From the NCBI GenBank assembly GCA_032718475.1, contig JAUCBJ010002518.1, positions 18,498 through 82,497 of the forward strand: a stretch of DNA of 64,000 nucleotides, in the 5' to 3' direction. The DNA is from Nemertoderma westbladi (Eukaryota > Animalia > Xenacoelomorpha). Positions within the stretch are counted from its first letter, which is position 1. Every line of letters starts with the position of its first letter. The notes under the pieces are model-generated. The model did no database searches. It saw only the letters and a program-made list of their open reading frames with translations, and was not told the DNA's origin. The position numbers and the translations under genes were made by a program. Below, piece after piece: positions 1 through 64,000 of this stretch.

Positions 1-306
1 AGTAGTTAGATTGAACGTTATTTTGTTGTCCCTTTTTAAAAGTTTGAAACCGTGGTTGGAGGAATGAAGTTTATTATCGTCGAGGGTTTGATATTGTCCA
101 TCGTGAAGTTCGTAGCAGGCGCGGAAAATAAAGTGCGCGTAGTTTGCTGGAATCGGGATGGGTTGGTTTAAGGTTGTATTTATCGTTAACGGGAAGAGTT
201 TGTTCGCCGGATCGAAATATAGACCAAACGATTTGTCTTGTAGCATAAACTGATTTTCGTTGCAAACCAGATCGTTGCTTGAATAGCTGATTTCTGAATG
301 TGCCAT
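1..306 (-). CDS. Partial ORF of unknown function (MAHSEISYSSNDLVCNENQFMLQDKSFGLYFDPANKLFPLTIN...), cargo of a Polinton-like element, runs off window start
   Basis: ATG at 306 followed by 102 stop-free codons to position 1 (manual translation; absent from the ORF track because there is no stop). Lies downstream of a TATA/CCAAT module inside the element terminus. Confidence 0.55.
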   Translation of the reverse strand, partial: MAHSEISYSSNDLVCNENQFMLQDKSFGLYFDPANKLFPLTINTTLNQPIPIPANYAHFIFRACYELHDGQYQTLDDNKLHSSNHGFKLLKRDNKITFNLTT

Positions 307-329
307 TGTGATTGTGTACCGGTAACTCG

Positions 330-1632
330 TTTAGGAAATAAAAATAAATAAATACTTTTACGAAAATAATTAAAACTTTTCAGGAAAACAAAGAGACAAT
401 GATTGGGAATGTGGTGAATGGGGGCTATTATAGAGGGGGCTAGAATGGGTTAGCCAATCAGGGAACAGGAGGGAGAAAAGACTGTATAATTAAACCAATC
501 AGAGAGCAGCTTTGATGACGTCACATCAGGCGAGATAATGATTGCCCAATGTTATTCAATGGTAGGCAGAGTGGCGCCATTGAATAACGAAGACAAAGGG
601 GCCGCGAGAGGAAAGATTATAAAGTTAACGATAAGGGATCTATAAACCATAGAGCTAGAAATAGACATTATGTCATAGTGATCTCATTGGTAATATAAAA
701 ACTAATTAATCTAAAAATAGAAATCAATATATAAAATAAAAGTAATACAATTAATTAATTTAAAATAAAGTACAAATGAATAAATAAAGTAAAATAGAAT
801 ACAAATAATTAATTAAAATTAAATATAAATAAATAGGTATTAATGAATAAAAGAAACATACCGGTATTACAACTATCGGTGGGTGTAACATACCGGTATT
901 ACAACTACCGGTAGGTGTAACAGAGGGGGCGGGGCGCTTGGATACAACTATTATTAATAAGCTGTTGCTTGGTTAAAGCTAATTGGGGGTCAAAGGTCAA
1001 AGGTCAACGATAAAGCTGTCTGGAGTAATTAGTTAGCAGTAGGGGAGCTGTATACCCTAGGGCTAAATAAGGCTGCAAGTCTATGGTTAGATGCTTCCAA
1101 TAATGATCTCATTTAGTAGCGGTAAGTAATATAAAAACTAATTAATCTAAAAATAGAAATCAATGTATAAAGTAAAAGTAATACAATTAATTAATTTAAA
1201 ATAAAGTACAAATGAATAATTAATTTAAAATTAAATATGAATAAATAAAGGTAAATAAAATATAGATAATTAATTAAAATTAAATATAAATAAATAACAG
1301 AGCTGTGGTGTCACTTATGACACCCTCTTGAGCCGGCTCTGCGACAGTTGGACAACACTGATGACCCATTGTGTGTCAGGGCGCTAATCAGTCTGATTAA
1401 TTAGGATAATCAATTAAACCCTAATAGGACACATGTTAGGGTTTAATTGTACTAATTAATTGATGACACCTGTCAATTAGGGTCTAATTAGCCTAATTGG
1501 GAGGTGCCACCCAGACAGTCTGGCGCCAATGACACCCAATGACACCCATAGGGTGATAATTGGGTGTCATATGACACCCAATGGGTGTCAGTTGGGTCCA
1601 ACTGTCGCAGAGCCGGCCAAGACCCTACTACT
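330..1632. mobile_element. Right terminus (TIR) of a Polinton/Maverick-like element
   Basis: Ends ...CCAAGACCCTACTACT at 1632. It is a reverse-complement homologue of 7276-8110 and a direct homologue of 44010-44186. AGTAGT/ACTACT termini are typical of Polintons. Confidence 0.7.
400..530 (-). promoter_or_regulatory. CCAAT/TATA promoter-like module facing into the element
   Basis: Minus-strand CCCCTCTATAATAGCCC, with CCAATCAG boxes at ~454 and ~495 and TGACGTCA at ~516. The same module recurs at ~7960-8050, ~10540-10680 and ~42095-42200. Confidence 0.5.
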
Positions 1633-2012
1633 AACACCGACAATATGGAATGCCCTGCCTCAAGAAATTCGAGAATCCGAAACGTTACAAAAAGTCACTA
1701 AAAACTCATTATTTAAATCTGGAATACAATAACTAGAAATTTTTAACTTGAGTGTATTACTAGCTTTATCTGTGCTTTTAATAATTGATTGCGCCTTGCA
1801 TAAACTCTGATAAGGCGCTATATAAATATTATATATTACTATTATTATCAGTTAATCCCAAGATTCAGGAAGAGGTAAACTTCAGTCATCAATTTTTTAA
1901 CAATAACTTACTTCGCCTATGCTATGTGCACATTATACTTCCAATCATTTGTGTTTGCCAGTGTTCAAATGTCTTATTGTGATAATTGTTGATTACTATT
2001 TCCTAAATATAG

Positions 2013-2212
2013 GTAGAGCTCACAACATTGGATTGCTCCTAAATATCGAATCCTACGATTATTCTCCACAATATGGCGCCAATGCATCGGCATACCAACC
2101 TGCAGCATTTTATTTAGCAATACATGGAACAGATGCGATACCTGATTTCTCTTCATCAACTTTTACTCTGAATGGAGGCTCCAGCACTAAAATTGGCATA
2201 AACATGCGACTG
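2013..2212 (+). CDS. DEG/ENaC (ASIC-like) channel exon, extracellular beta-ball/palm region
   Basis: Acceptor TATAG| and donor |GTAAGT. Encodes (G)RAHNIGLLLNIESYDY...FYLAIHGTDAIPDF...TFTLNGGSSTKIGINMRL, resembling the GL.L.L..E..EY...G..V.IH....P motif. Phase 0 joins the next exon. Confidence 0.8.
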
Positions 2213-2587
2213 GTAAGTGAATTAGGAACCGAGAGTTTACTTACGGTAAGAATTTGTCAAGGCTGGCTGACAGCCCTAATAATTTCCAGGTGCATAGTAG
2301 GCCAGTCCATATGCTTAGCTACACCACCCATCCAAAAAAAACGTCATAGACGCAATGTACCAGCTGGTGCTCATGACATTTTTTGATGGGCCTTAGTGCC
2401 TGAGTACTAACAGTGGCCCAAGTGGCCCTAAATTCTAGGTAGTATCTGAGGGAATAAGACCCCATTTCCGATTTTATTGTTTTCATATTCATAAATGACT
2501 CTCAGATTTATAACCAGAAATTCTGATTTGTAACCAGGAACTCGTAACCGCTTTCGTAACCAAAAAATTCGTAAGAAATAGTCAGTT

Positions 2588-3788
2588 CCCTTATAGGTAC
2601 CCTTATAGGTACCCTTATCGGACCCTTATCGGACCCTTATCGGACCCTTATAGGTACCCTTATAGGTACCCTTATCGGACCCTTATCGGACCCTTATAGG
2701 TACCCTTATAGGTACCCTTATCGGACCCTTATCGGACCCTTATAGGTACCCTTATCGGACCCTTATCGGACCCTTATCGGACCCTTATAGGTACCCTTAT
2801 CGGACCCTTATAGGTACCCTTATAGGTACCCTTATCGGACCCTTATCGGACCCTTATCGGACCCTTATAGGTCCCCTTATCGGACCCTTATAGGTACCCT
2901 TATAGGTACCCTTATCGGACCCTTATCGGACCCTTATCGGACCCTTATAGGTACCCTTATCGGACCCTTATAGGTACCCTTATAGGTACCCTTATCGGAC
3001 CCTTATAGGTACCCTTATAGGTACCCTTATCGGACCCTTATAGGTACCCTTATAGGTACCCTTATCGGACCCTTATCGGACCCTTATCGGACCCTTATAG
3101 GTCCCCTTATCGGACCCTTATAGGTACCCTTATAGGTACCCTTATCGGACCCTTATCGGACCCTTATCGGACCCTTATAGGTACCCTTATCGGACCCTTA
3201 TAGGTACCCTTATAGGTACCCTTATCGGACCCTTATCGGACCCTTATCGGACCCTTATAGGTACCCTTATCGGACCCTTATAGGTACCCTTATAGGTACC
3301 CTTATCGGACCCTTATCGGACCCTTATCGGACCCTTATCGGACCCTTATCGGACCCTTATCGGACCCTTATCGGACCCTTATCGGACCCTTATAGGTCCC
3401 CTTATCGGACCCTTATAGGTACCCTTATAGGTACCCTTATCGGACCCTTATCGGACCCTTATCGGACCCTTATAGGTACCCTTATCGGACCCTTATAGGT
3501 ACCCTTATAGGTACCCTTATCGGACCCTTATCGGACCCTTATCGGACCCTTATAGGTACCCTTATCGGACCCTTATAGGTACCCTTATAGGTACCCTTAT
3601 CGGACCCTTATCGGACCCTTATCGGACCCTTATCGGACCCTTATCGGACCCTTATCGGACCCTTATCGGACCCTTATCGGACCCTTATCGGACCCTTATC
3701 GGACCCTTATAGGTACCCTTATCGGACCCTTATCGGACCCTTATCGGACCCTTATCGGACCCTTATCGGACCCTTATCGGACCCTTAT
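2588..3788. repeat. Intronic minisatellite of interleaved 11-bp CCTTATCGGAC and 12-bp CCTTATAGGTAC units
   Basis: Directly visible ~1.2-kb tandem array. Confidence 0.95.
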
Positions 3789-4001
3789 ATGCCCGTCACT
3801 AGTTTTAATTTGTTGGGAAATCTTAGATATTTTCAATTTTAAATCATAAAATTTCGTTGAGAGTAGCTGTAGAGTAGCTGTAGTGCCATTTGTTTGTTAA
3901 TGATGATTGATAATGGCGATACTTATTTATCATCACGGGACTTTACAAAGACTTATATTAAACGTGTATTAATATAATGTAATAATGTTTATATATTTTA
4001 G

Positions 4002-4212
4002 TTTCGACGAATTAACACATTGGGTTCGAGTTGCATAAAGGAAAACACTCTCCAATATTACAAAGAGTATTCTCTATCAACATGTATAAGTGAATGCGAA
4101 GCAAAATACCTAATCAATAAATGTGGCTGTGCTGAAGAAACTTTTGGTGCGAATTTTACCAATGTAAGAAAATGTTTCCCAAATGATTTAGGAGAATGCA
4201 CCTTCCCAACGC
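4002..4212 (+). CDS. DEG/ENaC exon, cysteine-rich thumb domain
   Basis: Acceptor TTTTAG| and donor |GTAAGT. Encodes FRRINTLGSSC...YSLSTCISECEAKYLINKCGC...C...C, matching the DEG/ENaC Y-S-x-x-x-C-x-x-E-C-x7-C-x-C signature. Confidence 0.88.
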
Positions 4213-4899
4213 GTAAGTATGAAACAAATGCATTGATTCAACAAGAACCATACCAGAAATAAACCTAACAAACATACACATTTATTATCTCTGCACAATG
4301 CATGAAAGTTATAAGGGGAAAAAGGAAGTGGGAAAACAGAAACTGCAACAACCATGGAGAATCAGGCAGCAGGACCTCAATTCCACTGTCCGCGCTCGTT
4401 TGACCTATTAGTAATGTATTCCCACCCATGATATTGAAAATATCATTCTGTTCGTTCGAAGGTTGCGTTCAGTTTTGCCTATGGCTGCCATAATCACAAA
4501 CTGTAGTTAATGAATGACGCAATAGAGATATTACATTGGCATACCGTTGTTGCCCTCCTCCACATGAGATAAACAGTACGTTGTACAATTTCGTCTAATT
4601 ATTATAAATTAAAATGGCCTTCAGCAAACGAGAATTCGAGAAATATTTGAATGCCTCACCATATACTCACACAGAATATCTCACCTGTTTCTCAACGAAA
4701 TTTAGACATTGTTACTAGTCATTGTATTTTACATATTTGGCATCCTTGTAATGCAAGTGTTATGTCATGGTATCTAGGCTAGTAGACGTAGTATGAGTCG
4801 CTTTCGTCCTAGATACCAATCGGGGGTGGTAGGTAATACAGTTAGGTATTACTTGTCGAAGGGGTCTTAATAGCTCTGGATCTCAGTGAAAACTCAACT

Positions 4900-5745
4900 G
4901 GACTTTATCTTCACATATTGACAGTGTATTGCCTGATAACCTTTTAGAAGTAAATGTGTCTGAGTCTGTACTCCCAGATATTCCCATTGGTGATATCTCC
5001 TTTGCTGAAGTGAAGGCTGCTGCAAAGAGCATTAAGACCAATCGTGCCAGTGGAGTAGATGGTGTTCCCCCTGAGGTCTTTAAAATACCTGAGTGTTTGG
5101 AGTCATTTATCCCATCATAGTAGACATGTACCGAACAACAAGAGTCCCACAAGAAATGAAAACAAATAAGTTGGTGCCAGTTCCCAAGAAGGGCAACCTA
5201 ACACTCTATGGTTATTTTCGGGGAATCTCATTGATCTCGATTGCTGCAAAGCTATACTATAGAATTCTATTAAATCGCATCAGGGATCCCAGTGAGAGAC
5301 TGCTCCGTGGAAATCAGAATGCATTCCGCAAAGCTTTTGGGACCAAGGAGCCCATTTTAAGACAGACATCTGACTGTTATCTTTGTTGACTTCTTCAAGG
5401 CCTTTGATTCAGTATCTTGCTCACGTATGTTCAGCATGCTTTCATTATGTGGGATTCCTGATGAAATTATTGCAGCAATCAGATCAGTATACGATGGTTC
5501 GACAACATTTGTGTCTACTGTTGATGGTGACACAGAGCCATTCGAAGTGTTATGGGGAGTCCTCCAGGGAGACACACTTGCACCATTCTTATTCAAAAGT
5601 GTGGCTGACTATGTTCTATGCATGTCCTTAGATCATCATAATGATGATGGGTGTGGGATGATGGTAACTCCACCTACTGGCTCCAGAAGTCGAGGAAATC
5701 CTGCCAAGTACCTAACTGATCTAGACTTTGCTGATCACTACAGGG
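4900..5745 (+). pseudogene. Degenerate non-LTR (LINE, RTE-like) reverse transcriptase fragment
   Basis: Frameshifted pieces: RASGVDGVPPEVFK, LVPVPKKGNL..FRGISL, QNAFRK, FVDFFKAFDSV, GVLQGDTLAPFLF, LDFAD. Confidence 0.85.
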
Positions 5746-5789
5746 TTCACAGCTGCTCCTCACCTCCTAAATGTTTTGTTTGTCCTCTT

Positions 5790-6020
5790 CATTATTAAGA
5801 GTTCAACTAGTTGGTCTTTTATTGCTTGTTTACATTGATCGATTTCCGCGTCTTTGAATTTGCATGATCGAGCTAGGTTTCTCAGAGCAAGATAGCAATC
5901 CTCTATGGATTCGCCCTCATCCTGGTGTCTTAGGCGAAATGTTCGTCGTTCCATTTTATTCCATTTACTCTTGTTAATTTTATATTTTATCCCAATCACT
6001 TTCGGTTTCGCTCTCATCAT
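5790..6020 (-). pseudogene. Ty3/Gypsy-type gag fragment
   Basis: ERRTFRLRHQDEGESIEDCYLALRNLARSCKF...IKDQLV matches the gag ER..F..R.Q..GES...LR.LA..C.F motif. Confidence 0.65.
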
Positions 6021-6182
6021 CGTAATATTTGGTAATACATTCTTTCACACGAACTGCACTATCACGTTTACTTACTCTAGGTTTACTTTCAGTTTCATTA
6101 ACTTGTATTTCTGTCGATATTGGATGAGGAATGATATCTTTGATATCCTTCATCTTACACTCTAAATTATAAAGTCTCTTAA

Positions 6183-6668
6183 GGGGGGGGGGGGGACATT
6201 TTCAAAGTGTTCAAAAAACCTTTCAAACGAGCCATAAATTATCGAATTTGGGTGAAAAACGGCGGAGGAGTAGTATTTTGAAAAATGGAAATATCGTGAA
6301 ATGTAATTCCGAGATAATTTGCTTTAAAATTTGAACCTTCCCGCTCAAACCTGACTGTCTGTAGTCTGTTAATCGGTCAGTAATGATTGACACTATGGCT
6401 TCATACCAACTCACTAAAATTATCAATATGGGGGTTTTCGGGGTCGGTGATTTCGTTTCTGATGTCAGTTTTAATGTTTGGTGGCATCTCATATGTCTGT
6501 CTTCTAAATTTTGACGGACAAACTGATAGACTGAAAGACAGCGATCTCGCCAAGCTGTTTCAAGATTTGAACTCCCCATTAAATTCTGCATCAGATGAAA
6601 TAGAAAACCAAAAATGTGAAAATTTTACCCAAGGAGGGGGGTACCCCCCCCCCCCCCCCCCCCTCCCC
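6183..6668. mobile_element. Non-autonomous DNA transposon with TTAA TSD and GGGG/CCCC termini (Kolobok-like)
   Basis: TTAA at 6179-6182 and 6669-6672 flank poly-G and poly-C ends. Confidence 0.45.
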
Positions 6669-8505
6669 TTAATGGGACGTTTCGAATAACCTGTGCTAAT
6701 TTTCACGGTGAGGCATATTGATGTTTCCATCAATCCCAGGGTGAACTGCGGTTATAAATCCAAGAGGCCATTGCATACGGGGTGCGTTGCCTTTAATTGG
6801 CTTAACGATGACAACCACTCCTATGTTAGGGATAATCAGATTCTTAGTTGTAGACCAACAACGATATTCGCACAAACTTGTAAGATATTCCAGAATTTTC
6901 AGGATTAAGGCTTAAGAATTTTCATTCTTAAGAGGAACGATTTAATCTTATTATGGCTAAATTGCTAGATGATACGAAAGTGGAAGAATTATCGCTTATC
7001 ATTCGATTCGGAGTGCCACGGCGGCTTATGAATCTACGAATTTACATTGCAAGGAAAGTTTATAATTTCACCAAAATGTTAGTAAAGATTTTTCGCATAA
7101 TGATATTGGGTTTGCTTTATTGATTTCAGTTTGAAACAACAATAGTTTACGTTACAACAGCTACTTCGGGGACGAGGCTTTTTTTAGGTCGACAAATCCA
7201 ATTGGCGAGGTTACATGCCCTCGTTTAGTAGATAAGTCGTTAAAAAATCAGACAAATTTCGGTTGCACTGGAAACAGTAGTAGGGTCTTGGGCGGCTTTG
7301 TCACAGTTGGACCCCATTCATGACTCATCGATGAGTCACAACACCCATAGAGTGTCATTGGGTGTCATTGGCGCCAGACAGTCGGGGTGTCACCCCCCAA
7401 TTAGGCTAATTAAACCCTAATTGAAGGGTGTCATCAATTAATTAGTACATTTAATCCCAAATATGTGTCTTACGATTCCTAATTAGGGTTTAATTGTTTA
7501 TGCTAATTAATCAGACCGACTAGCGCCCTAACACCTAATGGGTCATGAGTGATGTCCAACCATCACCTAGAGGCCCAGGTGGGTGTCATAAGTGACACCT
7601 CTGCTGTTTCCTAACTTCTTTAGCTATATCTAAGCAGCTTTAATGTTGACCTTTGACCCCAAGCAGCTTTAACCAAGCAGCAGGTTTTTAAAATTGGTTG
7701 TATCCAAGCCCCCCCCCCCCCCCCCCCCCCCCCCTCGTGACACCTCTGATAAGTAATTACACTTAGCTGTTTCCAAGCGCCCCATCCCCTCATCCAATAG
7801 ACTCTAATAATCCTATACTAATTAGCATAGGGTCCTCTATAGTAACCTATTTCTGTTATACCCCAAGGGTAATGAACCAACGGTCTTATCTTCGTTATTC
7901 AATGGTGCCTCTTTGGCTGCCATTGAATAACATTGGGCATGCCACAACTGGCCTCCCTCGAGTTCTGATTGGCTGCCTAACGCGCTCCGATTGGCTAATC
8001 AATTCTAGCCCCCCTCTATAATAGCCCTCGTTCACCGTATTCCCATTCATTATCTAATTTTTATTATTGAAAAGTTTTAGTTATTTTTCTTAAAAGTATT
8101 TATTTATTTATTTAATATCTTTCTTAAAGTAAGTATTTATTGTTACAATTATGTTATTGTATTATGGATAATTTAAATCGCCGCGATTCCGATTACCCCA
8201 CTCTAGGTAAACCGAGGATAGTAATAGATTTTCAATATTAAACTATTCATTCGCGGGACAAACAATCCACCAGCGCTACTGATGTTCCCCAGTCTGCCGC
8301 TAGAGGGCGAAATGTTTGATAGTGAAAACCTGATTTCATTCGATTGCTTTTAAACCATTTAGGTGAAACTTGGTAGACATCTACTATCTCATAGGCTATA
8401 CTTTACTGAGGAGGTTGATCGACCCGCAGTTGTCCCTGTCTGCTGCTAAAGACTCGAATTTAAGACCTGAGGCACTCCTAAAGTCTCGAGTTTTAGGTCT
8501 GAGCC

Positions 8506-8862
8506 ACAGATTATGCCTCACTGAGACACAGACTATGCCTCACACTGAGGCACAGACTATACCTCACTGAGGCGCAGACTATGCCTCACTGAGGCACAGA
8601 CTATGCCACACTGAGGCCGGGTCTATGCCTCACTGAGGCACTGAGGCACAGACTATGCCTCACTGAGGCTAAGACTATGCCTCACTGAGGCACAGACTAT
8701 GCCTCACTGAGGCACTAAGGCACAGAATATGCCTCACTGAGGCACTGAGGCACAGACTGTGCCTCTCTGAGGCTCAGACTATGCCTCACTGAGGTACTGA
8801 GGCACAGACTATGCCTCTCTGAGGCTCAGACTATGCCTCACTGAGGCACTGAGGCACAGATT
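8506..8862. repeat. 22-bp quasi-palindromic tandem repeat (CTGAGGCACAGACTATGCCTCA)
   Basis: Visible array; subterminal in the Polinton-like element. Confidence 0.92.
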
Positions 8863-9312
8863 AAGGGTCTAAGGCCTTCAAGCTGATCATTTGCTTAGTT
8901 TTCTAATTAGAAGGTCGTGTGTTCGAACCCTAGAAGAGCATTATTCTTTTTCTTAGCTCTAGGCTGACTCTAGTGTACACATACTTTGACTCTCCCAGCT
9001 ATAGTGATAGTATGCAACCTTGGGAGTTAATGCGCTGTCTTACGAGTAAAGGCCAAGAGATTAGACTTCAGGTTGCCTCCATTGATTTACTCTTCTTAAC
9101 TTTATAAAATAACTCAACCCTTATTTAAAGTTTTAAAAATTATGTCTTAGTAGACCAATTTTCCAAAGAATATTATAAAAACATATAATTTCTTGAATAA
9201 ATAGACCTAATAGTAATAAATATTGTGGGGTAAATACATTTATAATACTAATATAATTATTATGGATAAATAGCCCTAATACTATTATGAAAGGAACTCA
9301 AACAAACAAATG

Positions 9313-10281
9313 TCAATAGCGTCGTCCTGCGCGGGCATTTACTGAACGAGAGTTTTTTATCATAGGTCTTCGAAAATTAGTAAAAGCTGGTTGATTTACT
9401 TTACTTTCATCTTCCTCATTACCCAACTGTTTCTTAATTTTATTCAATTGTTCATTAATTTTCAGTAATTTACTTTTATTTCCCAGAACCTGTCTTAATA
9501 TCTCTTCTCTATTTTCCTCATTTTCTTCCATTTGTTTAATAAATTTCCGCATTTGATTTTTGTTTCCTAATATTTGTCTCAATATCTCTTCTTTATTTTC
9601 ATCATTCTCTTCTAAATGTTTAATAAATTTCTGTAATTTAATTTTACTTCCTAGGACTTGGGTCAATGTCGCCTCTTTATTTTCTTCATTTTCCTTCAAA
9701 TGTTTAATAATTTTCCGCAATTGATTCTTATTTCCAAGTAATTGCCTCTTTATTTCCTCATTATCATCATTTTCATCCTCTTCTCCACTTTCCTGATCTT
9801 CACTTTCTTCACCCTCTTTCTGACCTTCACTTTCTTCATCCTCTTCCCCGCCTTCACTTTCTTCATCCTCTTCCTGTTCTTCACTTTCTTCATCCTCTTC
9901 CTGTTCTTCACTTTCTTCATTCTCTTCCTGACCTTCGCTATCTTCACCCTCTTCTTGACCTTCACTTTCTTCATTCTCTTCCTGACCTTCGCTATCTTCA
10001 CCCTCTTCTTGATCTTCACTTTCTTCATCCTCTTCCTGATCTTCACTTTCTTCGTTCTCAACTTCACTCTCTTCAACTTCATCCTGACCCTCACTATTTT
10101 CATTCTCCATCTCATCATCCTCTTCTTCTCCATCTTTCTCACTCAAATTTTCCTCATTTTCTAGGGGTAACTGTTTTTGTATCCCTTTCAAAATATTCAT
10201 AACTTTATGAAATTTACTTTCCATTGTCTGTTTTATATTTAATATTATCACGCTCATCTCTCTTTTTCTTTTCATCTTCAC
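9313..10281 (-). CDS. Acidic (E/D-rich) repeat plus coiled-coil protein carried by the Polinton-like element; likely start MESKFHKV at 10224
   Basis: Open ORF with 11-aa EESEGQEEGED repeats and ~25-aa EEILRQILGNKNQ..KFIK.LEENE repeats. A second copy lies at 41022-41757. Confidence 0.55.
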   Translation of the reverse strand: MKMKRKREMSVIILNIKQTMESKFHKVMNILKGIQKQLPLENEENLSEKDGEEEDDEMENENSEGQDEVEESEVENEESEDQEEDEESEDQEEGEDSEGQEENEESEGQEEGEDSEGQEENEESEEQEEDEESEEQEEDEESEGGEEDEESEGQKEGEESEDQESGEEDENDDNEEIKRQLLGNKNQLRKIIKHLKENEENKEATLTQVLGSKIKLQKFIKHLEENDENKEEILRQILGNKNQMRKFIKQMEENEENREEILRQVLGNKSKLLKINEQLNKIKKQLGNEEDESKVNQPAFTNFRRPMIKNSRSVNARAGRRY

Positions 10282-10420
10282 TAAAAATATCTTCGGATTT
10301 TTTAAATTTTTTTGGTAATGGAGCCATTAGTTTTTCCTTTCTATGTGTTTCCATATGACGAGATAAATTGTCTTGTCTCATTTCTTTATTACAAACCAAA
10401 CAACTTTCATGTCTATGCAT
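10214..10420 (-). CDS. Small C2H2 zinc-finger protein
   Basis: CLVCNKEMRQDNLSRHMETH; conserved in the copy at 41772-41954; promoter-like module directly upstream. Confidence 0.55.
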   Translation of the reverse strand: MHRHESCLVCNKEMRQDNLSRHMETHRKEKLMAPLPKKFKKSEDIFSEDEKKKRDERDNIKYKTDNGK

Positions 10421-10882
10421 TATATAGCAATGTCAATTGATAATATTGAATTTTAGCTAAATGATTTTACAAAATTTTAAATAAATTAAACTTTTATGAA
10501 AATAAATAAAACTTTTTAATATAAAACTTAGAGAATGACTGGGAATGCGTTGAACGGGGGTTATTATAGAGGGAGGCTAGAATGGATTATCCAATCAGAG
10601 TGCGAGGGTGAGTTAGGCAGCCAATCAGGACTCGAGGGAGGAAAGTTAGACAGCCAATGAGAGAGTAGATGCGAGTACAGTGGTAAAGCCCATCCATAGT
10701 TTGATAACGTCACACTAACTCTCAAGGATAGTTATACTCACCATTCAAATATCCCTCGCAAACCAGATTCCCCCCCCCCCCCCCCCTAGCATCTAAAGTA
10801 TTCCACTTCAATGCAAAATATATAGAGCTTTAGTTGGATTTGAACCTGTGCTTGTAAACTTTTTTGTGCTCGTATATTGAAG

Positions 10883-11515
10883 TGAGGCATAGACTATGCC
10901 TCACTGAGGCATAGTCTATGCCTCAGTGAGTCATAGTCTATGCCTCAGTGCCTCAGTGAGGCATAGTCTATGCCTCAGTGAGGGATAGTCTATGCCTCAG
11001 TGCCTCAGTGAGGCATAGTCTATGCCTCAGTGAGTCATAGTCTATGCCTCAGTGCCGCAGTGAGGCATAGTCTATGCCTCAGTGAGGCATAGTCTATACC
11101 TCAGTGCCTCAGTAAGGTATAGTCTATGCCTCAGTGAGGCATAGTCTATCCCTCAGTGAGTCATAGTCTATGCCTCAGTGCCTCAGTGAGGTATAGTCTA
11201 TGCCTCAGTGAGGCATAGTCTTTGCCTCAGTGCCTCAGTGAGGCATAGTCTATGCCTCAGTGAGGCATAGTCTATGCCTCAGTGCCTCAGTGAGGCATAG
11301 TCTATGCCTCAGTGCCTCAGTGAGTCATAGTCTATGCCTCAGTGAGGCATAGTCTATGCCTCAGTGCCTCAGTGAGGCATAGTCTATGCCTCAGTGAGTC
11401 ATAGTTTATGCCTCAGTGAGGCATAGTCTATGCCTCAATGCCTCAGTGAGACATAGTCTATGCCTCAGTGAGACATAGTCTATGCCTCAGTGCCTCAGTG
11501 AGGCATAGTCTGTGT
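10883..11515. repeat. 22-bp tandem repeat (TGAGGCATAGTCTATGCCTCAG), inverted relative to 8506-8862
   Basis: Visible array. Confidence 0.92.
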
Positions 11516-12065
11516 CAGGTCTTAAATGAGAGTCTTACAAATTCGAACGTCAACGAACAAATTCGAAGGTTACTGTTCCACCTTGGTGTAGTGGTTGCGT
11601 TGAATTCACATCTCCCGTATGTCATGGGTTCGATCCTCACATGAACCAGGGCAGTTTTCGTTTGGTTAGCAATAGGCCTAACGTTGCAAAATGCAGTATT
11701 ATTGCCTAGTAACCAATTCATGGCTATCGTATGGTTTTCACTTTAAGACATTTCGCCCTCTAGCGGCAGCCTGGGGAACTTCAGACTACTCTGTGACTCT
11801 GCAAAAGATATGGCCTATGCCATAGTAGATGTCGATTGGGGGGTCAAATTAGGTAATAATATATCTAAATAAGCCTCAAACATCTTGCCTCATGGCTCGC
11901 CCCTTAGAACCCTTAAGCAATATAACTTCATAGTTTTGCGGATTGTAAATAACAAAGCTAGAGAAGATGTTAATTTTTAAATAATACGCCCTCTAGCGGT
12001 AGACAGGGGAACTTCATACTACTCTGTGACTCCGCAAAAGATATAGCCTATGCCGTAGTAGATGG

Positions 12066-12962
12066 CCACACTGAGGCCGGGTCTATGCCTCACTGAGGCA
12101 CTGAGGCACAGACTATGCCTCACTGAGGCACTAAGGCACAGAATATGCCTCACTGAGGCACTGAGGCACAGACTGTGCCTCTCTGAGGCTCAGACTATGC
12201 CTCACTGAGGTACTGAGGCACAGACTATGCCTCTCTGAGGCTCAGACTATGCCTCACTGAGGCACTGAGGCACAGATTAAGGGTCTAAGGCCTTCAAGCT
12301 GATCATTTGCTTAGTTTTCTAATTAGAAGGTCGTGTGTTCGAACCCTAGAAGAGCATTATTCTTTTTCTTAGCTCTAGGCTGACTCTAGTGTACACATAC
12401 TTTGACTCTCCCAGCTATAGTGATAGTATGCAACCTTGGGAGTTAATGCGCTGTCTTACGAGTAAAGGCCAAGAGATTAGACTTCAGGTTGCCTCCATTG
12501 ATTTACTCTTCTTAACTTTATAAAATAACTCAACCCTTATTTAAAGTTTTAAAAATTATGTCTTAGTAGACCAATTTTCCAAAGAATATTATAAAAACAT
12601 ATAATTTCTTGAATAAATAGACCTAATAGTAATAAATATTGTGGGGTAAATACATTTATAATACTAATATAATTATTATGGATAAATAGTCCTAATACTA
12701 ATATAATTGTTATGGATAAATACTCCTAATACTAATATAATTGTTATGGATAAATAGCCCTAATACAATTATGAAAGGAACTCAAACAAACAAATGTCAA
12801 TAGCGTCCTCCTGCGCGGGCATTTACTGAACGAGAGTTTTTTATCATAGGTCTTCGAAAATTAGTAAAAGCTGGTTGATTTACTTTACTTTCATCTTCCT
12901 CATTAACAAACTGTTTCTTAATTTTATTCAATTGTTCATTAATTTTCAGTAATTTACTTTTA
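12066..12962. repeat. Direct duplicate of ~8606-9478 (22-bp array, spacer, 3' end of the acidic ORF)
   Basis: Near-identical sequence by eye; this copy resumes at 41022. Confidence 0.85.
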
Positions 12963-12967
12963 GTTAT

Positions 12968-15393
12968 AATCTATACTCTAGTGAGTACGGCCCCAGGAAG
13001 AATTAGAAGTGGATCTGGATAAACCGCTTCTGCCATCCTTGCTCCGATCTTGGGCGTCAACTCTTCAGTGTATGAACTACTAGAGTTATCGTGCCGTTGA
13101 GAAATAAGTTCTCGGTTCGGGTGCTGCTGCTGTTTAACAGCTGCTTCTTGGTCCCGCTTAACTTGAGCCCTAGTGCCTATAATAGACCTATGGTGCTTTA
13201 CTAGCGTAGGGTCTGAAACTACTACTGTAGGGATGACCTTTCTTACAGTAGGAGGGGACTTGGACTTTGGTCTCAGATGTTCGATACTCTTATCGAGTTA
13301 CAGACTGTTCTTTCTAGGAGACTATCTGACAGGGTTTGTTTTGTGTCAGCCATGATTTATTTTACAGTTGAATGCCTACTACTATAACGACAGTTAAAGT
13401 AAGTCTAGTAATTCAGTATCAACTGTAAGCCTAGTAATTAATTACCGATACCGTTACTCAGTGTAACGTGATATATATATAATATTAAAATACCGGTATA
13501 CGCTTATAGTATATATATAAGTATTATTTACAGACTAGGTTCAGTCACAGAATACCGGTATATAATTTCAGCCTAAATTTATATAAATAAATATAATAAG
13601 CTTACCGTAAATACCGGTAATGTCAATTATTTAATAATAACTGAGTTTCTGAATTTTAGGGTTACTTCCCTTTACTTTATTACTGATATTAAACAGTAGT
13701 TCAACTGATATTAAGACCTAATTGATGTATGACAGGCCTACTATTTTATAAATCTGTTTGAGTTGATTTATAAATATATATATACCCGTACAATGGGTTT
13801 TGATAATGTTTGAAATAAATGTTATTATTTCTAGATAAAGCAAAGAGTCACTACACAGAAGCTGAATGCTCTCAGTGGAGTGCTACTTGTTGGACACTAA
13901 TACGGATAATTCTACTTTACTAAGTTACTTATCACTACAAATTACTTACAATTACTAACAGGTTGAGATTACAATCTCTAAATAAACAATAAACAAGTTA
14001 CACGTACAATTTTTTAGGGTAATTTTACAAGAATTCTACGAACCAGCCTAACAAGGAGTTAGAATTTCTGGTTCTTACTAACTGACAGGAAACTATGGTA
14101 GTTGAAACCAATAAAGTAGTAGTAAGTAAGTTGCGTTGTCCAGATAAGGAAATACCACTGTCTGACGACTTATAGTCTTAAACTCTATAAGTACTACATT
14201 ATGTACCCGGAGTGTCCTTACCTAGAGGTTAATTATCGAAGCCAACCAGAACTAACGTACCTATTAACCACGTTACAACGCAAATATACTGCCTACACAC
14301 TAAATTACTTTCGGAAAGCACTGTACTCGAAACCCTAAATTAGGTACAAGTACTTATACAACAAAAAACCAGCAGTTAAATATACTTGAACAGCCAAAAG
14401 AACCATGGTATCTGCTGGAGTGACCTGAGCACAAAATCACCATTCTTTACCTACACCAAGCAGCCCTGATGTAATACCGGGGTTAATTTAACTATAATGG
14501 TATGTATAACAAGCACAATTACTGTAGGAATAAACTTAGGGAATTGGAGGTTGCGAATACTCACATAGACTCTGAATAATAAATATTACGCTACCCGTGC
14601 AGACTATTTAAACAAAACACAGACCAAATGTTGGCAGACTACTGCCAAGCCTAAATAAACTACAGTATATGCAGACTCCAAAATGGTTAGTTAGTAGGCG
14701 TTCTAACCAAGTAGTACGACTTATTCTTTTGGGGGGGATTTACCTTACAGCACTGGATGCCCCCACCTTCCTAACTAGCACTTTATCGGACAGACACTCT
14801 ACACACACTGCAATCGCCTCAGACCTAACAACAGTTAGACAACAATCCGGCCTACAAATTATTTATACAATCTAAGCAGGCTTACACACCTTCTGCTCAA
14901 TATTACACTTACAGATAAATAAAACTGACAGAAATAAGTAAAATCCCAATAAAACCAGGGCTGCAGTCCCCGATTAAATATCAAGACCTACCGGTATATA
15001 ATTATCACAATCGAAATAATACTTTTGTACCTGTAAGTACCGGTTCGGGTGATTAGGCCTACAGCTTACCGTCTGACCGGTACATTCGACTTTATTGCCT
15101 ACGGCGCAATAAAGAAACTAAATCTATTAATGTTCTTACCAGAACATTAGACAAAGTATATTTATTGCCTACTGTGCAATCAAGAAACTGAAATCTATTA
15201 ATGTTCTTACCAGAACATTAGACAAAATATATTTATTGCCTACTGCGCAATAAAGAACCAAATCTATTAATGTTCGCGCTTTTAGACCTTTAGCAGTTTA
15301 ACCTGCCAATTTTAGTTGTCCTTTTGTTTATAAATCGACTTTAGCCTATATCAATTACCTAGTGTACTGGAGTTACATCAGCCGAAGCCAGTC
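12968..15393 (-). mobile_element. BEL/Pao family A: 5' leader and first ~130 gag codons of a second, tandem, truncated copy
   Basis: Near-identical to 37130-39555; follows the LTR at 15394-16401 directly. Confidence 0.85.
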
Positions 15394-16401
15394 TGTGCGC
15401 GACCTTTCACCCACGGTTTTGGGAGACTGGACTCGGATTCCTTGATAGTGATTGCGGTGTAGACCTACTGTATTATTCAATTGATCGTTACTATATAATC
15501 TCAGACAATGTATTTACTTTCGGGGAAATATTAACAGTTCCTTTAGGACGTGGCGCTTTAAGTATAAAAACAGAGTTATGACTTATACTAATCACAACTA
15601 GATGGCCACAGAGTTTCGTAAATAGCGTATTCTTTAGGAGATGCTTTATTATCTTTCACACTACTTCACACGACTTCACACTACTTCACACTACTGCGCA
15701 CTAATCTGCCGACCGTCACTGAATTTGATCATATATAAGGAAAATCGCAACTGACACTTGTAGGGATTATGAAATAGCATTTAATTCACACAAAAACCAC
15801 TATAATTTAAGTCGCAGTTGTTACCGGTAAACCTGTTCCTCTTACCTTCAGTAATCAATAAGATTGGGGGTTTTATGATTATTTATCGGTATTCTCCAAA
15901 TATGACAACATATCCATTAATATAACAACAATTAATAACAGACCGTAAACAGAAGTAAAATAATGTGGTGAACAGTCAGTATGTGTTACTTATGAAAGCC
16001 CGGTGAGACGGGTGGTGAGTGGATTGGATTGATATGTGTAGCAATGTTCCATGATAATAGATATACGTTCTTATAATCAAAGCCATCTGATGTTTAGGCC
16101 AAAGTCTGAAACTTCTACACAGAAGTACAGAAGATTCTGAGCCGGTTCTGGTGCTCAGAAAAATAGTAAACAAAGACCGTAATGCATTGCGCGAGTTTCC
16201 ATAGGCCTCTGTCAGACATAAGGGGGAAAATCGTTCTGATTGGCTGAATAGGCAGAACAAAGAAAACAGAGAATCAGCTGATAGATGTCGTCACACCAGC
16301 TCCAATTCCTTCCCGTCGCGTAGTTGGACAAATTCAGGGCTATTTTAGAGTATTCTGCGCATTGCGGAAAAATGACTTGTTATGTCCGAAAAGCTTTTAC
16401 A
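15394..16401 (-). mobile_element. LTR (~1.0 kb) of BEL/Pao family A, shared between the tandem copies
   Basis: On the minus strand it starts TGTAAAAGC after the purine tract GGGAGCGG and ends CGCGCACA. Homologous to 39556-40155 and 58729-59866. Confidence 0.8.
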
Positions 16402-16479
16402 CCGCTCCCAGAAAATGGGATTTAAGTTTATAAAATATAAAAAATCACAGTTTCTAAAATACAAAAAAACTCTAAACTA

Positions 16480-18678
16480 TTAGTCCTTCTTACGTGAACG
16501 GCGTTTACGAAGTTTTTTGAGGCTAGTAAGAGTCCTTTTCTCTTTGGGGCGAGCCACTTTACTAGGAGGGCTATAACTCCTGGGTGAGGGGTGCAATACA
16601 ATTGCATCGGAAGGTTCAGGGTTGCGGTCGGTGTATCCGCCGGTCGAGGTACCCGGTTGATCGATATCAACCTCAGTGGAACGAGGTCGAACAACCTTTA
16701 GAGCGCGTTTCAGGACAGCAGCTCTCACTGGTCCCTGATGGGTCGTTTGCACAAGAGCGGTAGGCGGACCGTGAGTAGTGAGAAATTTCCTCAGTTTGAA
16801 GGTTCTTTCCAACTCGCGTTCTCGGGCTCTATATTCATAGGGTCGTCTATGAACTTCCTGTAGCTCTGGATGCGAGTTTATGAACAAGTCACCGCGGGAT
16901 TTATCATTGGTAAAAACCTTAAACTGTGTGTACGATCTTCCGGTTTCACCACATAATATTGAGTTAAATTGACATAATAAGGATGGTCTTTGATTCCATA
17001 AAATGAGTTCGGTAAAGGTCTAGCGCGTAGGTCGTGTACCATACGACGGACAAGATCAGCTCGATTGTCCGGAGGTTCAACGAGTATACCGTCGACACGA
17101 GCAGCCTCAATTGGCAGACGTTGTAACATAGGAGCGTCAGCGATAAGTTCTCTAGATCTTAGGTTGATATCAACCGGTTGGGGTTGTACCATGGCGAAGA
17201 GTTTGTCTCCGAAATGGGGAACCATCGAGGGATGAATGATGGTTTTGGAATAGAGATCAGTAATAAGGGTTTGAGCTTCTGGTTGGGCTAAAGCTGCTTC
17301 TTCTCTCTCGTCCATTTCGATGTGCTTCTCCTCGAGCTGATTTTCCTCCGCTTGTCATTGGAAGCGTTCGTCTAAAAACTCTTGTAGAGAGTAGGTTGGT
17401 CCAAGTTCGATGTCTTCCTCAAGGTTCTGGATTTCTCGATCGAACTGGGGTAAGGCCAATTCCTTTACCGCTTGGACTTGCTGCTGCAATTTAAGTTTAT
17501 CTAAACAATCGGTAAGTTCCTTTTCCAATCTTTTGCCGAATAGCGCCTAACGCGTTTCGTACAACGCTCTCCTCCACCTCTGTGACGGGTTGTATCAGGG
17601 TTAAACCGGGACGATTATACGGGTTGAACGGTGATATTAAATGTCCGCGTCCCAATCCGGCTAGGTAGGATGGGCGAATATCTAGAGAGCCCACTACCGG
17701 AGTGCCACCGACTAATTGTTCGGGTAACACTAGATCTTTGAACAGTGAGTACAGTTCAGGAGGATCCGTCATACTATTAGGATCAAGAGTCTGAGGTCTC
17801 ACCAGGGAATGAGGAGGTCTGACCGAGTATTCCGGAACTCTGATCATAGGTTTGTTTAAGGATCGTTTGAGTCAAGCAACCGTAGGTGATATGTCGAACA
17901 AGTTTCGCTCGAAACTTCCGTAAGTATAGCGAGTAAAACTGTGTTTAGCGCAACGTCTCTGCGGATGTTTTTGTCTTTCCGTTTGTTGGTTGGGTCTAGG
18001 GCATTCATCACAATAATACCAAAGACGCACGTCTTGTAGGGGAAACGCTGGTGATCTTTCTCCAGTTTTACAATATTCCTTCATCTGTTCGAAGCTATCC
18101 GGTACAACAGGTAGCGGTCGATTGGTGGTGAGATACATCATAGTGAAATAGAGTCGTTTGAGTTCGATCATAGGGTTATGATGTATACCTTGAGGATATC
18201 GAGTTTCTAAATTTTGTTGACTGGCTACATTGAGATATGTTTCTCTCAAGAATTCCAAATAGTCGTTGAAGTCACTGCGTTTATCCGGCTCTTCAACGTC
18301 TTCTCTCTCGAGACGGTTTCGAATAGAATTTTCGTGTTCGATTCTCAGTTTATCGTTCCGACTCCGCTGGGCATGATATTTAAACAGGATCATTTCCCTT
18401 TCGGTGTCTACATCGTCCGTATCGTGTAAATCGATAAGATGACCAGTAGTTAAGAAGTCCATATACGTACCATTACGATGCGAATAGCGAGCGGTGAATT
18501 TTCTATAGTCCAATTCACGTGTGAGCTGTTCCTTTGACATTGGCGGTTCTATATAACGGCCATCGTCCTCCGTAGTAGGTTGACTAGCGTCGCCGCTTAT
18601 TAAACTATCAACAAACGCTTGCAATGGTAGGGTATATCGCTCCTTGATACCAAGATCATCTTCTATCAACTCAGTCAT
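16480..18678 (-). pseudogene. Extra ORF (ORF3) of element A, about 730 codons, disrupted, unknown function
   Basis: Four consecutive same-strand ORF pieces between pol and the PPT/3' LTR. 17872-18678 and 17497-17847 are in frame across one stop, then frameshifts follow. Contains CDEC...H...C and a basic C-terminus. Confidence 0.6.
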
Positions 18679-20400
18679 AGCTGCTATATGGGTTTATCAA
18701 TATTATAATTAATGATAGGCTAGCGGTCGTCGCTGCCTCCCCCTCAATGCCCCCGGACAGCGCAAGATCCTCAGCGCTGATGTACTGTCGTCGCTGTGCC
18801 TCTCGCCAATGTAGTAGCTACACAACGACAACAATAACCAGCGCGAGTCACTCCACTGTCCATCCCAGGGGCTTAGAATTACTTCAGGTTCTTGCTACAG
18901 AGGCAGGGTAACTTTCACAACTGCGACTCGCTACTGTAAACACACTTTAGTAGTAACATTCACCTATAAATGCACAAATTCCACACACCTGTCACAAGTT
19001 GTACACATTCGGGCCATTTGTCCATTAGTCAAGTGCCTTCCAGAATGCCACGTTATTATTATGTATCCCTGGATACTAGCAGGGTGCTATTTATTCCACA
19101 TGCTATTCAATGGGGCAAGCTTTCTATTGTTCTTTTAACTCGCTTCTAATTCTAGTGTGGTTGTTGCTATGGTGACATTATGGAAAGCTAGCAGTAGAAT
19201 TAGGGTAATTCTCATGCATACAGATCTGGGATGCTATTTAATAGTAATTCTTTAATTGTCAATATTCCCCTTTATACATGATTTTATGAATTTTATCGGC
19301 TATTGACTATACATTGGAGATTCTCGCACACTAATATACTTAATAGGGTGAATCTCCGCTCCCATGATCTATTAATTAATGGAATTTTGGGAATGTTATA
19401 AATTGTATAAAATGACAATTTATCAAATTCATGAGAGGATATGAATTTAAAATTTATTCCCGTAAATTTTATTATTTGACACTAAAATAGACACAATTTT
19501 ATTCCAGAGCATGTCTGGGAACTAGGATCCTTAATTCTAGGAATTTTGTCTTTTTAAGAGTATCGGTAAGTGTTACGATATCTTAATTGACTAGAAATTT
19601 AAAGGATCTAAATTTTAACAGATTTTTGGTTTACAAACTCTTTAGGGTTTATTTGTCAGCATTTACTCTATTATAACATTTGTTTTAATAGATTTTATAA
19701 ATATTTATTAAATATTTAATATTTAAGATGGGCACCGATTTATTCCAGAACATGTCTGGGGATGTTAAACACTGATTCTAGAATTTTGTCTTTCAAGTAT
19801 ATCGGTGGGTGCCGCGATATCTTAATCGACTAGAATTTCAGATGGTCAAAGGGTTTAACAGATTTATTTTGCGTTTTTAACGCTACTGTTAAATGGACAT
19901 CATTCTACTATATGTATTATTTAATATACGGTATGAGAGCAATATTGCAAGAAGCAATGTCAGTGAGAAGAGGCAAGTCGTTTCCAAGGTCTACCCAGAG
20001 CTTGGTTTAGCCGAGACACGAGGATCTGAACTTTGCATTCCTAATACTCTACTTACCAATAATACTTGAGTATAGTAGGAGCGGTATTGTACTTTTAATA
20101 AGTACGGACATTTCATCTTACTGTAGTCACGTATTTATAATATAACACGGACAGTAAGGAAAGAGAAAATGAATTATTTCTCGCCGTTAAACTAAATATA
20201 TAATGCTAAGTAATTAAGTAATAAACACGAATATATATTGCACGAATCTACTGAATAATCGCTAAAATAATATTCTACTAAATAAAATTAAAGAAAACGA
20301 TTATAATAATAAAAATTACGTAATAATACATACATAAATATAAAAATAATAATAAAAATATATATAAAATAATGTAGTCACACACCCACTCCAGACGCTG

Positions 20401-22760
20401 TTACGTTGGGGAGTCCCTAGATGTTTGTTGGATTAGGGAGGTGGTCGTGGGAAGAGTATCTTGCCTTCCATAGTTTCTGGATAGCTCTCTGTCTCTTTCT
20501 AGTAAACATAAACGACCAACTGGGCGATTGAGTTGTTGTGTTTCGAATACATTCGAAATACAGTAACTGATCTTCTCAGTCAGAAACCTATCCAATACCT
20601 TATAAGTGGGAAGGTCTTTAATAGCATGGACCTTTTCGGATGTTATTGGAGCGGTATCACTAGCGATCTTCGTCCTGGAATAGTGATGATGGAAACATCT
20701 TTTCAGATACACGATGGCCTTACAAAGCCGATTCCAGGAGCTATAATGATTTATTGCTCTCTGCAGGAGAGGTGAGAGTCCTTGCGCGACATCTGGAGTT
20801 CCAGATTTCCAGTCTCTTCCTCTGATTTCTACAACTGATTTGTTTGTGGTGGGGGAGTTTAGATCCACAGCGTCATCTCCGGAGGTGTGTAGTACAGACT
20901 TAAACTTAAGGTCCGATTATTTAGAGCAGCAGTAGTTCCAGTACTCCTCTATGGGAGTCCATGCTGGGCTCTAACTGCTGAGGACACCAAATCTCTGGAT
21001 GGCACATTCACAAGAATGCTACGCCGGGTTCATTGTGTCAAGTACAATGCACACATCTCCAACCAGACACTATATAACATTGGAGGTGTCTCATTGGTTC
21101 CCCCAAGCTTGACACTAGAACAAAACCGCCTCCGCTTTGCAGGACATTGCTTTCGCCGTGAGGACCAGCCAGTGCATAATCTTGTACTTTGGCAGCCTCA
21201 TGGAGTGAATAAGCATGGTGGACAGCCCATGACTTTCTTGAGACGCATCTTAAAGGACACTGGCCTTAAAGATGCGGATGATCTAGCAAATGTCATGGGT
21301 GATAGGGAGTTGTGGCGGTGCAATTTTGTTGACAAGCCGGCACAGCATTCTTAAAAATGCAGCTGCAATGCAGCATGCCGATCCTAGTAGTAGTAGTAGT
21401 AGTGTAGTACAGACAGATCTATCACGGGTTTAAATAACTTTGATTTACTCGTCCGGGTTTTAGGTTTGACTTTTTCCGCTCCCTTGGCTTGTCTAATCTC
21501 AGCCGTGGTGAGATGAGGAGGCCATTCATCCTCTTCTTTACTCAGGAAGTCGGGTCCACCTAACCAGTCTGGAGTATCTATCAGTTATTGCGGGGTTGCT
21601 CCTCTAGAGGCGATGTTGGCTGGATTAATCGTCCCAGGGCAATGTCTCCATTGATCTACATTAGAGCGACTAAGTATAATGGCTACTCTGTTGGTAACGA
21701 AGACGCTGAACTGACAGACTTCGTTTGTTATATACTCCAGAACGAGTAAAGCATCAGTCCAATAGACAGTTTTCTCCAGTGGATAGTCAATCTGTTCTGT
21801 TACATTCTGGCCGATAGCTGTAGCGTATAGAGCCGCCTTTAACTCCACTCGAGGAACTCGTAATTTGTTGTTTATCAAGGCCTTAGAGGTGACCAAGGCA
21901 ACTTTAATTCCATCCGGAGTTTCAACCCTCAGGTAGGCTACTATACCTATTCCCATATCGCTGGCGTCTCCAAACACATGGAGTTGATAGGAATACGTGG
22001 GGAGAACGTGACCAAAATATGAACGTAAAATCGTAAAGTTCTTGATGGATGGTAGAGAATCTTCCCATTTCATCCACTTCTTTAGTAGTTCTCCCTTAAG
22101 TGGATCATCCCACGAGTGGTTTTCAAGCCACATTTGTTGCACCAAGCTCCGAGCGACTAATATAACTGGACTAATAAATCCCAATTGATCGAAATAAGTG
22201 CTCAGGATACTTAGACAAATCCGTTTAGTTCTAACTGGATTATCTCACTGTTTTAACTGGAAAAACAAGATATCTCTCTCCGTGTCCCATTTTAAACCAA
22301 GCGTCTTGGTTTCCGGAAGATCGTCCTTGATGAGGTCCAGATCTTTAACACCTCGGTCTTCTACCGGGATCGATTCCAGAAACTCATGGGAGTTACTAGT
22401 GAATTTGGTTAGCCGAAATCCACCGCGTTGCAAGCACTCCACCGTTCCCTTGGCAACATCAATGGCTTCTTCCACCGATGGGAGGGACTTTAAATTGTCG
22501 TCCATGTATATATCCCGTTTGATGTTGTCAATAACCGCTTTAGAGAAGGCATCTCGGTTGTTGTCGGCAGTTGTACGCACTACCGAACAAGCGTTCGTGG
22601 GGCTCGAGATGATCCCGAAAGCTTGGATGGTCATCCAGTACTCCACCGGTTTTCGGTTGAGGTCTCCTTCAGGCCACCACAGAAATCGTAGGCTGTCTCG
22701 ATCCCTATCCAGCACCTTGACTTGTAAGAACATGCCTTCTATGTCCGAAGCGAATGCGAT
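20401..22760 (-). pseudogene. Element A pol: RT core, Pao RNase H and integrase remnant
   Basis: LRFLWW, FGIISSP and YMDD (RT); HVFGDAS, PRVEL, WTD and NPANIASRG (Pao RNase H); SSWNRL joined directly to the terminal RPVGRLCLLE. Contains stops, frameshifts and a LINE insertion. Confidence 0.9.
20900..21401 (+). mobile_element. 5'-truncated LINE (RTE-like) 3' end with (TAG)n tail
   Basis: LLYGSPCW...RLRFAGHCFR...W C-terminal motif and (TAG)n tail. 13-bp TSD GTGTAGTACAGAC at 20887-20899 and 21402-21414. Confidence 0.85.
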
Positions 22761-22766
22761 AGAATA

Positions 22767-25700
22767 TTACCGCAGTCCCAATAGTATTCCCAACAAGGAT
22801 TGGAGTAAGTTGGGTCCCGGCAACAGTTCGGAGTTCAGGGATTGACCCATATAAAGGGCGGAGCCGTCAAACACTACCCGGAATTCGTTGGCTTTACCAG
22901 GCTTGGGAACGTAATGATGTGTTAGATAATACGTTCTTTCCATTATGGGTGTTTCTTCCGGAACTCGCTCCGCATATCCTTTATCAATAAATTTCTTCAG
23001 CTGGGTTCTATACATTTCCCTGGCTTGATCGTTGGCAGTAAGACGCCGATGTAGTTGCGCGATTCTCTTTTCCGCTAAAGGTCGGTTATTTATAAAGGTG
23101 GGTTCTCGCCGTCGGAATGGAAGACCAATCTCATAGCGACCTTCATCCTTCAGATAATGGGTTGTCGTTTCCTGAATCTGCTTGGCTCTCTCTTCCTCGA
23201 CAGACAAGGCTTTGTTGTAGGAATTAGGCTCTACGGCTTCTTGAGTAAAGAATCGTACGGCGTGTTCATCACGGATTTTGTTATTGTATCGATCTATCAC
23301 TTCATTTAATTCGTCATTATAAGTAAATTGTCCGCCATGTTGATCGATGAGATGGCATAGGTTGACTTGGTTTAACCAAGTTTGGGTTTTGGTGAGGAGA
23401 TCGATTATGTTTTCCTCATCATACAGTTGATTAATGTCGTCATTATCTGAGGAGTATGGAGTTCCCTCAGTTGTGGTTTCTCCCTCACTGATTTCTTCTT
23501 CCCATTCACTCACCTGATGTACTCTCTCATTAGGGAGTCTTTCCATTAGAGTTCTACGGGAAGGTCCAGTGAAGTACCAACCTACTCTCGTTCTTCCCGC
23601 ATACGTTTGTAATGGTTGCGGTTTTTCTAATGTCTCAAGCGCTTCGTGCGCATTTTGGCCGATTAATATCTGCACCCCTGGATAGTCAGTGTTGAATCTA
23701 GGTATATTATGTTGCTGGGTAAAATGGTCTTCATCCCAGTTGTAAGGTTCCACTTGGCTAGTAGCAAAGTTCTTTATAGCCACCATTTTTACCGACCTTA
23801 CACTATGTTCTCCTAGTTCATCCTGGGGAGTGGATAACACACCCACGTAGTAATCTGTGGCTACTGTGGATTTCCAAACCTGCATGATTCCTGAAAGGTT
23901 CAACTTAGTTCGGAACTTGGCTTGTCCAGCAAAGATGTCTTCGGCTAGTTCTTTGTCGATGAATCTACCTGTGCTGCCGGAGTCAAGTAGGGCGTTTACT
24001 ATCAGGCTCTTCCCTAGCCCATGGACTCTCAGCTGCACCACAGGAAATTCCCGGATTCCGACAGAGGAAGTTGGCGCTTTCCAAGATGGTTGTCGGTCCG
24101 GAATAGTCAGTTTAGGATTTTCCACCTCCGATTCAGTCTCGTACGTAAGTGCTCGATACACAGCGGTGTTTATCATATAACAGGATTCATTTTCGTCGGA
24201 GAATTCGTCCGTGTAGAATCCTTCCATCTCAGAACTGTGGTCAGTGTCGATCACATCACTGAATTGGACATGTAGTTCAGGCTCACTTACCTGACTCGTG
24301 CGGGTTCTGTCAAATTCTGTGTGCAGCAAGATGTGATGTTTCGCGCCGCACTTAGCACACCTCGCGTCTGAGTAACAGGTCCGTCGTTGGTGTCCTCGTC
24401 TGAGGCAATTATAACACAACCGCTTATCCCACATGACATCACGTCTATCCTTAAGGGATTTCTTCAAGAATTCATCACACCCACTCAAGCGATGTGGCCC
24501 GTCGCACAATGCACATTTGGGTTTGATGTTACTTACTTTAACATGTGTTGTGTTGTGCACACTTGTTCTTTCCTCTGGCTTTCTTCCATGAATTCTCTTA
24601 GGAGACGTAGGAGGAGTTGTTACCTGATCTCTCCTGTCACTGGTTCGAGACTTAGATTTACTTACGTCTTTCCTCATTTTATTGACATAATAAGATCTTT
24701 CAGTGTCCTTACCGCTATTCTCCTCGTATGAGGTTTGGCTTTCGCCATCGTCCGTATAACACACTGGTGTTACCTTTCTCCTAGAAACGGGTTTTTCACT
24801 CACCTTACTCTCTGGTGTCTTCTCTCTGGACTGCTTTAGGAGCTGTAATCTTACCTCTCCATTTAAGAATGACATAAGATCAGCCATGGTAGGGTCTCTT
24901 TGTTGCTGGTCCATCATATAGAGAACCTTGTTGTCCCAACGATTACCTACTCCACCCTTTGGCAAAATTGGCAAAGTAGATGCTACGGCTCCAACAACCA
25001 TAGAACTCTGATATTCTTGAGACTTACCTAACCAATCTAGCTGTCTACAGATCTCTTGAATCTCATTGGAAAACTCTATAATCGCGCTGCTAAGAAACTT
25101 TCGGGGCGCTACTAATTTCGCATATAAATACCTAGCTATGTTAGTCCTATTACCATACCTGATGTTTAGTGTATCCCAAACTTGTCTTAATCCATCTGGA
25201 TGTCCAATAAACTTTAACGCCATTAACTTGGGAGGTCCTTCCAAGCACTCGGTGAGGAATCTAAGTTTCTCTCTGTTAGATAGTACAGAGTTCTGTATGT
25301 TATCTTTATAATATTCATTAAAAGGTAACCATTTCATCTCATATCCATTAAACTTGACGACCTCTCCCACCTTTACCGCTTGACGGGCTTCGGTTCTAGC
25401 CATTTGACGTGTAAAACTTTCTTGAGCCATCGTATTATTTAATATCGAGTTATCGGTATATAAATTTCTCGGATTATGATCAGATCTGTATGGGATATCA
25501 TTATCAACGGGTTTATAATTACCCTTAATAGGGTTTACTATAGGAGTTTCTACTTCACTAGTAGTATAGATGCGTGTAGGCTCCACACCTTGCGCATGAA
25601 ATATTTCAGATCTAATGGGTTGACACATTGTTACATGGGGTGGTGGTATACCCATTTGTATATTTACTAATTTATCGCGCTCTAAAGCGATACTTTGTTG

Positions 25701-26177
25701 TACTTCTTGTAACTCTAACCTACTCTCTCTCACTGTTCCCTTTAACTGCTGCACAGTACCTTCCAATTCTCGGACCTGCTGTGAAGACCTTTGTCTATGG
25801 TCTTCCAGTTGCCCGAGCAGGCGGTTCATCCCCCGCCGTCCCTTGTCCACCCACTCAACCGCTGAAGCGGGAGCCGCCAACATAGTAGCGGGGTGACGCG
25901 TAGGGACGACGGGAGACAAGTCATTTATGTCTTGCTCGGCGTCCAGGACCGGATGTGGTTCCGGGGCTTGTCTACTGGGCACAGGTAATTTAGTACTGTG
26001 CAAAGGGAATTTAGAGTTAGGTTCTGGAAGTACAGGGGTCTCCATCACCGGAGTGGCTTCCATGACAGGCCTAATTATTTCAGGCTCATCTACTATAGTA
26101 GGGAGTCTTTCTACTCTAATAATTTGGTCTGTAGGTTCTTGATTACTTAAGTCTACATTAGCTAGTTGCCTTCTCAC
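22767..26177 (-). CDS. Element A gag-protease-RT N-terminus
   Basis: KFNGYEMKWLPF gag core; BEL triple knuckle CALCDGPHRLSGC / CYNCLRRGHQRRTC / CAKCGAKHHILLH; protease LLDSGS; RT RVVFDGSA...SLNSELLPGPNL. Confidence 0.92.
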   Translation of the reverse strand: MRRQLANVDLSNQEPTDQIIRVERLPTIVDEPEIIRPVMEATPVMETPVLPEPNSKFPLHSTKLPVPSRQAPEPHPVLDAEQDINDLSPVVPTRHPATMLAAPASAVEWVDKGRRGMNRLLGQLEDHRQRSSQQVRELEGTVQQLKGTVRESRLELQEVQQSIALERDKLVNIQMGIPPPHVTMCQPIRSEIFHAQGVEPTRIYTTSEVETPIVNPIKGNYKPVDNDIPYRSDHNPRNLYTDNSILNNTMAQESFTRQMARTEARQAVKVGEVVKFNGYEMKWLPFNEYYKDNIQNSVLSNREKLRFLTECLEGPPKLMALKFIGHPDGLRQVWDTLNIRYGNRTNIARYLYAKLVAPRKFLSSAIIEFSNEIQEICRQLDWLGKSQEYQSSMVVGAVASTLPILPKGGVGNRWDNKVLYMMDQQQRDPTMADLMSFLNGEVRLQLLKQSREKTPESKVSEKPVSRRKVTPVCYTDDGESQTSYEENSGKDTERSYYVNKMRKDVSKSKSRTSDRRDQVTTPPTSPKRIHGRKPEERTSVHNTTHVKVSNIKPKCALCDGPHRLSGCDEFLKKSLKDRRDVMWDKRLCYNCLRRGHQRRTCYSDARCAKCGAKHHILLHTEFDRTRTSQVSEPELHVQFSDVIDTDHSSEMEGFYTDEFSDENESCYMINTAVYRALTYETESEVENPKLTIPDRQPSWKAPTSSVGIREFPVVQLRVHGLGKSLIVNALLDSGSTGRFIDKELAEDIFAGQAKFRTKLNLSGIMQVWKSTVATDYYVGVLSTPQDELGEHSVRSVKMVAIKNFATSQVEPYNWDEDHFTQQHNIPRFNTDYPGVQILIGQNAHEALETLEKPQPLQTYAGRTRVGWYFTGPSRRTLMERLPNERVHQVSEWEEEISEGETTTEGTPYSSDNDDINQLYDEENIIDLLTKTQTWLNQVNLCHLIDQHGGQFTYNDELNEVIDRYNNKIRDEHAVRFFTQEAVEPNSYNKALSVEEERAKQIQETTTHYLKDEGRYEIGLPFRRREPTFINNRPLAEKRIAQLHRRLTANDQAREMYRTQLKKFIDKGYAERVPEETPIMERTYYLTHHYVPKPGKANEFRVVFDGSALYMGQSLNSELLPGPNLLQSLLGILLGLR

Positions 26178-26554
26178 CGCAGGAGGTAAATTGGGTAACT
26201 TCTGACGGTGTGGCGTTCTTCTACATCTGCTTGTATGAGATTTATTACCTTTCCCCTCGGGATCTGTTGTATCACCCTCATCGGAGGAGGTAAATCCCTG
26301 TCTTCTGGGAGTAGATTAACTCAGTATTTGCATCTGAGTAGCTGTCCTTTGTTTCTTCAAGTAATCTTGTTTCGCCTGAAGGTTCTCCAGCTCTAGTTGG
26401 GTAGTCGCTTCAGACGCCTTCTGTTCTGTCTCTGCCACTGCCGCCTTTCTTTCAGCCTCTGCAGCTGACGCCTTCCTCTCAGATTCTGCCGCTGCCTCTG
26501 CCGCTGCCGCTTTTCTTTCAGCCTCTGCAGCCGATGCCTTCCTTTCAGATTCTG

Positions 26555-26672
26555 CCGCTGCCACTGCCACTGCCGCTGCCGTTGCCACTGCCGCTGCCGC
26601 TGCCGCTGCCGCTGCCGCTGCCGCTGCCGCTGCCGCTGCCGCTGCCGCTGCCGCTGCCGCTGCCGCTGCCGC
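26555..26672. repeat. (GCCGCT)n array encoding poly-Ala in the gag N-terminal AAAEAERK repeat region
   Basis: Visible; homologous to the open Ala/Glu repeat at 63340-63600. Confidence 0.85.
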
Positions 26673-27581
26673 TTTTCTTTCAGATTCCGCAGCTGCCGCC
26701 TTCCGCTGCTGCTGACCTTCGGTCTTCTATTTGCCTTTTCTTTATCTGCTCTTCTTGGTCCATCGCTATGAGGATGCTTTCATCAAATTTAACCTGCTCC
26801 GCAGCTAATATTTCCGCATCTAACGAGTCCAACACAAATTTGGCTCCCTCACTATTAGGGTGAAGTCCAGCTAGCCGTCTCCTTAGCTCTTTGTCACCTA
26901 TAAATCGTTGATAGTCCGACAGATAGATGTCAATAGCATCCTTCTTGTTAGCTTATTCAATCCCGCTAACACCCCATAAAGTTATAAGCCGATAAGCAAT
27001 ATTGGGAGCCACGAGATTGGGCAATTAACCAACTCGTGCCATCCCAATAAGAGTGGGAAGGAAGCACACAATAAAGGGTCAGGGGCCAAACCCCTAACCC
27101 AGAGAGTACAGGTGGAGTGAACGGGAACACTCCACGGGGCGCCAACAAGGGTATCAACCAATCAGAGGGGGGCAAGGCATCGATTAGGTAGTAATTAGGC
27201 CAACCGTGCAATATAATCAGTAACCTATTAATCAGTAATTCAGTTATCTCAATGCAGTAGTGCTAGCATAGGTTAGTTAGTTTAGATAGGGGAGCACGGG
27301 ACTTTTAGTTACCGTATCCCGCCTTCCACATATCTATATCTATATCTTATACCCATCAGTTATTATACACCAAACATCAGAACTCATTCACTGCTTTCGT
27401 TTACTCTTTATACACGGCGGGGACGCGTAAACTAAAATACCGGATAAATCGGGATCCCTCCTGGATCCCGTCACAGTAACTAAAATCTAGTTGCCGCCCT
27501 AGCTAAACTGTAAAAGTAACTAAAACCAGCTGCCGCCCCAGATAAAAGCCAAACCACCAGTCACCAATCTGCAGAAGAGAG

Positions 27582-28567
27582 ATGAGCCAGTCAGGTGAAT
27601 CGACACCGCCGCGGACCCCGGACGACGATCTAACGATCCGCGAGGCCACGGCGAGACGATACGAACCCACGACGCCGGTCGATGCTACGCCGACCACGTC
27701 GACGCACGTTGACGCCACGTCGATAACGAGCGACCCGGCGAACCAAGATGTGGGGGGTCGTCTACAAAGAGGGGACGAGTCGGGAGTCGAAAGGGAGAAA
27801 GACGAGGTCAACGTACCGATGTCGCCGGCCAGCCACAGGCCGAGGACGACGAACGGTCCACCGGAACGGCGACGGTGGGGCCGTCGGTACGACGTCGGAC
27901 CCGGAGAGATGGAGGAGAGGTCGGCGACGAGGACGTCGGGGTTTCCGATCGACTTCGACGGGCCTACAACGCGACCCGGGAACTACTAAAGGAGGCCAAG
28001 GAGGGGGCGAGGATAGACGAGGTCAGGATGACAAAGGGACTAGGTGAGTCGAACAGATACTTTGATCACCTAGTGTGTTCTGGGCAGAGAGAACTGGCCG
28101 GGGAGAGAGCGAGAGGGGTTGCCTTCGAACTGTTTGGGCTATGGGAACGTAGGGGTATGGGGCCTGGTGTAGTGTACATAGGGCCATACTTAGTCGATGC
28201 CAGGGAAGTTAAGTTAGTGGGTTGGAAGAGACATGGGGAGGGCGAATCCGAGGTTAACTCCGAGGATTCGGTCTCGTCGGTCGGAGGAAGTTCTGGGAAG
28301 CGGGGGAAAGTTAGTAGGACGGAGGGGCGACGGGAGTCCGTCGCAACCGATAAGTCTGCTACATCCTCCGCAAAAGAAAGAAGGGTGCGAGAGAGTGAAC
28401 GCGTGGCGTATAAATTAGAAAAGGCGGCGGCAGAGCGGAAACAGTTAGAGGGGCAATTGAGAGAGCAAACCGCATTATTAGAGTTGGTAAGGGAGGATAG
28501 AGAGAGAACAACAGGGGCAACGGGAAACACACCAGGGAAGGTGAAAGGGCGAGAAGTGGGATATTAG
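27582..28567 (+). pseudogene. Element B gag N-terminus (frameshifted, truncated)
   Basis: Overlapping ORFs 27582-27989 and 27875-28567 just after the 5' LTR; SVSS/coiled-coil low-complexity sequence as in BEL gag N-termini. Confidence 0.55.
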
Positions 28568-28877
28568 CCAATGGGGGGACAGCATCGACTAGGTACAGTA
28601 ATATGGCCAACTGTGCAGTACATATATTACCTGTTGGTGCTTCCCTATTCAGTTTAGTTTACTCAGTCAGATCAGTAGGGTGGAACGGGGACTTCTGTCA
28701 CCGTCCGCTACCGCCATCATACTTATTACCTGTTGTGTCATACTATACTATATATCTCAGACTATTATACCTTTATACATATTACCGAACATCAGAACTC
28801 TTTTACCTTTCACACACGGCGGGGACGCGTGGATAGAAAACCCAACGGATAAACCGGGATCCGTAGATCCCGTCACA
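28560..28877 (+). mobile_element. 3' part of a related B-type LTR (variant B2) inside element B
   Basis: Homologous to the B LTR and to the solo LTR (ATTAGCCAATGGGGG...CACGGCGGGGAC...GATCCCGTCACA). Confidence 0.8.
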
Positions 28878-29010
28878 GTGACAGAACAGATCAGATACAG
28901 GGCGCGAGGTTCGCGACATCCTAAAAGGATTCGGCTTTAACCTGACAAAATTCCAATCCAGTTCGGAAGAATTTATCAAAGCCATAGAGGACAGGAAACC
29001 AGAATCGACC

Positions 29011-31497
29011 ATGGATAACCCCACAACAGCCAAAGGGCAGGACATGGCGATTAAGAGAACAGAATCTCAGCAGAAGGCATTGGGAATCGTGTGGGATAGA
29101 AAGACAGACGAACTGAAGTATCAGCTGAGCCAGGAGGGCGCAGACATCCACACAAAGAGGGGCTATGTATCGTATATAGCAAGGATATACAATCCCCTAG
29201 GCCTAGCATCCCCATTATTAGTCACGGGGAAACAGATACTCAAGAGAGTATACAAATTGAAAGATGAGTGGGACGTAGAGGTACCAGAGGAAATCAAGAA
29301 ACAGTGGAGCAAGTGGACAGGAAACCTGGAGAAGATGGGAACATACAACATGCCAAGGGTGTATTTCCCGGATGGGAACATGACGAATCTGGACCTACAC
29401 ATGTTCTCCGACGCGTCGTTGGAAGCGTACGGAGTGGCACTCTACTTAGTACAACGAGAGGGGGCTCATAAGCCAAGGCTAGCCTTTAGCAAAGCAAAGT
29501 CAACGCCGCCAGATTCAGCATCAGTTCCCAAGTTAGAATTGACAGCTGCGAGACTAGGAGTAAGAGCCACAGCCTACCTAGTGGATACTATTCCCAACAT
29601 AGTGGAGACACACTACTGGACGGACTCCATGGTAGTGCTTGGTTGGCTACACAACGAAAAGACGAGATACCCGATGTTCGTCGCGAATAGAGTGGACGAA
29701 ATAAGGGCGAGCACAGAACTGGAACTGGGGTGGCACTACTGCCCAACAGACGAGAACCCAGCGGACTTGCTGTCGAGGGGCGTGGAACGCCACACTTTCC
29801 TGAAGAAGGAAGTATTGTGGCAACATGGGCCACAATTTCTGAGCGATAGGGAGGCCTGGCCGCCGATGAGGAAGGTGGACCCGGGCTCGGAAGTAGTATC
29901 AGAAGGAGAAGAGGGAGACTCAGAGGGAGAAGAGATATACTCCCAGATGGCGAGGGAGATTAGGGACGTGCAACTGTGCAGGAAAGGAAAGGAACTGTGC
30001 GATAACCCGACGGATAAACTCCTCAGCTACAGTTCTAGTTGGTATAAAACCAAGAAACTAGTGGCGTACTGGAGAGCCTTCGGAAATTTCCTTGCGGGAG
30101 TCGGCAAGGACAAGAAGATCAGGACAACCATAGATCTGGAAGGAGCGGCCAAGGCAGTGATCCGCTATGAACAACGGAAGAACTACGGCGACGAGGTGGA
30201 ACGCGTCGGTAACCAACAGCACCTCCGACGGGATAGCGAGCTGATTACGCTGTCGCCACAACTCAATGACGACGGGATTCTAGTAATGAATTCTAGGGTG
30301 GGATACAACAACAGCATAGTCGTACCACCGAAACCCATCATCATTCCCACAGGATCGCCAATAGTCCACCAGATTATATGGGACTCCCACAAATCGATAT
30401 TGCATGGGGGCACCAACCGAACCCTCACAGAGATAAGGAGGACCTATTGGGTCAAACAATTAAGGAAGAAGGTTAAAGTGGTAGTGGGGCAGTGCCAGAC
30501 CTGCCGACGAGCGAAGAAGGAGCGAGCCATACAGGAGATGGCGCCACTACCGGCGAGTAGGGTAAGACAGCACGACCCGCCATTTACGCATTGCGGTGTG
30601 GACATGTTCGGGCCGATAAAGATCAAAGTGATGCGACACACGGAGAAACGCTACGGCATTATCTTCGTATGCAACAATACGCGGGCGGTAGGGATAGAAC
30701 TCGCCCAAGATGCAACCGCATCAGCGTTCATTAACGCCTTGGAAAGATTTAGGGACCGCAAAGGTGGGACGATCGCAGTGATATACAGCGACAACGGCAC
30801 CAACTTTGTGGGCGCAGAGAGTGAGATGGCAGAGGCCTTGGACATCTTGGAGGGGGAAGAAGTCAGGGCAGCCATGAGACGACGACAAGTAAAGTGGGAG
30901 AGAAGGACGCCTTATGCACCACATACACTAGGATGCGTCGAGAGACTAGTGGGCAGTTCAAAGCGTCTAATGATGAAGCTAATGAATACCCACATGGTCA
31001 CTGAGGACGTCTTACGGACAGTACTTGCGAAGTGCGAGGGGATCATTAATAGCAGACCGCTATATCCGGAGAATGATGACCCTGAGTCACTAGACGTGCT
31101 AACGCCTAGCCATTTCCTGATGGAAAGGCCAGCAACCATCGATATGCGGGGTGTAGACCCAGACGACATACACTCCCGCCAAAGTTGGAAAGTCGCTAAA
31201 GCGATAAGCGCAGAGTACTGGAGGAGGTGGGTCGAGGAATACCTACCCACCCTCCATAAGCGAAGCAAGTGGAGGAAGCCGAACAGGGAGTTAAGAGAGG
31301 GAGATCTCGTAATCGTTACGGATGATACTATCATCAACAACCAATGGCGGTTGGCGAGAGTTGTAGGCACCTACTCCGACGAGGACGGAAGAGTCCGATC
31401 GGTAGAAGTGCGGATAGGTGGAAAGATAGGTGCGAAGGACAGAAAAACTTACAGGAGAGCTATAGGTAAATGCTGTCTATTGGAAGGGGCACCTTAG
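29011..31497 (+). CDS. Element B pol C-terminal part: RT thumb, Pao RNase H, integrase
   Basis: YNPLGL, HMFSDAS, PKLEL, WTDS, NPADLLSRG; HHCC (H..ILHGG...CQTC); DDE core GVDMFGP / SDNGTNF / VERLV; ends RAIGKCCLLE. The upstream GFNLTKF RT remnant shows protease and RT core are deleted. Confidence 0.93.
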   Translation: MDNPTTAKGQDMAIKRTESQQKALGIVWDRKTDELKYQLSQEGADIHTKRGYVSYIARIYNPLGLASPLLVTGKQILKRVYKLKDEWDVEVPEEIKKQWSKWTGNLEKMGTYNMPRVYFPDGNMTNLDLHMFSDASLEAYGVALYLVQREGAHKPRLAFSKAKSTPPDSASVPKLELTAARLGVRATAYLVDTIPNIVETHYWTDSMVVLGWLHNEKTRYPMFVANRVDEIRASTELELGWHYCPTDENPADLLSRGVERHTFLKKEVLWQHGPQFLSDREAWPPMRKVDPGSEVVSEGEEGDSEGEEIYSQMAREIRDVQLCRKGKELCDNPTDKLLSYSSSWYKTKKLVAYWRAFGNFLAGVGKDKKIRTTIDLEGAAKAVIRYEQRKNYGDEVERVGNQQHLRRDSELITLSPQLNDDGILVMNSRVGYNNSIVVPPKPIIIPTGSPIVHQIIWDSHKSILHGGTNRTLTEIRRTYWVKQLRKKVKVVVGQCQTCRRAKKERAIQEMAPLPASRVRQHDPPFTHCGVDMFGPIKIKVMRHTEKRYGIIFVCNNTRAVGIELAQDATASAFINALERFRDRKGGTIAVIYSDNGTNFVGAESEMAEALDILEGEEVRAAMRRRQVKWERRTPYAPHTLGCVERLVGSSKRLMMKLMNTHMVTEDVLRTVLAKCEGIINSRPLYPENDDPESLDVLTPSHFLMERPATIDMRGVDPDDIHSRQSWKVAKAISAEYWRRWVEEYLPTLHKRSKWRKPNRELREGDLVIVTDDTIINNQWRLARVVGTYSDEDGRVRSVEVRIGGKIGAKDRKTYRRAIGKCCLLEGAP

Positions 31498-31619
31498 CAA
31501 AGCTAGAGGATATTTTAGTCGTCCAAGTTTTGGACTGAGGGGGGTGGGATTGAGGGCGAGACGCCCTTCCCACAAACAAAATAATAAAATAAAATAAAAA
31601 AAATAGTACATGGTAGGTA

Positions 31620-32290
31620 CGCAGTTAGTAGGCAGAGAGTTAGTTAGAAGGTACGTAAGTACCTAGTTAGTTAGTTAGTTAGGAGGTACGTAGTACCGCC
31701 AGTTAGAGAGTTAGTTAGAGGGTACGTAAGTACCGTTAGTTAGTTAGTTAGTTAGGAGGTACATAGTACCGCCAGTTAGAGAGTTAGTTAGAGGGTACGT
31801 AAGTACCGTTAGTTAGTTAGTTAGTTAGGAGGTACATAGTACCGCCAGTTAGAGAGTTAGTTAGAGGGTACGTAAGTACCGTTAGTTAGTTAGTTAAAGA
31901 GTTAGAGGGTACGTAGTACCGATAGTTAGTTAGAAGAGTTAGAGGGTACGTAGTACCGATAGTTAGTTAGAGAGTTAGAGGGTACGTAGTACCGATAGTT
32001 AGCTAGAGAGTTAGAGGGTACGCAGTACCGATAGTTAGTTAGAAGAGTTAGAGGGTACGTAGTACCGATAATTAGTTAGAGAGTTAGAGGGTACGTAGTA
32101 CCAATAGTTAGCTAGAGAGTTAGAGGGTACGCAGTACCGATAGTTAGTTAGAGAGTTAGAGGGTACGTAGTACCGTTAGTTAGAGAGTTAGAGGGTACGT
32201 AGTACCGATAGTTGGAGTTAGAGTTAGAGGGTACGTAGTACCGTTAGTCAGAGTTAGAGTTAGAGGGTACGTAGTACCGTTAGTTAGAAG
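31620..32290 (+). repeat. Tandem array of ~30-37-bp units, each with a GGTAC-N3/4-GTACC hairpin and (AGTT)n linkers
   Basis: Visible, about 20 units, between pol and the extra ORF. Confidence 0.9.
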
Positions 32291-32778
32291 AGAGAGAGTA
32301 AGAGGTAAAAAGGGGTATATAAGATATAGATATTAGTTAGCAGTTAGTAGCGAGAGGGGGGCATATGAGTACAGCTGGGTAAATCGTGTGGCCACACGAC
32401 GTATACTGCTGTACCGCATAGACCCACAGGGTAGGCCAGAATGTGGATTAGAGAATAGAGTAATCCATAGGCAGTAGTAAGTTGTAGGACAGTAGAATCA
32501 AAGTAAATAAAATAAATAAATAGAATAGGGCTGAAAATTGTAAAATAGTGGCAACACAAGGGAAGTTATTCTAGAACATAATAAAAGTAACGGACAGAAA
32601 TCGAAATTAGGGTGTATTTACTAGCTTCAAAATTAATTAGGAATAATTTAGGTTAAAAGGCGCAGTTAAGTAGGAAGTAGGCCATTATCGAACTGTACAG
32701 AACATCCTAGACACATCACTCATCTGTATTGCGCCTTGGTAAGGCACCACCTTGCAGGTGAGCGAGTGAACGTTCGGA

Positions 32779-35325
32779 ATGGCGAGTAAGTTGATCAGAA
32801 AGAGAAAGGCGGAGTCAGGAGGAAAGGAGATACTGGTGGATTTCACCGAGAGACATACGGAAGAGAAGACGAGAGGATACTACGAGAGGTTGGAAAGGGG
32901 TCACGCGGCACGAGCGCTGCAGGATCACTTCCGGGAGGCGCACAAACAGCGGCTGGTCGGGACCTACGGGACCCCGTCGCTAGACAACGCGATCTTCCAA
33001 CACTTCCACTACGTGGTGAAAGGGGACGAGGCGAAGTTCGGGATTCCGAAATACCCGAGGGAATCACCGAGGAAGGACTGGAAAAGATTCATAGAGTCCG
33101 TCAACAGAGGAGGATATATGATCCTAGATGACGAGGGAACCGTGGAAGACGAGGCGGGCTCGAGACGAGGAACGGCAGGGTCAGCCAGGACCATACTCCT
33201 ACATTTGGCCGCGCCAAATGGGGACATCTTCTTATTCGACCTAGGGACGTATGGGAAGAAGGACGGGCCGAAATTAGACCGATTACCGAAAGCGGTACAA
33301 GTCTTAGTAAGAGAGAAGTCGACGACGAAAGTGGGATCGGCGATTCGCGAGGACGCGGAGAGGATCATCGGTCCGGACGCCACCAACCTCCTGGATATGC
33401 AGAAAGTCTTTATGGCTATGACGGCACCGGATGGATTGGGGGTAGTCGAAAACACAGGCCAATGTGGGGCGGTGGCGATGGGCCAATTATTGGGGCTCGT
33501 ATGCCACAAACCGATGGAGTGGGGGAAGTTTAGGGAAGAATACGGGGCAGAACTAGCAAACTCGCTAAAGTGGGGAGCTAGACCGGGAAAGCAGGAGGTA
33601 TATCAGTTCCGCAGGGGAGCGATAAAGGTATATCAGAAGCGATATATCCTGCAGGAGGACTGGATGATGATAAGTTTGCTTAACTTATTCATGACCATGA
33701 TTATCGAGAGGGAACCAGGGGCATTTCTGTTATCGGGATCACCCCTAAGCTACAGGAGAGCCTTTAAAGTGGCCTTTGACGGTCTGGTAGACCACCCGGG
33801 GCTGAAGGGCGAGTCGGTGTATTACAACAGCCGACATCTGGTAGACGGGGAGACAGATACACCGTATCAGAGATGGGAGCAGTTAGAGACGGATAGACGA
33901 GAAGCAAAGCGACTGGAAGAAGTCGCTAGACGGGAGAGGATAGAAGCAGAGGAGAGGGAAGAGGAGGCCAGGACACAGAGTTACGGCTTCGAGGAACAGG
34001 CGGGCCTAGACGAACTTCATTGGACTTCGTCAGGGAGTTCGGGGGAGTCTCTAGGGCGAGAATTGGGATGGACGGTGGGATCGCCGAAACAGTCGACGTC
34101 GGGGTTGCGAACGATGCCCATACCAGCGGGCGCCGAGGGCGACCAACCGCCAAGGAAGTTAAGGGAGCTAGAGGGATGGAGAGCTACGGGCGAGAGCCAA
34201 GGTGGGAAGGGACATAGTGGATCCATCGGGATACCGGGATTGGAGACACTACCAGAGGAGGACGACGACGACGAGTTCGGAGAGATACCGCCCATCGAGA
34301 GGATAGGCCACTCGGACACGGACTGGGTTGGCGGAAGGGTGGTGACGGCCAGTGGGGCGAGGGCCTTCTGGAACAGATCCGGCAAGCGGACCTGGGTGCA
34401 CGAGGAGCCGGCGATGGATTTCGCGGGGAGCACCATCAGGTTGGGCGAGCAACCGGGGACGGCACCACGGATAGTATTCGGGGAGACGATGCCCGAGAGG
34501 GGCGGAGAGATCGACGTAAACAGGGAGACCAACGTAGAGAAGTTCGCCTACCAGCGACTCCACAGACTGCAGAGATCGCTTGGGACGAAAGACGAGGTGG
34601 GATGGGAGACATTGGTACTCGGCTGCGACTACTGTGGGAGACAGACCCATCGGGAAAGCAGCTGCCTATACCGGTTCCAACAGGGAACCTTTTGTCTCTA
34701 CTGCAGAGAACCAAGCCACAGGATGGGGGCGTGTCCACGGTTGCATAACCGATGTCCAAAGTGCCACTTTCGGGGACACTACGGACGCGAGTGCGACTGG
34801 ATGAACGACGAGGAGAAGTTCACAAGATTCGAGGAGTAGGCCGACGTCGGGGCCATGACGCGCCAGTGCATGAAGGCCCAGGAGTTTAAGTGGGGTTTCT
34901 TCCTTATCAATCAGGAGACTCACATGGAAATCATAAAGCGGAGGCTACCGTTTACCTACCAGGAGGTAGCAACGGCGGCGTCGTACGCTGGAGTGATGAA
35001 CACGCAAAGGTATCTGGACAGGTGGACGCCAGAGAACCGAAGGGAGTTTAGGGATTTCTTGGCGGAGCACGTACCAAAGGCAATGAAAATGATCCTATGG
35101 GACTCCACTAGAGGGAGACAACCGGGCCATTCTGAGGGGCCACCGGCGAAGCGATATCGGGCACTAATAACACCAGCGCCCAAGGAGCCAACGACCGGGA
35201 TCAGCAAGGAAGTGGCGGCGAAGGTCCGAAAGCAGAAAGCGGATGATGCCAGAGGAACGGTGATAACCAAGAAGCGGCCCAGGGAAGAGGACGCTAGGGG
35301 GAACTACCCCCGGAGGAACAGATAG
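32779..35325 (+). CDS. Element B extra ORF: DEDDy (WRN/EXD/RNase D-like) 3'-5' exonuclease plus three CCHC zinc knuckles; one in-frame TAG at 34837-34839
   Basis: ExoI ILDDEG, LLHLAA, LFDL, LPKAVQVLV..KVGSAIREDA (ExoII), NLLDM and QKRYILQED (ExoIII-like). CDYCGRQTHRESSC, CLYCREPSHRMGAC and CPKCHFRGHYGREC. ORF 34855-35325 is in the same frame. Confidence 0.72.
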
Positions 35326-36561
35326 GTTCCCAGAGTCGAGGGAGAGAGACTGGGACTTGGACGTGGTACGCCTGGCAGGCGCCGCGTGGGACGTACGAAC
35401 TATTAAGTACAAATTTAATTAATGCAAATAATCATATAAGTGAAATCTGTATGTACGTACGTAGTGATTAGTAATCTAGAAATATATACGTTCGGAGTAA
35501 GTACTATAGTCATACAACCTTTCTCAATTAGCTACTGGGACTGGGGGATAACTGACTATGGCACTATGGACGAGACACCAGACAATTTCACACTTCTTGA
35601 GTGCGACGGCACGAGAGGGGGGGGAGATTCGTCAGAAGGGAAGAGACAGTCAAAGTGAGGTTGAGGGACGGAATAATAGTGCGGAGTGCGGAGAGAGTGC
35701 GGACGCAATTCTAGTGTGGGGGGGGAGAATAAGAGGCTGAGTGAGGGACGAGGAGGTCTGAGTGTGAGAGAGTTAGGGTGAGAGTGAAGGTGAGATAGGG
35801 CGGAGGTGTTGGGGAAACAAAAGTTGCGTGAAAGGTGAGCGCGATTGGCCCGACATGAGACGCCAGGCAAACAGGGTAGCGTTATCATACCCATAGGGGG
35901 CGGCCTGGAAAGCCAAATCCGAGAAAAAAGAATTCCACCCCACACCCGATACTAGATCGGGATCCAGCGGGATTGTAGCGCACTTTTTGGTTGATGCTAT
36001 CTTCTTACCGGGAAGATAGCATGGGGGGGAGTGTTAGCTTATTCAATCCCGCTAACACCCCATAAAGTTATAAGCCGATAAGCAATATTGGGAGCCACGA
36101 GATTGGGCAATTAACCAACTCGTGCCATCCCAATAAGAGTGGGAAGGAAGCACACAATAAAGGGTCAGGGGCCAAACCCCTAACCCAGAGAGTACAGGTG
36201 GAGTGAACGGGAACACTCCACGGGGCGCCAACAAGGGTATCAACCAATCAGACGGGGGCAAGGCATCGATTAGGTAGTAATTAGGCCAACCGTGCAATAT
36301 AATCAGTAACCTATTAATCAGTAATTCAGTTATCTCAATGCAGAAGTGCTAGCATAGGTTAGTTAGTTTAGATAGGGGAGCACGGGACTTTTAGTTACCG
36401 TATCCCGCCTTCCACATATCTATATCTATATCTTATACCCATCAGTTATTATACACCAAACATCAGAACTCATTCACTGCTTTCGTTTACTCTTTATACA
36501 CGGCGGGGACGCGTAAACTATAATACCGGATAAATCGGGATCCCTCCTGGATCCCGTCACA

Positions 36562-37514
36562 CTTCTTCTGAGGTTTCCCGGATATAACTTCGCCTTCCAC
36601 CTGAGAAAAAGTAGCGACTGTTGATTCTCCGTGGGTCATGTGCTCCGTTAGCTGAACTTTCCATTGTGTCGTTCCCTGGGCTTTAAGACTTACCCGTTGG
36701 AACCAAGTCTTTACGGCCACTTGCAACGACGTGTCTTGGCTTCTCTTCTAGGCTTCCTCAAAGGCTGAAAGGATTAGTCTGATCCGTAAAATTCGTTCTC
36801 GCACTTGATAAAGCAGCTCTCCCTGCTCTTGAGGTCCTTGATGTTGTTGAAATAGGTGTTCCTCTAATCTCTCCAAAGAACTGAAGAATCCCTGGACATA
36901 TCCTGCTGCCGACCTCTTCCATACAGCTGGATCTCTAGTGTCCCTTACTATCACCATCCTGTATAAGTCCTCCCAGGCAGCTTCCGATAAGTTAAACGGG
37001 AGTCCGGGTCCGGGGAAGTTCCATTGCGTCTCGACAATAGACCTCAGTTCCTCCATCGTCTATCCCGCATAACTGTCCCTGGTCGATCGCTTATTTCTCG
37101 CCCAATCGATTTGATGTTCCTCCTCCACAATCAATACTCTAGTGAGTACGGCCCCAGGAAGAATTAGAAGTGGATCTGGATAAACCGCTTCTGCCATCCT
37201 TGCTCCGATCTCGGGCGTCAACTCTTCAGTGTCTGAACTACTAGAGTTATCGTGCCATTGAGAAATAAGTTATCGGTTCGGGTGGTGCTGCTGTTTAACA
37301 GCTGCTTCTTGGTCCCGCTTAACTTGAGCCCTAGTGCCTATAATAGACCTATGGTGCTTTACTAGCGTAGGGTCTGATACTACTACTGTAGGGATGACCT
37401 TTCTTACAGTAGGAGGGGACTTGGACTTTGGTCTCAGATGTTCGATACTCTTATCGAGTTACAGACTGTTCTTTCTAGGAGACTATCTGACAGGGTTTGT
37501 TTTGTGTCAGCCAT
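36562..37514 (-). pseudogene. Element A gag N-terminus (disrupted)
   Basis: Homologous to the open ORF starting at 62168 (EELRSIVETQWNFPGPGLPF...RIRLILSAFEEA). Confidence 0.85.
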
Positions 37515-40164
37515 GATTTATTTTACAGTTGAATGCCTACTACTATAACGACAGTTAAAGTAAGTCTAGTAATTCAGTATCAACTGTAAGCCTAGTAATT
37601 AATTACCGATACCATTACTCAGTGTAACGTGATATATATATAATATTAAAATACCGGTATATGCTTATAGTATATATATAAGTATTATTTACAGACTAGG
37701 TTCAGTCACAGAATACCGGTATATAATTTCAGCCTAAATTTATATAAATAAATATAATAAGCTTACCGTAAATACCGGTAATGTCAATTATTTAATAATA
37801 ACTGAGTTTCTGAATTTTAGGGTTACTTCCCTTTACTTTATTACTGATATTAAACAGTAGTTCAACTGATATTAAGACCTAATTGATGTATGACAGGCCT
37901 ACTATTTTATAAATCTGTTTGAGTTGATTTATAAATATATATATACCCGTACAATGGGTTTTGATAATGTTTGAAATAAATGTTATTATTTCTAGATAAA
38001 GCAAAGAGTCACTACACAGAAGCTGAATGCTCTCAGTGGAGTGCTACTTGTTGGACACTAATACAGATAATTCTACTTTACTAAGTTATTTATCACTACA
38101 AATTACTTACAATTACTAACAGGTTGAGATTACAATCTCTAAATAAACAATAAACAAGTTACACGTACAATTTTTTAGGGTAATTTTACAAGAATTCTAC
38201 GAACCAGCCTAACAAGGAGTTAGAATTTCTGGTTCTTACTAACTGACAGGAAACTATGGTAGTTGAAACCAATAAAGTAGTAGTAAGTAAGTTGCGTTGT
38301 CCAGATAAGGAAATACCACCGTCTGATGACTTATAGTCTTAAACTCTATAAGTACTACGTTATGTACCCGGAGTGTCCTTACCTAGAGGTTAATTATCGA
38401 AGCCAACCAGAGCTAACGTACCTATTAACCACGTTACAACGCAAATATACTGCCTACACACTAAATTACTTTCGGAAAGCACTGTACTCGAAACCCTAAA
38501 TTAGGTACAAGTACTTATACAACAAATAACCAGCAGTTAAATATACTTGAACAGCCAAAAGAACCATGGTATCTGCTGGAGTGACCGGAGCACAAAATCA
38601 CCATTCTTTACCTACACCAAGCACCCCTGATGTAATACCGGGGTTAATTTAACTATAATGGTATGTATAACAAGCACAATTACTGTAGGAATAAACTTAG
38701 GGAATTGGAGGTTGCGAATACTCGCATAGACTCTGAATAATAAATATTACACTACCCGTGCAGACTATTTAAACAAAACACAGACCAAATGTTGGCAGAC
38801 TACTGTCAAGCCTAAATAAACTACAGTATATGCAGACTCCAAAATGGTTAGTTAGTAGGCGTTCTAACCAAGTAGTACGACTTATTCTTTTGGGGGGGAT
38901 TTACCTTACAGCACTGGATGCCCCCACCTTCCTAACTAGCACTTTATCGGACAGACACTCTACACACACTGCAATCGCCTCAGACCTAACAACAGTTAGA
39001 CAACAATCCGGCCTACAAATTATTTATACAATCTGAGCAGGCTTACACGCCTTCTGCTCAATATTACACTTACAGATAAATAAAACTGACAGAAATAAGT
39101 AAAATCCCAATAAAAACCAGGGCTGCAGTCCCCGATTAAATATCAAGACCTACCGGTATATAATTATCACAATCAAAATAATACTGCTGTACCTGTAAGT
39201 ACCGGTTCGGGTCATTAGGCCTACAGCTTACCGTCCGACCAGTACATTCGACTTTATTGCCTACGGCGCAATAAAGAAACTAAATCTATTAATGTTCTTA
39301 CCAGAACATTAGACAAAGTATATTTATTGCCTACTGTGCAATCAAGAAACTGAAATCTATTAATGTTCTTACCAGAACATTAGACAAAATATATTTATTG
39401 CCTACTGCGCAATAAAGAACCAAATCTATTAATGTTCGTGCTTTTAGACCTTTAGAGGTTTAACCTGCCAATTTTAGTTGTCCTCTTGTTTATAAATCGA
39501 CTTTAGCCTTTATCAATTACCTAGTGTACTGAAGTTACATCAGCCGAAGCCAGTCCGTGCGCGGCGTATGACCCACGGTGTGGGAGACTGGATTCGGATT
39601 CCTTGAGAGTGATTGCAGTGTAGACCTACTGTATTATTCCATTGATCGTTACTATATAATCTCTGACAAATATATTTACTTTCGGGGAAATATTAACAGT
39701 TCCTTTAGGACGTGGCGCTTTAAGTATAAAAACAGAGTTATGACTTATACTAATCAGAACTAGATGGCCACAGAGTTTCGTAAATAGCGCATTCTTTAGG
39801 AGATGCTTTATTAACCTTCACACTACTTCAGACGACTTCACACTACTTCCCACTAGTTCGCACTAATCTGCCGACCGTCACTGAATTTGATCATATATAA
39901 GGAGGATCGCAACTGACACACGTAGGGATTATGAAATAGCATTTGATTCACACAAAACCACTATAATTTAAGTCGCAGTTGCTACCGGTAAACCTGTTCC
40001 TCCTACCTCAGTAATCAAGAAGATTGAGGGGTTTATGATTATTTATCGGTATTCTCCAAATATAACAGCAATATCCATTAATATAACAACAATTAATAAC
40101 AGAAGTAAAATAATGCGGTGAGCAGTCAGTATGTGTCATCAGAAAATAGTAAAGTAAATGGGAC

Positions 40165-40238
40165 AGACTGTCAACCAGACAGTCTGGCGCCAGTCAGTGG
40201 GGTCTAACTATCACCAAGCCGCCCAAGACTCTACTACT
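40165..40238. mobile_element. Orphan Polinton-like right terminus
   Basis: GGGGTCTAACTATCACCAAGCCGCCCAAGACTCTACTACT is the near reverse complement of 7276-7315. Confidence 0.7.
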
Positions 40239-41015
40239 GACGATTTATCCTAGTGGTGTGGGTGGACGATGTATCCTAGTGGTGTGGGAGGACGATGTAT
40301 CCTAGTGGTGTGGGTGGACGATGCATCCTAGTGGTGTGGACGATGTATCCTAGTGGTGTGGGTGGACGATGCATCCTAGTTGTGTGGACGATATTTCCTA
40401 GTGGTGTGGGTGGACGATGTATCCTAGTGGTGTGGGTGGACGATGTATCCTAGTGGTGTGGGTGGACGATGCATCCTAGTTGTGTGGACGATATTTCCTA
40501 GTGGTGTGGGTGGACGATGTATCCTAGTGGTGTGGGTGGACGATGTATCCTAGTGGTGTGGGTGGACGATGCATCCTAGTTGTGTGGACGATATTTCCTA
40601 GTGGTGTGGGTGGACGATGTATCCTAGTGGTGTGGGTGGACGATGTATCCTAGTGGTGTGGGTGGACGATGCATCCTAGTTGTGTGGACGATATTTCCTA
40701 GTGGTGTGGGTGGACGATGTATCCTAGTGGTGTGGGTGGACGATGTATCCTAGTGGTGTGGGTGGACGATGTATCCTAGTGGTGTGGACGATGTATCCTA
40801 GTGGTGTGGGTGGACGATGCATCCTAGTTGTGTGGACGATATTTCCTAGTGGTGTGGGTGGACGATGTATCCTAGTGGTGTGGGTGGACGATGTATCCTA
40901 GTGGTGTGGGTGGACGATGTATCCTAGTGGTGTGGACGATGTATCCTAGTGGTGTGGGTGGACGATGCATCCTAGTTGTGTGGACGATATATCCTAGTGG
41001 TGTGGGTGGACGATG
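40239..41015. repeat. 26/22-bp minisatellite (GACGATGTATCCTAGTGGTGTGGGTG)
   Basis: Visible tandem array. Confidence 0.95.
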
Positions 41016-41021
41016 GATGGA

Positions 41022-41954
41022 TAATTTACTTTTATTTCCAAGGACTTGTCTTAATATCTCTTCTCTATTTTCCTCATTTTCCTCCATTTGTTTAATAAAT
41101 TTCCGCATTTGTTTTTTGTTTACTAATATTTGTCTCAATATCTCTCTTTATTTTCATCATTCTCTTTTAAATGTTTAATAAATTTCTGTAATTTAATTTT
41201 ATTTCCTCGAACTTGGGTCAATGTCGCCTCTTTATTTTCTTCATTTTCCTTCAAATGTTTAATAATTTTCCGCAATTTATTCTTATTTCCAAGTAATTGT
41301 CTCAATATTTCCTCATTATCATCATTTTCATCCTCTTCTTCACTTTCTTCATCTTCTTGTTCATAACTTTCTTTATTTTCTTGTTCCTCACTTTCTTCCT
41401 GATCTTCACTTTCTTCACCCTCTTTCTGACCTTCACTTTTTCATCCTCTTCCTGTTCTTCACTTTCTTTACCCTCTTCATGTTCTTCACTTTCTTCATCC
41501 TCTTCTTGGTCTTCACTTTCTTCACCCTCTTCTTGACCTTCACTTTCTTCATCCTCTTCCTGATCTTCCTGATCTTCACTTTCTTCGTTCTCAACTACAC
41601 TCTTTTCAACTTCATCCTGATCCTCACTATTTTCATTCTCCATCTCATCGTGCTCTTCTTCTTTATCTTTCTCACTCAAATTTTCTGCATTTTCTAGGGG
41701 CAACTGTTTTTGTATCCCTTTCAAAATATTCATAACTTTATGAAATTTATTTTCCATTGTCTGTTTTATCTTTAATATATCACGCTCATCTCTCTTTTTC
41801 TTTTCATCTTCACTAATAATATCTTCGGATTTTTTAAATTTCTTTGATTCTGAGGATCAATTAGTTTATCCTTTCTATGTCTTTCCATATGTCGAGATAG
41901 ATCGTCTTGTCTCATTTCTTTATTACAAACCAAACAACTTTCATGTCTATGCAT
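41022..41954 (-). pseudogene. Second, frameshifted copy of the zinc-finger and acidic-protein ORFs
   Basis: MHRHESCLVCNKEMRQDDLSRH and MENKFHKVMNILKG; homologous to 9466-10420. Confidence 0.8.
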
Positions 41955-42283
41955 TATATAAGAATATCAATTGATAGTATTGAATTTTCGCTAAATGATT
42001 TTACAAATTATAATTATGAGTAAAATTTTAAATTTTAAATAAACAAAACTTTTATGAAAATAAAAAAACTTTTAAAAATAAAAATATATAATGAATGGGA
42101 AAGCAGTAAACAAGGGTCTATATAGAAGAAACTTAGTTTGGCGTAGCCAATGAGAGACCAGATGCGAGTAAAGCAGCCAATGAGAGAGCAGATGCGAGTA
42201 CACGCTTAATTTCTTTTGCCGTTCTTCGTTTCAGGGGTAAAGCCCATCCGTGGTGAGATAACGCCACACTAACATAGTTAAAC

Positions 42284-42842
42284 TGTTAGCTTATCCAATT
42301 CCGCTAACACAAACCCATAAAGTAAGCCGTTAAGCAATATTGGGAGCACGAGGTTGATTACCCAACCTCGTGTCACCCCAATAAAGTGGGAAGGAGAAAC
42401 ACACAATAGGGGTCAGGGGCCACACCCCTGACAGAGAGAGAACAGCAAGGGCGAAGGGAAGCACTTCAGAGGGGGGCAAAGGGTGCCAACAAGGATATTA
42501 GCCAATGGGGGGAAAGCATCGACTGAGTAACACCACGTGGCCAACCGTGCAATATATATTACCAGTCATTATTATCCCATTCACTTAGTAAGTCAGTTAG
42601 TTAGGGTAGTAACGGAACTCTAATCACGTCTCCGTCCACTGCCACCATCACCGTTCAATGCATTACCGGTATTCACCCACTTTATCATTATATCAGCTTC
42701 TACTGTGTTTATACTATTATACCCTATATTATATATACACCGATCAGTCAACAACACCGGAACTCTTTTACATTACGCACGGCGGGGACCGTAGATTAGA
42801 AACCAACCGGATAAATCGGGATCCTTGGTGGATCCCGTCACA
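42284..42842 (+). mobile_element. Solo LTR of B-family variant B3
   Basis: TGTTAGCTTAT...GATCCCGTCACA with 5-bp TSD TAAAC at 42279-42283 and 42843-42847. The empty site is seen near 10730-10740. Confidence 0.9.
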
Positions 42843-43244
42843 TAAACTCACCATTCAAATATTCCTCGCAAACCAGATTCCCCCCAGCATCTAAAGTATT
42901 CCACTTCAGTGCAAAATATACAGTATAGAGTTTTAGTTGGATTTGAACCTGCGTAGCAAACTCTTTTGTAAAGTTAAGAAGAGTGAACCAATGGAGGCAA
43001 CCTGAAGTCTAATCGCTTGGCCTTTACTCATAAGACAGCGCATTAACTCCCAAGGTTGCATACTATCACTATTCGTTTCCATTTGTTTACTCTCTCAACA
43101 AATGATATATTCTCACTATATAGCTGGGAGAGTCGAAGCTAGTGTCCACTAGAGTCAAACAAGAGCTAAGAAAAGGAATAATGCTCTTCTAGGGTTCGAA
43201 CTCACGACATTCTAATTAGAAAACTAAGCAAATGATCAGCTTGT

Positions 43245-44003
43245 CTGAGGCATAGTCTGAGCCTCAGTGAGGCATAGTCTGTGCCTCAGTGCCTCAGTGA
43301 GGCATAGTCTGTGCCTTAGCGAGGCATAGTCTGTGCCACAGTGCCTCAGTGAGGCATAGTCTGTGCCTTAGCGAGGCATAGTCTGTGCCTCAGTGCCTCA
43401 GTGAGGCATAGTCTGTGCCTTAGCGAGGCATAGTCTATGCCTCAGTGCCTCAGTGAGACATATTCTGTGCCTCAGTGCCTCAGTGAGGCATAGTCTGTGC
43501 CTCAGTGCCTTAGTGAGGCATAGTCTGTGCCTCAGTGCCTCAGTGAGGCATAGTCTGTGCCTTAGCGAGGCATAGTCTGAGCCTCAGTGAGGTATAGTAT
43601 GTGCCTCAGTGCCTCAGTGAGGCATATTCTATGCCTCAGTGCCTCAGTGAGGCATAGTCTGTGCCTCAGTGCCTCAGCGAGGCATAGTCTGAGCCCCAGT
43701 GAGGCATAGTCTGTGCCTCAGTGAGGCATAGTCTGTGCCTTAGCGAGGTATAGTCTGTGCCTCAGTGCCTCAGTGAGGCATAGTCTGAGCCCCAGTGCCT
43801 CAGCGAGGCATAGTCTGAGCCTCAGTGAGTTATAGTCTGTGCCTCACTGAGGCATAGTCTGAGCCCCAGTGAGGCATAGTCTGTGCCTCAGTGAGGCATA
43901 GTCTAAGCACCAGTGAGGCATAGTCTGTGCCTCGGTGCCTCAGTGAGGCATAGTCTGTGCCTCAGTGCCTCAGCGAGGCATAGTCTGAGCCCCAGTGAGG
44001 CAT
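43245..44003. repeat. 22-bp tandem repeat, right subterminal array of the Polinton-like element
   Basis: TGAGGCATAGTCTGTGCCTCAG units, inverted relative to 8506-8862. Confidence 0.92.
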
Positions 44004-44997
44004 AGGATTAAATGTTCTAATTAATTGATGACACCCGTAAATTAGGGTCTAATTAGCCTAATTAGGAGGTGTCACCCAGACAGTCTGACGCCAATGACAC
44101 CCAATGACACCCTAGGTGTCACATTCCTAAGCGATGAGTCATGAGTTGGGTCTAACTGTCGCCGAGCCGGCTATACTCCTACTACTGGAAACTTAATTGG
44201 TAACTAAGTAGAAGAGTGCAAAGTTTAGTCAATCGATAGTCATTGGACTAAAGATTGTCTGTACCAAATTTGGAGAACCCCATCTAATAGCTATGTTAAA
44301 TCCTTGTTGCTAAGGAAAAACACATGAAATTGAAAGTGATACAATTATTATATTTTTATAGAGTTTTTCTATACTAACGTTAACCTGAACAATGGCCTAC
44401 CGGTACTAATAATAGGCTTTGACTTAACACAAACATAGACATAAAACTACTATTTATATGAACACAAAACACAAAAAACAACTACAACAGGCAGTTAAAC
44501 ATATATATGACTAGCCCCATATTTATTCTTATTTTATGTACAATTCGAATACATTACTGTATACAGATAGATATAACAAATAACTACTATTTTATTCATT
44601 CATATGCAGACAACTACAAAGTCACTTATTTGAGAAGTTCGCTTTGGAGGGACTTCGCAAAGAACAAAATTTCCCTGAGATTCCACACTAGACTATTTGG
44701 CGAAATTAATCTCTGAGCTATACGTTTGAGGATCACTGAGTGTTGATATCAAATTGTTATCACAAATTTTTCTTATCATCAATCGCACATGAAAACTAAC
44801 AGAACAAAGCAGTATATACTACAAGTATTAAATATCGCCTCAGGAAAAGTCTAGAAGCATACGAGTCACAGCCAACAGGAATGGGCTGCGTGAGTGAACA
44901 AATAATACAAGTTCATTTTCAATTATTGCACTTCCTAAATAAGTTGTGAAATCCATCCATTCAAATATCTCAAATGATGATTACCTTTGCAAAGTCT

Positions 44998-47049
44998 TTA
45001 CCTAAATGCTGCCGGGTGGCGTATAACTTCCTGGTGTGGTTTAGAGACAATCCTTTTCGCTTCTCTGGTTTTAGGTTCTGTAAATTCGTTTCTCATTTTA
45101 TGGCTTTGCCGATACCTACGAATCTTATCCAAGGCTCCATCGGATGGGTAGGATCTCATGCGATCTTTGTTTTTATGAGAACCCGCAGTGGTGAAGCTGT
45201 ACCCCTTAGTATCATCGACTAGGGCGGGGACTATTGAAGGCTTTTGAGCTTGGCCAGTAGTGAAACCCGACTTGATCGAAGCCAAGGATGATCGATGTTT
45301 AAGAGACCCTACCACGTGATCGCCTCGTTTACTTCCTTTAACGGTTTGATCGTTAGTGGCTCCTGTCGTACCTATTGGTGTATCCCCTTCTAGCCAACCT
45401 CGTTCCTGAACTTTGTCCAATATGAATTGTGGGGCTTTCTGCCCAATCTCACGAATAAGAACCGAAACGAAACAACCATTTTGAGTTTCAGACGGAGGCA
45501 TTACGAGAAATTTACCACTAAATGGTAAATCGATTTCCTCTGTATTACCACTCTCATTCGGACAAATATGTTCCATTTCACAGACAGTGATAGGTAGAAC
45601 AGGTGGACTTGCAACATAAGGTTGAATGCTATCGATGTTTATCATTGATAACGATCTATTTATAACACCTTCGTTTTCAGAATCGTAAATGGATTGTGTA
45701 TAGTACACCGCGCCTTGGAGGGTGGGAAGTTTTAGAACATTGATGAGCATTTCCGTATGATTCGCGGCTAATTGAATCCGTTGATGTTTATACTTGGTAG
45801 AAGATATCGTTAGGTCACACAGTATCCTTTCATCGGCGCCCTCAAACACGACTAAGTCAACGGGGTTGACAATTCCGGAGCCGGAATCATCAGGTGTTAC
45901 CAAGGCAATCTTAACTCTGCGCAGTCGTGTGTCGTGCAAATCAGAGGTTGTGAATTTATGTTTGGAGACAGTAATGTTGTGAGCACCAATTTTCTTGAAT
46001 TTATTGACAAGGGAGGTGAAATGCTTCTCGCTGTTTGCGTTGTAAGCCAATATTCGACAGTCAGTGCCGCTAAGGAGACTAGCCAAGTGCATCGCCAAGA
46101 CGCCACTCCCGACGTTTGGTACTATGACATCATCCCCGTCATTGAGGAGGTACTTCGTAGACCAGACAGGGAAAGCTGACGCTCTATTCTGTACAATTAA
46201 TCTGTTGGAGGTGCAAAGTGAATGTGTAATAATATTTTCAGAAGCAGTTCTGTGAAAAATGATAACATCTTTGCAACACCGATCCACGTAAAATTGATTG
46301 GAACACATCAAGTCTTCGATATTGTCAACGGGACAATACAGAGATCTCTCCAAGTTCTCAATAACAGATTTCAAATCGGTTTTAAAAAAATTCACCCATG
46401 TAGCTACAACCAATTTGGAAAGAGCTTGTTCTTTCTCCCTCTGCTCTGTCGAAAGAAAGCAGTCCAACGACAACGCACTGCAGCTAATTCTCTTACGGGA
46501 TTGGGCTGCATGGAGTCGCGTCACGTTATTGTCAACAGCTGTTTGAACTTCCTCAACCATCTCGTTAGGATCATACCCTTTGGGGACATCTTTTACCCAA
46601 GGTTTATAACTCGTAGAATTGAATTTCCCTTCGTTGTAATCCAGCAGTATTATATAAACTAAACTACATAAATCATCGCTTAATTTGCTTGTATTCATAA
46701 AATTAGTGTCTTGAAGTATATCACAAATGAGTTTCTTATATTTCAATGTCTTGTGGGCTAGAGTGTAAGCCGTTTGTTTTGAATGATCAGTGTTATAAAA
46801 CGGAACGTGATAAGGAAGTTTAATATCAGTTGGTCCGGAATCTTCTTGGTCATCCCGATCCAATGTTTCGTATATATATGCCGCGTTTAGAATATCCAAT
46901 ACATTCAAATCGGTTTCTCTGCTCGTTTGTATCAAGCTCTCCCGATTGATTTCCGAGGCGATTATTGACCCAGATTTAATTTTAATGCAATTCCACGAGG
47001 CGTTGCTGTCGGTGCGGGACAGTGACTCTGTTTCGTTTGTTTCACTCAT
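44998..47049 (-). CDS. NSUN7: NSUN7-like RsmB/NOL1 family protein, intronless, probably catalytically inactive, nested antisense in the DEG/ENaC intron
   Basis: Intact 683-aa ORF. AYTLAHKTLKY...DILQD, WVNFFK, LIVQNRASAFPV, ALVTPDDSGSGIVNPVD and AVYYTQSIYDSENEGVI resemble NSUN7 motifs. Confidence 0.75.
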   Translation of the reverse strand: MSETNETESLSRTDSNASWNCIKIKSGSIIASEINRESLIQTSRETDLNVLDILNAAYIYETLDRDDQEDSGPTDIKLPYHVPFYNTDHSKQTAYTLAHKTLKYKKLICDILQDTNFMNTSKLSDDLCSLVYIILLDYNEGKFNSTSYKPWVKDVPKGYDPNEMVEEVQTAVDNNVTRLHAAQSRKRISCSALSLDCFLSTEQREKEQALSKLVVATWVNFFKTDLKSVIENLERSLYCPVDNIEDLMCSNQFYVDRCCKDVIIFHRTASENIITHSLCTSNRLIVQNRASAFPVWSTKYLLNDGDDVIVPNVGSGVLAMHLASLLSGTDCRILAYNANSEKHFTSLVNKFKKIGAHNITVSKHKFTTSDLHDTRLRRVKIALVTPDDSGSGIVNPVDLVVFEGADERILCDLTISSTKYKHQRIQLAANHTEMLINVLKLPTLQGAVYYTQSIYDSENEGVINRSLSMINIDSIQPYVASPPVLPITVCEMEHICPNESGNTEEIDLPFSGKFLVMPPSETQNGCFVSVLIREIGQKAPQFILDKVQERGWLEGDTPIGTTGATNDQTVKGSKRGDHVVGSLKHRSSLASIKSGFTTGQAQKPSIVPALVDDTKGYSFTTAGSHKNKDRMRSYPSDGALDKIRRYRQSHKMRNEFTEPKTREAKRIVSKPHQEVIRHPAAFR

Positions 47050-47289
47050 ATTATTTTGGTTTATTTCACTATTATAAATGTTAAAATATTTCGTAGGTGG
47101 ATTTTACTAAAGTTTATTAATCTTTGAATATTCTGCACGTAGATCAACTTGTTAGGCTAGTTAAGTGCTAAAAATAACCTACGTTCTGGAACATATATTT
47201 ATGTAATATACTATTCAAAAACTCTTAGCAACTACTTACGTAATTTTATTTCAAGTTGATGATTATTGCAAAGCTCTGCATTCAACTAT

Positions 47290-48010
47290 TTATTTTGTTA
47301 CATTATGTCAACTTAACAGCGTTCTGGTGAATTACTCGTAACGCTGCAAAGTACTACTTTGCAGCGTTGCGGCCTATAGGACGGAACGCTGCAAAGTAAT
47401 CAATGACAAGGAAACAACTTCAATTACCTTATTCCAGAATGTATTATTTCCATTTATGTTAATGAGTGCTGCTTTATTATCCAGTTTGTAGTTGTAGTTT
47501 GGACTAGCTCCTGTATGTAAATAATTGTTTAACGTGTACTGTAACCCATTATGACGAAACGTCCAATAAAAGACACTTTAGAGAAAATGACCAAAGAAAA
47601 TGGTGACAGTCTTCAGTAAAACTGAACGGACACAGACGGTGACTAAGTTTGCTTCAGTCGACTATAGTCAAGATGGATTAATGATTTATCACATCCAAGC
47701 TGAAGATAACTTTCAATAAACTTTAATTAGATTTAATACTGTGTAACTGTTAATAAATTTCACTTATATTCGATATAGTACATGATTAAAATGTATAATT
47801 GAGTATCCATAAAATCCTTTCTTCACATACCGAACGCTGATAAGTTGACATAATGTAACAAAATTACATACATCATTGCTTGCAAAGGTCACTTTTCAGA
47901 GTTAAAGACCCTTGTTTATTTATGTAGTCCTCCCTCGCTGCGCTCGCTCGGTACATAAATAAACTCGGGTAATAACGCTGCAAAGTGCTACTTTGCACAC
48001 AATGATGTAA
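47290..48010. mobile_element. Non-autonomous repeat with internal hairpins; a second diverged copy spans ~48035-49420
   Basis: AACGCTGCAAAGT..ACTTTGCAGCGTT palindrome and GTTTATTTATGTA..CTCGCT..CGCTCGG..TACATAAATAAAC hairpin, repeated in the adjacent copy. Confidence 0.45.
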
Positions 48011-48121
48011 ATAGAAATTAAATAAAATTTTCAATATTTGTTACATTATGCCAACATATCAATCTTAAGGTGATATCCACGCAAAGCAGCAAAGTGCCAC
48101 TTTGTTGTTTTGCGGCATATA

Positions 48122-49048
48122 CATCATGCTCTGGAATATAGTGTGGTTATTCTGGTACATGCCCCCGCCAAAATTTTCTACAAATCTTCATGAAATTGCA
48201 TGGAATTTGAAACAGAGATAGTTTCAATCAACTCCTGCTGGGTGGGTGAGCGAGAATTTATATTTTTACTTTCATTCTTTAGCTACAAGCGTTTGAAAAA
48301 GGTGTCTCCGTTGATATTACTCCAGTTACACCGCAGTTATTCTTGAAACTTATCGTGATTTGTGCCAATAGAAAGCTGACCCGTGCAAGGATTCCAAAAA
48401 TGTAAAAACATTTGAATTTGGTCGGGAAATAGCTGAGATATGAGCGCTCAAATATTGCATGTTTTTGCACCTGCACGAGGCTGTTTTTATTCTATTAAAT
48501 AAAAACACCATATTCTAGAACATTTTGTTTATGTATGAATAGCTACATCATAGTATGATTAAAGAAGCATTGCCTTGTTGCCCAGCTACATAAGGGATAA
48601 ACAAATGTTCCAGAATATGATGTATTTATTAAATAGAATAAATGGCCTGCATAGGAAGCAAATACATGCAACATTCGAATGCCCATAATTCAGCTATATC
48701 CAACCCAAATTCAAATATTTTTACATTTCTGGAATCCTTGCACGGCCAGCTTTCTATTGGTACCAACGATAAGGATAACTCAACGGTTAACTTAACAAGA
48801 ATAACTGCAGTGTAACGGGTGAAATATAACGGGAGCTAAAGAATGAAAGCGAAAATAAAAATTCTGCCTCACCCAGCAAGGAGGAGGGAGGTGAAACTAT
48901 CTCTGGCTCACCCAGCAAGGAGGAGGGAGGTGAAATTATCTCTGTTTCCAATTTCATGCAATCTCATTAACATTTGTAAAAATATTTGGGGGGGGGGGGG
49001 GGGGGTGCCAGGTACCTGAATAACGACACTATATTCCAGGGCATGGTG
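48122..49048. mobile_element. Foldback MITE (Tc1/mariner-type TA TSD) with ~430-bp imperfect inverted arms
   Basis: CATCATGCTCTGGAATATAGTG vs CACTATATTCCAGGGCATGGTG, TA on both sides. The empty site GCGGCCTATAGGACG is present at ~47369-47383. Confidence 0.75.
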
Positions 49049-50701
49049 TATATAGGACGTAACGCTGAAAAGTAATCACTAACTTAGAAACAATAAACTT
49101 CTAGTATTCGTCTTGAGAATTCTCCATTGATAATATAGCCAAGCTACAGGCTAAGTGAAGTATTTACCATACAGTTGTTATAGTAACATCAATTAATTGC
49201 ATGACAATGATATGAATTTCACTAATATTCGTAAACATTACAATATAAAAGATAATAATTAAGCATTCAGAGCGCCGATAATTTCACAAAATGTAACAAA
49301 TGTATTTTGTGAAAAGGGCATTATTCAGCGTTCATGACCTTTGTAGATTTAAGTAAACCTACCTCGCTGAGCTCGCACAGTACATAAATACACTTGGGGT
49401 CGTAACGCGAAAAACTGAAACTTTTCACAAAATCATTTTAATTGTTTATTACATGGGAAAAAAAGTAGAACTTTTTTTCATTATTCTCGAAGCATTTTAT
49501 TCACCGAGCGCCAGCGAGGTTAATAAATGGTCGAGAGAATATTGAAAAAAAAATGTTCTACATTTTTTTTCCAATGTAGTTCGTAATTTTATTCTTAAGT
49601 CTTTAAATAAAGTATTTTAGTGCACACTTTTGCGGAGAAAAAGTGGATCCTTCAAAGAAATATGTTTCACTGTAAATAGTTAATTATGGACGCGAGTGGG
49701 TACCGCAATCATTTAAATACCTGTTTATTCAAAAATGAAGAAACGCTAATAAACGTATCTACGGATACTAATAGTGTTCTAATTAGAATTGAGTTTTTCA
49801 TAAAATAGTACTGCGTTCTCAACGATCTGCAAACGTTATTAGAACATATTTATAATGTGATTTGCATAATTATTATAAACATCATTGTTAGTAAAGTCCC
49901 GTTTATTGCGTTCTGATCTCAAATGGTATGATTTACAGAGTGTAATAAGAGATGGTAATAAAGAAATAAAAGGTCAGGCTTAGAATGCCATTTAAATCCG
50001 AAGCATTACTGAATAGGTTGCCGTCCGTGGTCTTAGTTGAGCTCAAAATTAAACTAATTGGGGTTGAGTTGATATTTCAACTGTAATTGATTGATTTATT
50101 TAATAAAATAATTGTTTTGTTCAGAAATTGAAACAATTAGGAAGTGCGGCATTAGCGCTGAAAGCCTTTCAGCCTATCTAATCAGGCCTCCATCAGTAAT
50201 AGCGGTAACAATAAAGCCACTTTCCCTTGACACTTGCCTTCCTATTTAGTCCACAACAACAAATCATGCGAAGTTCAATGACCATGTTTAAATACTGATA
50301 CAATTCAAATATTTAATTAGAAACAAATTTAGTATTATTTTATGATAGTATATTCTATTCGATAAAAACAGTGGCTGAAATTTATCCAAAAGTCTCAGTT
50401 GACCGGAATTCTGCTCCCGTCTGCTTATTCATGGACTCCTAGAATATTATTTATACCTATAAAATAATAGTCTAGTCCATGGGTTATAGTGTTTTGTACT
50501 ACAGTGGTAACAGCCAAAAAAAACCTATAAACTCATGGAAAAAGCGATACACTAACTCAGGTGAATTAGTTTAAATTAGGTCAATTTAAAATAGTTAGAA
50601 AACGTACGACGATTTAGCATCTAGTAACAATTCTTTTAATATCAAAAGACACTGTTCCATTAACAAATAATTATATATGAACTGCATATATATTTGCGCA
50701 G

Positions 50702-50933
50702 GATTTCTAGAAGAATGGTATGTTAAACAGGCTGAGTGCAATCAAGAATGTGTGGTACCTTGTACCCAATGGGAATATTCATTCGCAGTTGAAAAGGAAT
50801 CCGGCGTACCAACAGATTCATATGGATTAGATCACGACTTTGAAAACTATCCAAAGTTACACACACTAGCTCAACAACTCTGTAGCGGTGAAAATAGTGA
50901 TGAAACAAGTACAGAGTGGATAGATTGCGCAAG
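50702..50933 (+). CDS. DEG/ENaC exon (end of thumb, C..PC....Y motif)
   Basis: Acceptor TTTGCGCAG| and donor AAG|GTAGGT. Phase 1 matches the exon ending at 4212 (C+GA = Arg). Encodes FLEEWYVKQAECNQECVVPCTQWEYSF... Confidence 0.82.
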
Positions 50934-53900
50934 GTAGGTGCATAAATAAAACCAAGTACAGAGTGGATAGATTGGGGAAGGTAGGTGCATAAATAAAACC
51001 AAGTACATAGTGGATAGATTGGGGAAGGCAGGTGCATAAATAAAACCAAGTACTGAGTGGATAGATTGGGGAAGGTAGGTGCATAAATAAAACCAAGTAC
51101 TAAGTGGATAGATTGGGGAAGGTAGGTGCATAAATAAAACCAAGTACTGAGTGGATAGATTGGGGAGGGTAGGTGCATAAATAAAACCAAGTACAGAGTG
51201 GATAGATTGGGGAGGGTAGGTGCATAAATAAAACCAAGTACATAGTGGATAGATTGGGGAAGGCAGGTGCATAAATAAAACCAAGTACTGAGTGGATAGA
51301 TTGGGGAAGGTAGGTGCATAAATAAAACCAAGTACTAAGTGGATAGATTGGGGAAGGTAGGTGCATAAATAAAACCAAGTACTGAGTGGATAGATTGGGG
51401 AGGGTAGGTGCATAAATAAAACCAAGTACAGAGTGGATAGATTGGGGAGGGTAGGTGCATAAATAAAACCAAGTACAGAGTGGATAGATTGGGGAAGGTA
51501 GGTGCATAAATAAAACCAAGTACATAGTGGATAGATTGGGGAAGGCAGGTGCATAAATAAAACCAAGTACTGAGTGGATAGATTGGGGAAGGTAGGTGCA
51601 TAAATAAAACCAAGTACAGAGTGGATAGATTGCGCAAGGTAGGTGCATAAATAAAACCAAGTACAGAGTGGATAGATTGGGGAAGGTAGGTGCATAAATA
51701 AAACCAAGTACATAGTGGATAGATTGGGGAAGGCAGGTGCATAAATAAAACCAAGTACTGAGTGGATAGATTGGGGAAGGTAGGTGCATAAATAAAACCA
51801 AGTACTAAGTGGATAGATTGGGGAAGGTAGGTGCATAAATAAAACCAAGTACTGAGTGGATAGATTGGGGAGGGTAGGTGCATAAATAAAACCAAGTACA
51901 GAGTGGATAGATTGGGGAGGGTAGGTGCATAAATAAAACCAAGTACAGAGTGGATAGATTGGGGAGGGTAGGTGCATAAATAAAACCAAGTACTGAGTGG
52001 ATAGATTGGGGAGGGTAGGTGCATAAATAAAACCAAGTACAGAGTGGATAGATTGGGGAGGGTAGGTGCATAAATAAAACCAAGTACTGAGTGGATAGAT
52101 TGGGGAAGGTAGGTGCATAAATAAAACCAAGTACTGAGTGGATAGATTGGGGAGGGTAGGTGCATAAATAAAACCAAGTACAGAGTGGATAGATTGCGCA
52201 AGGTAGGTGCATAAATAAAACCAAGTACAGAGTGGATAGATTGGGGAGGGTAGGTGCATAAATAAAACCAAGTACAGAGTGGATAGATTGGGGAGGGTAG
52301 GTGCATAAATAAAACCAAGTACTGAGTGGATAGATTGGGGAGGGTAGGTGCATAAATAAAACCAAGTACAGAGTGGATAGATTGGGGAGGGTAGGTGCAT
52401 AAATAAAACCAAGTACTGAGTGGATAGATTGGGGAGGGTAGGTGCATAAATAAAACCAAGTACTGAGTGGGTAGATTGCGCAAGGTAGGTGCATAAATAA
52501 AACCAAGTACAGAGTGGGTAGATTGCGCAAGGTAGGTGCATAAATAAAACCAAGTACAGAGTGGATAGATTGGGGAGGGTAGGTGCATAAATAAAACCAA
52601 GTACAGAGTGGATAGATTGCGCAAGGTAGGTGCATAAATAAGATCAAGTACTGAGTGGATAGATTGGGGAAGGTAGGTGGATAAATAAAACCAAGTACTG
52701 AGTGGATAGATTGGGGAAGGTAGGTGCATAAATAAAACCAAGTACAGAGTGGGTAGATTGGGGAAGGTAGGTGCATAAATAAAACCAAGTACATAGTGGA
52801 TAGATTGGGGAAGGTAGGTGCATAAATAAAACCAAGTACATAGTGGATAGATTGGGGAAGGTAGGTGCATAAATAAAACCAAGTAAAGAGTGGATAGATT
52901 GGGGAAGGTAGGTGCATAAATAAAACCAAGTACATAGTGGATAGATTGGGGAAGGTAGGTGCATAAATAAAACCAAGTAAAGAGTGGATAGATTGGGGAA
53001 GGTAGGTGCATAAATAAAACCAAGTAAAGAGTGGATAGATTGGGGAAGGTAGGTGCATAAATAAAACCAAGTACAGAGTGGATAGATTGGGGAAGGTAGG
53101 TGCATAAATAAAACCAAGTACAGAGTGGATAGATTGCGCAAGGTAGGTGCATAAATAAAACCAAGTACATAGTGGATAGATTGGGGAAGGTAGGTGTATA
53201 AATAAAACAAAGTACATAGTGGATAGATTGGGGAAGGTAGGTGCATAAATAAAACCAAGTACAGAGTGGATAGATTGGGGAGGGTAGGTGCATAAATAAA
53301 ATCAAGTAAAGAGTGGATAGATTGCGCAAGGTAGGTGCATAAATAAAACCAAGTACAGAGTGGATAGATTGGGAAAGGTAGGTGCATAAATAAAACCAAG
53401 TACAGAGTGGATAGATTGGGGAAGGTAGGTGCATAAATAAAACCAAGTACTGAGTGGATAGATTGGGGAGGGTAGGTCCATAAATAAAACCAAGTACAGA
53501 GTGGATAGATTGGGGAAGGTAGGTGCAAAAATAAAACCAAGTACAGAGTGGGTAGATTGTGGTAGGTAGGTGCATAAATAAAACCAAGTACAGAGTGGAT
53601 AGATTGGGGAAGGTAGGTGCATAAATAAAACCAAGTACTGAGTGGATAGATTGGGGAGGGTAGGTCCATAAATAAAACCAAGTACTGAGTGGATAGATTG
53701 GGGAGGGTAGGTCCATAAATAAAATCAAGTAAAGAGTGGATAGATTGCGCAAGGTAGGTGCATAAATAAAACCAAGTAAAGAGTGGATAGATTGGGGAAG
53801 GTAGGTGCATAAATAAAACCAAGTACATAGTGGATAGATTGGGGAAGGTAGGTGCATAAATAAAACCAAGTACTGAGTGGATAGATTGGGGAGGGTAGGT

Positions 53901-56900
53901 CCATAAATAAAATCAAGTAAAGAGTGGATAGATTGGGGAAGGGTAGGTCCATAAATAAAACCAAGTAAAGAGTGGATAGATTGGGGAAGGTAGGTGCATA
54001 AATAAAACCAAGTACTGAGTGGATAGATTGGGGAGGGTAGGTCCATAAATAAAACCAAGTAAAGAGTGGATAGATTGGGGAAGGTAGGTGCATAAATAAA
54101 ACCAAGTACTGAGTGGATAGATTGGGGAGGGTAGGTCCATAAATAAAACCAAGTAAAGAGTGGATAGATTGGGGAAGGTAGGTCCATAAATAAAACCAAG
54201 TACAGAGTGGATAGATTGCGGAGGGTAGGTGCATAAATAAAACCAAGTAAAGAGTGGATAGATTGGGGAAGGTAGGTGCATAAATAAAACCAAGTACTGA
54301 GTGGATAGATTGGGGAGGGTAGGTCCATAAATAAAATCAAGTAAAGAGTGGATAGATTTCGCAAGGTAGGTGCATAAATAAAACCAAGTAAAGAGTGGAT
54401 AGATTGGGGAAGGTAGGTGCATAAATAAAACCAAGTACAGAGTGGATAGATTGGGGAAGGTAGGTGCATAAATAAAACCAAGTAAAGAGTGGATAGATTG
54501 GGGAAGGTAGGTGCATAAATAAAATCAAGTACAGAGTGGATAGATTGTGGAAGGTAGGTACATAAATAAAACCAAATACATAGTGGATAGATTGGGGAAG
54601 GTAGGTGCATAAATAAAACCAAGTATAGAGTGGGTAGATTGGGGAAGGTAGGTGCATAAATAAAACAAAGTACAGAGTGGGTAGATTGGGGAAGGTAGGT
54701 GCATAAATAAAATCAAGTACAGAGTGGATAGATTGTGGAAGGTAGGTGCATAAATAAAACCAAATACATAGTGGATAGATTGGGGAAGGTAGGTGCATAA
54801 ATAAAACCAAGTACAGAGTGGGTAGATTGGGGAAGGTAGGTGCATAAATAAAACCAAGTACAGAGTGGGTAGATTGGGGAAGGTAGGTGCATAAATAAAA
54901 TCAATTAAAGAGTGGATAGATTGCGCAAGGTAGGTGCATAAATAAAACCAAGTAAAGAGTGGATAGATTGGGGAAGGTAGGTGCATAAATAAAACCAAGT
55001 ACAGAGTGGATAGATTGGGGAAGATAGGTGCATAAATAAAACCAAGTAAAGAGTGGATAGATTGGGGAAGGTAGGTGCATAAATAAAATCAAGTACAGAG
55101 TGGATAGATTGTGGAAGGTAGGTGCATAAATAAAACCAAATACATAGTGGATAGATTGGGGAAGGTAGGTGCATAAATAAAACCAAGTACAGAGTGGGTA
55201 GATTGGGGGGAAGGTTGGTGCATAAATAAAACCAAGTACAGAGTGGGTAGATTGGGGAAGGTAGGTGCATAAATAAAACCAAGTACAGAGTGGGTAGATT
55301 GGGGAAGGTAGGTGCATAAATAAAACCAAGTAAAGAGTAGATAGATTGGGGAAGTTAGGTGCATAAATAAAACCAAGTACAGAGTGGGTAGATTGCGCAA
55401 GGTAGGTACATAAATAAAACCAAGTACAGAGTGGGTAGATTGGGGAAGGTAGGTGCATAAATAAAACCAAGTACAGAGTGGGTAGATTGGGGAAGGTAGG
55501 TGCATAAATAAAACCAAGTACTGAGTGGATAGATTGGGGAAGGTAGGTGCATAAATAAAACCAAGTACAGAGTGGGTAGATTGGGGAAGGTAGGTGCATA
55601 AATAAAACCAAGTACAGAGTGGATAGATTGGGGAGGGTAGGTGCATAAATAAAACCAAGTAAATAGTGGATAGATTGGGGAAGGTAGGTGCATAAATAAA
55701 ACCAAGTACAGAGTGGATAGATTGGGGAGGGTAGGTGCATAAATAAAATCAAGTAAAGAGTGGATAGATTGCGCAAGGTAGGTGCATAAATAAAACCAAG
55801 TACAGAGTGGATAGATTGGGGAAGGTAGGTGCATAAATAAAACCAAGTACTGAGTGGATAGATTGGGGAGGGTAGGTCCATAAATAAAATCAAGTAAAGA
55901 GTGGATAGATTGCGCAAGGTAGGTGCATAAATAAAACCAAGTACTGAGTGGATAGATTGGGGAGGGTAGGTGCATAAATAAAATCAAGTAAAGAGTGGAT
56001 AGATTGCGCAAGGTAGGTGCATAAATAAAACCAAGTACAGAGTGGATAGATTGCGCAAGGTAGGTGCATAAATAAAACCAAGTACTGAGTGGATAGATTG
56101 GGGAGGGTAGGTCCATAAATAAAATCAAGTAAAGAGAGGATAGATTGCGCAAGGTAGGTGCATAAATAAAACCAAGTAAAGAGTGGATAGATTGGGGAAG
56201 GTAGGTGCATAAAGAAAACCAAGTAAAGAGTGGATAGATTGGGGAAGGTAGGTGCATAAATAAAACCAAGTACAGAGTGGATAGATTGCGCAAGGTAGGT
56301 TCATAAATAAAACCGAGTACATAGTGGATAGATTGGGGAAGGTAGGTGCATAAATAAAACCAAGTACAGAGTGGATAGATTGCGCAAGGGAGGTGCATAA
56401 ATAAAACCAAGTAAAGAGTGGATAGATTGGGGAAGGTAGGTGCATAAATAAAACCAAGTACATAGTGGATAGATTGGGGAAGGTAGGTGCATAAATAAAA
56501 CCAAGTACAGAGTGGATAGATTGCGCAAGGTAGGTGCATAAATAAAACCAAGTAAAGAGTGGATAGATTGGGGAAGGTAGGTGCATAAATAAAACCAAGT
56601 ACTGAGTGGATAGATTGCGCAAGGTAGGTGCATAAATAAAACCAAGTAAAGAGTGGATAGATTGGGGAAGGTAGGTGCATAAATAAAACCAAGTAAAGAG
56701 TGGATAGATTGGGGAAGGTAGGTGCATAAATAAAACCAAGTACGTAGTGGATAGATTGGGGAAGGTAGGTGCATAAATAAAACCAAGTACTGAGTGGATA
56801 GATTGGGGAGGGTAGGTCCATAAATAAAATCAAGTAAAGAGTGGATAGATTGGGGAAGGTAGGTGCATAAATAAAACCAAGTACATAGTGGATAGATTGG

Positions 56901-58728
56901 GGAAGGTAGGTGCATAAATAAAACCAAGTACTGAGTGGATAGATTGGGGAGGGTAGGTCCATAAATAAAATCAAGTAAAGAGTGGATAGATTGCGCAAGG
57001 TAGGTCCATAAATAAAACCAAGTAAAGAGTGGATAGATTGGGGAAGGTAGGTGCATAAATAAAACCAAGTACATAGTGGATAGATTGGGGAAGGTAGGTG
57101 CATAAATAAAACCAAGTACTGAGTGGATAGATTGGGGAGGGTAGGTCCATAAATAAAATCAAGTAAAGAGTGGATAGATTGGGGAAGGGTAGGTCCATAA
57201 ATAAAACCAAGTAAAGAGTGGATAGATTGGGGAAGGTAGGTGCATAAATAAAACCAAGTACTGAGTGGATAGATTGGGGAGGGTAGGTCCATAAATAAAA
57301 CCAAGTAAAGAGTGGATAGATTGGGGAAGGTAGGTGCATAAATAAAACCAAGTACTGAGTGGATAGATTGGGAGGGTAGGTCCATAAATAAAACCAAGTA
57401 AAGAGTGGATAGATTGGGGAAGGTAGGTCCATAAATAAAACCAAGTAAAGAGTGGATAGATTGGGGAAGGTAGGTGCATAAATAAAACCAAGTACATAGT
57501 GGATAGATTGGGGAAGGTAGGTGCATAAATAAAACCAAGTACTGAGTGGATAGATTGGGGAGGGTAGGTCCATAAATAAAATCAAGTAAAGAGTGGATAG
57601 ATTGCGCAAGGTAGGTGCATAAATAAAACCAAGTAAAGAGTGGATAGATTGGGGAAGGTAGGTGCATAAATAAAACCAAGTACATAGTGGATAGATTGGG
57701 GAAGGTAGGTGCATAAATAAAACCAAGTACTGAGTGGATAGATTGGGGAGGGTAGGTCCATAAATAAAATCAAGTAAAGAGTGGATAGATTTCGCAAGGT
57801 AGGTGCATAAATAAAACCAAGTAAAGAGTGGATAGATTGGGGAAGGTAGGTGCATAAATAAAACCAAGTACAGAGTGGATAGATTGGGGAAGGTAGGTGC
57901 ATAAATAAAACCAAGTAAAGAGTGGATAGATTGGGGAAGGTAGGTGCATAAATAAAACCAAGTACAGAGTGGATAGATTGGGGAATGTAGGTGCATAAAT
58001 AAAACCAAGTAAAGAGTGGATAGATTGGGGAAGGTAGGTGCATAAATAAAATCAAGTACAGAGTGGATAGATTGTGGAAGGTAGGTACATAAATAAAACC
58101 AAATACATAGTGGATAGATTGGGGAAGGTAGGTGCATAAATAAAACCAATTACAGAGTGGGTAGATTGGGGAAGGTAGGTGCATAAATAAAACCAAGTAA
58201 AGAGTGGATAGATTGGGGAAGTTAGGTGCATAAATAAAACCAAGTACAGAGTGGGTAGATTGCGCAAGGTAGGTGCATAAATAAAACCAAGTACTGAGTG
58301 GATAGATTGGGGAAGGTAGGTGCATAAATAAAACCAAGTACAGAGTGGGTAGATTGGGGAAGGTAGGTGCATAAATAAAACCAAGTACAGAGTGGATAGA
58401 TTGGGGAGGGTAGGTGCATAAATAAAACCAAGTAAAGAGTGGATAGATTGGGGAAGGTAGGTGCATAAATAAAACCAAGTACATAGTGGATAGATTGGGG
58501 AAGGTAGGTGCATAAATAAAACCAAGTACAGAGTGGGTAGATTGGGGAAGGTAGGTGCATAAATAAAACCAAGTACAGAGTGGGTAGATTGGGGAAGTTA
58601 GGTGCATAAATAAAACCAAGTACAGAGTGGGTAGATTGGGGAAGGTAGGTGCATAAATAAAACCAAGTAAAGAGTGGATAGATTGGGGAAGGTAGGTGCA
58701 TAAATAAAACCAAGTACAGAGTGGGTAG
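50906..58728. repeat. 47-bp satellite, about 166 copies (CAAGTACAGAGTGGATAGATTGGGGAAGGTAGGTGCATAAATAAAAC)
   Basis: Visible array. The first unit overlaps the exon end and splice donor. Interrupted at 58729 by an LTR. Confidence 0.97.
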
Positions 58729-59866
58729 TGTAAAAGCCTTTGCTGAATTGCCCCGTTATTTTTATTATCTTTTACATTAAAATACTCTGTAGTTGATTTA
58801 ATAGGTGTAAGAGACCGTATTATTGCTATATCGGTGTTTTTTAGAGGATCTAAGACCTATTTCCTCCGTATGTGTACGGTGAAAGGCATAGTTGATGATT
58901 CTATGGCAATTCCATGACGCAAAGGGTGATAGCTACTCTTGAACAGTAGTTACTATGACTACGGTTAACAGCTGATATCCATATGTGTTGATTTTCTTTG
59001 TTCTACGGCGTCTCTCAGTTCAGTCAGCCAATCAGAGCATTTTTATGGCTCTTGTTGAGAAATTTCCTAGAAATCACGTAATGCTTTATGTGCAGTGTTT
59101 ACATTCTGTACTGAGCCAGGAGAGATCGGCTTGGAAATATTTTATGCTGTTCTGTTTTAGCTTAACACTAGTAGGCTTAATTATAAAGGGCATATATCCG
59201 TTATCACATAACATAACATTGCAAACCATCACATAACAAACCAAACTGGTTATCAACACTGCAAACGTAACTGATGATCTGCATGTACCACATACCTGTG
59301 CATACGTTTATATTGTTATACTGCTATTTACTGTCAGTTCTTCATAATATGGTTGATGAATTATTATATTTGGAATAACGATAAATAACCCCGAAACCCA
59401 ATAATCTTGATATACCGAAGGTAAGAGAGAAAGGTTACATATAACGATTGTGACTTATGTTAAAGTGGTTTGAAGTGAATCTAATGTTATTTGATAGACC
59501 CTACATGAGTCGGTCTGTGTTCCTTTTATATGTGACTAAAATCAGTGAAGATCGGCAGATCAGTGTGCAGTATTGTGCAGCATTGTGTATGAGTGAGACT
59601 GATAACGAAGCATTTCCTAAAGAATGCGCCATATATGTGAATTATAACTAAGCCATATCGTTGTGAGTAGTTTAAGTCATAGCTCTGTTTATATAGATAG
59701 AGCGCCACGTCCTAAAGGAACTGTTAATATTCCCCGAAGGTGAATAATATTGTCAGAGATTATATAATACTGTCAGTCGAATAATACATTAGACTTACAT
59801 AGCAATAAGATTAAGCCGTCGAACCCAATCTCCCGGGTATATCCAGCGGGTGAATGATCGCGCACA
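58729..59866 (+). mobile_element. 5' LTR (~1.14 kb) of BEL/Pao element C (A-related family)
   Basis: TGTAAAAGC...CGCGCACA, homologous to the reverse complement of 15394-16401. Inserted in the satellite after GGTAG (expected 5-bp TSD). Confidence 0.8.
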
Positions 59867-62167
59867 GATTGGTTTCGACTAGTGTAGTGAATCAAATACT
59901 TGTCAAAGGCTAAAAGTGATTTATTATATAGAAGACATCCTAATTTGGCGGGTTAAACTGCCAAAGGTCTGAAAGCGCGAACAATAACGGATATAGCTTC
60001 TGTATTGCAGTAGGCAATAAAGCTGAAGTACCGGTACCGGCAACCGGTACCCAGTAGGCCTGACTACCTAACCACCCGGACCGGTACCTACAGCAGTACA
60101 GGTACAGCAGTATTATTCGATTTTGATTATTATATACCAGTAGGTCTTAATAATTAATCGGGGACGCCTGGTTTTTATTGGGATTTTACTTAGGCCTATT
60201 TCTGTCAGTTTTATTTGTTTGTAGGCCAGTATTGAACAGAAGGCGTGTAAGCCTGATCATATTGTACAGACAATTTGTAGGCTGAGCTGTTGTCTGATTG
60301 TTGTTAAGTCTGAACGGATTGCAGTGTGTGTAGAGCATCTGTCCGATAAAGAACGGTTAGGAAGTAGGGGCAGCCAATGCTGTAAGGTAAACCCCCATCT
60401 AAAGAATAAGTCGTACTACTGAGTTAGAGCGCATACTACATAATCATTTCAGAGTCTGCATGTCCTGTAGTTTATTTAGGCTTGAGAGTAGTCTGCCATC
60501 GTTGAGTCTGTACTTTGTTTGTGTAAGTCTGTACAGGTAGCGTATAATATTTATTTAGATAATTTGTAGGCTGGATAGTTGTCTGGCTGTTATTAGGTCT
60601 GAATGGATTGCAGCGTGTGTAGATCACTTGTCCGATAAAGAACGGTTAGGAAGTAGGGGCAGCGAATGCTGTAAGGTAAACCCCCAACTAAAGAATAAGT
60701 CGTACTACTGGGTTAGAACGCATACTACCTAATTATTTCGGAGTCTGCATATACCGTAGTTTGTTTAGGCTTGATAGTAGTCTGTCAGTGTTCGGTCTGC
60801 ATTTTGTTTGAGTAGTTTGTACGCGTAGCGTAATATTTATTATTCAGAGTTTATGCGATTATCCGCAACATTCATTCCCCAAGTTTGTTCCTACAGTAAT
60901 TGTGTTTGTTATACATACCGCTATAGTTAAATTAACCCCGGTACTACACGGGCTGCTTGGCGTAGGTAAAGACTGGTGATTTTGTGCATCGGTCACTCCA
61001 GCAGATGCCGTGGTTCTTTTAGCTGTTCAAGTATATTTAACTACAGATTATATGTTATACAAGTACTCGTACCTAATTTAGGGTTTAGTGTACAGTGCTT
61101 TCCGAAAGTAATTAGTGTAGGCATTACATTCGTGTTGTAAAGTGGTTGATAGGCACTTTCGATTAGCTCTATTAACTTCTAGGTGGGAACACTCCGTGAT
61201 ACATAACGTAGTACCTGTAGCGATACGGCTATAGGTCGTCAGGCGGTGGTATTTTCCTATCTGGACAACGCAGTGTATTTGCTGCTACGTATTATTTTCA
61301 AATACCGCAGTACCCTGTCCGTTGTAATAACCAGATTTCTAACCCTTTGTTAGGCTGGTTTGTAGACTTCTTGTAAAATTACCCTAAAAATTAGTATTTT
61401 GTGTTTTTGTAAATTTTTGTGTTTATTTAGAGATTGTAATCTCACCTGAATTGTACGTAATTTGTAGTATTAAGTAACTTAGGTAAATTAGAATTATTTG
61501 TTTTAGTGTCCTATAAGTAACACTTCACTGAAAGCGCACCGCTTTGTGTAGTGTTCCCCCGAAATAATAACATTTATTTCAAACATTGACAAAACCCATT
61601 AAAACGGGTATATATATATTATAAATCAAATCTAACGATTTATAAATAGTAGGCCTACCATACAACCATTAGGTCTCCATATCAGTTGGTCTACTGCTCA
61701 AATAGCGGTAATAAAGTAAGTAAAGTAACCAAGTAACCCTAAAAATTCAGAAATTCAATTATTTAAAGTATTTGACATACCGGTATTTACGATAGGCCTA
61801 TTATCTTTATTTCTATAAATTTAGGCTGAAATTATACCGGTACTTTATAATTAATTCTAGTCCAGAATTATAATTATATATACTACAAAACTGTAAGCTG
61901 TATACCGGTATTCCTGATAGGCCTATTATATATTTATATACATTTGTGCTAAAATTATACCGGTATTCTGTGATAAACCTAGTCTGTAATAATACTTATA
62001 TAGTTATATGTACCATAAGCATACCGGTGTTCTAATATATTATATATATATCCTACTACACTGAGTAGCAGTACCGGTAATTAATTACTAGGCTAGCAGT
62101 TAATACTGAGTTACTAGACTTGCTCAGACTGTAATACAGCAGTAGACATTCAACGGTATACATAGAC

Positions 62168-64000
62168 ATGTCTGATACTAAGCAGAACCTGTCAGACAGT
62201 TTATTAGATGTAACTATCTGCGACTCAGATAGAGACGTAGAACCGTCTTGTCGTAAGTTCAGTTCACCTCCCACTGTGAGGAAGGTCATCCCTCCAGTAG
62301 TAATAAAAGAACCTAGGCTGGTCCAACATCGTAGGTCTGTCATAGGCACTCGAGCTCAGGTCAAGCGGAACCAAGAAGCAGCGGAACAGCAACAACCCGC
62401 GAGCCAAGAACTTACTTCTCAACGGCCCGATAGCTCCAGTAGTGAAGATACGGTAGAACTGACACCCGAACGCGGAGCAAGGATGATGGATGAGGCTTAT
62501 TCAGATCCCCTTCTCATCCTTCCTGCAGCCGTACTCACTAGGTTATTGATCGCTGTGGAAGAACACCAGATCGATTGGGCGAGAAGCCAGCGTTCAACTA
62601 GAGATAGTTATGCGGGATACACGAGTGAAGAACTGAAGTCTATTGTCGAGTCGCAATGGAACTTCCCCGGACCCGGACTCCCGTTTGATTTATCAGAAGC
62701 TGCCTGGGAAGACATACACCGGATGGGAGTAGCCAAGGAAACCATCGATCCAGCTGTGTGGAAGAGGTCCGCAGCCGGATACGCACAGGGATTCTTCAGC
62801 TCTATAGAGCGATTAAAAGAACAACTGTTTCATCAACCTCAAGGACCTCAAGAGCAGGGATTGCTGCTTTATCAAGTTAGAGAAAGAATTCTACGAATCA
62901 GGCTAATCTTATCGGCCTTTGAGGAGGCTTCTAAACGAAGACAAGACACGTCGTTGCAAGTCGCCGTAAAGACTTGGTTTCAAAGGGTGAATCTCCAGGT
63001 TCAAGGAACAGCTCAGTGGAAAGCTCAGCTAGAGGAGCGATCAACCCATGGAGAATCAACAGACGCTACTTTTTCCCAAGTGGAAAGTGAAGCGACGGCA
63101 GAGAAACCGCATAAGAGGGATGCCATTGACATCTATCTGTCAGACTATCAACGTTTTTTAGGTGATGACGAGTTGAGGAGAAGGTTAGAGGGGCTTACCC
63201 CTAATAGTGAAGGAACCAAGCTTGTGCTGGATGCCATCGATGTGGAAATGAGAGCTGCGAACCAGGCTAAATTTGATGAACAACTCCGCATCACACGAGT
63301 CCAGGAGGAGCAAATCAAGAAAAAACTTATAGAAGACAGAAAGACAGCGGCAGTGGCAGCAGCAGTGGCAGCGGCAGAAGCAGAAAGAAAAGCGGCAGTG
63401 GCAGCGGCAGAGGCAGAGGCAGAAGCCGAAAGAAAAGTGGCAGCGGCAGAGGCAGAGGCAGAAGCCGAAAGAAAAGTGGCAGCGGCAGAGGCAGAGGCAG
63501 AAGCCGAAAGAAAAGTGGCAGCGGCAGCGGCCGAAGCAGAAAGAAAGGCGGCTGTAACAGCGGTCGAGGCAGTAGCAGAAGCAGAACGGAGAGCTTCCGA
63601 AGAAACCACCCAATTAGAATTGGAAAACATTCAGGAGAATCAAGACTGCATAAATAAACAGTTAACAGCTAGTAATATGCAGATGATGAATCGATCTACT
63701 CCCAAAAGACAGGGATATACATCATCTGAGGAAGGCGATACCACCGATACTGAAGGCAAAGGAAATAGATCTCGTCTAAGCAGACGTAAAAGAACATTCC
63801 ACCGTCAGAAATTGCCTGATTTGCCTCCAGCTGTTAGAAGGCAATTAAATAACACCAACTTAGGTAGTACAGAGCCCACAGACCAAATAATTAAAATAGA
63901 AAGACTCCCTACTATAGTAGATGAGCCTGAAATAATTAGGCCTGTTCTTGAAATCACCCCTTCGGTGATAGATACACCTGTGCTCCCTGAAACTACCTCT
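62168..64000 (+). CDS. Element C gag(-pol) N-terminus, open to the window end
   Basis: ATG at 62168 (MSDTKQNLSDSLLDV...QWNFPGPGLPFDLSEAAWED...AAAEAEAEAERK...LPTIVDEPEIIRPV). No stop seen; aligns with the disrupted gag of element A. Confidence 0.85.
   Translation, partial: MSDTKQNLSDSLLDVTICDSDRDVEPSCRKFSSPPTVRKVIPPVVIKEPRLVQHRRSVIGTRAQVKRNQEAAEQQQPASQELTSQRPDSSSSEDTVELTPERGARMMDEAYSDPLLILPAAVLTRLLIAVEEHQIDWARSQRSTRDSYAGYTSEELKSIVESQWNFPGPGLPFDLSEAAWEDIHRMGVAKETIDPAVWKRSAAGYAQGFFSSIERLKEQLFHQPQGPQEQGLLLYQVRERILRIRLILSAFEEASKRRQDTSLQVAVKTWFQRVNLQVQGTAQWKAQLEERSTHGESTDATFSQVESEATAEKPHKRDAIDIYLSDYQRFLGDDELRRRLEGLTPNSEGTKLVLDAIDVEMRAANQAKFDEQLRITRVQEEQIKKKLIEDRKTAAVAAAVAAAEAERKAAVAAAEAEAEAERKVAAAEAEAEAERKVAAAEAEAEAERKVAAAAAEAERKAAVTAVEAVAEAERRASEETTQLELENIQENQDCINKQLTASNMQMMNRSTPKRQGYTSSEEGDTTDTEGKGNRSRLSRRKRTFHRQKLPDLPPAVRRQLNNTNLGSTEPTDQIIKIERLPTIVDEPEIIRPVLEITPSVIDTPVLPETTS

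Follow-up and report, generated by a model that had tools for sequence, protein, structure and literature searches.

The window analysed here, a stretch of 64,000 nt from contig JAUCBJ010002518.1 of Nemertoderma westbladi, holds a BEL/Pao retrotransposon family (family B) and raises the question of what primes its minus-strand DNA. The ICTV description of the Belpaoviridae gives an 18-nt PBS for tRNA-Arg or tRNA-Gly and priming by tRNA, and calls their replication poorly understood (PMC8742986). After the 5′ LTR of the family B element B1, the site begins with GT and no TGG tRNA PBS is present, as the initial annotation of this DNA had noted. From the sequence evidence it is considered likely that family B primes minus-strand DNA with a segment of its own LTR RNA, in the manner of Tf1, instead of with a host tRNA, and self-priming by any route is considered very likely. 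The observed basis is a complementarity of 9-10 bp, its polarity, matched changes on both sides, and the same layout in distant families.

Structure of the B1 element

The features of the window that bear on this question are collected in Table 1. B1 is a young BEL/Pao element with an internal deletion; its LTRs are 99.4% identical (3 differences over 530 bp) and are flanked by the 5-bp target-site duplication (TSD) CTTCT at 26941-26945 and 36562-36566. Because the LTR pair, the TSD and the purine tract fix the LTR end at 27475, this boundary was placed without use of the pairing described below. The gag-like fragment, of which only the 5′ part is left in B1 (ORF 27713-28567), gave no Pfam match. 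In the pol remnant, PF05380 (E 1.6e-38), PF17921 and PF18701 were found above the cut-off in that order and PF00665 below it, the RT being reduced to its tail. With a gag fragment followed by a partial B2 LTR and an RT tail, B1 is broken and would therefore have been mobilised solely by the proteins of another copy. Its LTR and PBS were usable in cis when it last moved, since the LTRs are 99.4% identical and the TSD is intact. The extra ORF gave no match in Pfam and PDB comparisons; an Atlas lead (0.93) connected it, as a lead only, with a cluster that carries PF01612 on 34% of its members. Rotifer LTR elements are known to carry DEDDy ORFs, according to extracts of PMC5408684.

Table 1. Positions of family B and family A features in the window
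Feature	Position	Strand	Remarks
B1, whole element	26946-36561	+	BEL/Pao, LTR-bounded
B1 5′ LTR	26946..27475	+	530 bp, TG..CA
B1 candidate self-primer segment	27303..27312	+	perfect 10-nt complement of 27476-27485
5′ arm of long stem after B1 primer segment	27313..27323	+	MFE fold, long-arm test
3′ arm of stem and bulged decoy complement (27427-27437)	27416..27437	+	MFE fold, long-arm test
Terminal hairpin with variable loop	27450..27470	+	kept in B1, B2 and B3; folding
B1 PBS position	27476..27485	+	begins GT, without TGG; complements 27303-27312
Second copy of B1 PBS 10-mer	27516..27525	+	in 40-nt leader duplication
Broken gag-like 5′ fragment	27582..28495	+	truncated by B2 LTR piece; taken as gag from its position
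B2 partial LTR	about 28496-28877	+	primer segment 28693-28701, decoy 28829-28838; inside B1 element
B2 PBS position	28878..28886	+	complements 28693-28701
Pol remnant of BEL/Pao type: RT tail, RNase H region, integrase	28894..31497	+	Pfam
Extra ORF, 689 codons	32770..34839	+	possible 3′-5′ exonuclease-like domain and Cys/His knuckles; lead only
B1 polypurine tract	36023..36031	+	directly before 3′ LTR
B1 3′ LTR	36032..36561	+	partner of 5′ LTR
B3 solo LTR	42284..42842	+	TSD TAAAC; primer-position segment 42619-42627, decoy 42791-42800
Family A, long LTR, tandem arrangement	16401-12968, 40136-37129, 59364-64000	−, −, +	BEL/Pao

Pairing between the LTR and the post-LTR site

All sequences quoted in the initial annotation were found in the window where it had placed them, and the complementarity that it had reported between the first ten bases after the B1 5′ LTR (27476-27485) and a segment within that LTR (27303-27312) was confirmed. 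This 10-mer is the longest perfect complement, and the 3′ base of the primer segment pairs with the first post-LTR base. For the post-LTR bases of B2 the longest perfect complement within the LTR is 9 nt, at 28693. Control flanks (those of the solo LTR B3 and of the B1 3′ LTR) gave a longest LTR complement of 5 nt, against 10 in B1 and 9 in B2. When the 6255 other GT-starting sites of the window were examined, the B1 LTR contained a complement of the full 10 nt for one of them, and the B2 LTR a complement of 9 nt for 17.

B1 and B2 differ at three of the first nine post-LTR positions, and all three differences are compensated on the LTR side at the homologous location. Pairing of the B1 primer was valued at −8.2 with its own PBS versus −4.1 with that of B2, and pairing of the B2 primer at −11.9 with its own versus +0.4 with that of B1. 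Covariation had been claimed over three LTR variants; at the PBS it was found in B1 and B2 with these three matched changes, thus in two variants and not three, because B3, being a solo LTR, informs the evidence on the decoy but not that on the PBS.

Downstream of the B2 LTR piece (67% identity with B3 in 424 columns), some 15 nt lead to the RT tail. The 9-mer of B2 was also considered as RT coding sequence, which was rejected: 28878..28886 has a stop in the RT frame, so that it is leader and not coding, and RT homology begins near 28894. The whole piece (28496-28893: LTR, 9-nt PBS, a few bases, RT) could have arisen by deletion, or could be a captured cDNA end with a PBS overhang as in Tf1, in whose cDNA the PBS is often retained and copied as single-stranded DNA (extracts of PMC11042837). 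The second copy of the B1 PBS 10-mer, which had been annotated as a repeat of the site, is present in B1 and is missing from a deep class of contigs in three runs (joint 27481 to 27523); the 40-nt leader repeat is probably limited to some copies and not a feature of the family. An intron in family B was rejected, as splicing lowers the B1 pairing (8 versus 10 bp) and B2 and B3 are without AG at the matching place. A search of 26900-29000 against Rfam gave no match, and no tRNA gene match was obtained either.

Family A, the second BEL/Pao family of the window, probably has the same self-priming anatomy, judged from an LTR end that is itself only likely. Its plus-strand copy has an 11-bp complement (59777-59787 versus 60110-60120) at a GT-starting site 3 nt after the likely LTR end, and the other copies have G-U pairs or a bulge within the complement. 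A further ORF of family A, at 17872-18693 (−), is unexplained.

Variation among family B copies

In public DNA contigs of the same organism family B is high-copy, with many variants. In four runs no substitution of at least 4% was listed in 27303-27312 or 27476-27487, and one T of the primer segment 27303-27312 was missing in about 6-10% of the depth. The distal decoy positions differ among copies, and 27436, 27438, 27488 and 27491 are variable. In one contig two of the first nine post-LTR bases were unlike B1. A group of five contigs with a B2-like loop had one of seven post-LTR bases unlike B2; set against the complement predicted for B3, it agreed at five post-LTR positions and departed at the sixth. 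These differences represent variation and not covariation, the LTR-internal partners lying outside the visible sequence; as further post-LTR variants, they are unlike a site reset from one tRNA. Contigs aligned to B3 had no loose end at 42842 among the matches listed, and a variant at 42622, inside the B3 segment, occurred in contigs without linkage to a PBS.

RNA folding and the decoy helix

The decoys and the stem into which they extend had been proposed for B1, B2 and B3, and both were borne out: the long arm has a pairing energy of −24 to −27 kcal/mol, which none of 500 shuffles attained for any of the three, and the best partner of every variant is its own decoy. In all three the segment can adopt either a local hairpin (−9 to −17 kcal/mol) or the longer helix formed with the decoy (−23 to −27 kcal/mol). 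The B1 primer:PBS helix lies 1.5 kcal/mol above the predicted ground state (pair probability 0.02), and that of B2 lies 10 kcal/mol above it in a stretch that includes non-native post-deletion sequence. A family-wide decoy across BEL/Pao relatives was rejected, a significant downstream decoy being found in 1 of 11 other families; the decoy is a feature of family B. Of the initial proposal of self-priming by a switchable RNA, the self-priming is well supported, with the same anatomy in distant families, and the switch is supported only in part, the helix being real in B1, B2 and B3. From the folding models, it is plausible that the decoy gates priming.

BEL/Pao relatives

Relatives were collected by an alignment search of metagenome contigs, in which the best 80 of 537 confirmed stretches fell into 51 families at the 90% identity level. 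Six of these families had a 5′ LTR end that could be fixed by comparison with the 3′ LTR and was CA; f25, f26 and f36 (ends not CA), the LTR pair of L038 (downstream of the matched pol) and families with the 3′ LTR cut by the contig end were left out of the count. Two of the six carried TGG no further than 3 nt from that end, and their complements did not exceed background. Family f1 had a 10-bp complement in the unspliced genomic sequence, and in f2, f20 and f30 a complement of 7-9 bp in the genome grew to 11-12 bp when an LTR-internal GT-AG intron (77-186 nt) was skipped; not more than 0.8% each (≤0.008) of 1500 random GT-starting sites were as good. For f30, locus L050 gave 11 bp and L060 gave 7 bp, its donor variant being missed by the strict pattern.

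Six further loci came from contigs of prokaryote genomes, where they are probably host contamination, and four were examined. L081 and L082 have complete LTR pairs, are 78% identical internally and each pair over 11 bp when a predicted intron is skipped; they differ in the exon-1 part and correspondingly in the PBS. When their parts were swapped, any GT being allowed as donor, all four pairings reached 11 without discrimination; consensus donors gave 8-10 in swapped pairings versus 11 in their own. These two (L081 1001-1885 and L082 1001-1793) are complete BEL/Pao elements in a bacterial MAG, probably from the host, and make a clean natural pair.

Taken together, 6 of these 8 other animal BEL/Pao elements with fixed ends are self-complementary (10-12 bp) and 2 carry TGG, and 5 of the 6 reach full pairing only once a predicted GT-AG intron is removed from the LTR. 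Such restoration by intron removal points to pairing at the RNA level, the LTR introns being predictions from consensus alone. Scanned blind at 3.5-4.1 kb upstream of their pol match, 12 of 30 families gave matches; as controls, the opposite strand gave 2 of 30 and the interior of gag 3 of 30. An intron is required in 9 of the 12, and the matches of two (f13 and f38) are open to doubt. The donor responsible for the longer pairing ranks in the best consensus class of its LTR in 10 of 12 spliced cases. A swap matrix, which is partly circular, gave means of 10.5 on the diagonal and 5.0 off it. Independent cases are fewer than these counts: f17, f20 and f22 share one PBS, as do f34 and L083, f2 is the sister of f24, and a single assembly series supplied many of the loci.

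The primers end in AC except in L081 and L082, which are paired one base further, and the base 3′ of the primer (C, G, A or T) is not conserved. None of the 15 candidate sites listed has TGG in the 8 nt that directly follow the LTR end, and the pairing sets in 0-3 nt from the LTR end with the polarity of priming. A search for the LTR-end pattern of family B in viral contigs, metagenome contigs and contigs of prokaryote genomes gave 0 matches, and a Pol search of viral contigs found no relative.

Classification and Pol phylogeny

The Pol of family B is of BEL/Pao type, its best relatives being 27-34% identical, and PF05380 occurred in 119 of 120 homologues among the matches listed. The Pao-type order of RT, RNase H and integrase, the TG..CA LTRs, the polypurine tract and the short TSD agree with BEL/Pao membership; family B does not belong to the Tf1/sushi group, as its Pol is Pao-type and not Ty3/gypsy. 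The 18-nt tRNA-Arg/tRNA-Gly PBS listed as a trait by the ICTV is absent, with no TGG at the LTR end. Because membership of the family rests on Pol, this trait looks non-universal in BEL/Pao.

In a Pol tree (818 columns, 30 rows, quick method) both TGG families lay inside an insect-rich group delimited by starred branches, and family B lay outside it, as did all eight of the well-supported self-complementary families included in the tree. Forcing family B into the insect-rich group was rejected (AU p = 0.031), with the caveats that family B forms a long branch and that the grouping under test was chosen once the tree had been viewed. The tree gives modest support to self-priming in family B. 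As a guess from host range, as given in extracts of PMC8556966, the clade of family B may be Sailor.

Other features of the window

A single-exon ORF at 44998-47103 (−) is NSUN-type RNA methyltransferase-like, with weak NSUN5 matches (E 0.05) and, presumably, a likeness to NSUN7. A satellite at 50906-58728 comprises 166 copies of a 47-bp unit, and further arrays lie at 2588-3788, 31634-32288 (inside B1) and 40239-41015. A repeat family built on a palindromic 22/30/52-bp unit occurs at 8499-12279 and 43245-44005, in several copies and both orientations.

Proposed mechanism and alternative explanations

In the proposed mechanism, LTR transcription would begin upstream of the segment, where a TATA-like motif and an initiator-like motif lie close to 27240; this predicted start, which the promoter-like motifs place about 60 nt upstream in B1, would give the primer a 5′ extension of about 40-60 nt. 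Released from its local hairpin or the decoy helix, the segment would anneal to the PBS, probably assisted by Gag, and cleavage of the RNA directly behind the paired ..AC, with RNase H the probable enzyme, as it is in Tf1, would leave a 3′-OH. RT would then copy U5 and R as far as the cut and jump to the 3′ R. The paired sites would change together because the primer would be copied into the plus strand and the PBS rewritten from it every cycle. The primer of many relatives is divided by a predicted LTR intron and that of family B is undivided; such an intron would survive replication, since a cut at the primer would let it be recopied from the 3′ LTR. Weak points are that pairing is limited to 9-12 nt despite the longer predicted 5′ tail of the primer, that in family B it is 9-10 bp, A/U-rich and shorter than the 11 of Tf1, and that the primer:PBS helix of family B is off the ground state in the folding predictions.

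A host tRNA or tRNA fragment may instead be the primer, as copia and Ty5 are primed by a tRNA half, the pairing of LTR and leader then serving packaging, dimerisation or translation control. This is unlikely, even though the ICTV gives the 18-nt tRNA-Arg/tRNA-Gly PBS for the group (PMC8742986) and the priming helix is not the MFE structure: the candidate sites listed are devoid of TGG over their first 8 nt, the post-LTR sequences are A/T-rich and unlike between sister variants, and the pairing starts at or next to the LTR end with priming polarity. The pairing in relatives, moreover, follows the predicted splice junction of the element RNA, and neither a tRNA nor a DNA duplication would readily account for a PBS that matches such a junction. 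The same argument bears on the possibility that the complementarity is a functionless product of chance or a relic of local inverted duplications. Short A/T-rich matches do occur (2-3 in 30 families in the controls) and the leader has a local duplication; however, sites as good were rare in the window (1/6255 and 17/6255), the pairings use homologous positions with different letters, and a match spanning a predicted intron is impossible by DNA duplication, so that this explanation is already largely refuted and is very improbable.

Priming by the element's own RNA could also proceed without a cis cut of the Tf1 type, from a second packaged RNA, the 3′ copy of R, a short LTR transcript or a 2′-OH branch. 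The segment is internal by the predicted start and is present in the 3′ R too, cis and trans are indistinguishable from sequence, and the end could be trimmed by the possible 3′-5′ exonuclease ORF (lead only). Branching from a fixed G, as in retrons, was rejected, the base after the primer being variable, and a cut in the 5′ R at the primer 3′ end would be the simplest way to retain an LTR intron. These routes are rated quite unlikely, and priming by the LTR segment after a cut in cis is preferred. On a wider scale, the chances appear even that a large, mainly marine-invertebrate branch of BEL/Pao swapped tRNA priming for a self-primer that, in most of its members, the host's splicing assembles by removing an LTR intron, so that replication is tied to splicing; family B would be intron-less and would use its decoy helix as the gate.

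BEL/Pao is one of the three main superfamilies of LTR retrotransposons. If the proposal is true, self-priming, described or predicted, extends to the third of them, and the failure of such elements at the tRNA-PBS filters of annotation tools is explained. It also bears on whether hairpin priming preceded tRNA priming, a question raised in extracts of PMC3601003.

Comparison with known systems

No report of self-priming in BEL/Pao and no precedent for a primer assembled across a splice junction were found among the papers listed in a literature search of openly available articles; term look-ups in the BEL/Pao surveys PMC554778 and PMC3118150 returned no mention of PBS or tRNA. Like the Belpaoviridae of the ICTV (PMC8742986), family B has the order RT-RNase H-integrase, LTRs within 0.2-1.2 kb, a polypurine tract and an extra ORF, which is an optional feature of that group; unlike them, it has no TGG where its LTR ends.

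Extracts of PMC6317226 and PMC7175516 give self-priming as described in Tf1/sushi and as a prediction in Tcn1 and TAR. For the plant TAR elements (Ty1/copia; Houba, Osr-1) and Tcn1, the criterion was an LTR complement of at least 10 bp starting 0-5 bp after the 5′ LTR; these elements belong to other superfamilies, in plants and fungi, and the same extracts mention no decoy or intron (PMC6317226). B1 attains this length with 10 bp, and B2 has 9 bp.

Cer7 of C. elegans, a BEL-type element, is said to encode its own tRNA-like primer as a separate unit in the 3′ region. Family B differs from it in that the pairing partner is a segment of the LTR, with no tRNA gene or Rfam match.

In Tf1 the RNA's first 11 bases pair and RNase H cuts between bases 11 and 12, as stated in extracts of PMC7175516. 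Family B resembles Tf1/Tf2 of Schizosaccharomyces pombe and the Tf1/sushi group in lacking a tRNA PBS and in having an LTR segment that complements the PBS adjacent to the LTR. The Tf1/sushi segment is about 11 nt and consists of the first RNA bases, whereas that of family B is 9-10 nt and predicted to be internal; and unlike Tf1/sushi, which is Ty3/gypsy, family B combines a BEL/Pao Pol with a decoy helix, and its relatives appear to splice their primer.

Follow-up and report, generated by a model that had tools for sequence, protein, structure and literature searches.

The window, which is the whole stretch of 64,000 nucleotides of Nemertoderma westbladi DNA that was analysed, carries a plus-strand retroelement of the BEL/Pao type, bounded by two type A long terminal repeats (LTRs) of 530 bp at 26946-27475 and 36032-36561. 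The terminal features are those of a BEL/Pao insertion: the LTRs begin with TG and end with CA, a polypurine tract (PPT) at 36023-36031 adjoins the 3' LTR, and a short target-site duplication of 5 bp, CTTCT, flanks the whole (26941-26945 on the left, 36562-36566 on the right). With 3 differences between the two LTRs over 530 sites, the insertion is young. It lies within the first ORF of a second BEL/Pao element, which is on the minus strand and occupies 16400-26945 and 36562-40136. In this host element, gag is preceded by about 2.6 kb of sequence, and the integrase is followed by an additional, broken ORF (18693-16480) that contains a Cys/His cluster and matches neither Pfam nor a DEDDy domain convincingly. 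The 5' region of the host element is present a second time at 12968-15986 (97%), and a copy of a related family is found at about 59360-64000. For the neighbouring BEL/Pao element, neither an LTR end nor a PBS (primer-binding site) could be located. Elements of the host type contain an alanine-rich low-complexity repeat in their first ORF, at 26405-26863 on the minus strand and 63148-63630 on the plus strand.

The 5' LTR of the plus-strand element is followed by a primer-binding site (PBS) of the non-tRNA type at 27476-27485, which does not start with TGG and is partly repeated 41 nt downstream. The first ORF (27586-28567) is an N-terminal fragment with a frameshift; it is gag by position only, and its part at 27713-28564 has no Pfam match. 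A related subfamily, type B, is represented by an LTR truncated at its 5' end, which occupies 28496-28886 together with its own 9-nt PBS (28878-28886). The order across the junctions is therefore a gag-like fragment, the type B LTR piece (28496-28877) and pol, starting at the tail of the reverse transcriptase (RT); the type B fragment marks an internal deletion or recombination. Only the C-terminal half of pol is present (28882-31497), with the RT tail, a Pao-type RNase H region, the integrase H2C2 and core domains and DUF5641. The Pfam matches follow the Pao-type order, PF05380 (RNase H, E 1.6e-38), PF17921, PF00665 (below the cut-off) and PF18701, and all 120 protein relatives among the matches listed are PF05380-carrying, Pao-type polyproteins at 33-41% identity. 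Because the gag core, the protease and the RT core are missing, the copy is defective and not autonomous, and it would have needed enzymes supplied in trans. Among the contigs listed, none bridges the internal junctions by at least 31 bases, which leaves amplification of the deleted form unsupported. No Rfam match is found in 26900-36600, and no tRNA gene in the whole window.

Between the integrase and the PPT lies a third ORF, ORF3, on the same strand. It is preceded by a tandem array of about 18 copies of a 36-bp unit (31634-32288) and by a TATA box and, about 26 nt downstream of it, an initiator-like CAGTT (32316-32345), consensus matches that form a candidate internal promoter for ORF3. 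The region between this TATA box and the ATG, 32470-32760, is A/T-rich, contains three AATAAA words and ends in donor-like and acceptor-like words; it is a possible 5' UTR intron. ORF3 runs for 848 codons from the ATG at 32779 to the TAG at 35325, starting 1.28 kb past the integrase stop (31497) and ending 0.7 kb before the PPT. The first-pass annotation had described a same-strand ORF of about 848 codons at this place; its position, strand and span hold, but the frame is not open, because a TAG in frame at 34837-34839 (codon 687) limits the product of this copy to 686 residues. The remaining 161 codons (34840-35325) continue in the same frame, encode a basic tail and belong to no known family.

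The middle letter of this stop, at 34838, is replaced by another letter at full depth in all four runs with contigs over it (39, 23, 36 and 1), so the stop is either an error of the assembly or a lesion of this copy. The ORF3 stretch or a part of it is found in six of the seven listed sequencing runs, under two organism labels. Three DNA runs from two samples give 9640, 5479 and 6216 contigs over 32320-36600, a contig depth that is not a copy number, with depth in 30 of 30 bins; 1575, 1257 and 1217 of these contigs are less than 90% alike. The second organism label contributes 17 contigs over 19 of 30 bins. ORF3 is thus a diverse multi-copy family gene and no one-off capture, and the possibility, raised earlier, that the ORF is absent from other copies is contradicted by the contigs of four runs, in which the frame is kept. 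Among the 32 listed contig pieces, which the tool selected for their length and which are no random sample, 2 of the 19 inside ORF3 and 11 of the 13 outside it are gapped (Fisher p 4e-5); none of the six that start at or after 34828, past the stop, has a gap. Likewise, none of the 12 indel rows listed of 63, also a tool-chosen subset, falls inside ORF3, which makes up 59% of 32320-36600. The gap pattern points to selection on the whole 848-codon frame, and ORF3 is very probably a selected gene throughout the family.

The N-terminal half of ORF3 contains a putative 3'-5' exonuclease domain of the DEDDy type, residues 90-310 (33046-33708). The three exonuclease motifs claimed in the first-pass annotation are all present, as LDDEG at residues 116-120 (ExoI), KVGSAIRED at 184-192 (ExoII) and the ExoIII-like RYILQEDW at 288-295; the key residues are D117, E119, D192, W265, Q286, Y289 and E293. 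An exonuclease family in Pfam, a check that the same annotation proposed, is not matched even at E 10, and a PDB sequence search with ORF3 gives no exonuclease match either. Among 5.8 billion proteins, ORF3 has no relative at near lengths and none at shorter lengths (region 70-330, E 10). The sole match among 1.84 billion representatives, a 14-fold repeat aligning 19 residues, was rejected as a repeat artefact. Plasmids give a single match at E 6, phages and metagenome contigs no relative, and viral contigs one counted stretch with no locus.

Feature-based and profile-based comparisons do place the domain. With residues 60-360 as query, 24 of 30 ESM Atlas matches are PF01612 clusters, the top six being unnamed fungal proteins; with residues 100-315, all 30 named clusters carry PF01612. 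The best named cluster, 'Werner syndrome-like exonuclease', shares 179 of 256 features and has PF01612 in 38% of its members; its score of 0.93 was obtained on a part of a protein, which the calibration of the score does not cover. HHalign aligns residues 90-320 to a 27-sequence DEDDy profile at 69% (E 4.4e-5, 123 columns). None of 177 shuffles reaches the ORF3 score (best 21.6 versus 35.5), and the reversed sequence and six of six natural windows stay below 0.4%. A profile of 22 real DEDDy domains together with ORF3 matches RNase D, Rrp6, WRN and mut-7 in the PDB. A narrow, 12-sequence WRN-like profile gives only 8% in HHalign, and one of 1000 shuffles reaches its HMMER score, while none of 1000 does so with the broad profile (a 28-row version with two rows mis-cut). 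Global HHalign alignment gives 48% with the broad and 0.1% with the narrow profile. ORF3 ranks first among 582 six-frame segments of the window, at 7.1 bits with the next at 3.8.

When MAFFT aligns ORF3, without guidance, to 22 bacterial DEDDy domains, all six invariant columns fall on D117, E119, D192, W265, Q286 and Y289, so that the D-x-E of ExoI and the Asp of ExoII are in register. In the Y-x3-D of ExoIII, Y289 is on an invariant column, and the Asp column is occupied by E293, followed by D294; the Ala-Ala that follows the ExoIII Tyr in DEDDy domains is Ile-Leu in ORF3. Identity to the aligned bacterial members is only 15-20%. An AlphaFold prediction from the DEDDy alignment reaches pLDDT 70 and pTM 0.71, compared with pLDDT 33 from the single sequence. 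The top match of this model is trypanosome RNase D (TbRND; PDB 7c42/7c45) both in Foldseek (E 6e-5) and in VIA (Z 12.5, rmsd 3.8, 184 residues aligned), where apPol, EXD1, RNase D, WRN and Nibbler tie with it, scoring within 1 Z; giant-virus 3'-5' exonucleases are also among the best fold matches. The DnaQ-like fold sought with AlphaFold and Foldseek is found, but the model was built on the DEDDy alignment, so its matches to the fold class are circular and the independent lines of evidence are the Atlas features and HHalign with its controls. By these lines, residues 90-310 belong to the WRN/RNase D group, and the region almost certainly has the DEDDy fold. The domain is predicted to be catalytically active, which we consider probable.

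Residues 616-672 (34624-34794) form three zinc knuckles, exact matches to CX2CX4HX4C starting at 616, 639 and 659, as claimed at first reading. Nucleocapsid-type CCHC knuckles bind single-stranded RNA. The best PDB sequence match of the ORF3 knuckles is again TbRND, at a non-significant E of 0.27. With the Atlas features, the controlled HHalign result, the MAFFT columns and these exact knuckles, the earlier reading of ORF3 as a DEDDy exonuclease joined to zinc knuckles stands. As that reading also had it, there is no transmembrane stretch: the highest 19-residue Kyte-Doolittle mean in ORF3 is 1.19, and the N-terminus is basic. An env reading of ORF3 was rejected for lack of a transmembrane stretch. 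Basic clusters are found at residues 7-10, 720, 791 and 831-833. The gene is fused to neither Gag nor Pol, and TATA and initiator-like consensus matches of its own precede it.

The closest known systems in genetic setting are the rotifer LTR elements Juno and Vesta and the Athena/Terminon elements, whose third ORF is likewise an RNase D-like DEDDy protein in the env position with no transmembrane domain (PMC5408684, in part); the statement in the first-pass annotation that rotifer retroelements carry such ORF3s is borne out by the same source. The proposed roles of the rotifer proteins are RNA 3' processing or silencing (PMC5408684, in part). The carrier here is a BEL/Pao element, not a member of the Juno or Vesta lineage, and the frame has 848 codons. 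The rotifer motif is DEED (PMC5408684, in part), whereas ORF3 has D-E-D-E, D192 being the third acidic residue, and the three CCHC knuckles of ORF3 have no counterpart in the text of PMC5408684, where the words 'CCHC' and 'zinc' are absent. None of the sequence searches brought up the rotifer proteins.

In domain architecture ORF3 is like TbRND, in which a DEDD exonuclease is followed by C-terminal CCHC knuckles (PMC7797062, in part). The likeness is one of architecture only: TbRND has four knuckles and a linker of 28 residues, compared with three knuckles and about 300 residues in ORF3, and it is a mitochondrial guide-RNA trimmer, whereas ORF3 is a gene of a mobile element. The knuckles of TbRND bind RNA upstream of the 3' end, and its Exo domain cuts with two metals (PMC7797062, in part). 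By analogy, the ORF3 protein is predicted to degrade single-stranded RNA as a 3'-5' exonuclease. WRN exonuclease, EXD2, Nibbler (mut-7) and the plant Werner-like proteins, all of PF01612, have the same motif order (DxE, KxG...D, W, Q..Y) and include the nearest Atlas clusters; compared with them, ORF3 is below Pfam detection and has Glu at the ExoIII Asp.

The family also has an unusual priming signature. The 10 nt after the type A LTR are the exact complement of a segment within that LTR, 27303-27312, which is a candidate self-primer and also pairs with 27429-27437 in U5. In type B, the first 9 nt after the LTR are the exact complement of 28693-28701. Neither primer word matches the other LTR, and each occurs in 3 of 5000 shuffled LTRs. 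Duplex energies favour the own partner, at -8.9 versus -4.1 kcal/mol for A and -12.5 versus 0.1 kcal/mol for B. The flank of the 3' LTR and the flanks of a solo LTR at 42284-42842 contain no self-primer match. The solo LTR belongs to a third subfamily and has a 5-bp target duplication; its primer segment differs, so that a different PBS is predicted in its parent.

A second, covarying partner of the primer segment lies in U5 (27301-27312 with 27428-27439, 28690-28701 with 28830-28841, and 42617-42627 with 42792-42803). It changes with the primer segment in all three LTRs, and the own partner is the best each time. The segment is predicted to be folded into a conserved R-U5 helix in all three, 163-215 nt inside the LTR end. 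In folding predictions the B segment pairs with the PBS in a short construct and not in a longer one, and the A segment prefers its U5 partner in both; pairing with the PBS thus looks like a switch rather than a fixed duplex, and the segment is possibly an RNA switch between a closed and a PBS-paired state. The self-primer segment to which the first-pass annotation alluded is therefore real and covaries with both its own PBS and its U5 partner. On these pairings the element is quite likely to prime itself. Tf1 and the sushi Ty3/gypsy elements provide the precedent, since their PBS pairs with RNA derived from their own LTR and there is no tRNA site (PMC7175516, in part), as here. In Tf1 the transcript's first 11 bases pair with the PBS and RNase H makes the cut, with no exonuclease (PMC7175516, in part). 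The BEL/Pao element differs from Tf1 in that the match of 9-10 nt is predicted to lie inside the transcript, its end being 45-71 nt downstream of the start predicted from TATA and initiator-like matches, and in having the second covarying partner in U5. A splice-built primer was also considered and is not needed, since the match is contiguous.

What the ORF3 protein does for the element can be read in several ways. The reading placed first, which we hold tentatively and at somewhat less than an even chance, is that it is an RNA-binding 3'-5' exoribonuclease that degrades silencing RNAs of the host, or their precursors, rather than building the primer. It ranks first because the gene is accessory, unfused and possibly nuclear, and because its enzyme class has been captured by elements that prime differently, namely rotifer LTR elements and the Penelope-like Athena (PMC5408684, in part). 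As a separate gene behind the tandem array, with a TATA box and an initiator-like site, ORF3 may well have its own mRNA, transcribed apart from gag-pol. Its protein would be imported into the nucleus through the basic clusters at its two ends, which are consensus matches. The knuckles would hold single-stranded RNA and pass its 3' end to a two-metal site in the manner of trypanosome RNase D, and the targets would be the host RNAs that silence the element. An arenavirus exonuclease of the DEDD class does suppress host immunity (PMC7968707, in part). Against counter-defence, the structures nearest to the model belong to enzymes that trim the 3' ends of cellular RNAs, not to suppressors of defence. 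The layout of the element fits counter-defence somewhat better than primer trimming.

Primer trimming, the second reading, has the exonuclease packaged through its knuckles and trimming an RNA 3' end, that of the transcript or of a cut product, back to the PBS-pairing segment, which would provide a 3'-OH without a tRNA. The non-tRNA PBS and the exact own-LTR matches of 10 nt (A) and 9 nt (B) favour it, as does the place of the segment: it is not a 5'-terminal 11-mer as in Tf1, so some processing is needed, and the nearest solved structure, that of TbRND, trims RNA 3' ends using CCHC knuckles. However, Tf1 needs nothing but its own RNase H to make its primer (PMC7175516, in part), trimming from the transcript end would have to cross the long R-U5 helix predicted in all three LTRs, ORF3 is unfused to a particle protein, and it is tied to priming only by co-occurrence in one family. 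Primer maturation by the exonuclease is therefore rather unlikely. The fuller scheme, in which the knuckles clamp the RNA and the DEDDy domain trims it to a segment that then switches from its U5 partner to the PBS, is decidedly unlikely; if true, an exonuclease-made primer would add a third way of priming to the tRNA route and the RNase H self-priming of Tf1.

A third reading, which is unlikely, is that the nuclease is weak or dead and serves as an RNA-binding adaptor, in the manner of Egalitarian or EXD1, that protects the element RNA or transports it to germ cells. The Glu at the ExoIII Asp position and the replacement of Ala-Ala by Ile-Leu are consistent with it, the fold matches include EXD1 and Egalitarian, the latter also in complex with I-factor RNA, and EXD1 is an inactive DEDD derivative that retains RNA binding (PMC5408684, in part). 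Against it, all four acidic positions are acidic, the Tyr is kept and an Asp is next, at 294; rotifer ORF3s with a D-to-E change are read as possibly active (PMC5408684, in part). An action on DNA, in which the enzyme trims or proofreads cDNA 3' ends during reverse transcription or integration, is very unlikely: even though the nearest named Atlas clusters are WRN-like, the fold search scores WRN and Pol I exonucleases level with RNases, at Z 11-12.5, and the DEDDy domain of Dada DNA transposons has been proposed to process 3' DNA ends (PMC3706591, in part), the three CCHC knuckles point to single-stranded RNA and ORF3 is separate from RT and integrase. That ORF3 is a neutral passenger, a one-off capture or nested insertion without a role for the element, is highly improbable: the stop in this copy, the fact that no single contig of another copy links pol to ORF3, and the third-position share of this copy's listed differences (9 of 18, not significant, p 0.11) would suit it, but the frame is kept in thousands of contigs, many less than 90% alike, also past the stop, the stop itself is absent from the contigs of all four runs, and no terminal repeats marking a nested element are found within 32300-36031.

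DEDDy ORF3s are known from rotifer Juno/Vesta and Athena (PMC5408684, PMC5718144 and PMC6431247, each in part), and a DnaQ-like domain is listed as a known accessory of LTR elements (PMC6338049, in part). The word 'exonuclease' does not occur in the main text of the BEL/Pao survey PMC3118150, and the literature searched, mostly without subscription papers and Repbase, yielded no report of an exonuclease in BEL/Pao. Nor did it yield a report of self-priming in this group; the available part of PMC3601003 mentions self-priming for other groups only. The exonuclease genes in the env slot that are described in print all come from rotifer elements, where copy numbers are low. A BEL/Pao family with many copies, a capture that is apparently independent and TbRND-like knuckles would show that retroelements have recruited DEDD nucleases repeatedly. 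The ORF3 family is also a tractable case, since it has many natural copies on which selection can be tested and a soluble domain that can be assayed, and the covarying self-priming signature in the same family makes counter-defence and priming directly testable against each other. Early papers on nematode Cer elements reportedly describe extra ORFs, which may bear on novelty.

The rest of the window contains several further features. An uninterrupted frame of 701 codons on the minus strand, 44998-47103, has weak Pfam matches to the NSUN5 family (E 0.05) and is likely an intronless host gene of the NOL1/NOP2/Sun type. Two related acidic, repeat-rich ORFs on the minus strand, 9313-10326 and 41302-41856, are 85% alike over 1.2 kb, lie beside palindromic repeat arrays and probably represent another mobile family. 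From 50786 to about 58850, a 47-bp unit with a strong strand skew is repeated in tandem about 167 times.

Follow-up and report, generated by a model that had tools for sequence, protein, structure and literature searches.

A covarying self-complementary site beside the 5′ LTR of a divergent BEL/Pao family is consistent with self-primed reverse transcription

The replication of BEL/Pao elements is described by the ICTV as poorly understood and as primed by a host tRNA at an 18-nt tRNA(Arg/Gly) site (PMC8742986). In the 64-kb window (the whole stretch of DNA analysed here), the bases at the primer-site position of one BEL/Pao element, here called C, are instead complementary to a short arm within the element's own LTR, and the same is seen in two copies of a related element, A. 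Self-priming has been demonstrated in Tf1; for a few gypsy and copia lineages it is a prediction. Could the LTR arm take the place of a tRNA in A and C (together, A/C)? The reading preferred here is that A/C may be self-primed in a Tf1-like manner from the 5′ copy of the LTR, to which we give a probability of roughly 0.45; that A/C primes itself in one form or another seems, on the same evidence, somewhat probable.

The elements themselves need to be placed first. C lies on the plus strand, with a 5′ LTR at 59284..59866 (start approximate; end at 59864 or 59866, inferred). Homology with the A copies sets in at 59284, and when contigs of five public runs (X1 to X5, from four samples) were aligned at 80% likeness, the summed depth, which is not the same as copy number, climbed from less than 350 to about 1e6 (X1, X2) in the bins 59274-59347. 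The gag-region ORF of C (62135..64000, +) is open at the window end, so that the sequence of C leaves the window within gag. Element A (copy A1) lies on the minus strand, with its 5′ LTR at 39556..40136 (placed by homology and alignment) and a gag-protease-RT-RNase H region at 21519..26315 (-) that was severed from its 5′ part by the insertion of a third element, B. The RT-RNase H part of A has two in-frame stops, and no integrase of A was found in the window. A second 5′ LTR of this type, A2 (15394..15986, -), belongs to a truncated insertion: because A1 and A2 share 97% identity across 3 kb, 2.4 kb of which is internal sequence, and no PPT is seen ahead of A2, it is a separate insertion and not the 3′ LTR of A. 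The 64-kb window holds no 3′ LTR, PPT or TSD of A/C.

A and C had been taken for two lineages with dissimilar LTRs, but the LTRs are 71-73% identical by BLAST (462 of 647 aligned columns), the leaders and gag are 77-80% alike (BLAST) and the gag ORFs overlap in sequence, that of C covering the start of A's ORF; judged by these alignments, A and C are a single BEL/Pao family. A has the gag-PR-RT-RNase H arrangement with DUF1759 and Peptidase_A17 that is expected of BEL/Pao (its integrase being absent from the window). BEL-type polyprotein domains occur in all 120 homologues listed, and identity to full-length matches is 22-25% among those listed; by its domains, the family is a divergent BEL/Pao LTR retrotransposon. 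B serves as a comparison case. It spans 26946-36561 within A, its 5′ LTR (26946..27475, +) is 99.4% identical to its 3′ LTR (36032-36561), and it has the two LTRs, PPT and 5-bp TSD (CTTCT) expected of BEL/Pao as well as TGT...ACA ends; in RNase H it is only 30% identical to A. B also has an extra ORF that appears exonuclease-like (a lead only). An Rfam scan of the window returned only four chance miRNA-like matches, in satellites, with none at the stem described below and no ribozyme family, and searches of viral contigs and GTDB contigs returned no relatives. A host-gene search gave no match at E 1e-20.

The complementarity at the heart of the question is between an LTR arm, the predicted self-primer, and an arm at the primer-site (PBS) position. 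In C these lie at 59818..59831 and 59866..59879 (both +); in A1 at 39585..39597 and 39544..39556, and in A2 at 15424..15436 and 15382..15394 (all -). All the strings on which the original prediction was built are present where it had placed them, and a pair table gives the same counts: 12 of 13 pairs in C, 11 of 12 in A1 and 10 of 12 plus one G-U in A2. All three copies have a single central mismatch between pyrimidines, at a shared position (59824 x 59873 in C). The duplex was thought to begin exactly at 59867; an additional pair of 59831 T with 59866 A (C and A2) or G (A1) makes the helix one pair longer (13 of 14 in C) and places its start one base earlier. The LTR arm is upstream of the primer-site position by 30-36 nt in A/C. 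In dinucleotide-shuffled LTRs, an equally good match was found in 1/3000 shuffles for C (13-nt word), 3/3000 for A1 (12 nt) and 15/3000 for A2 (12 nt); with a 10-nt word, the figures are 54/3000, 30/3000 and 408/3000, respectively. Whole-fragment folding z-scores are modest (-1.0 to -2.0, sense strands), so the signal is a positioned match rather than overall stability. The A/C duplex is real, and it has the hallmark of a Tf1-type site, namely that a site adjoining the LTR end (this end being inferred to within 2 nt) is complementary to the LTR of the same element over about 11 nt.

Covariation of the two arms provides a second line of evidence. Between C and A1, the two independent subfamilies on which the comparison is based, 4 of 14 positions have changed in each arm, and three of the four changes face each other (p 0.041). 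The three consist of two compensatory pairs (59828/59869, A-T vs G-C; 59819/59878, T-A vs C-G), both of which had been foreseen, and of the mismatch, which is swapped from C-T to T-C. The pairing energy is -16 kcal/mol between an arm and the site of its own subfamily, and -11 to -12 kcal/mol when the site comes from the other subfamily. As A and C are one family, this covariation is within-family and not independent evidence. The aligned contigs add further variants, but those at 59869, 59873 and 59878 are A-type letters and hence not independent either. Two others (59825 C>T and 59866 A>G) yield G-U pairs, and 59877 G>A, at a CpG, breaks a pair and accounts for about 5% of depth in X1 and X3. 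The variant 59828 A>G stands at 20-62% in one contig variant table and is missing from the other, so the tables are incomplete and unphased. Unphased loose contig ends suggest that there may be a third subfamily, in which a transversion at 59820/59877 (C-G to A-T) would be compensatory. Finally, the persistence of the central mismatch implies that the primer site is not recopied from the arm in every cycle.

Is the A/C site a tRNA site after all? Usable upstream DNA was present for 37 of the 79 BEL loci fetched, and five of these 37 (two near-identical) share a TGG-led site 2-5 nt past ACA, which we take to be complementary to tRNA-Tyr. These tRNA-type sites have six fixed bases followed by variation at positions 7-8. 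The A/C sites retain TGG (3-5 nt past the LTR end) and TTCG, as if two bases shorter than the tRNA-type sites; between A and C they were said to diverge from the fourth base of the TGG tract on, but within the first 10 bases the differences are at positions 4 and 9. Paired with complements of four tRNA-type sites (proxies, not host tRNAs), the C site reaches -7.9 to -8.7 kcal/mol and the A sites -9.4 to -11.5 kcal/mol, and genuine tRNA-type sites cross-pair at -25 to -33 kcal/mol. With the proxy from locus L047, 565, 403 and 413 of 2000 shuffles pair equally well (565 for C, 403 for A). In addition, position 16 from TGG, presumably the one opposite the conserved tRNA C61, is G in 4/4 tRNA-type loci and T in A/C. 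By proxy pairing and by geometry, then, A/C do not show the 18-nt tRNA site of BEL/Pao, in line with the original prediction, which called the TGG tract unlike a conserved tRNA PBS. Elements of the Cer7 type encode a tRNA-like primer of their own; ARAGORN found no tRNA genes in the window or in the 53 of 79 loci scanned, and a second complement of the site on the element strands was limited to one 11/12 match, at 25393 in gag-pol (the 3′ parts of A and C are missing from the window). The A/C site probably descends from a tRNA-type site, given that it has kept the TGG and TTCG core and has a layout of six pairs, a mismatch and a distal helix.

Other BEL loci also have sites complementary to their own LTRs. 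The primer site of B (27476..27485, +) has no TGG, starts at the first base past the TSD-proven LTR end and is 10/10 complementary to an LTR arm at 27303..27312 (+). None of 3000 shuffles matched at 10/10 and an offset scan peaks at offset 0; with longer words, the shuffles reach 72/3000 (12 nt) and 288/3000 (13 nt). As far as base pairing can tell, B, a distant BEL element, shows the same self-complementary signature as A/C. In the 37 loci, complements were also sought across GT(A/G)AG...AG splice junctions in each locus's own LTR. Complements of at least 11 pairs occur in 6/37 loci (two of them identical copies), compared with 0/37 on the reverse strand and 0/148 in cross-locus comparisons; the corresponding figures are 8/37, 1/37 and 6/148 at a threshold of at least 10 pairs and 3/37, 0/37 and 1/148 at one of at least 12. 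The loci of this splice-junction type (L004, L005, L013, L031/L032, L044, L059 and L065) form one branch, with SH-aLRT 96 in a quick 53-row RT-RNase H tree and support of 96/90 in a careful 21-row tree without B. In the 21-row tree, A falls just outside that 96/90 branch and joins a group of 12 rows, none of them tRNA-type (88/93); its branch is long, and a placement together with the tRNA-type locus L009 is not rejected (p-AU 0.107).

Splicing does not make the primer in C, A1, A2 or B, where the best junctions give 9, 8, 10 and 10 Watson-Crick pairs of 13, compared with 12, 11, 10 and 10 unspliced. The C LTR does contain a splice-donor-like site (59421..59426, +), canonical in C and A2, but no junction forms a primer. 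A short-loop 11/12 stem in L003, the row nearest to A, was likewise rejected: it sits inside a 453-codon opposite-strand ORF and has no matching LTR, and stems of its type gave one real match in 61,412 bases versus two in five shuffled rounds. A relaxed scan produced uncontrolled leads at L002, L027, L064 and L014, with L028 and L023 showing the background level; it also gave 11/12 matches at several unrelated sites.

How such an arm might act depends on where the RNA begins and ends. A TATA-like motif common to C and A in the alignment (59761..59767, +) lies 57 nt ahead of the arm, with none 30 nt ahead (unlike Tf1), and from it transcription would start near 59790, so that the primer would be an arm in the interior of a roughly 40-nt fragment. 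C reads AATAAG at 59804..59809 (+), where 59809 G>A makes AATAAA; the AATAAA form, 21 nt before the arm end, represents 55-78% of C-type contig depth in all four runs, from which a poly(A) site close to the end of the arm would be expected in C. A1 and A2 lack it at that place, and A has AATAAA only at 251 nt before the LTR end. In C transcripts that stop no later than 59950, the stem has a predicted probability of about 1.0, and the core pairs of A1 reach 0.86-0.99, but in longer transcripts the stem falls to 0.0-0.11 in C and 0.1-0.7 in A2. For the longer C transcripts, folding predicts that a leader segment (59934..59966, +) contends for the primer-site arm. In B, the arm prefers a U5 partner in predicted folds (primer duplex 0.0-0.04).

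Self-priming is the best-supported interpretation of the duplex on four grounds: the non-tRNA behaviour of the site, the covariation, the presence of the signature in B at a proven LTR end, and the self-complementary sites in a related BEL branch. In the proposed route, the 13-14-nt LTR arm would serve as the primer for reverse transcription instead of a tRNA. The transcript would begin near 59790 and the hairpin would fold while the leader is being made. The element's RNase H would then cleave the RNA where the arm stops on its 3′ side (59830 or 59831), as in Tf1, and the freed 3′-OH would prime about 30-36 nt of minus-strand strong-stop DNA across the LTR end. This DNA would jump to the transcript's 3′ end, for which the poly(A) site must lie 3′ of the arm. 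Cutting of the 5′ copy is preferred because of proximity, precedent and the persistence of the intron within the LTR of the splice-junction relatives. Several observations count against the route. An AATAAA 21 nt before the arm end leaves little repeat for strand transfer; and the arm lies away from the predicted RNA 5′ end, the C stem is lost in longer transcripts, and the variant 59877 G>A breaks a pair.

The alternative that survives best, though we consider it unlikely, is that A/C are tRNA-primed through a short or degenerate site and that the hairpin is a conserved regulatory fold acting only at the 5′ LTR, for example by masking the 5′ poly(A) site or controlling access to the primer site. 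The retained TGG would fit, since tRNA-type BEL loci have it at a similar distance from the LTR end and also vary at positions 7-8, as would the ICTV's account of BEL priming (PMC8742986). The region where poly(A) cleavage is predicted falls within the stem, retroviruses choose poly(A) sites by RNA structure (PMC3694450), and the competing fold in longer C transcripts frees the arm. The pairing and position-16 results speak against a tRNA, as does the fact that the A- and C-type sites would require different tRNAs. B has no TGG at all, and the splice-made complements in relatives are inexplicable by a tRNA.

A second alternative, slightly less probable still, keeps self-priming but moves the primer to the other end of the RNA. 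The genomic RNA would end at the arm (about 59830) in the 3′ LTR, with R at about 59790-59830, and after loss of poly(A) this end would anneal to the site and prime. This was the route that the original prediction gave as its example, whose self-primer reading of the duplex holds up better than its choice of the transcript 3′ end. It would also be the most far-reaching form of self-priming, as the literature searched describes no LTR element that is primed by the 3′ end of its RNA after poly(A) trimming. The position of AATAAA in C favours this route, and together with the TATA-like motif at 59761 it would give a classic U3-R-U5 layout that leaves about 28 nt of repeat available for strand transfer; the exonuclease-like extra ORF of B is a further lead, but it has no match in A. 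Against this route, A1 and A2 have no AATAAA there, the poly(A) must be removed, and the 5′ copy, only 30-36 nt away, would fold first and occupy the site. The intron that persists in the LTR of the splice-junction loci also argues for a 5′-copy primer in those elements.

The preferred 5′-copy reading presupposes that the LTR ends where it is placed. If it ended elsewhere, which we regard as improbable, the hairpin would be an ordinary LTR/leader structure and the true primer site would have gone unrecognised. In favour of such an error, the window has no A/C 3′ LTR or TSD to fix the boundary, and the depth in X1 just past 59866 (1.15e6) is similar to that before 59829 (1.09e6); X1 and X3 both show a depth peak at 59829-59865 and no clean step at 59866. 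Position 59866 is also polymorphic, with a G share in read-through contigs of 35% in X1, 15% in X3, 0% in X4 and 73% in X5. Yet the stretch 59311-59902 has a mean depth roughly 2-3 times as high as that of 59903-60300, and across 59854-59874 depth drops from 2068 to 464 in X5 and from about 154 to 39 in X4. Among 31 contig pieces listed, two from X1 end at 59864, two (X4, X5) cease to fit there and two (X5) do so at 59865, and B has the signature at a proven end. This evidence leans towards a terminal CA at 59863-59864 followed by a short spacer, rather than at 59865-59866; the usual ACA terminus, as in B, favours 59866. Either end is, we assume, compatible with the priming geometry. As for chance complementarity passed on by descent, it is very improbable even though A and C belong to the same family, the covariation p is no better than 0.04 and 11/12 matches turn up at unrelated sites, because just 1-15 of 3000 shuffles match at a position fixed in advance, two pairs are compensatory and B stands independently at 0/3000.

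If A/C are self-primed, a covarying self-complementary BEL site would add a third superfamily to those that prime themselves, the switch from tRNA to self-priming would be traceable beside tRNA-type and splice-junction relatives, and the failure of PBS-based annotation to pick up such elements would be explained. The short duplex and short U5 make the proposal directly testable by end-mapping. A wider scenario, which we put forward only as a doubtful extension, is that a large part of BEL/Pao has swapped tRNA priming for self-priming, with A/C transitional (a TGG-bearing, tRNA-derived site captured by a contiguous LTR arm) and sister lineages building the same primer by splicing. No report of BEL self-priming was found in the literature searched, most subscription papers and Repbase notes being outside the search; neither De la Chaux 2011 nor Copeland 2005 has any text on a PBS or a tRNA.

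Known systems resemble A/C to different degrees. The closest in mechanism are Tf1, Tf2, Tj1 and the Tf1/sushi group, which likewise have no tRNA site and have a site beside the 5′ LTR end that is complementary to their own LTR RNA over about 11 nt. The duplex in Tf1 is formed by the initial 11 bases, and the RNase H cut falls between bases 11 and 12 (PMC7175516, PMC4600332); the 3′ end of the A/C arm similarly faces the first base of the site, as such a cut requires. The differences are also clear. Tf1/sushi elements are Ty3/gypsy chromoviruses, whereas the A/C proteins are BEL/Pao and give no sign of a chromodomain; the A/C arm measures 13-14 nt, retains a central mismatch and sits only 30-36 nt away from the site; and it apparently lies about 30 nt inside the transcript, not at the 5′ end. 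Tf1 priming takes place within a three-duplex 'pretzel' fold (bioRxiv 10.1101/2022.12.06.519325), but pseudoknot-free folding of A/C gave no convincing flanking helices of that kind, only weak inner helices that differ among C, A1 and A2. Published accounts place self-priming in the Tf1/sushi, Tcn1 and TAR lineages (PMC6317226, PMC3601003). For TAR (Houba/Osr-1) copia and Tcn1 plant lineages it was, as in A/C, deduced from sequence and set beside tRNA-using relatives (PMC6317226), but A/C belong to another superfamily and host. Within their own superfamily, the elements agree with the ICTV's Belpaoviridae in having a DUF1759 gag, protease, RT and Peptidase_A17/RNase H in BEL order and, in B, a 5-bp TSD and TGT...ACA ends; they depart from it in that neither A/C nor B shows the 18-nt tRNA site (PMC8742986), and A is highly diverged. 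The splice-junction BEL loci, close to whose branch A appears to fall, also have sites complementary to their own LTR RNA, the difference being that the arm of A/C and of B is uninterrupted in the DNA. Set against these systems, A/C would represent a known mechanism, self-priming, in a new superfamily.

The primer site of several BEL comparison loci (L004, L005, L013, L031/L032, L044, L059 and L065) is complementary only to the junction created when a canonical intron within the LTR is spliced out; this intron is 71-423 nt long in the six splice-junction loci measured. On the RT-RNase H tree these loci fall on one branch, and control counts were near zero. Two other observations are uncontrolled leads: a contiguous 11-nt arm at 273-283 of L002, a locus within this branch; and, in L064 (942-953), which lies near A, a splice-type complement of a site in which the core of the tRNA-type (TGG-led) motif is retained.

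In the A/C family, a canonical splice-donor-like site is conserved about 140 nt into the LTR (59421-59426 in C, with an equivalent in A2, the truncated second insertion of the A type). There is an additional donor-like site near 59740. The leader (59867-62135) is unusually long at about 2.3 kb and contains internal tandem repeats. Immediately upstream of C lies a 47-bp satellite (50786-58900; about 167 copies, about 96% identity), and other satellites occupy 2585-3789, 8499-12279, 40239-41018 and 43245-44005.

An uninterrupted minus-strand ORF of 701 codons (44998-47103) appears to be a host gene that has diverged strongly: its NSUN5-type Pfam matches are weak (E about 0.05), and a homologue search at E 1e-20 came back empty. 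Three minus-strand ORFs (16480-18693) that separate A2 from the RNase H of A had no Pfam match. A weak amiloride-sensitive sodium channel (ASC) match at 1907-2386 on the plus strand, under the curated cut-off, fits an animal host.

Element B, the distant BEL inserted in A, also has a non-tRNA primer site (27476-27485) that is complementary to its own LTR, in an arm starting at 27303. The arm (27303-27323) has a second partner in the U5 segment 27416-27436, a pairing apparently retained in a solo LTR (42284-42842) despite letter changes, and the primer site is duplicated at about 27517-27527. Two alternative partners and a duplicated site could possibly constitute an RNA switch. B's LTRs are 99.4% identical and its RNase H-integrase ORF is open; no gag-RT is recognisable in the element (27476-28882). 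These features point to a deleted element that was mobile recently. Its extra plus-strand ORF (32770-34839; 689 codons) carries three CCHC-like knuckles and had no match in Pfam and PDB searches; an ESM lead (0.88) points to DNA_pol_A_exo1/EXD1-like exonucleases. Rotifer gypsy-type elements are known to carry DEDDy ORFs (PMC5408684).
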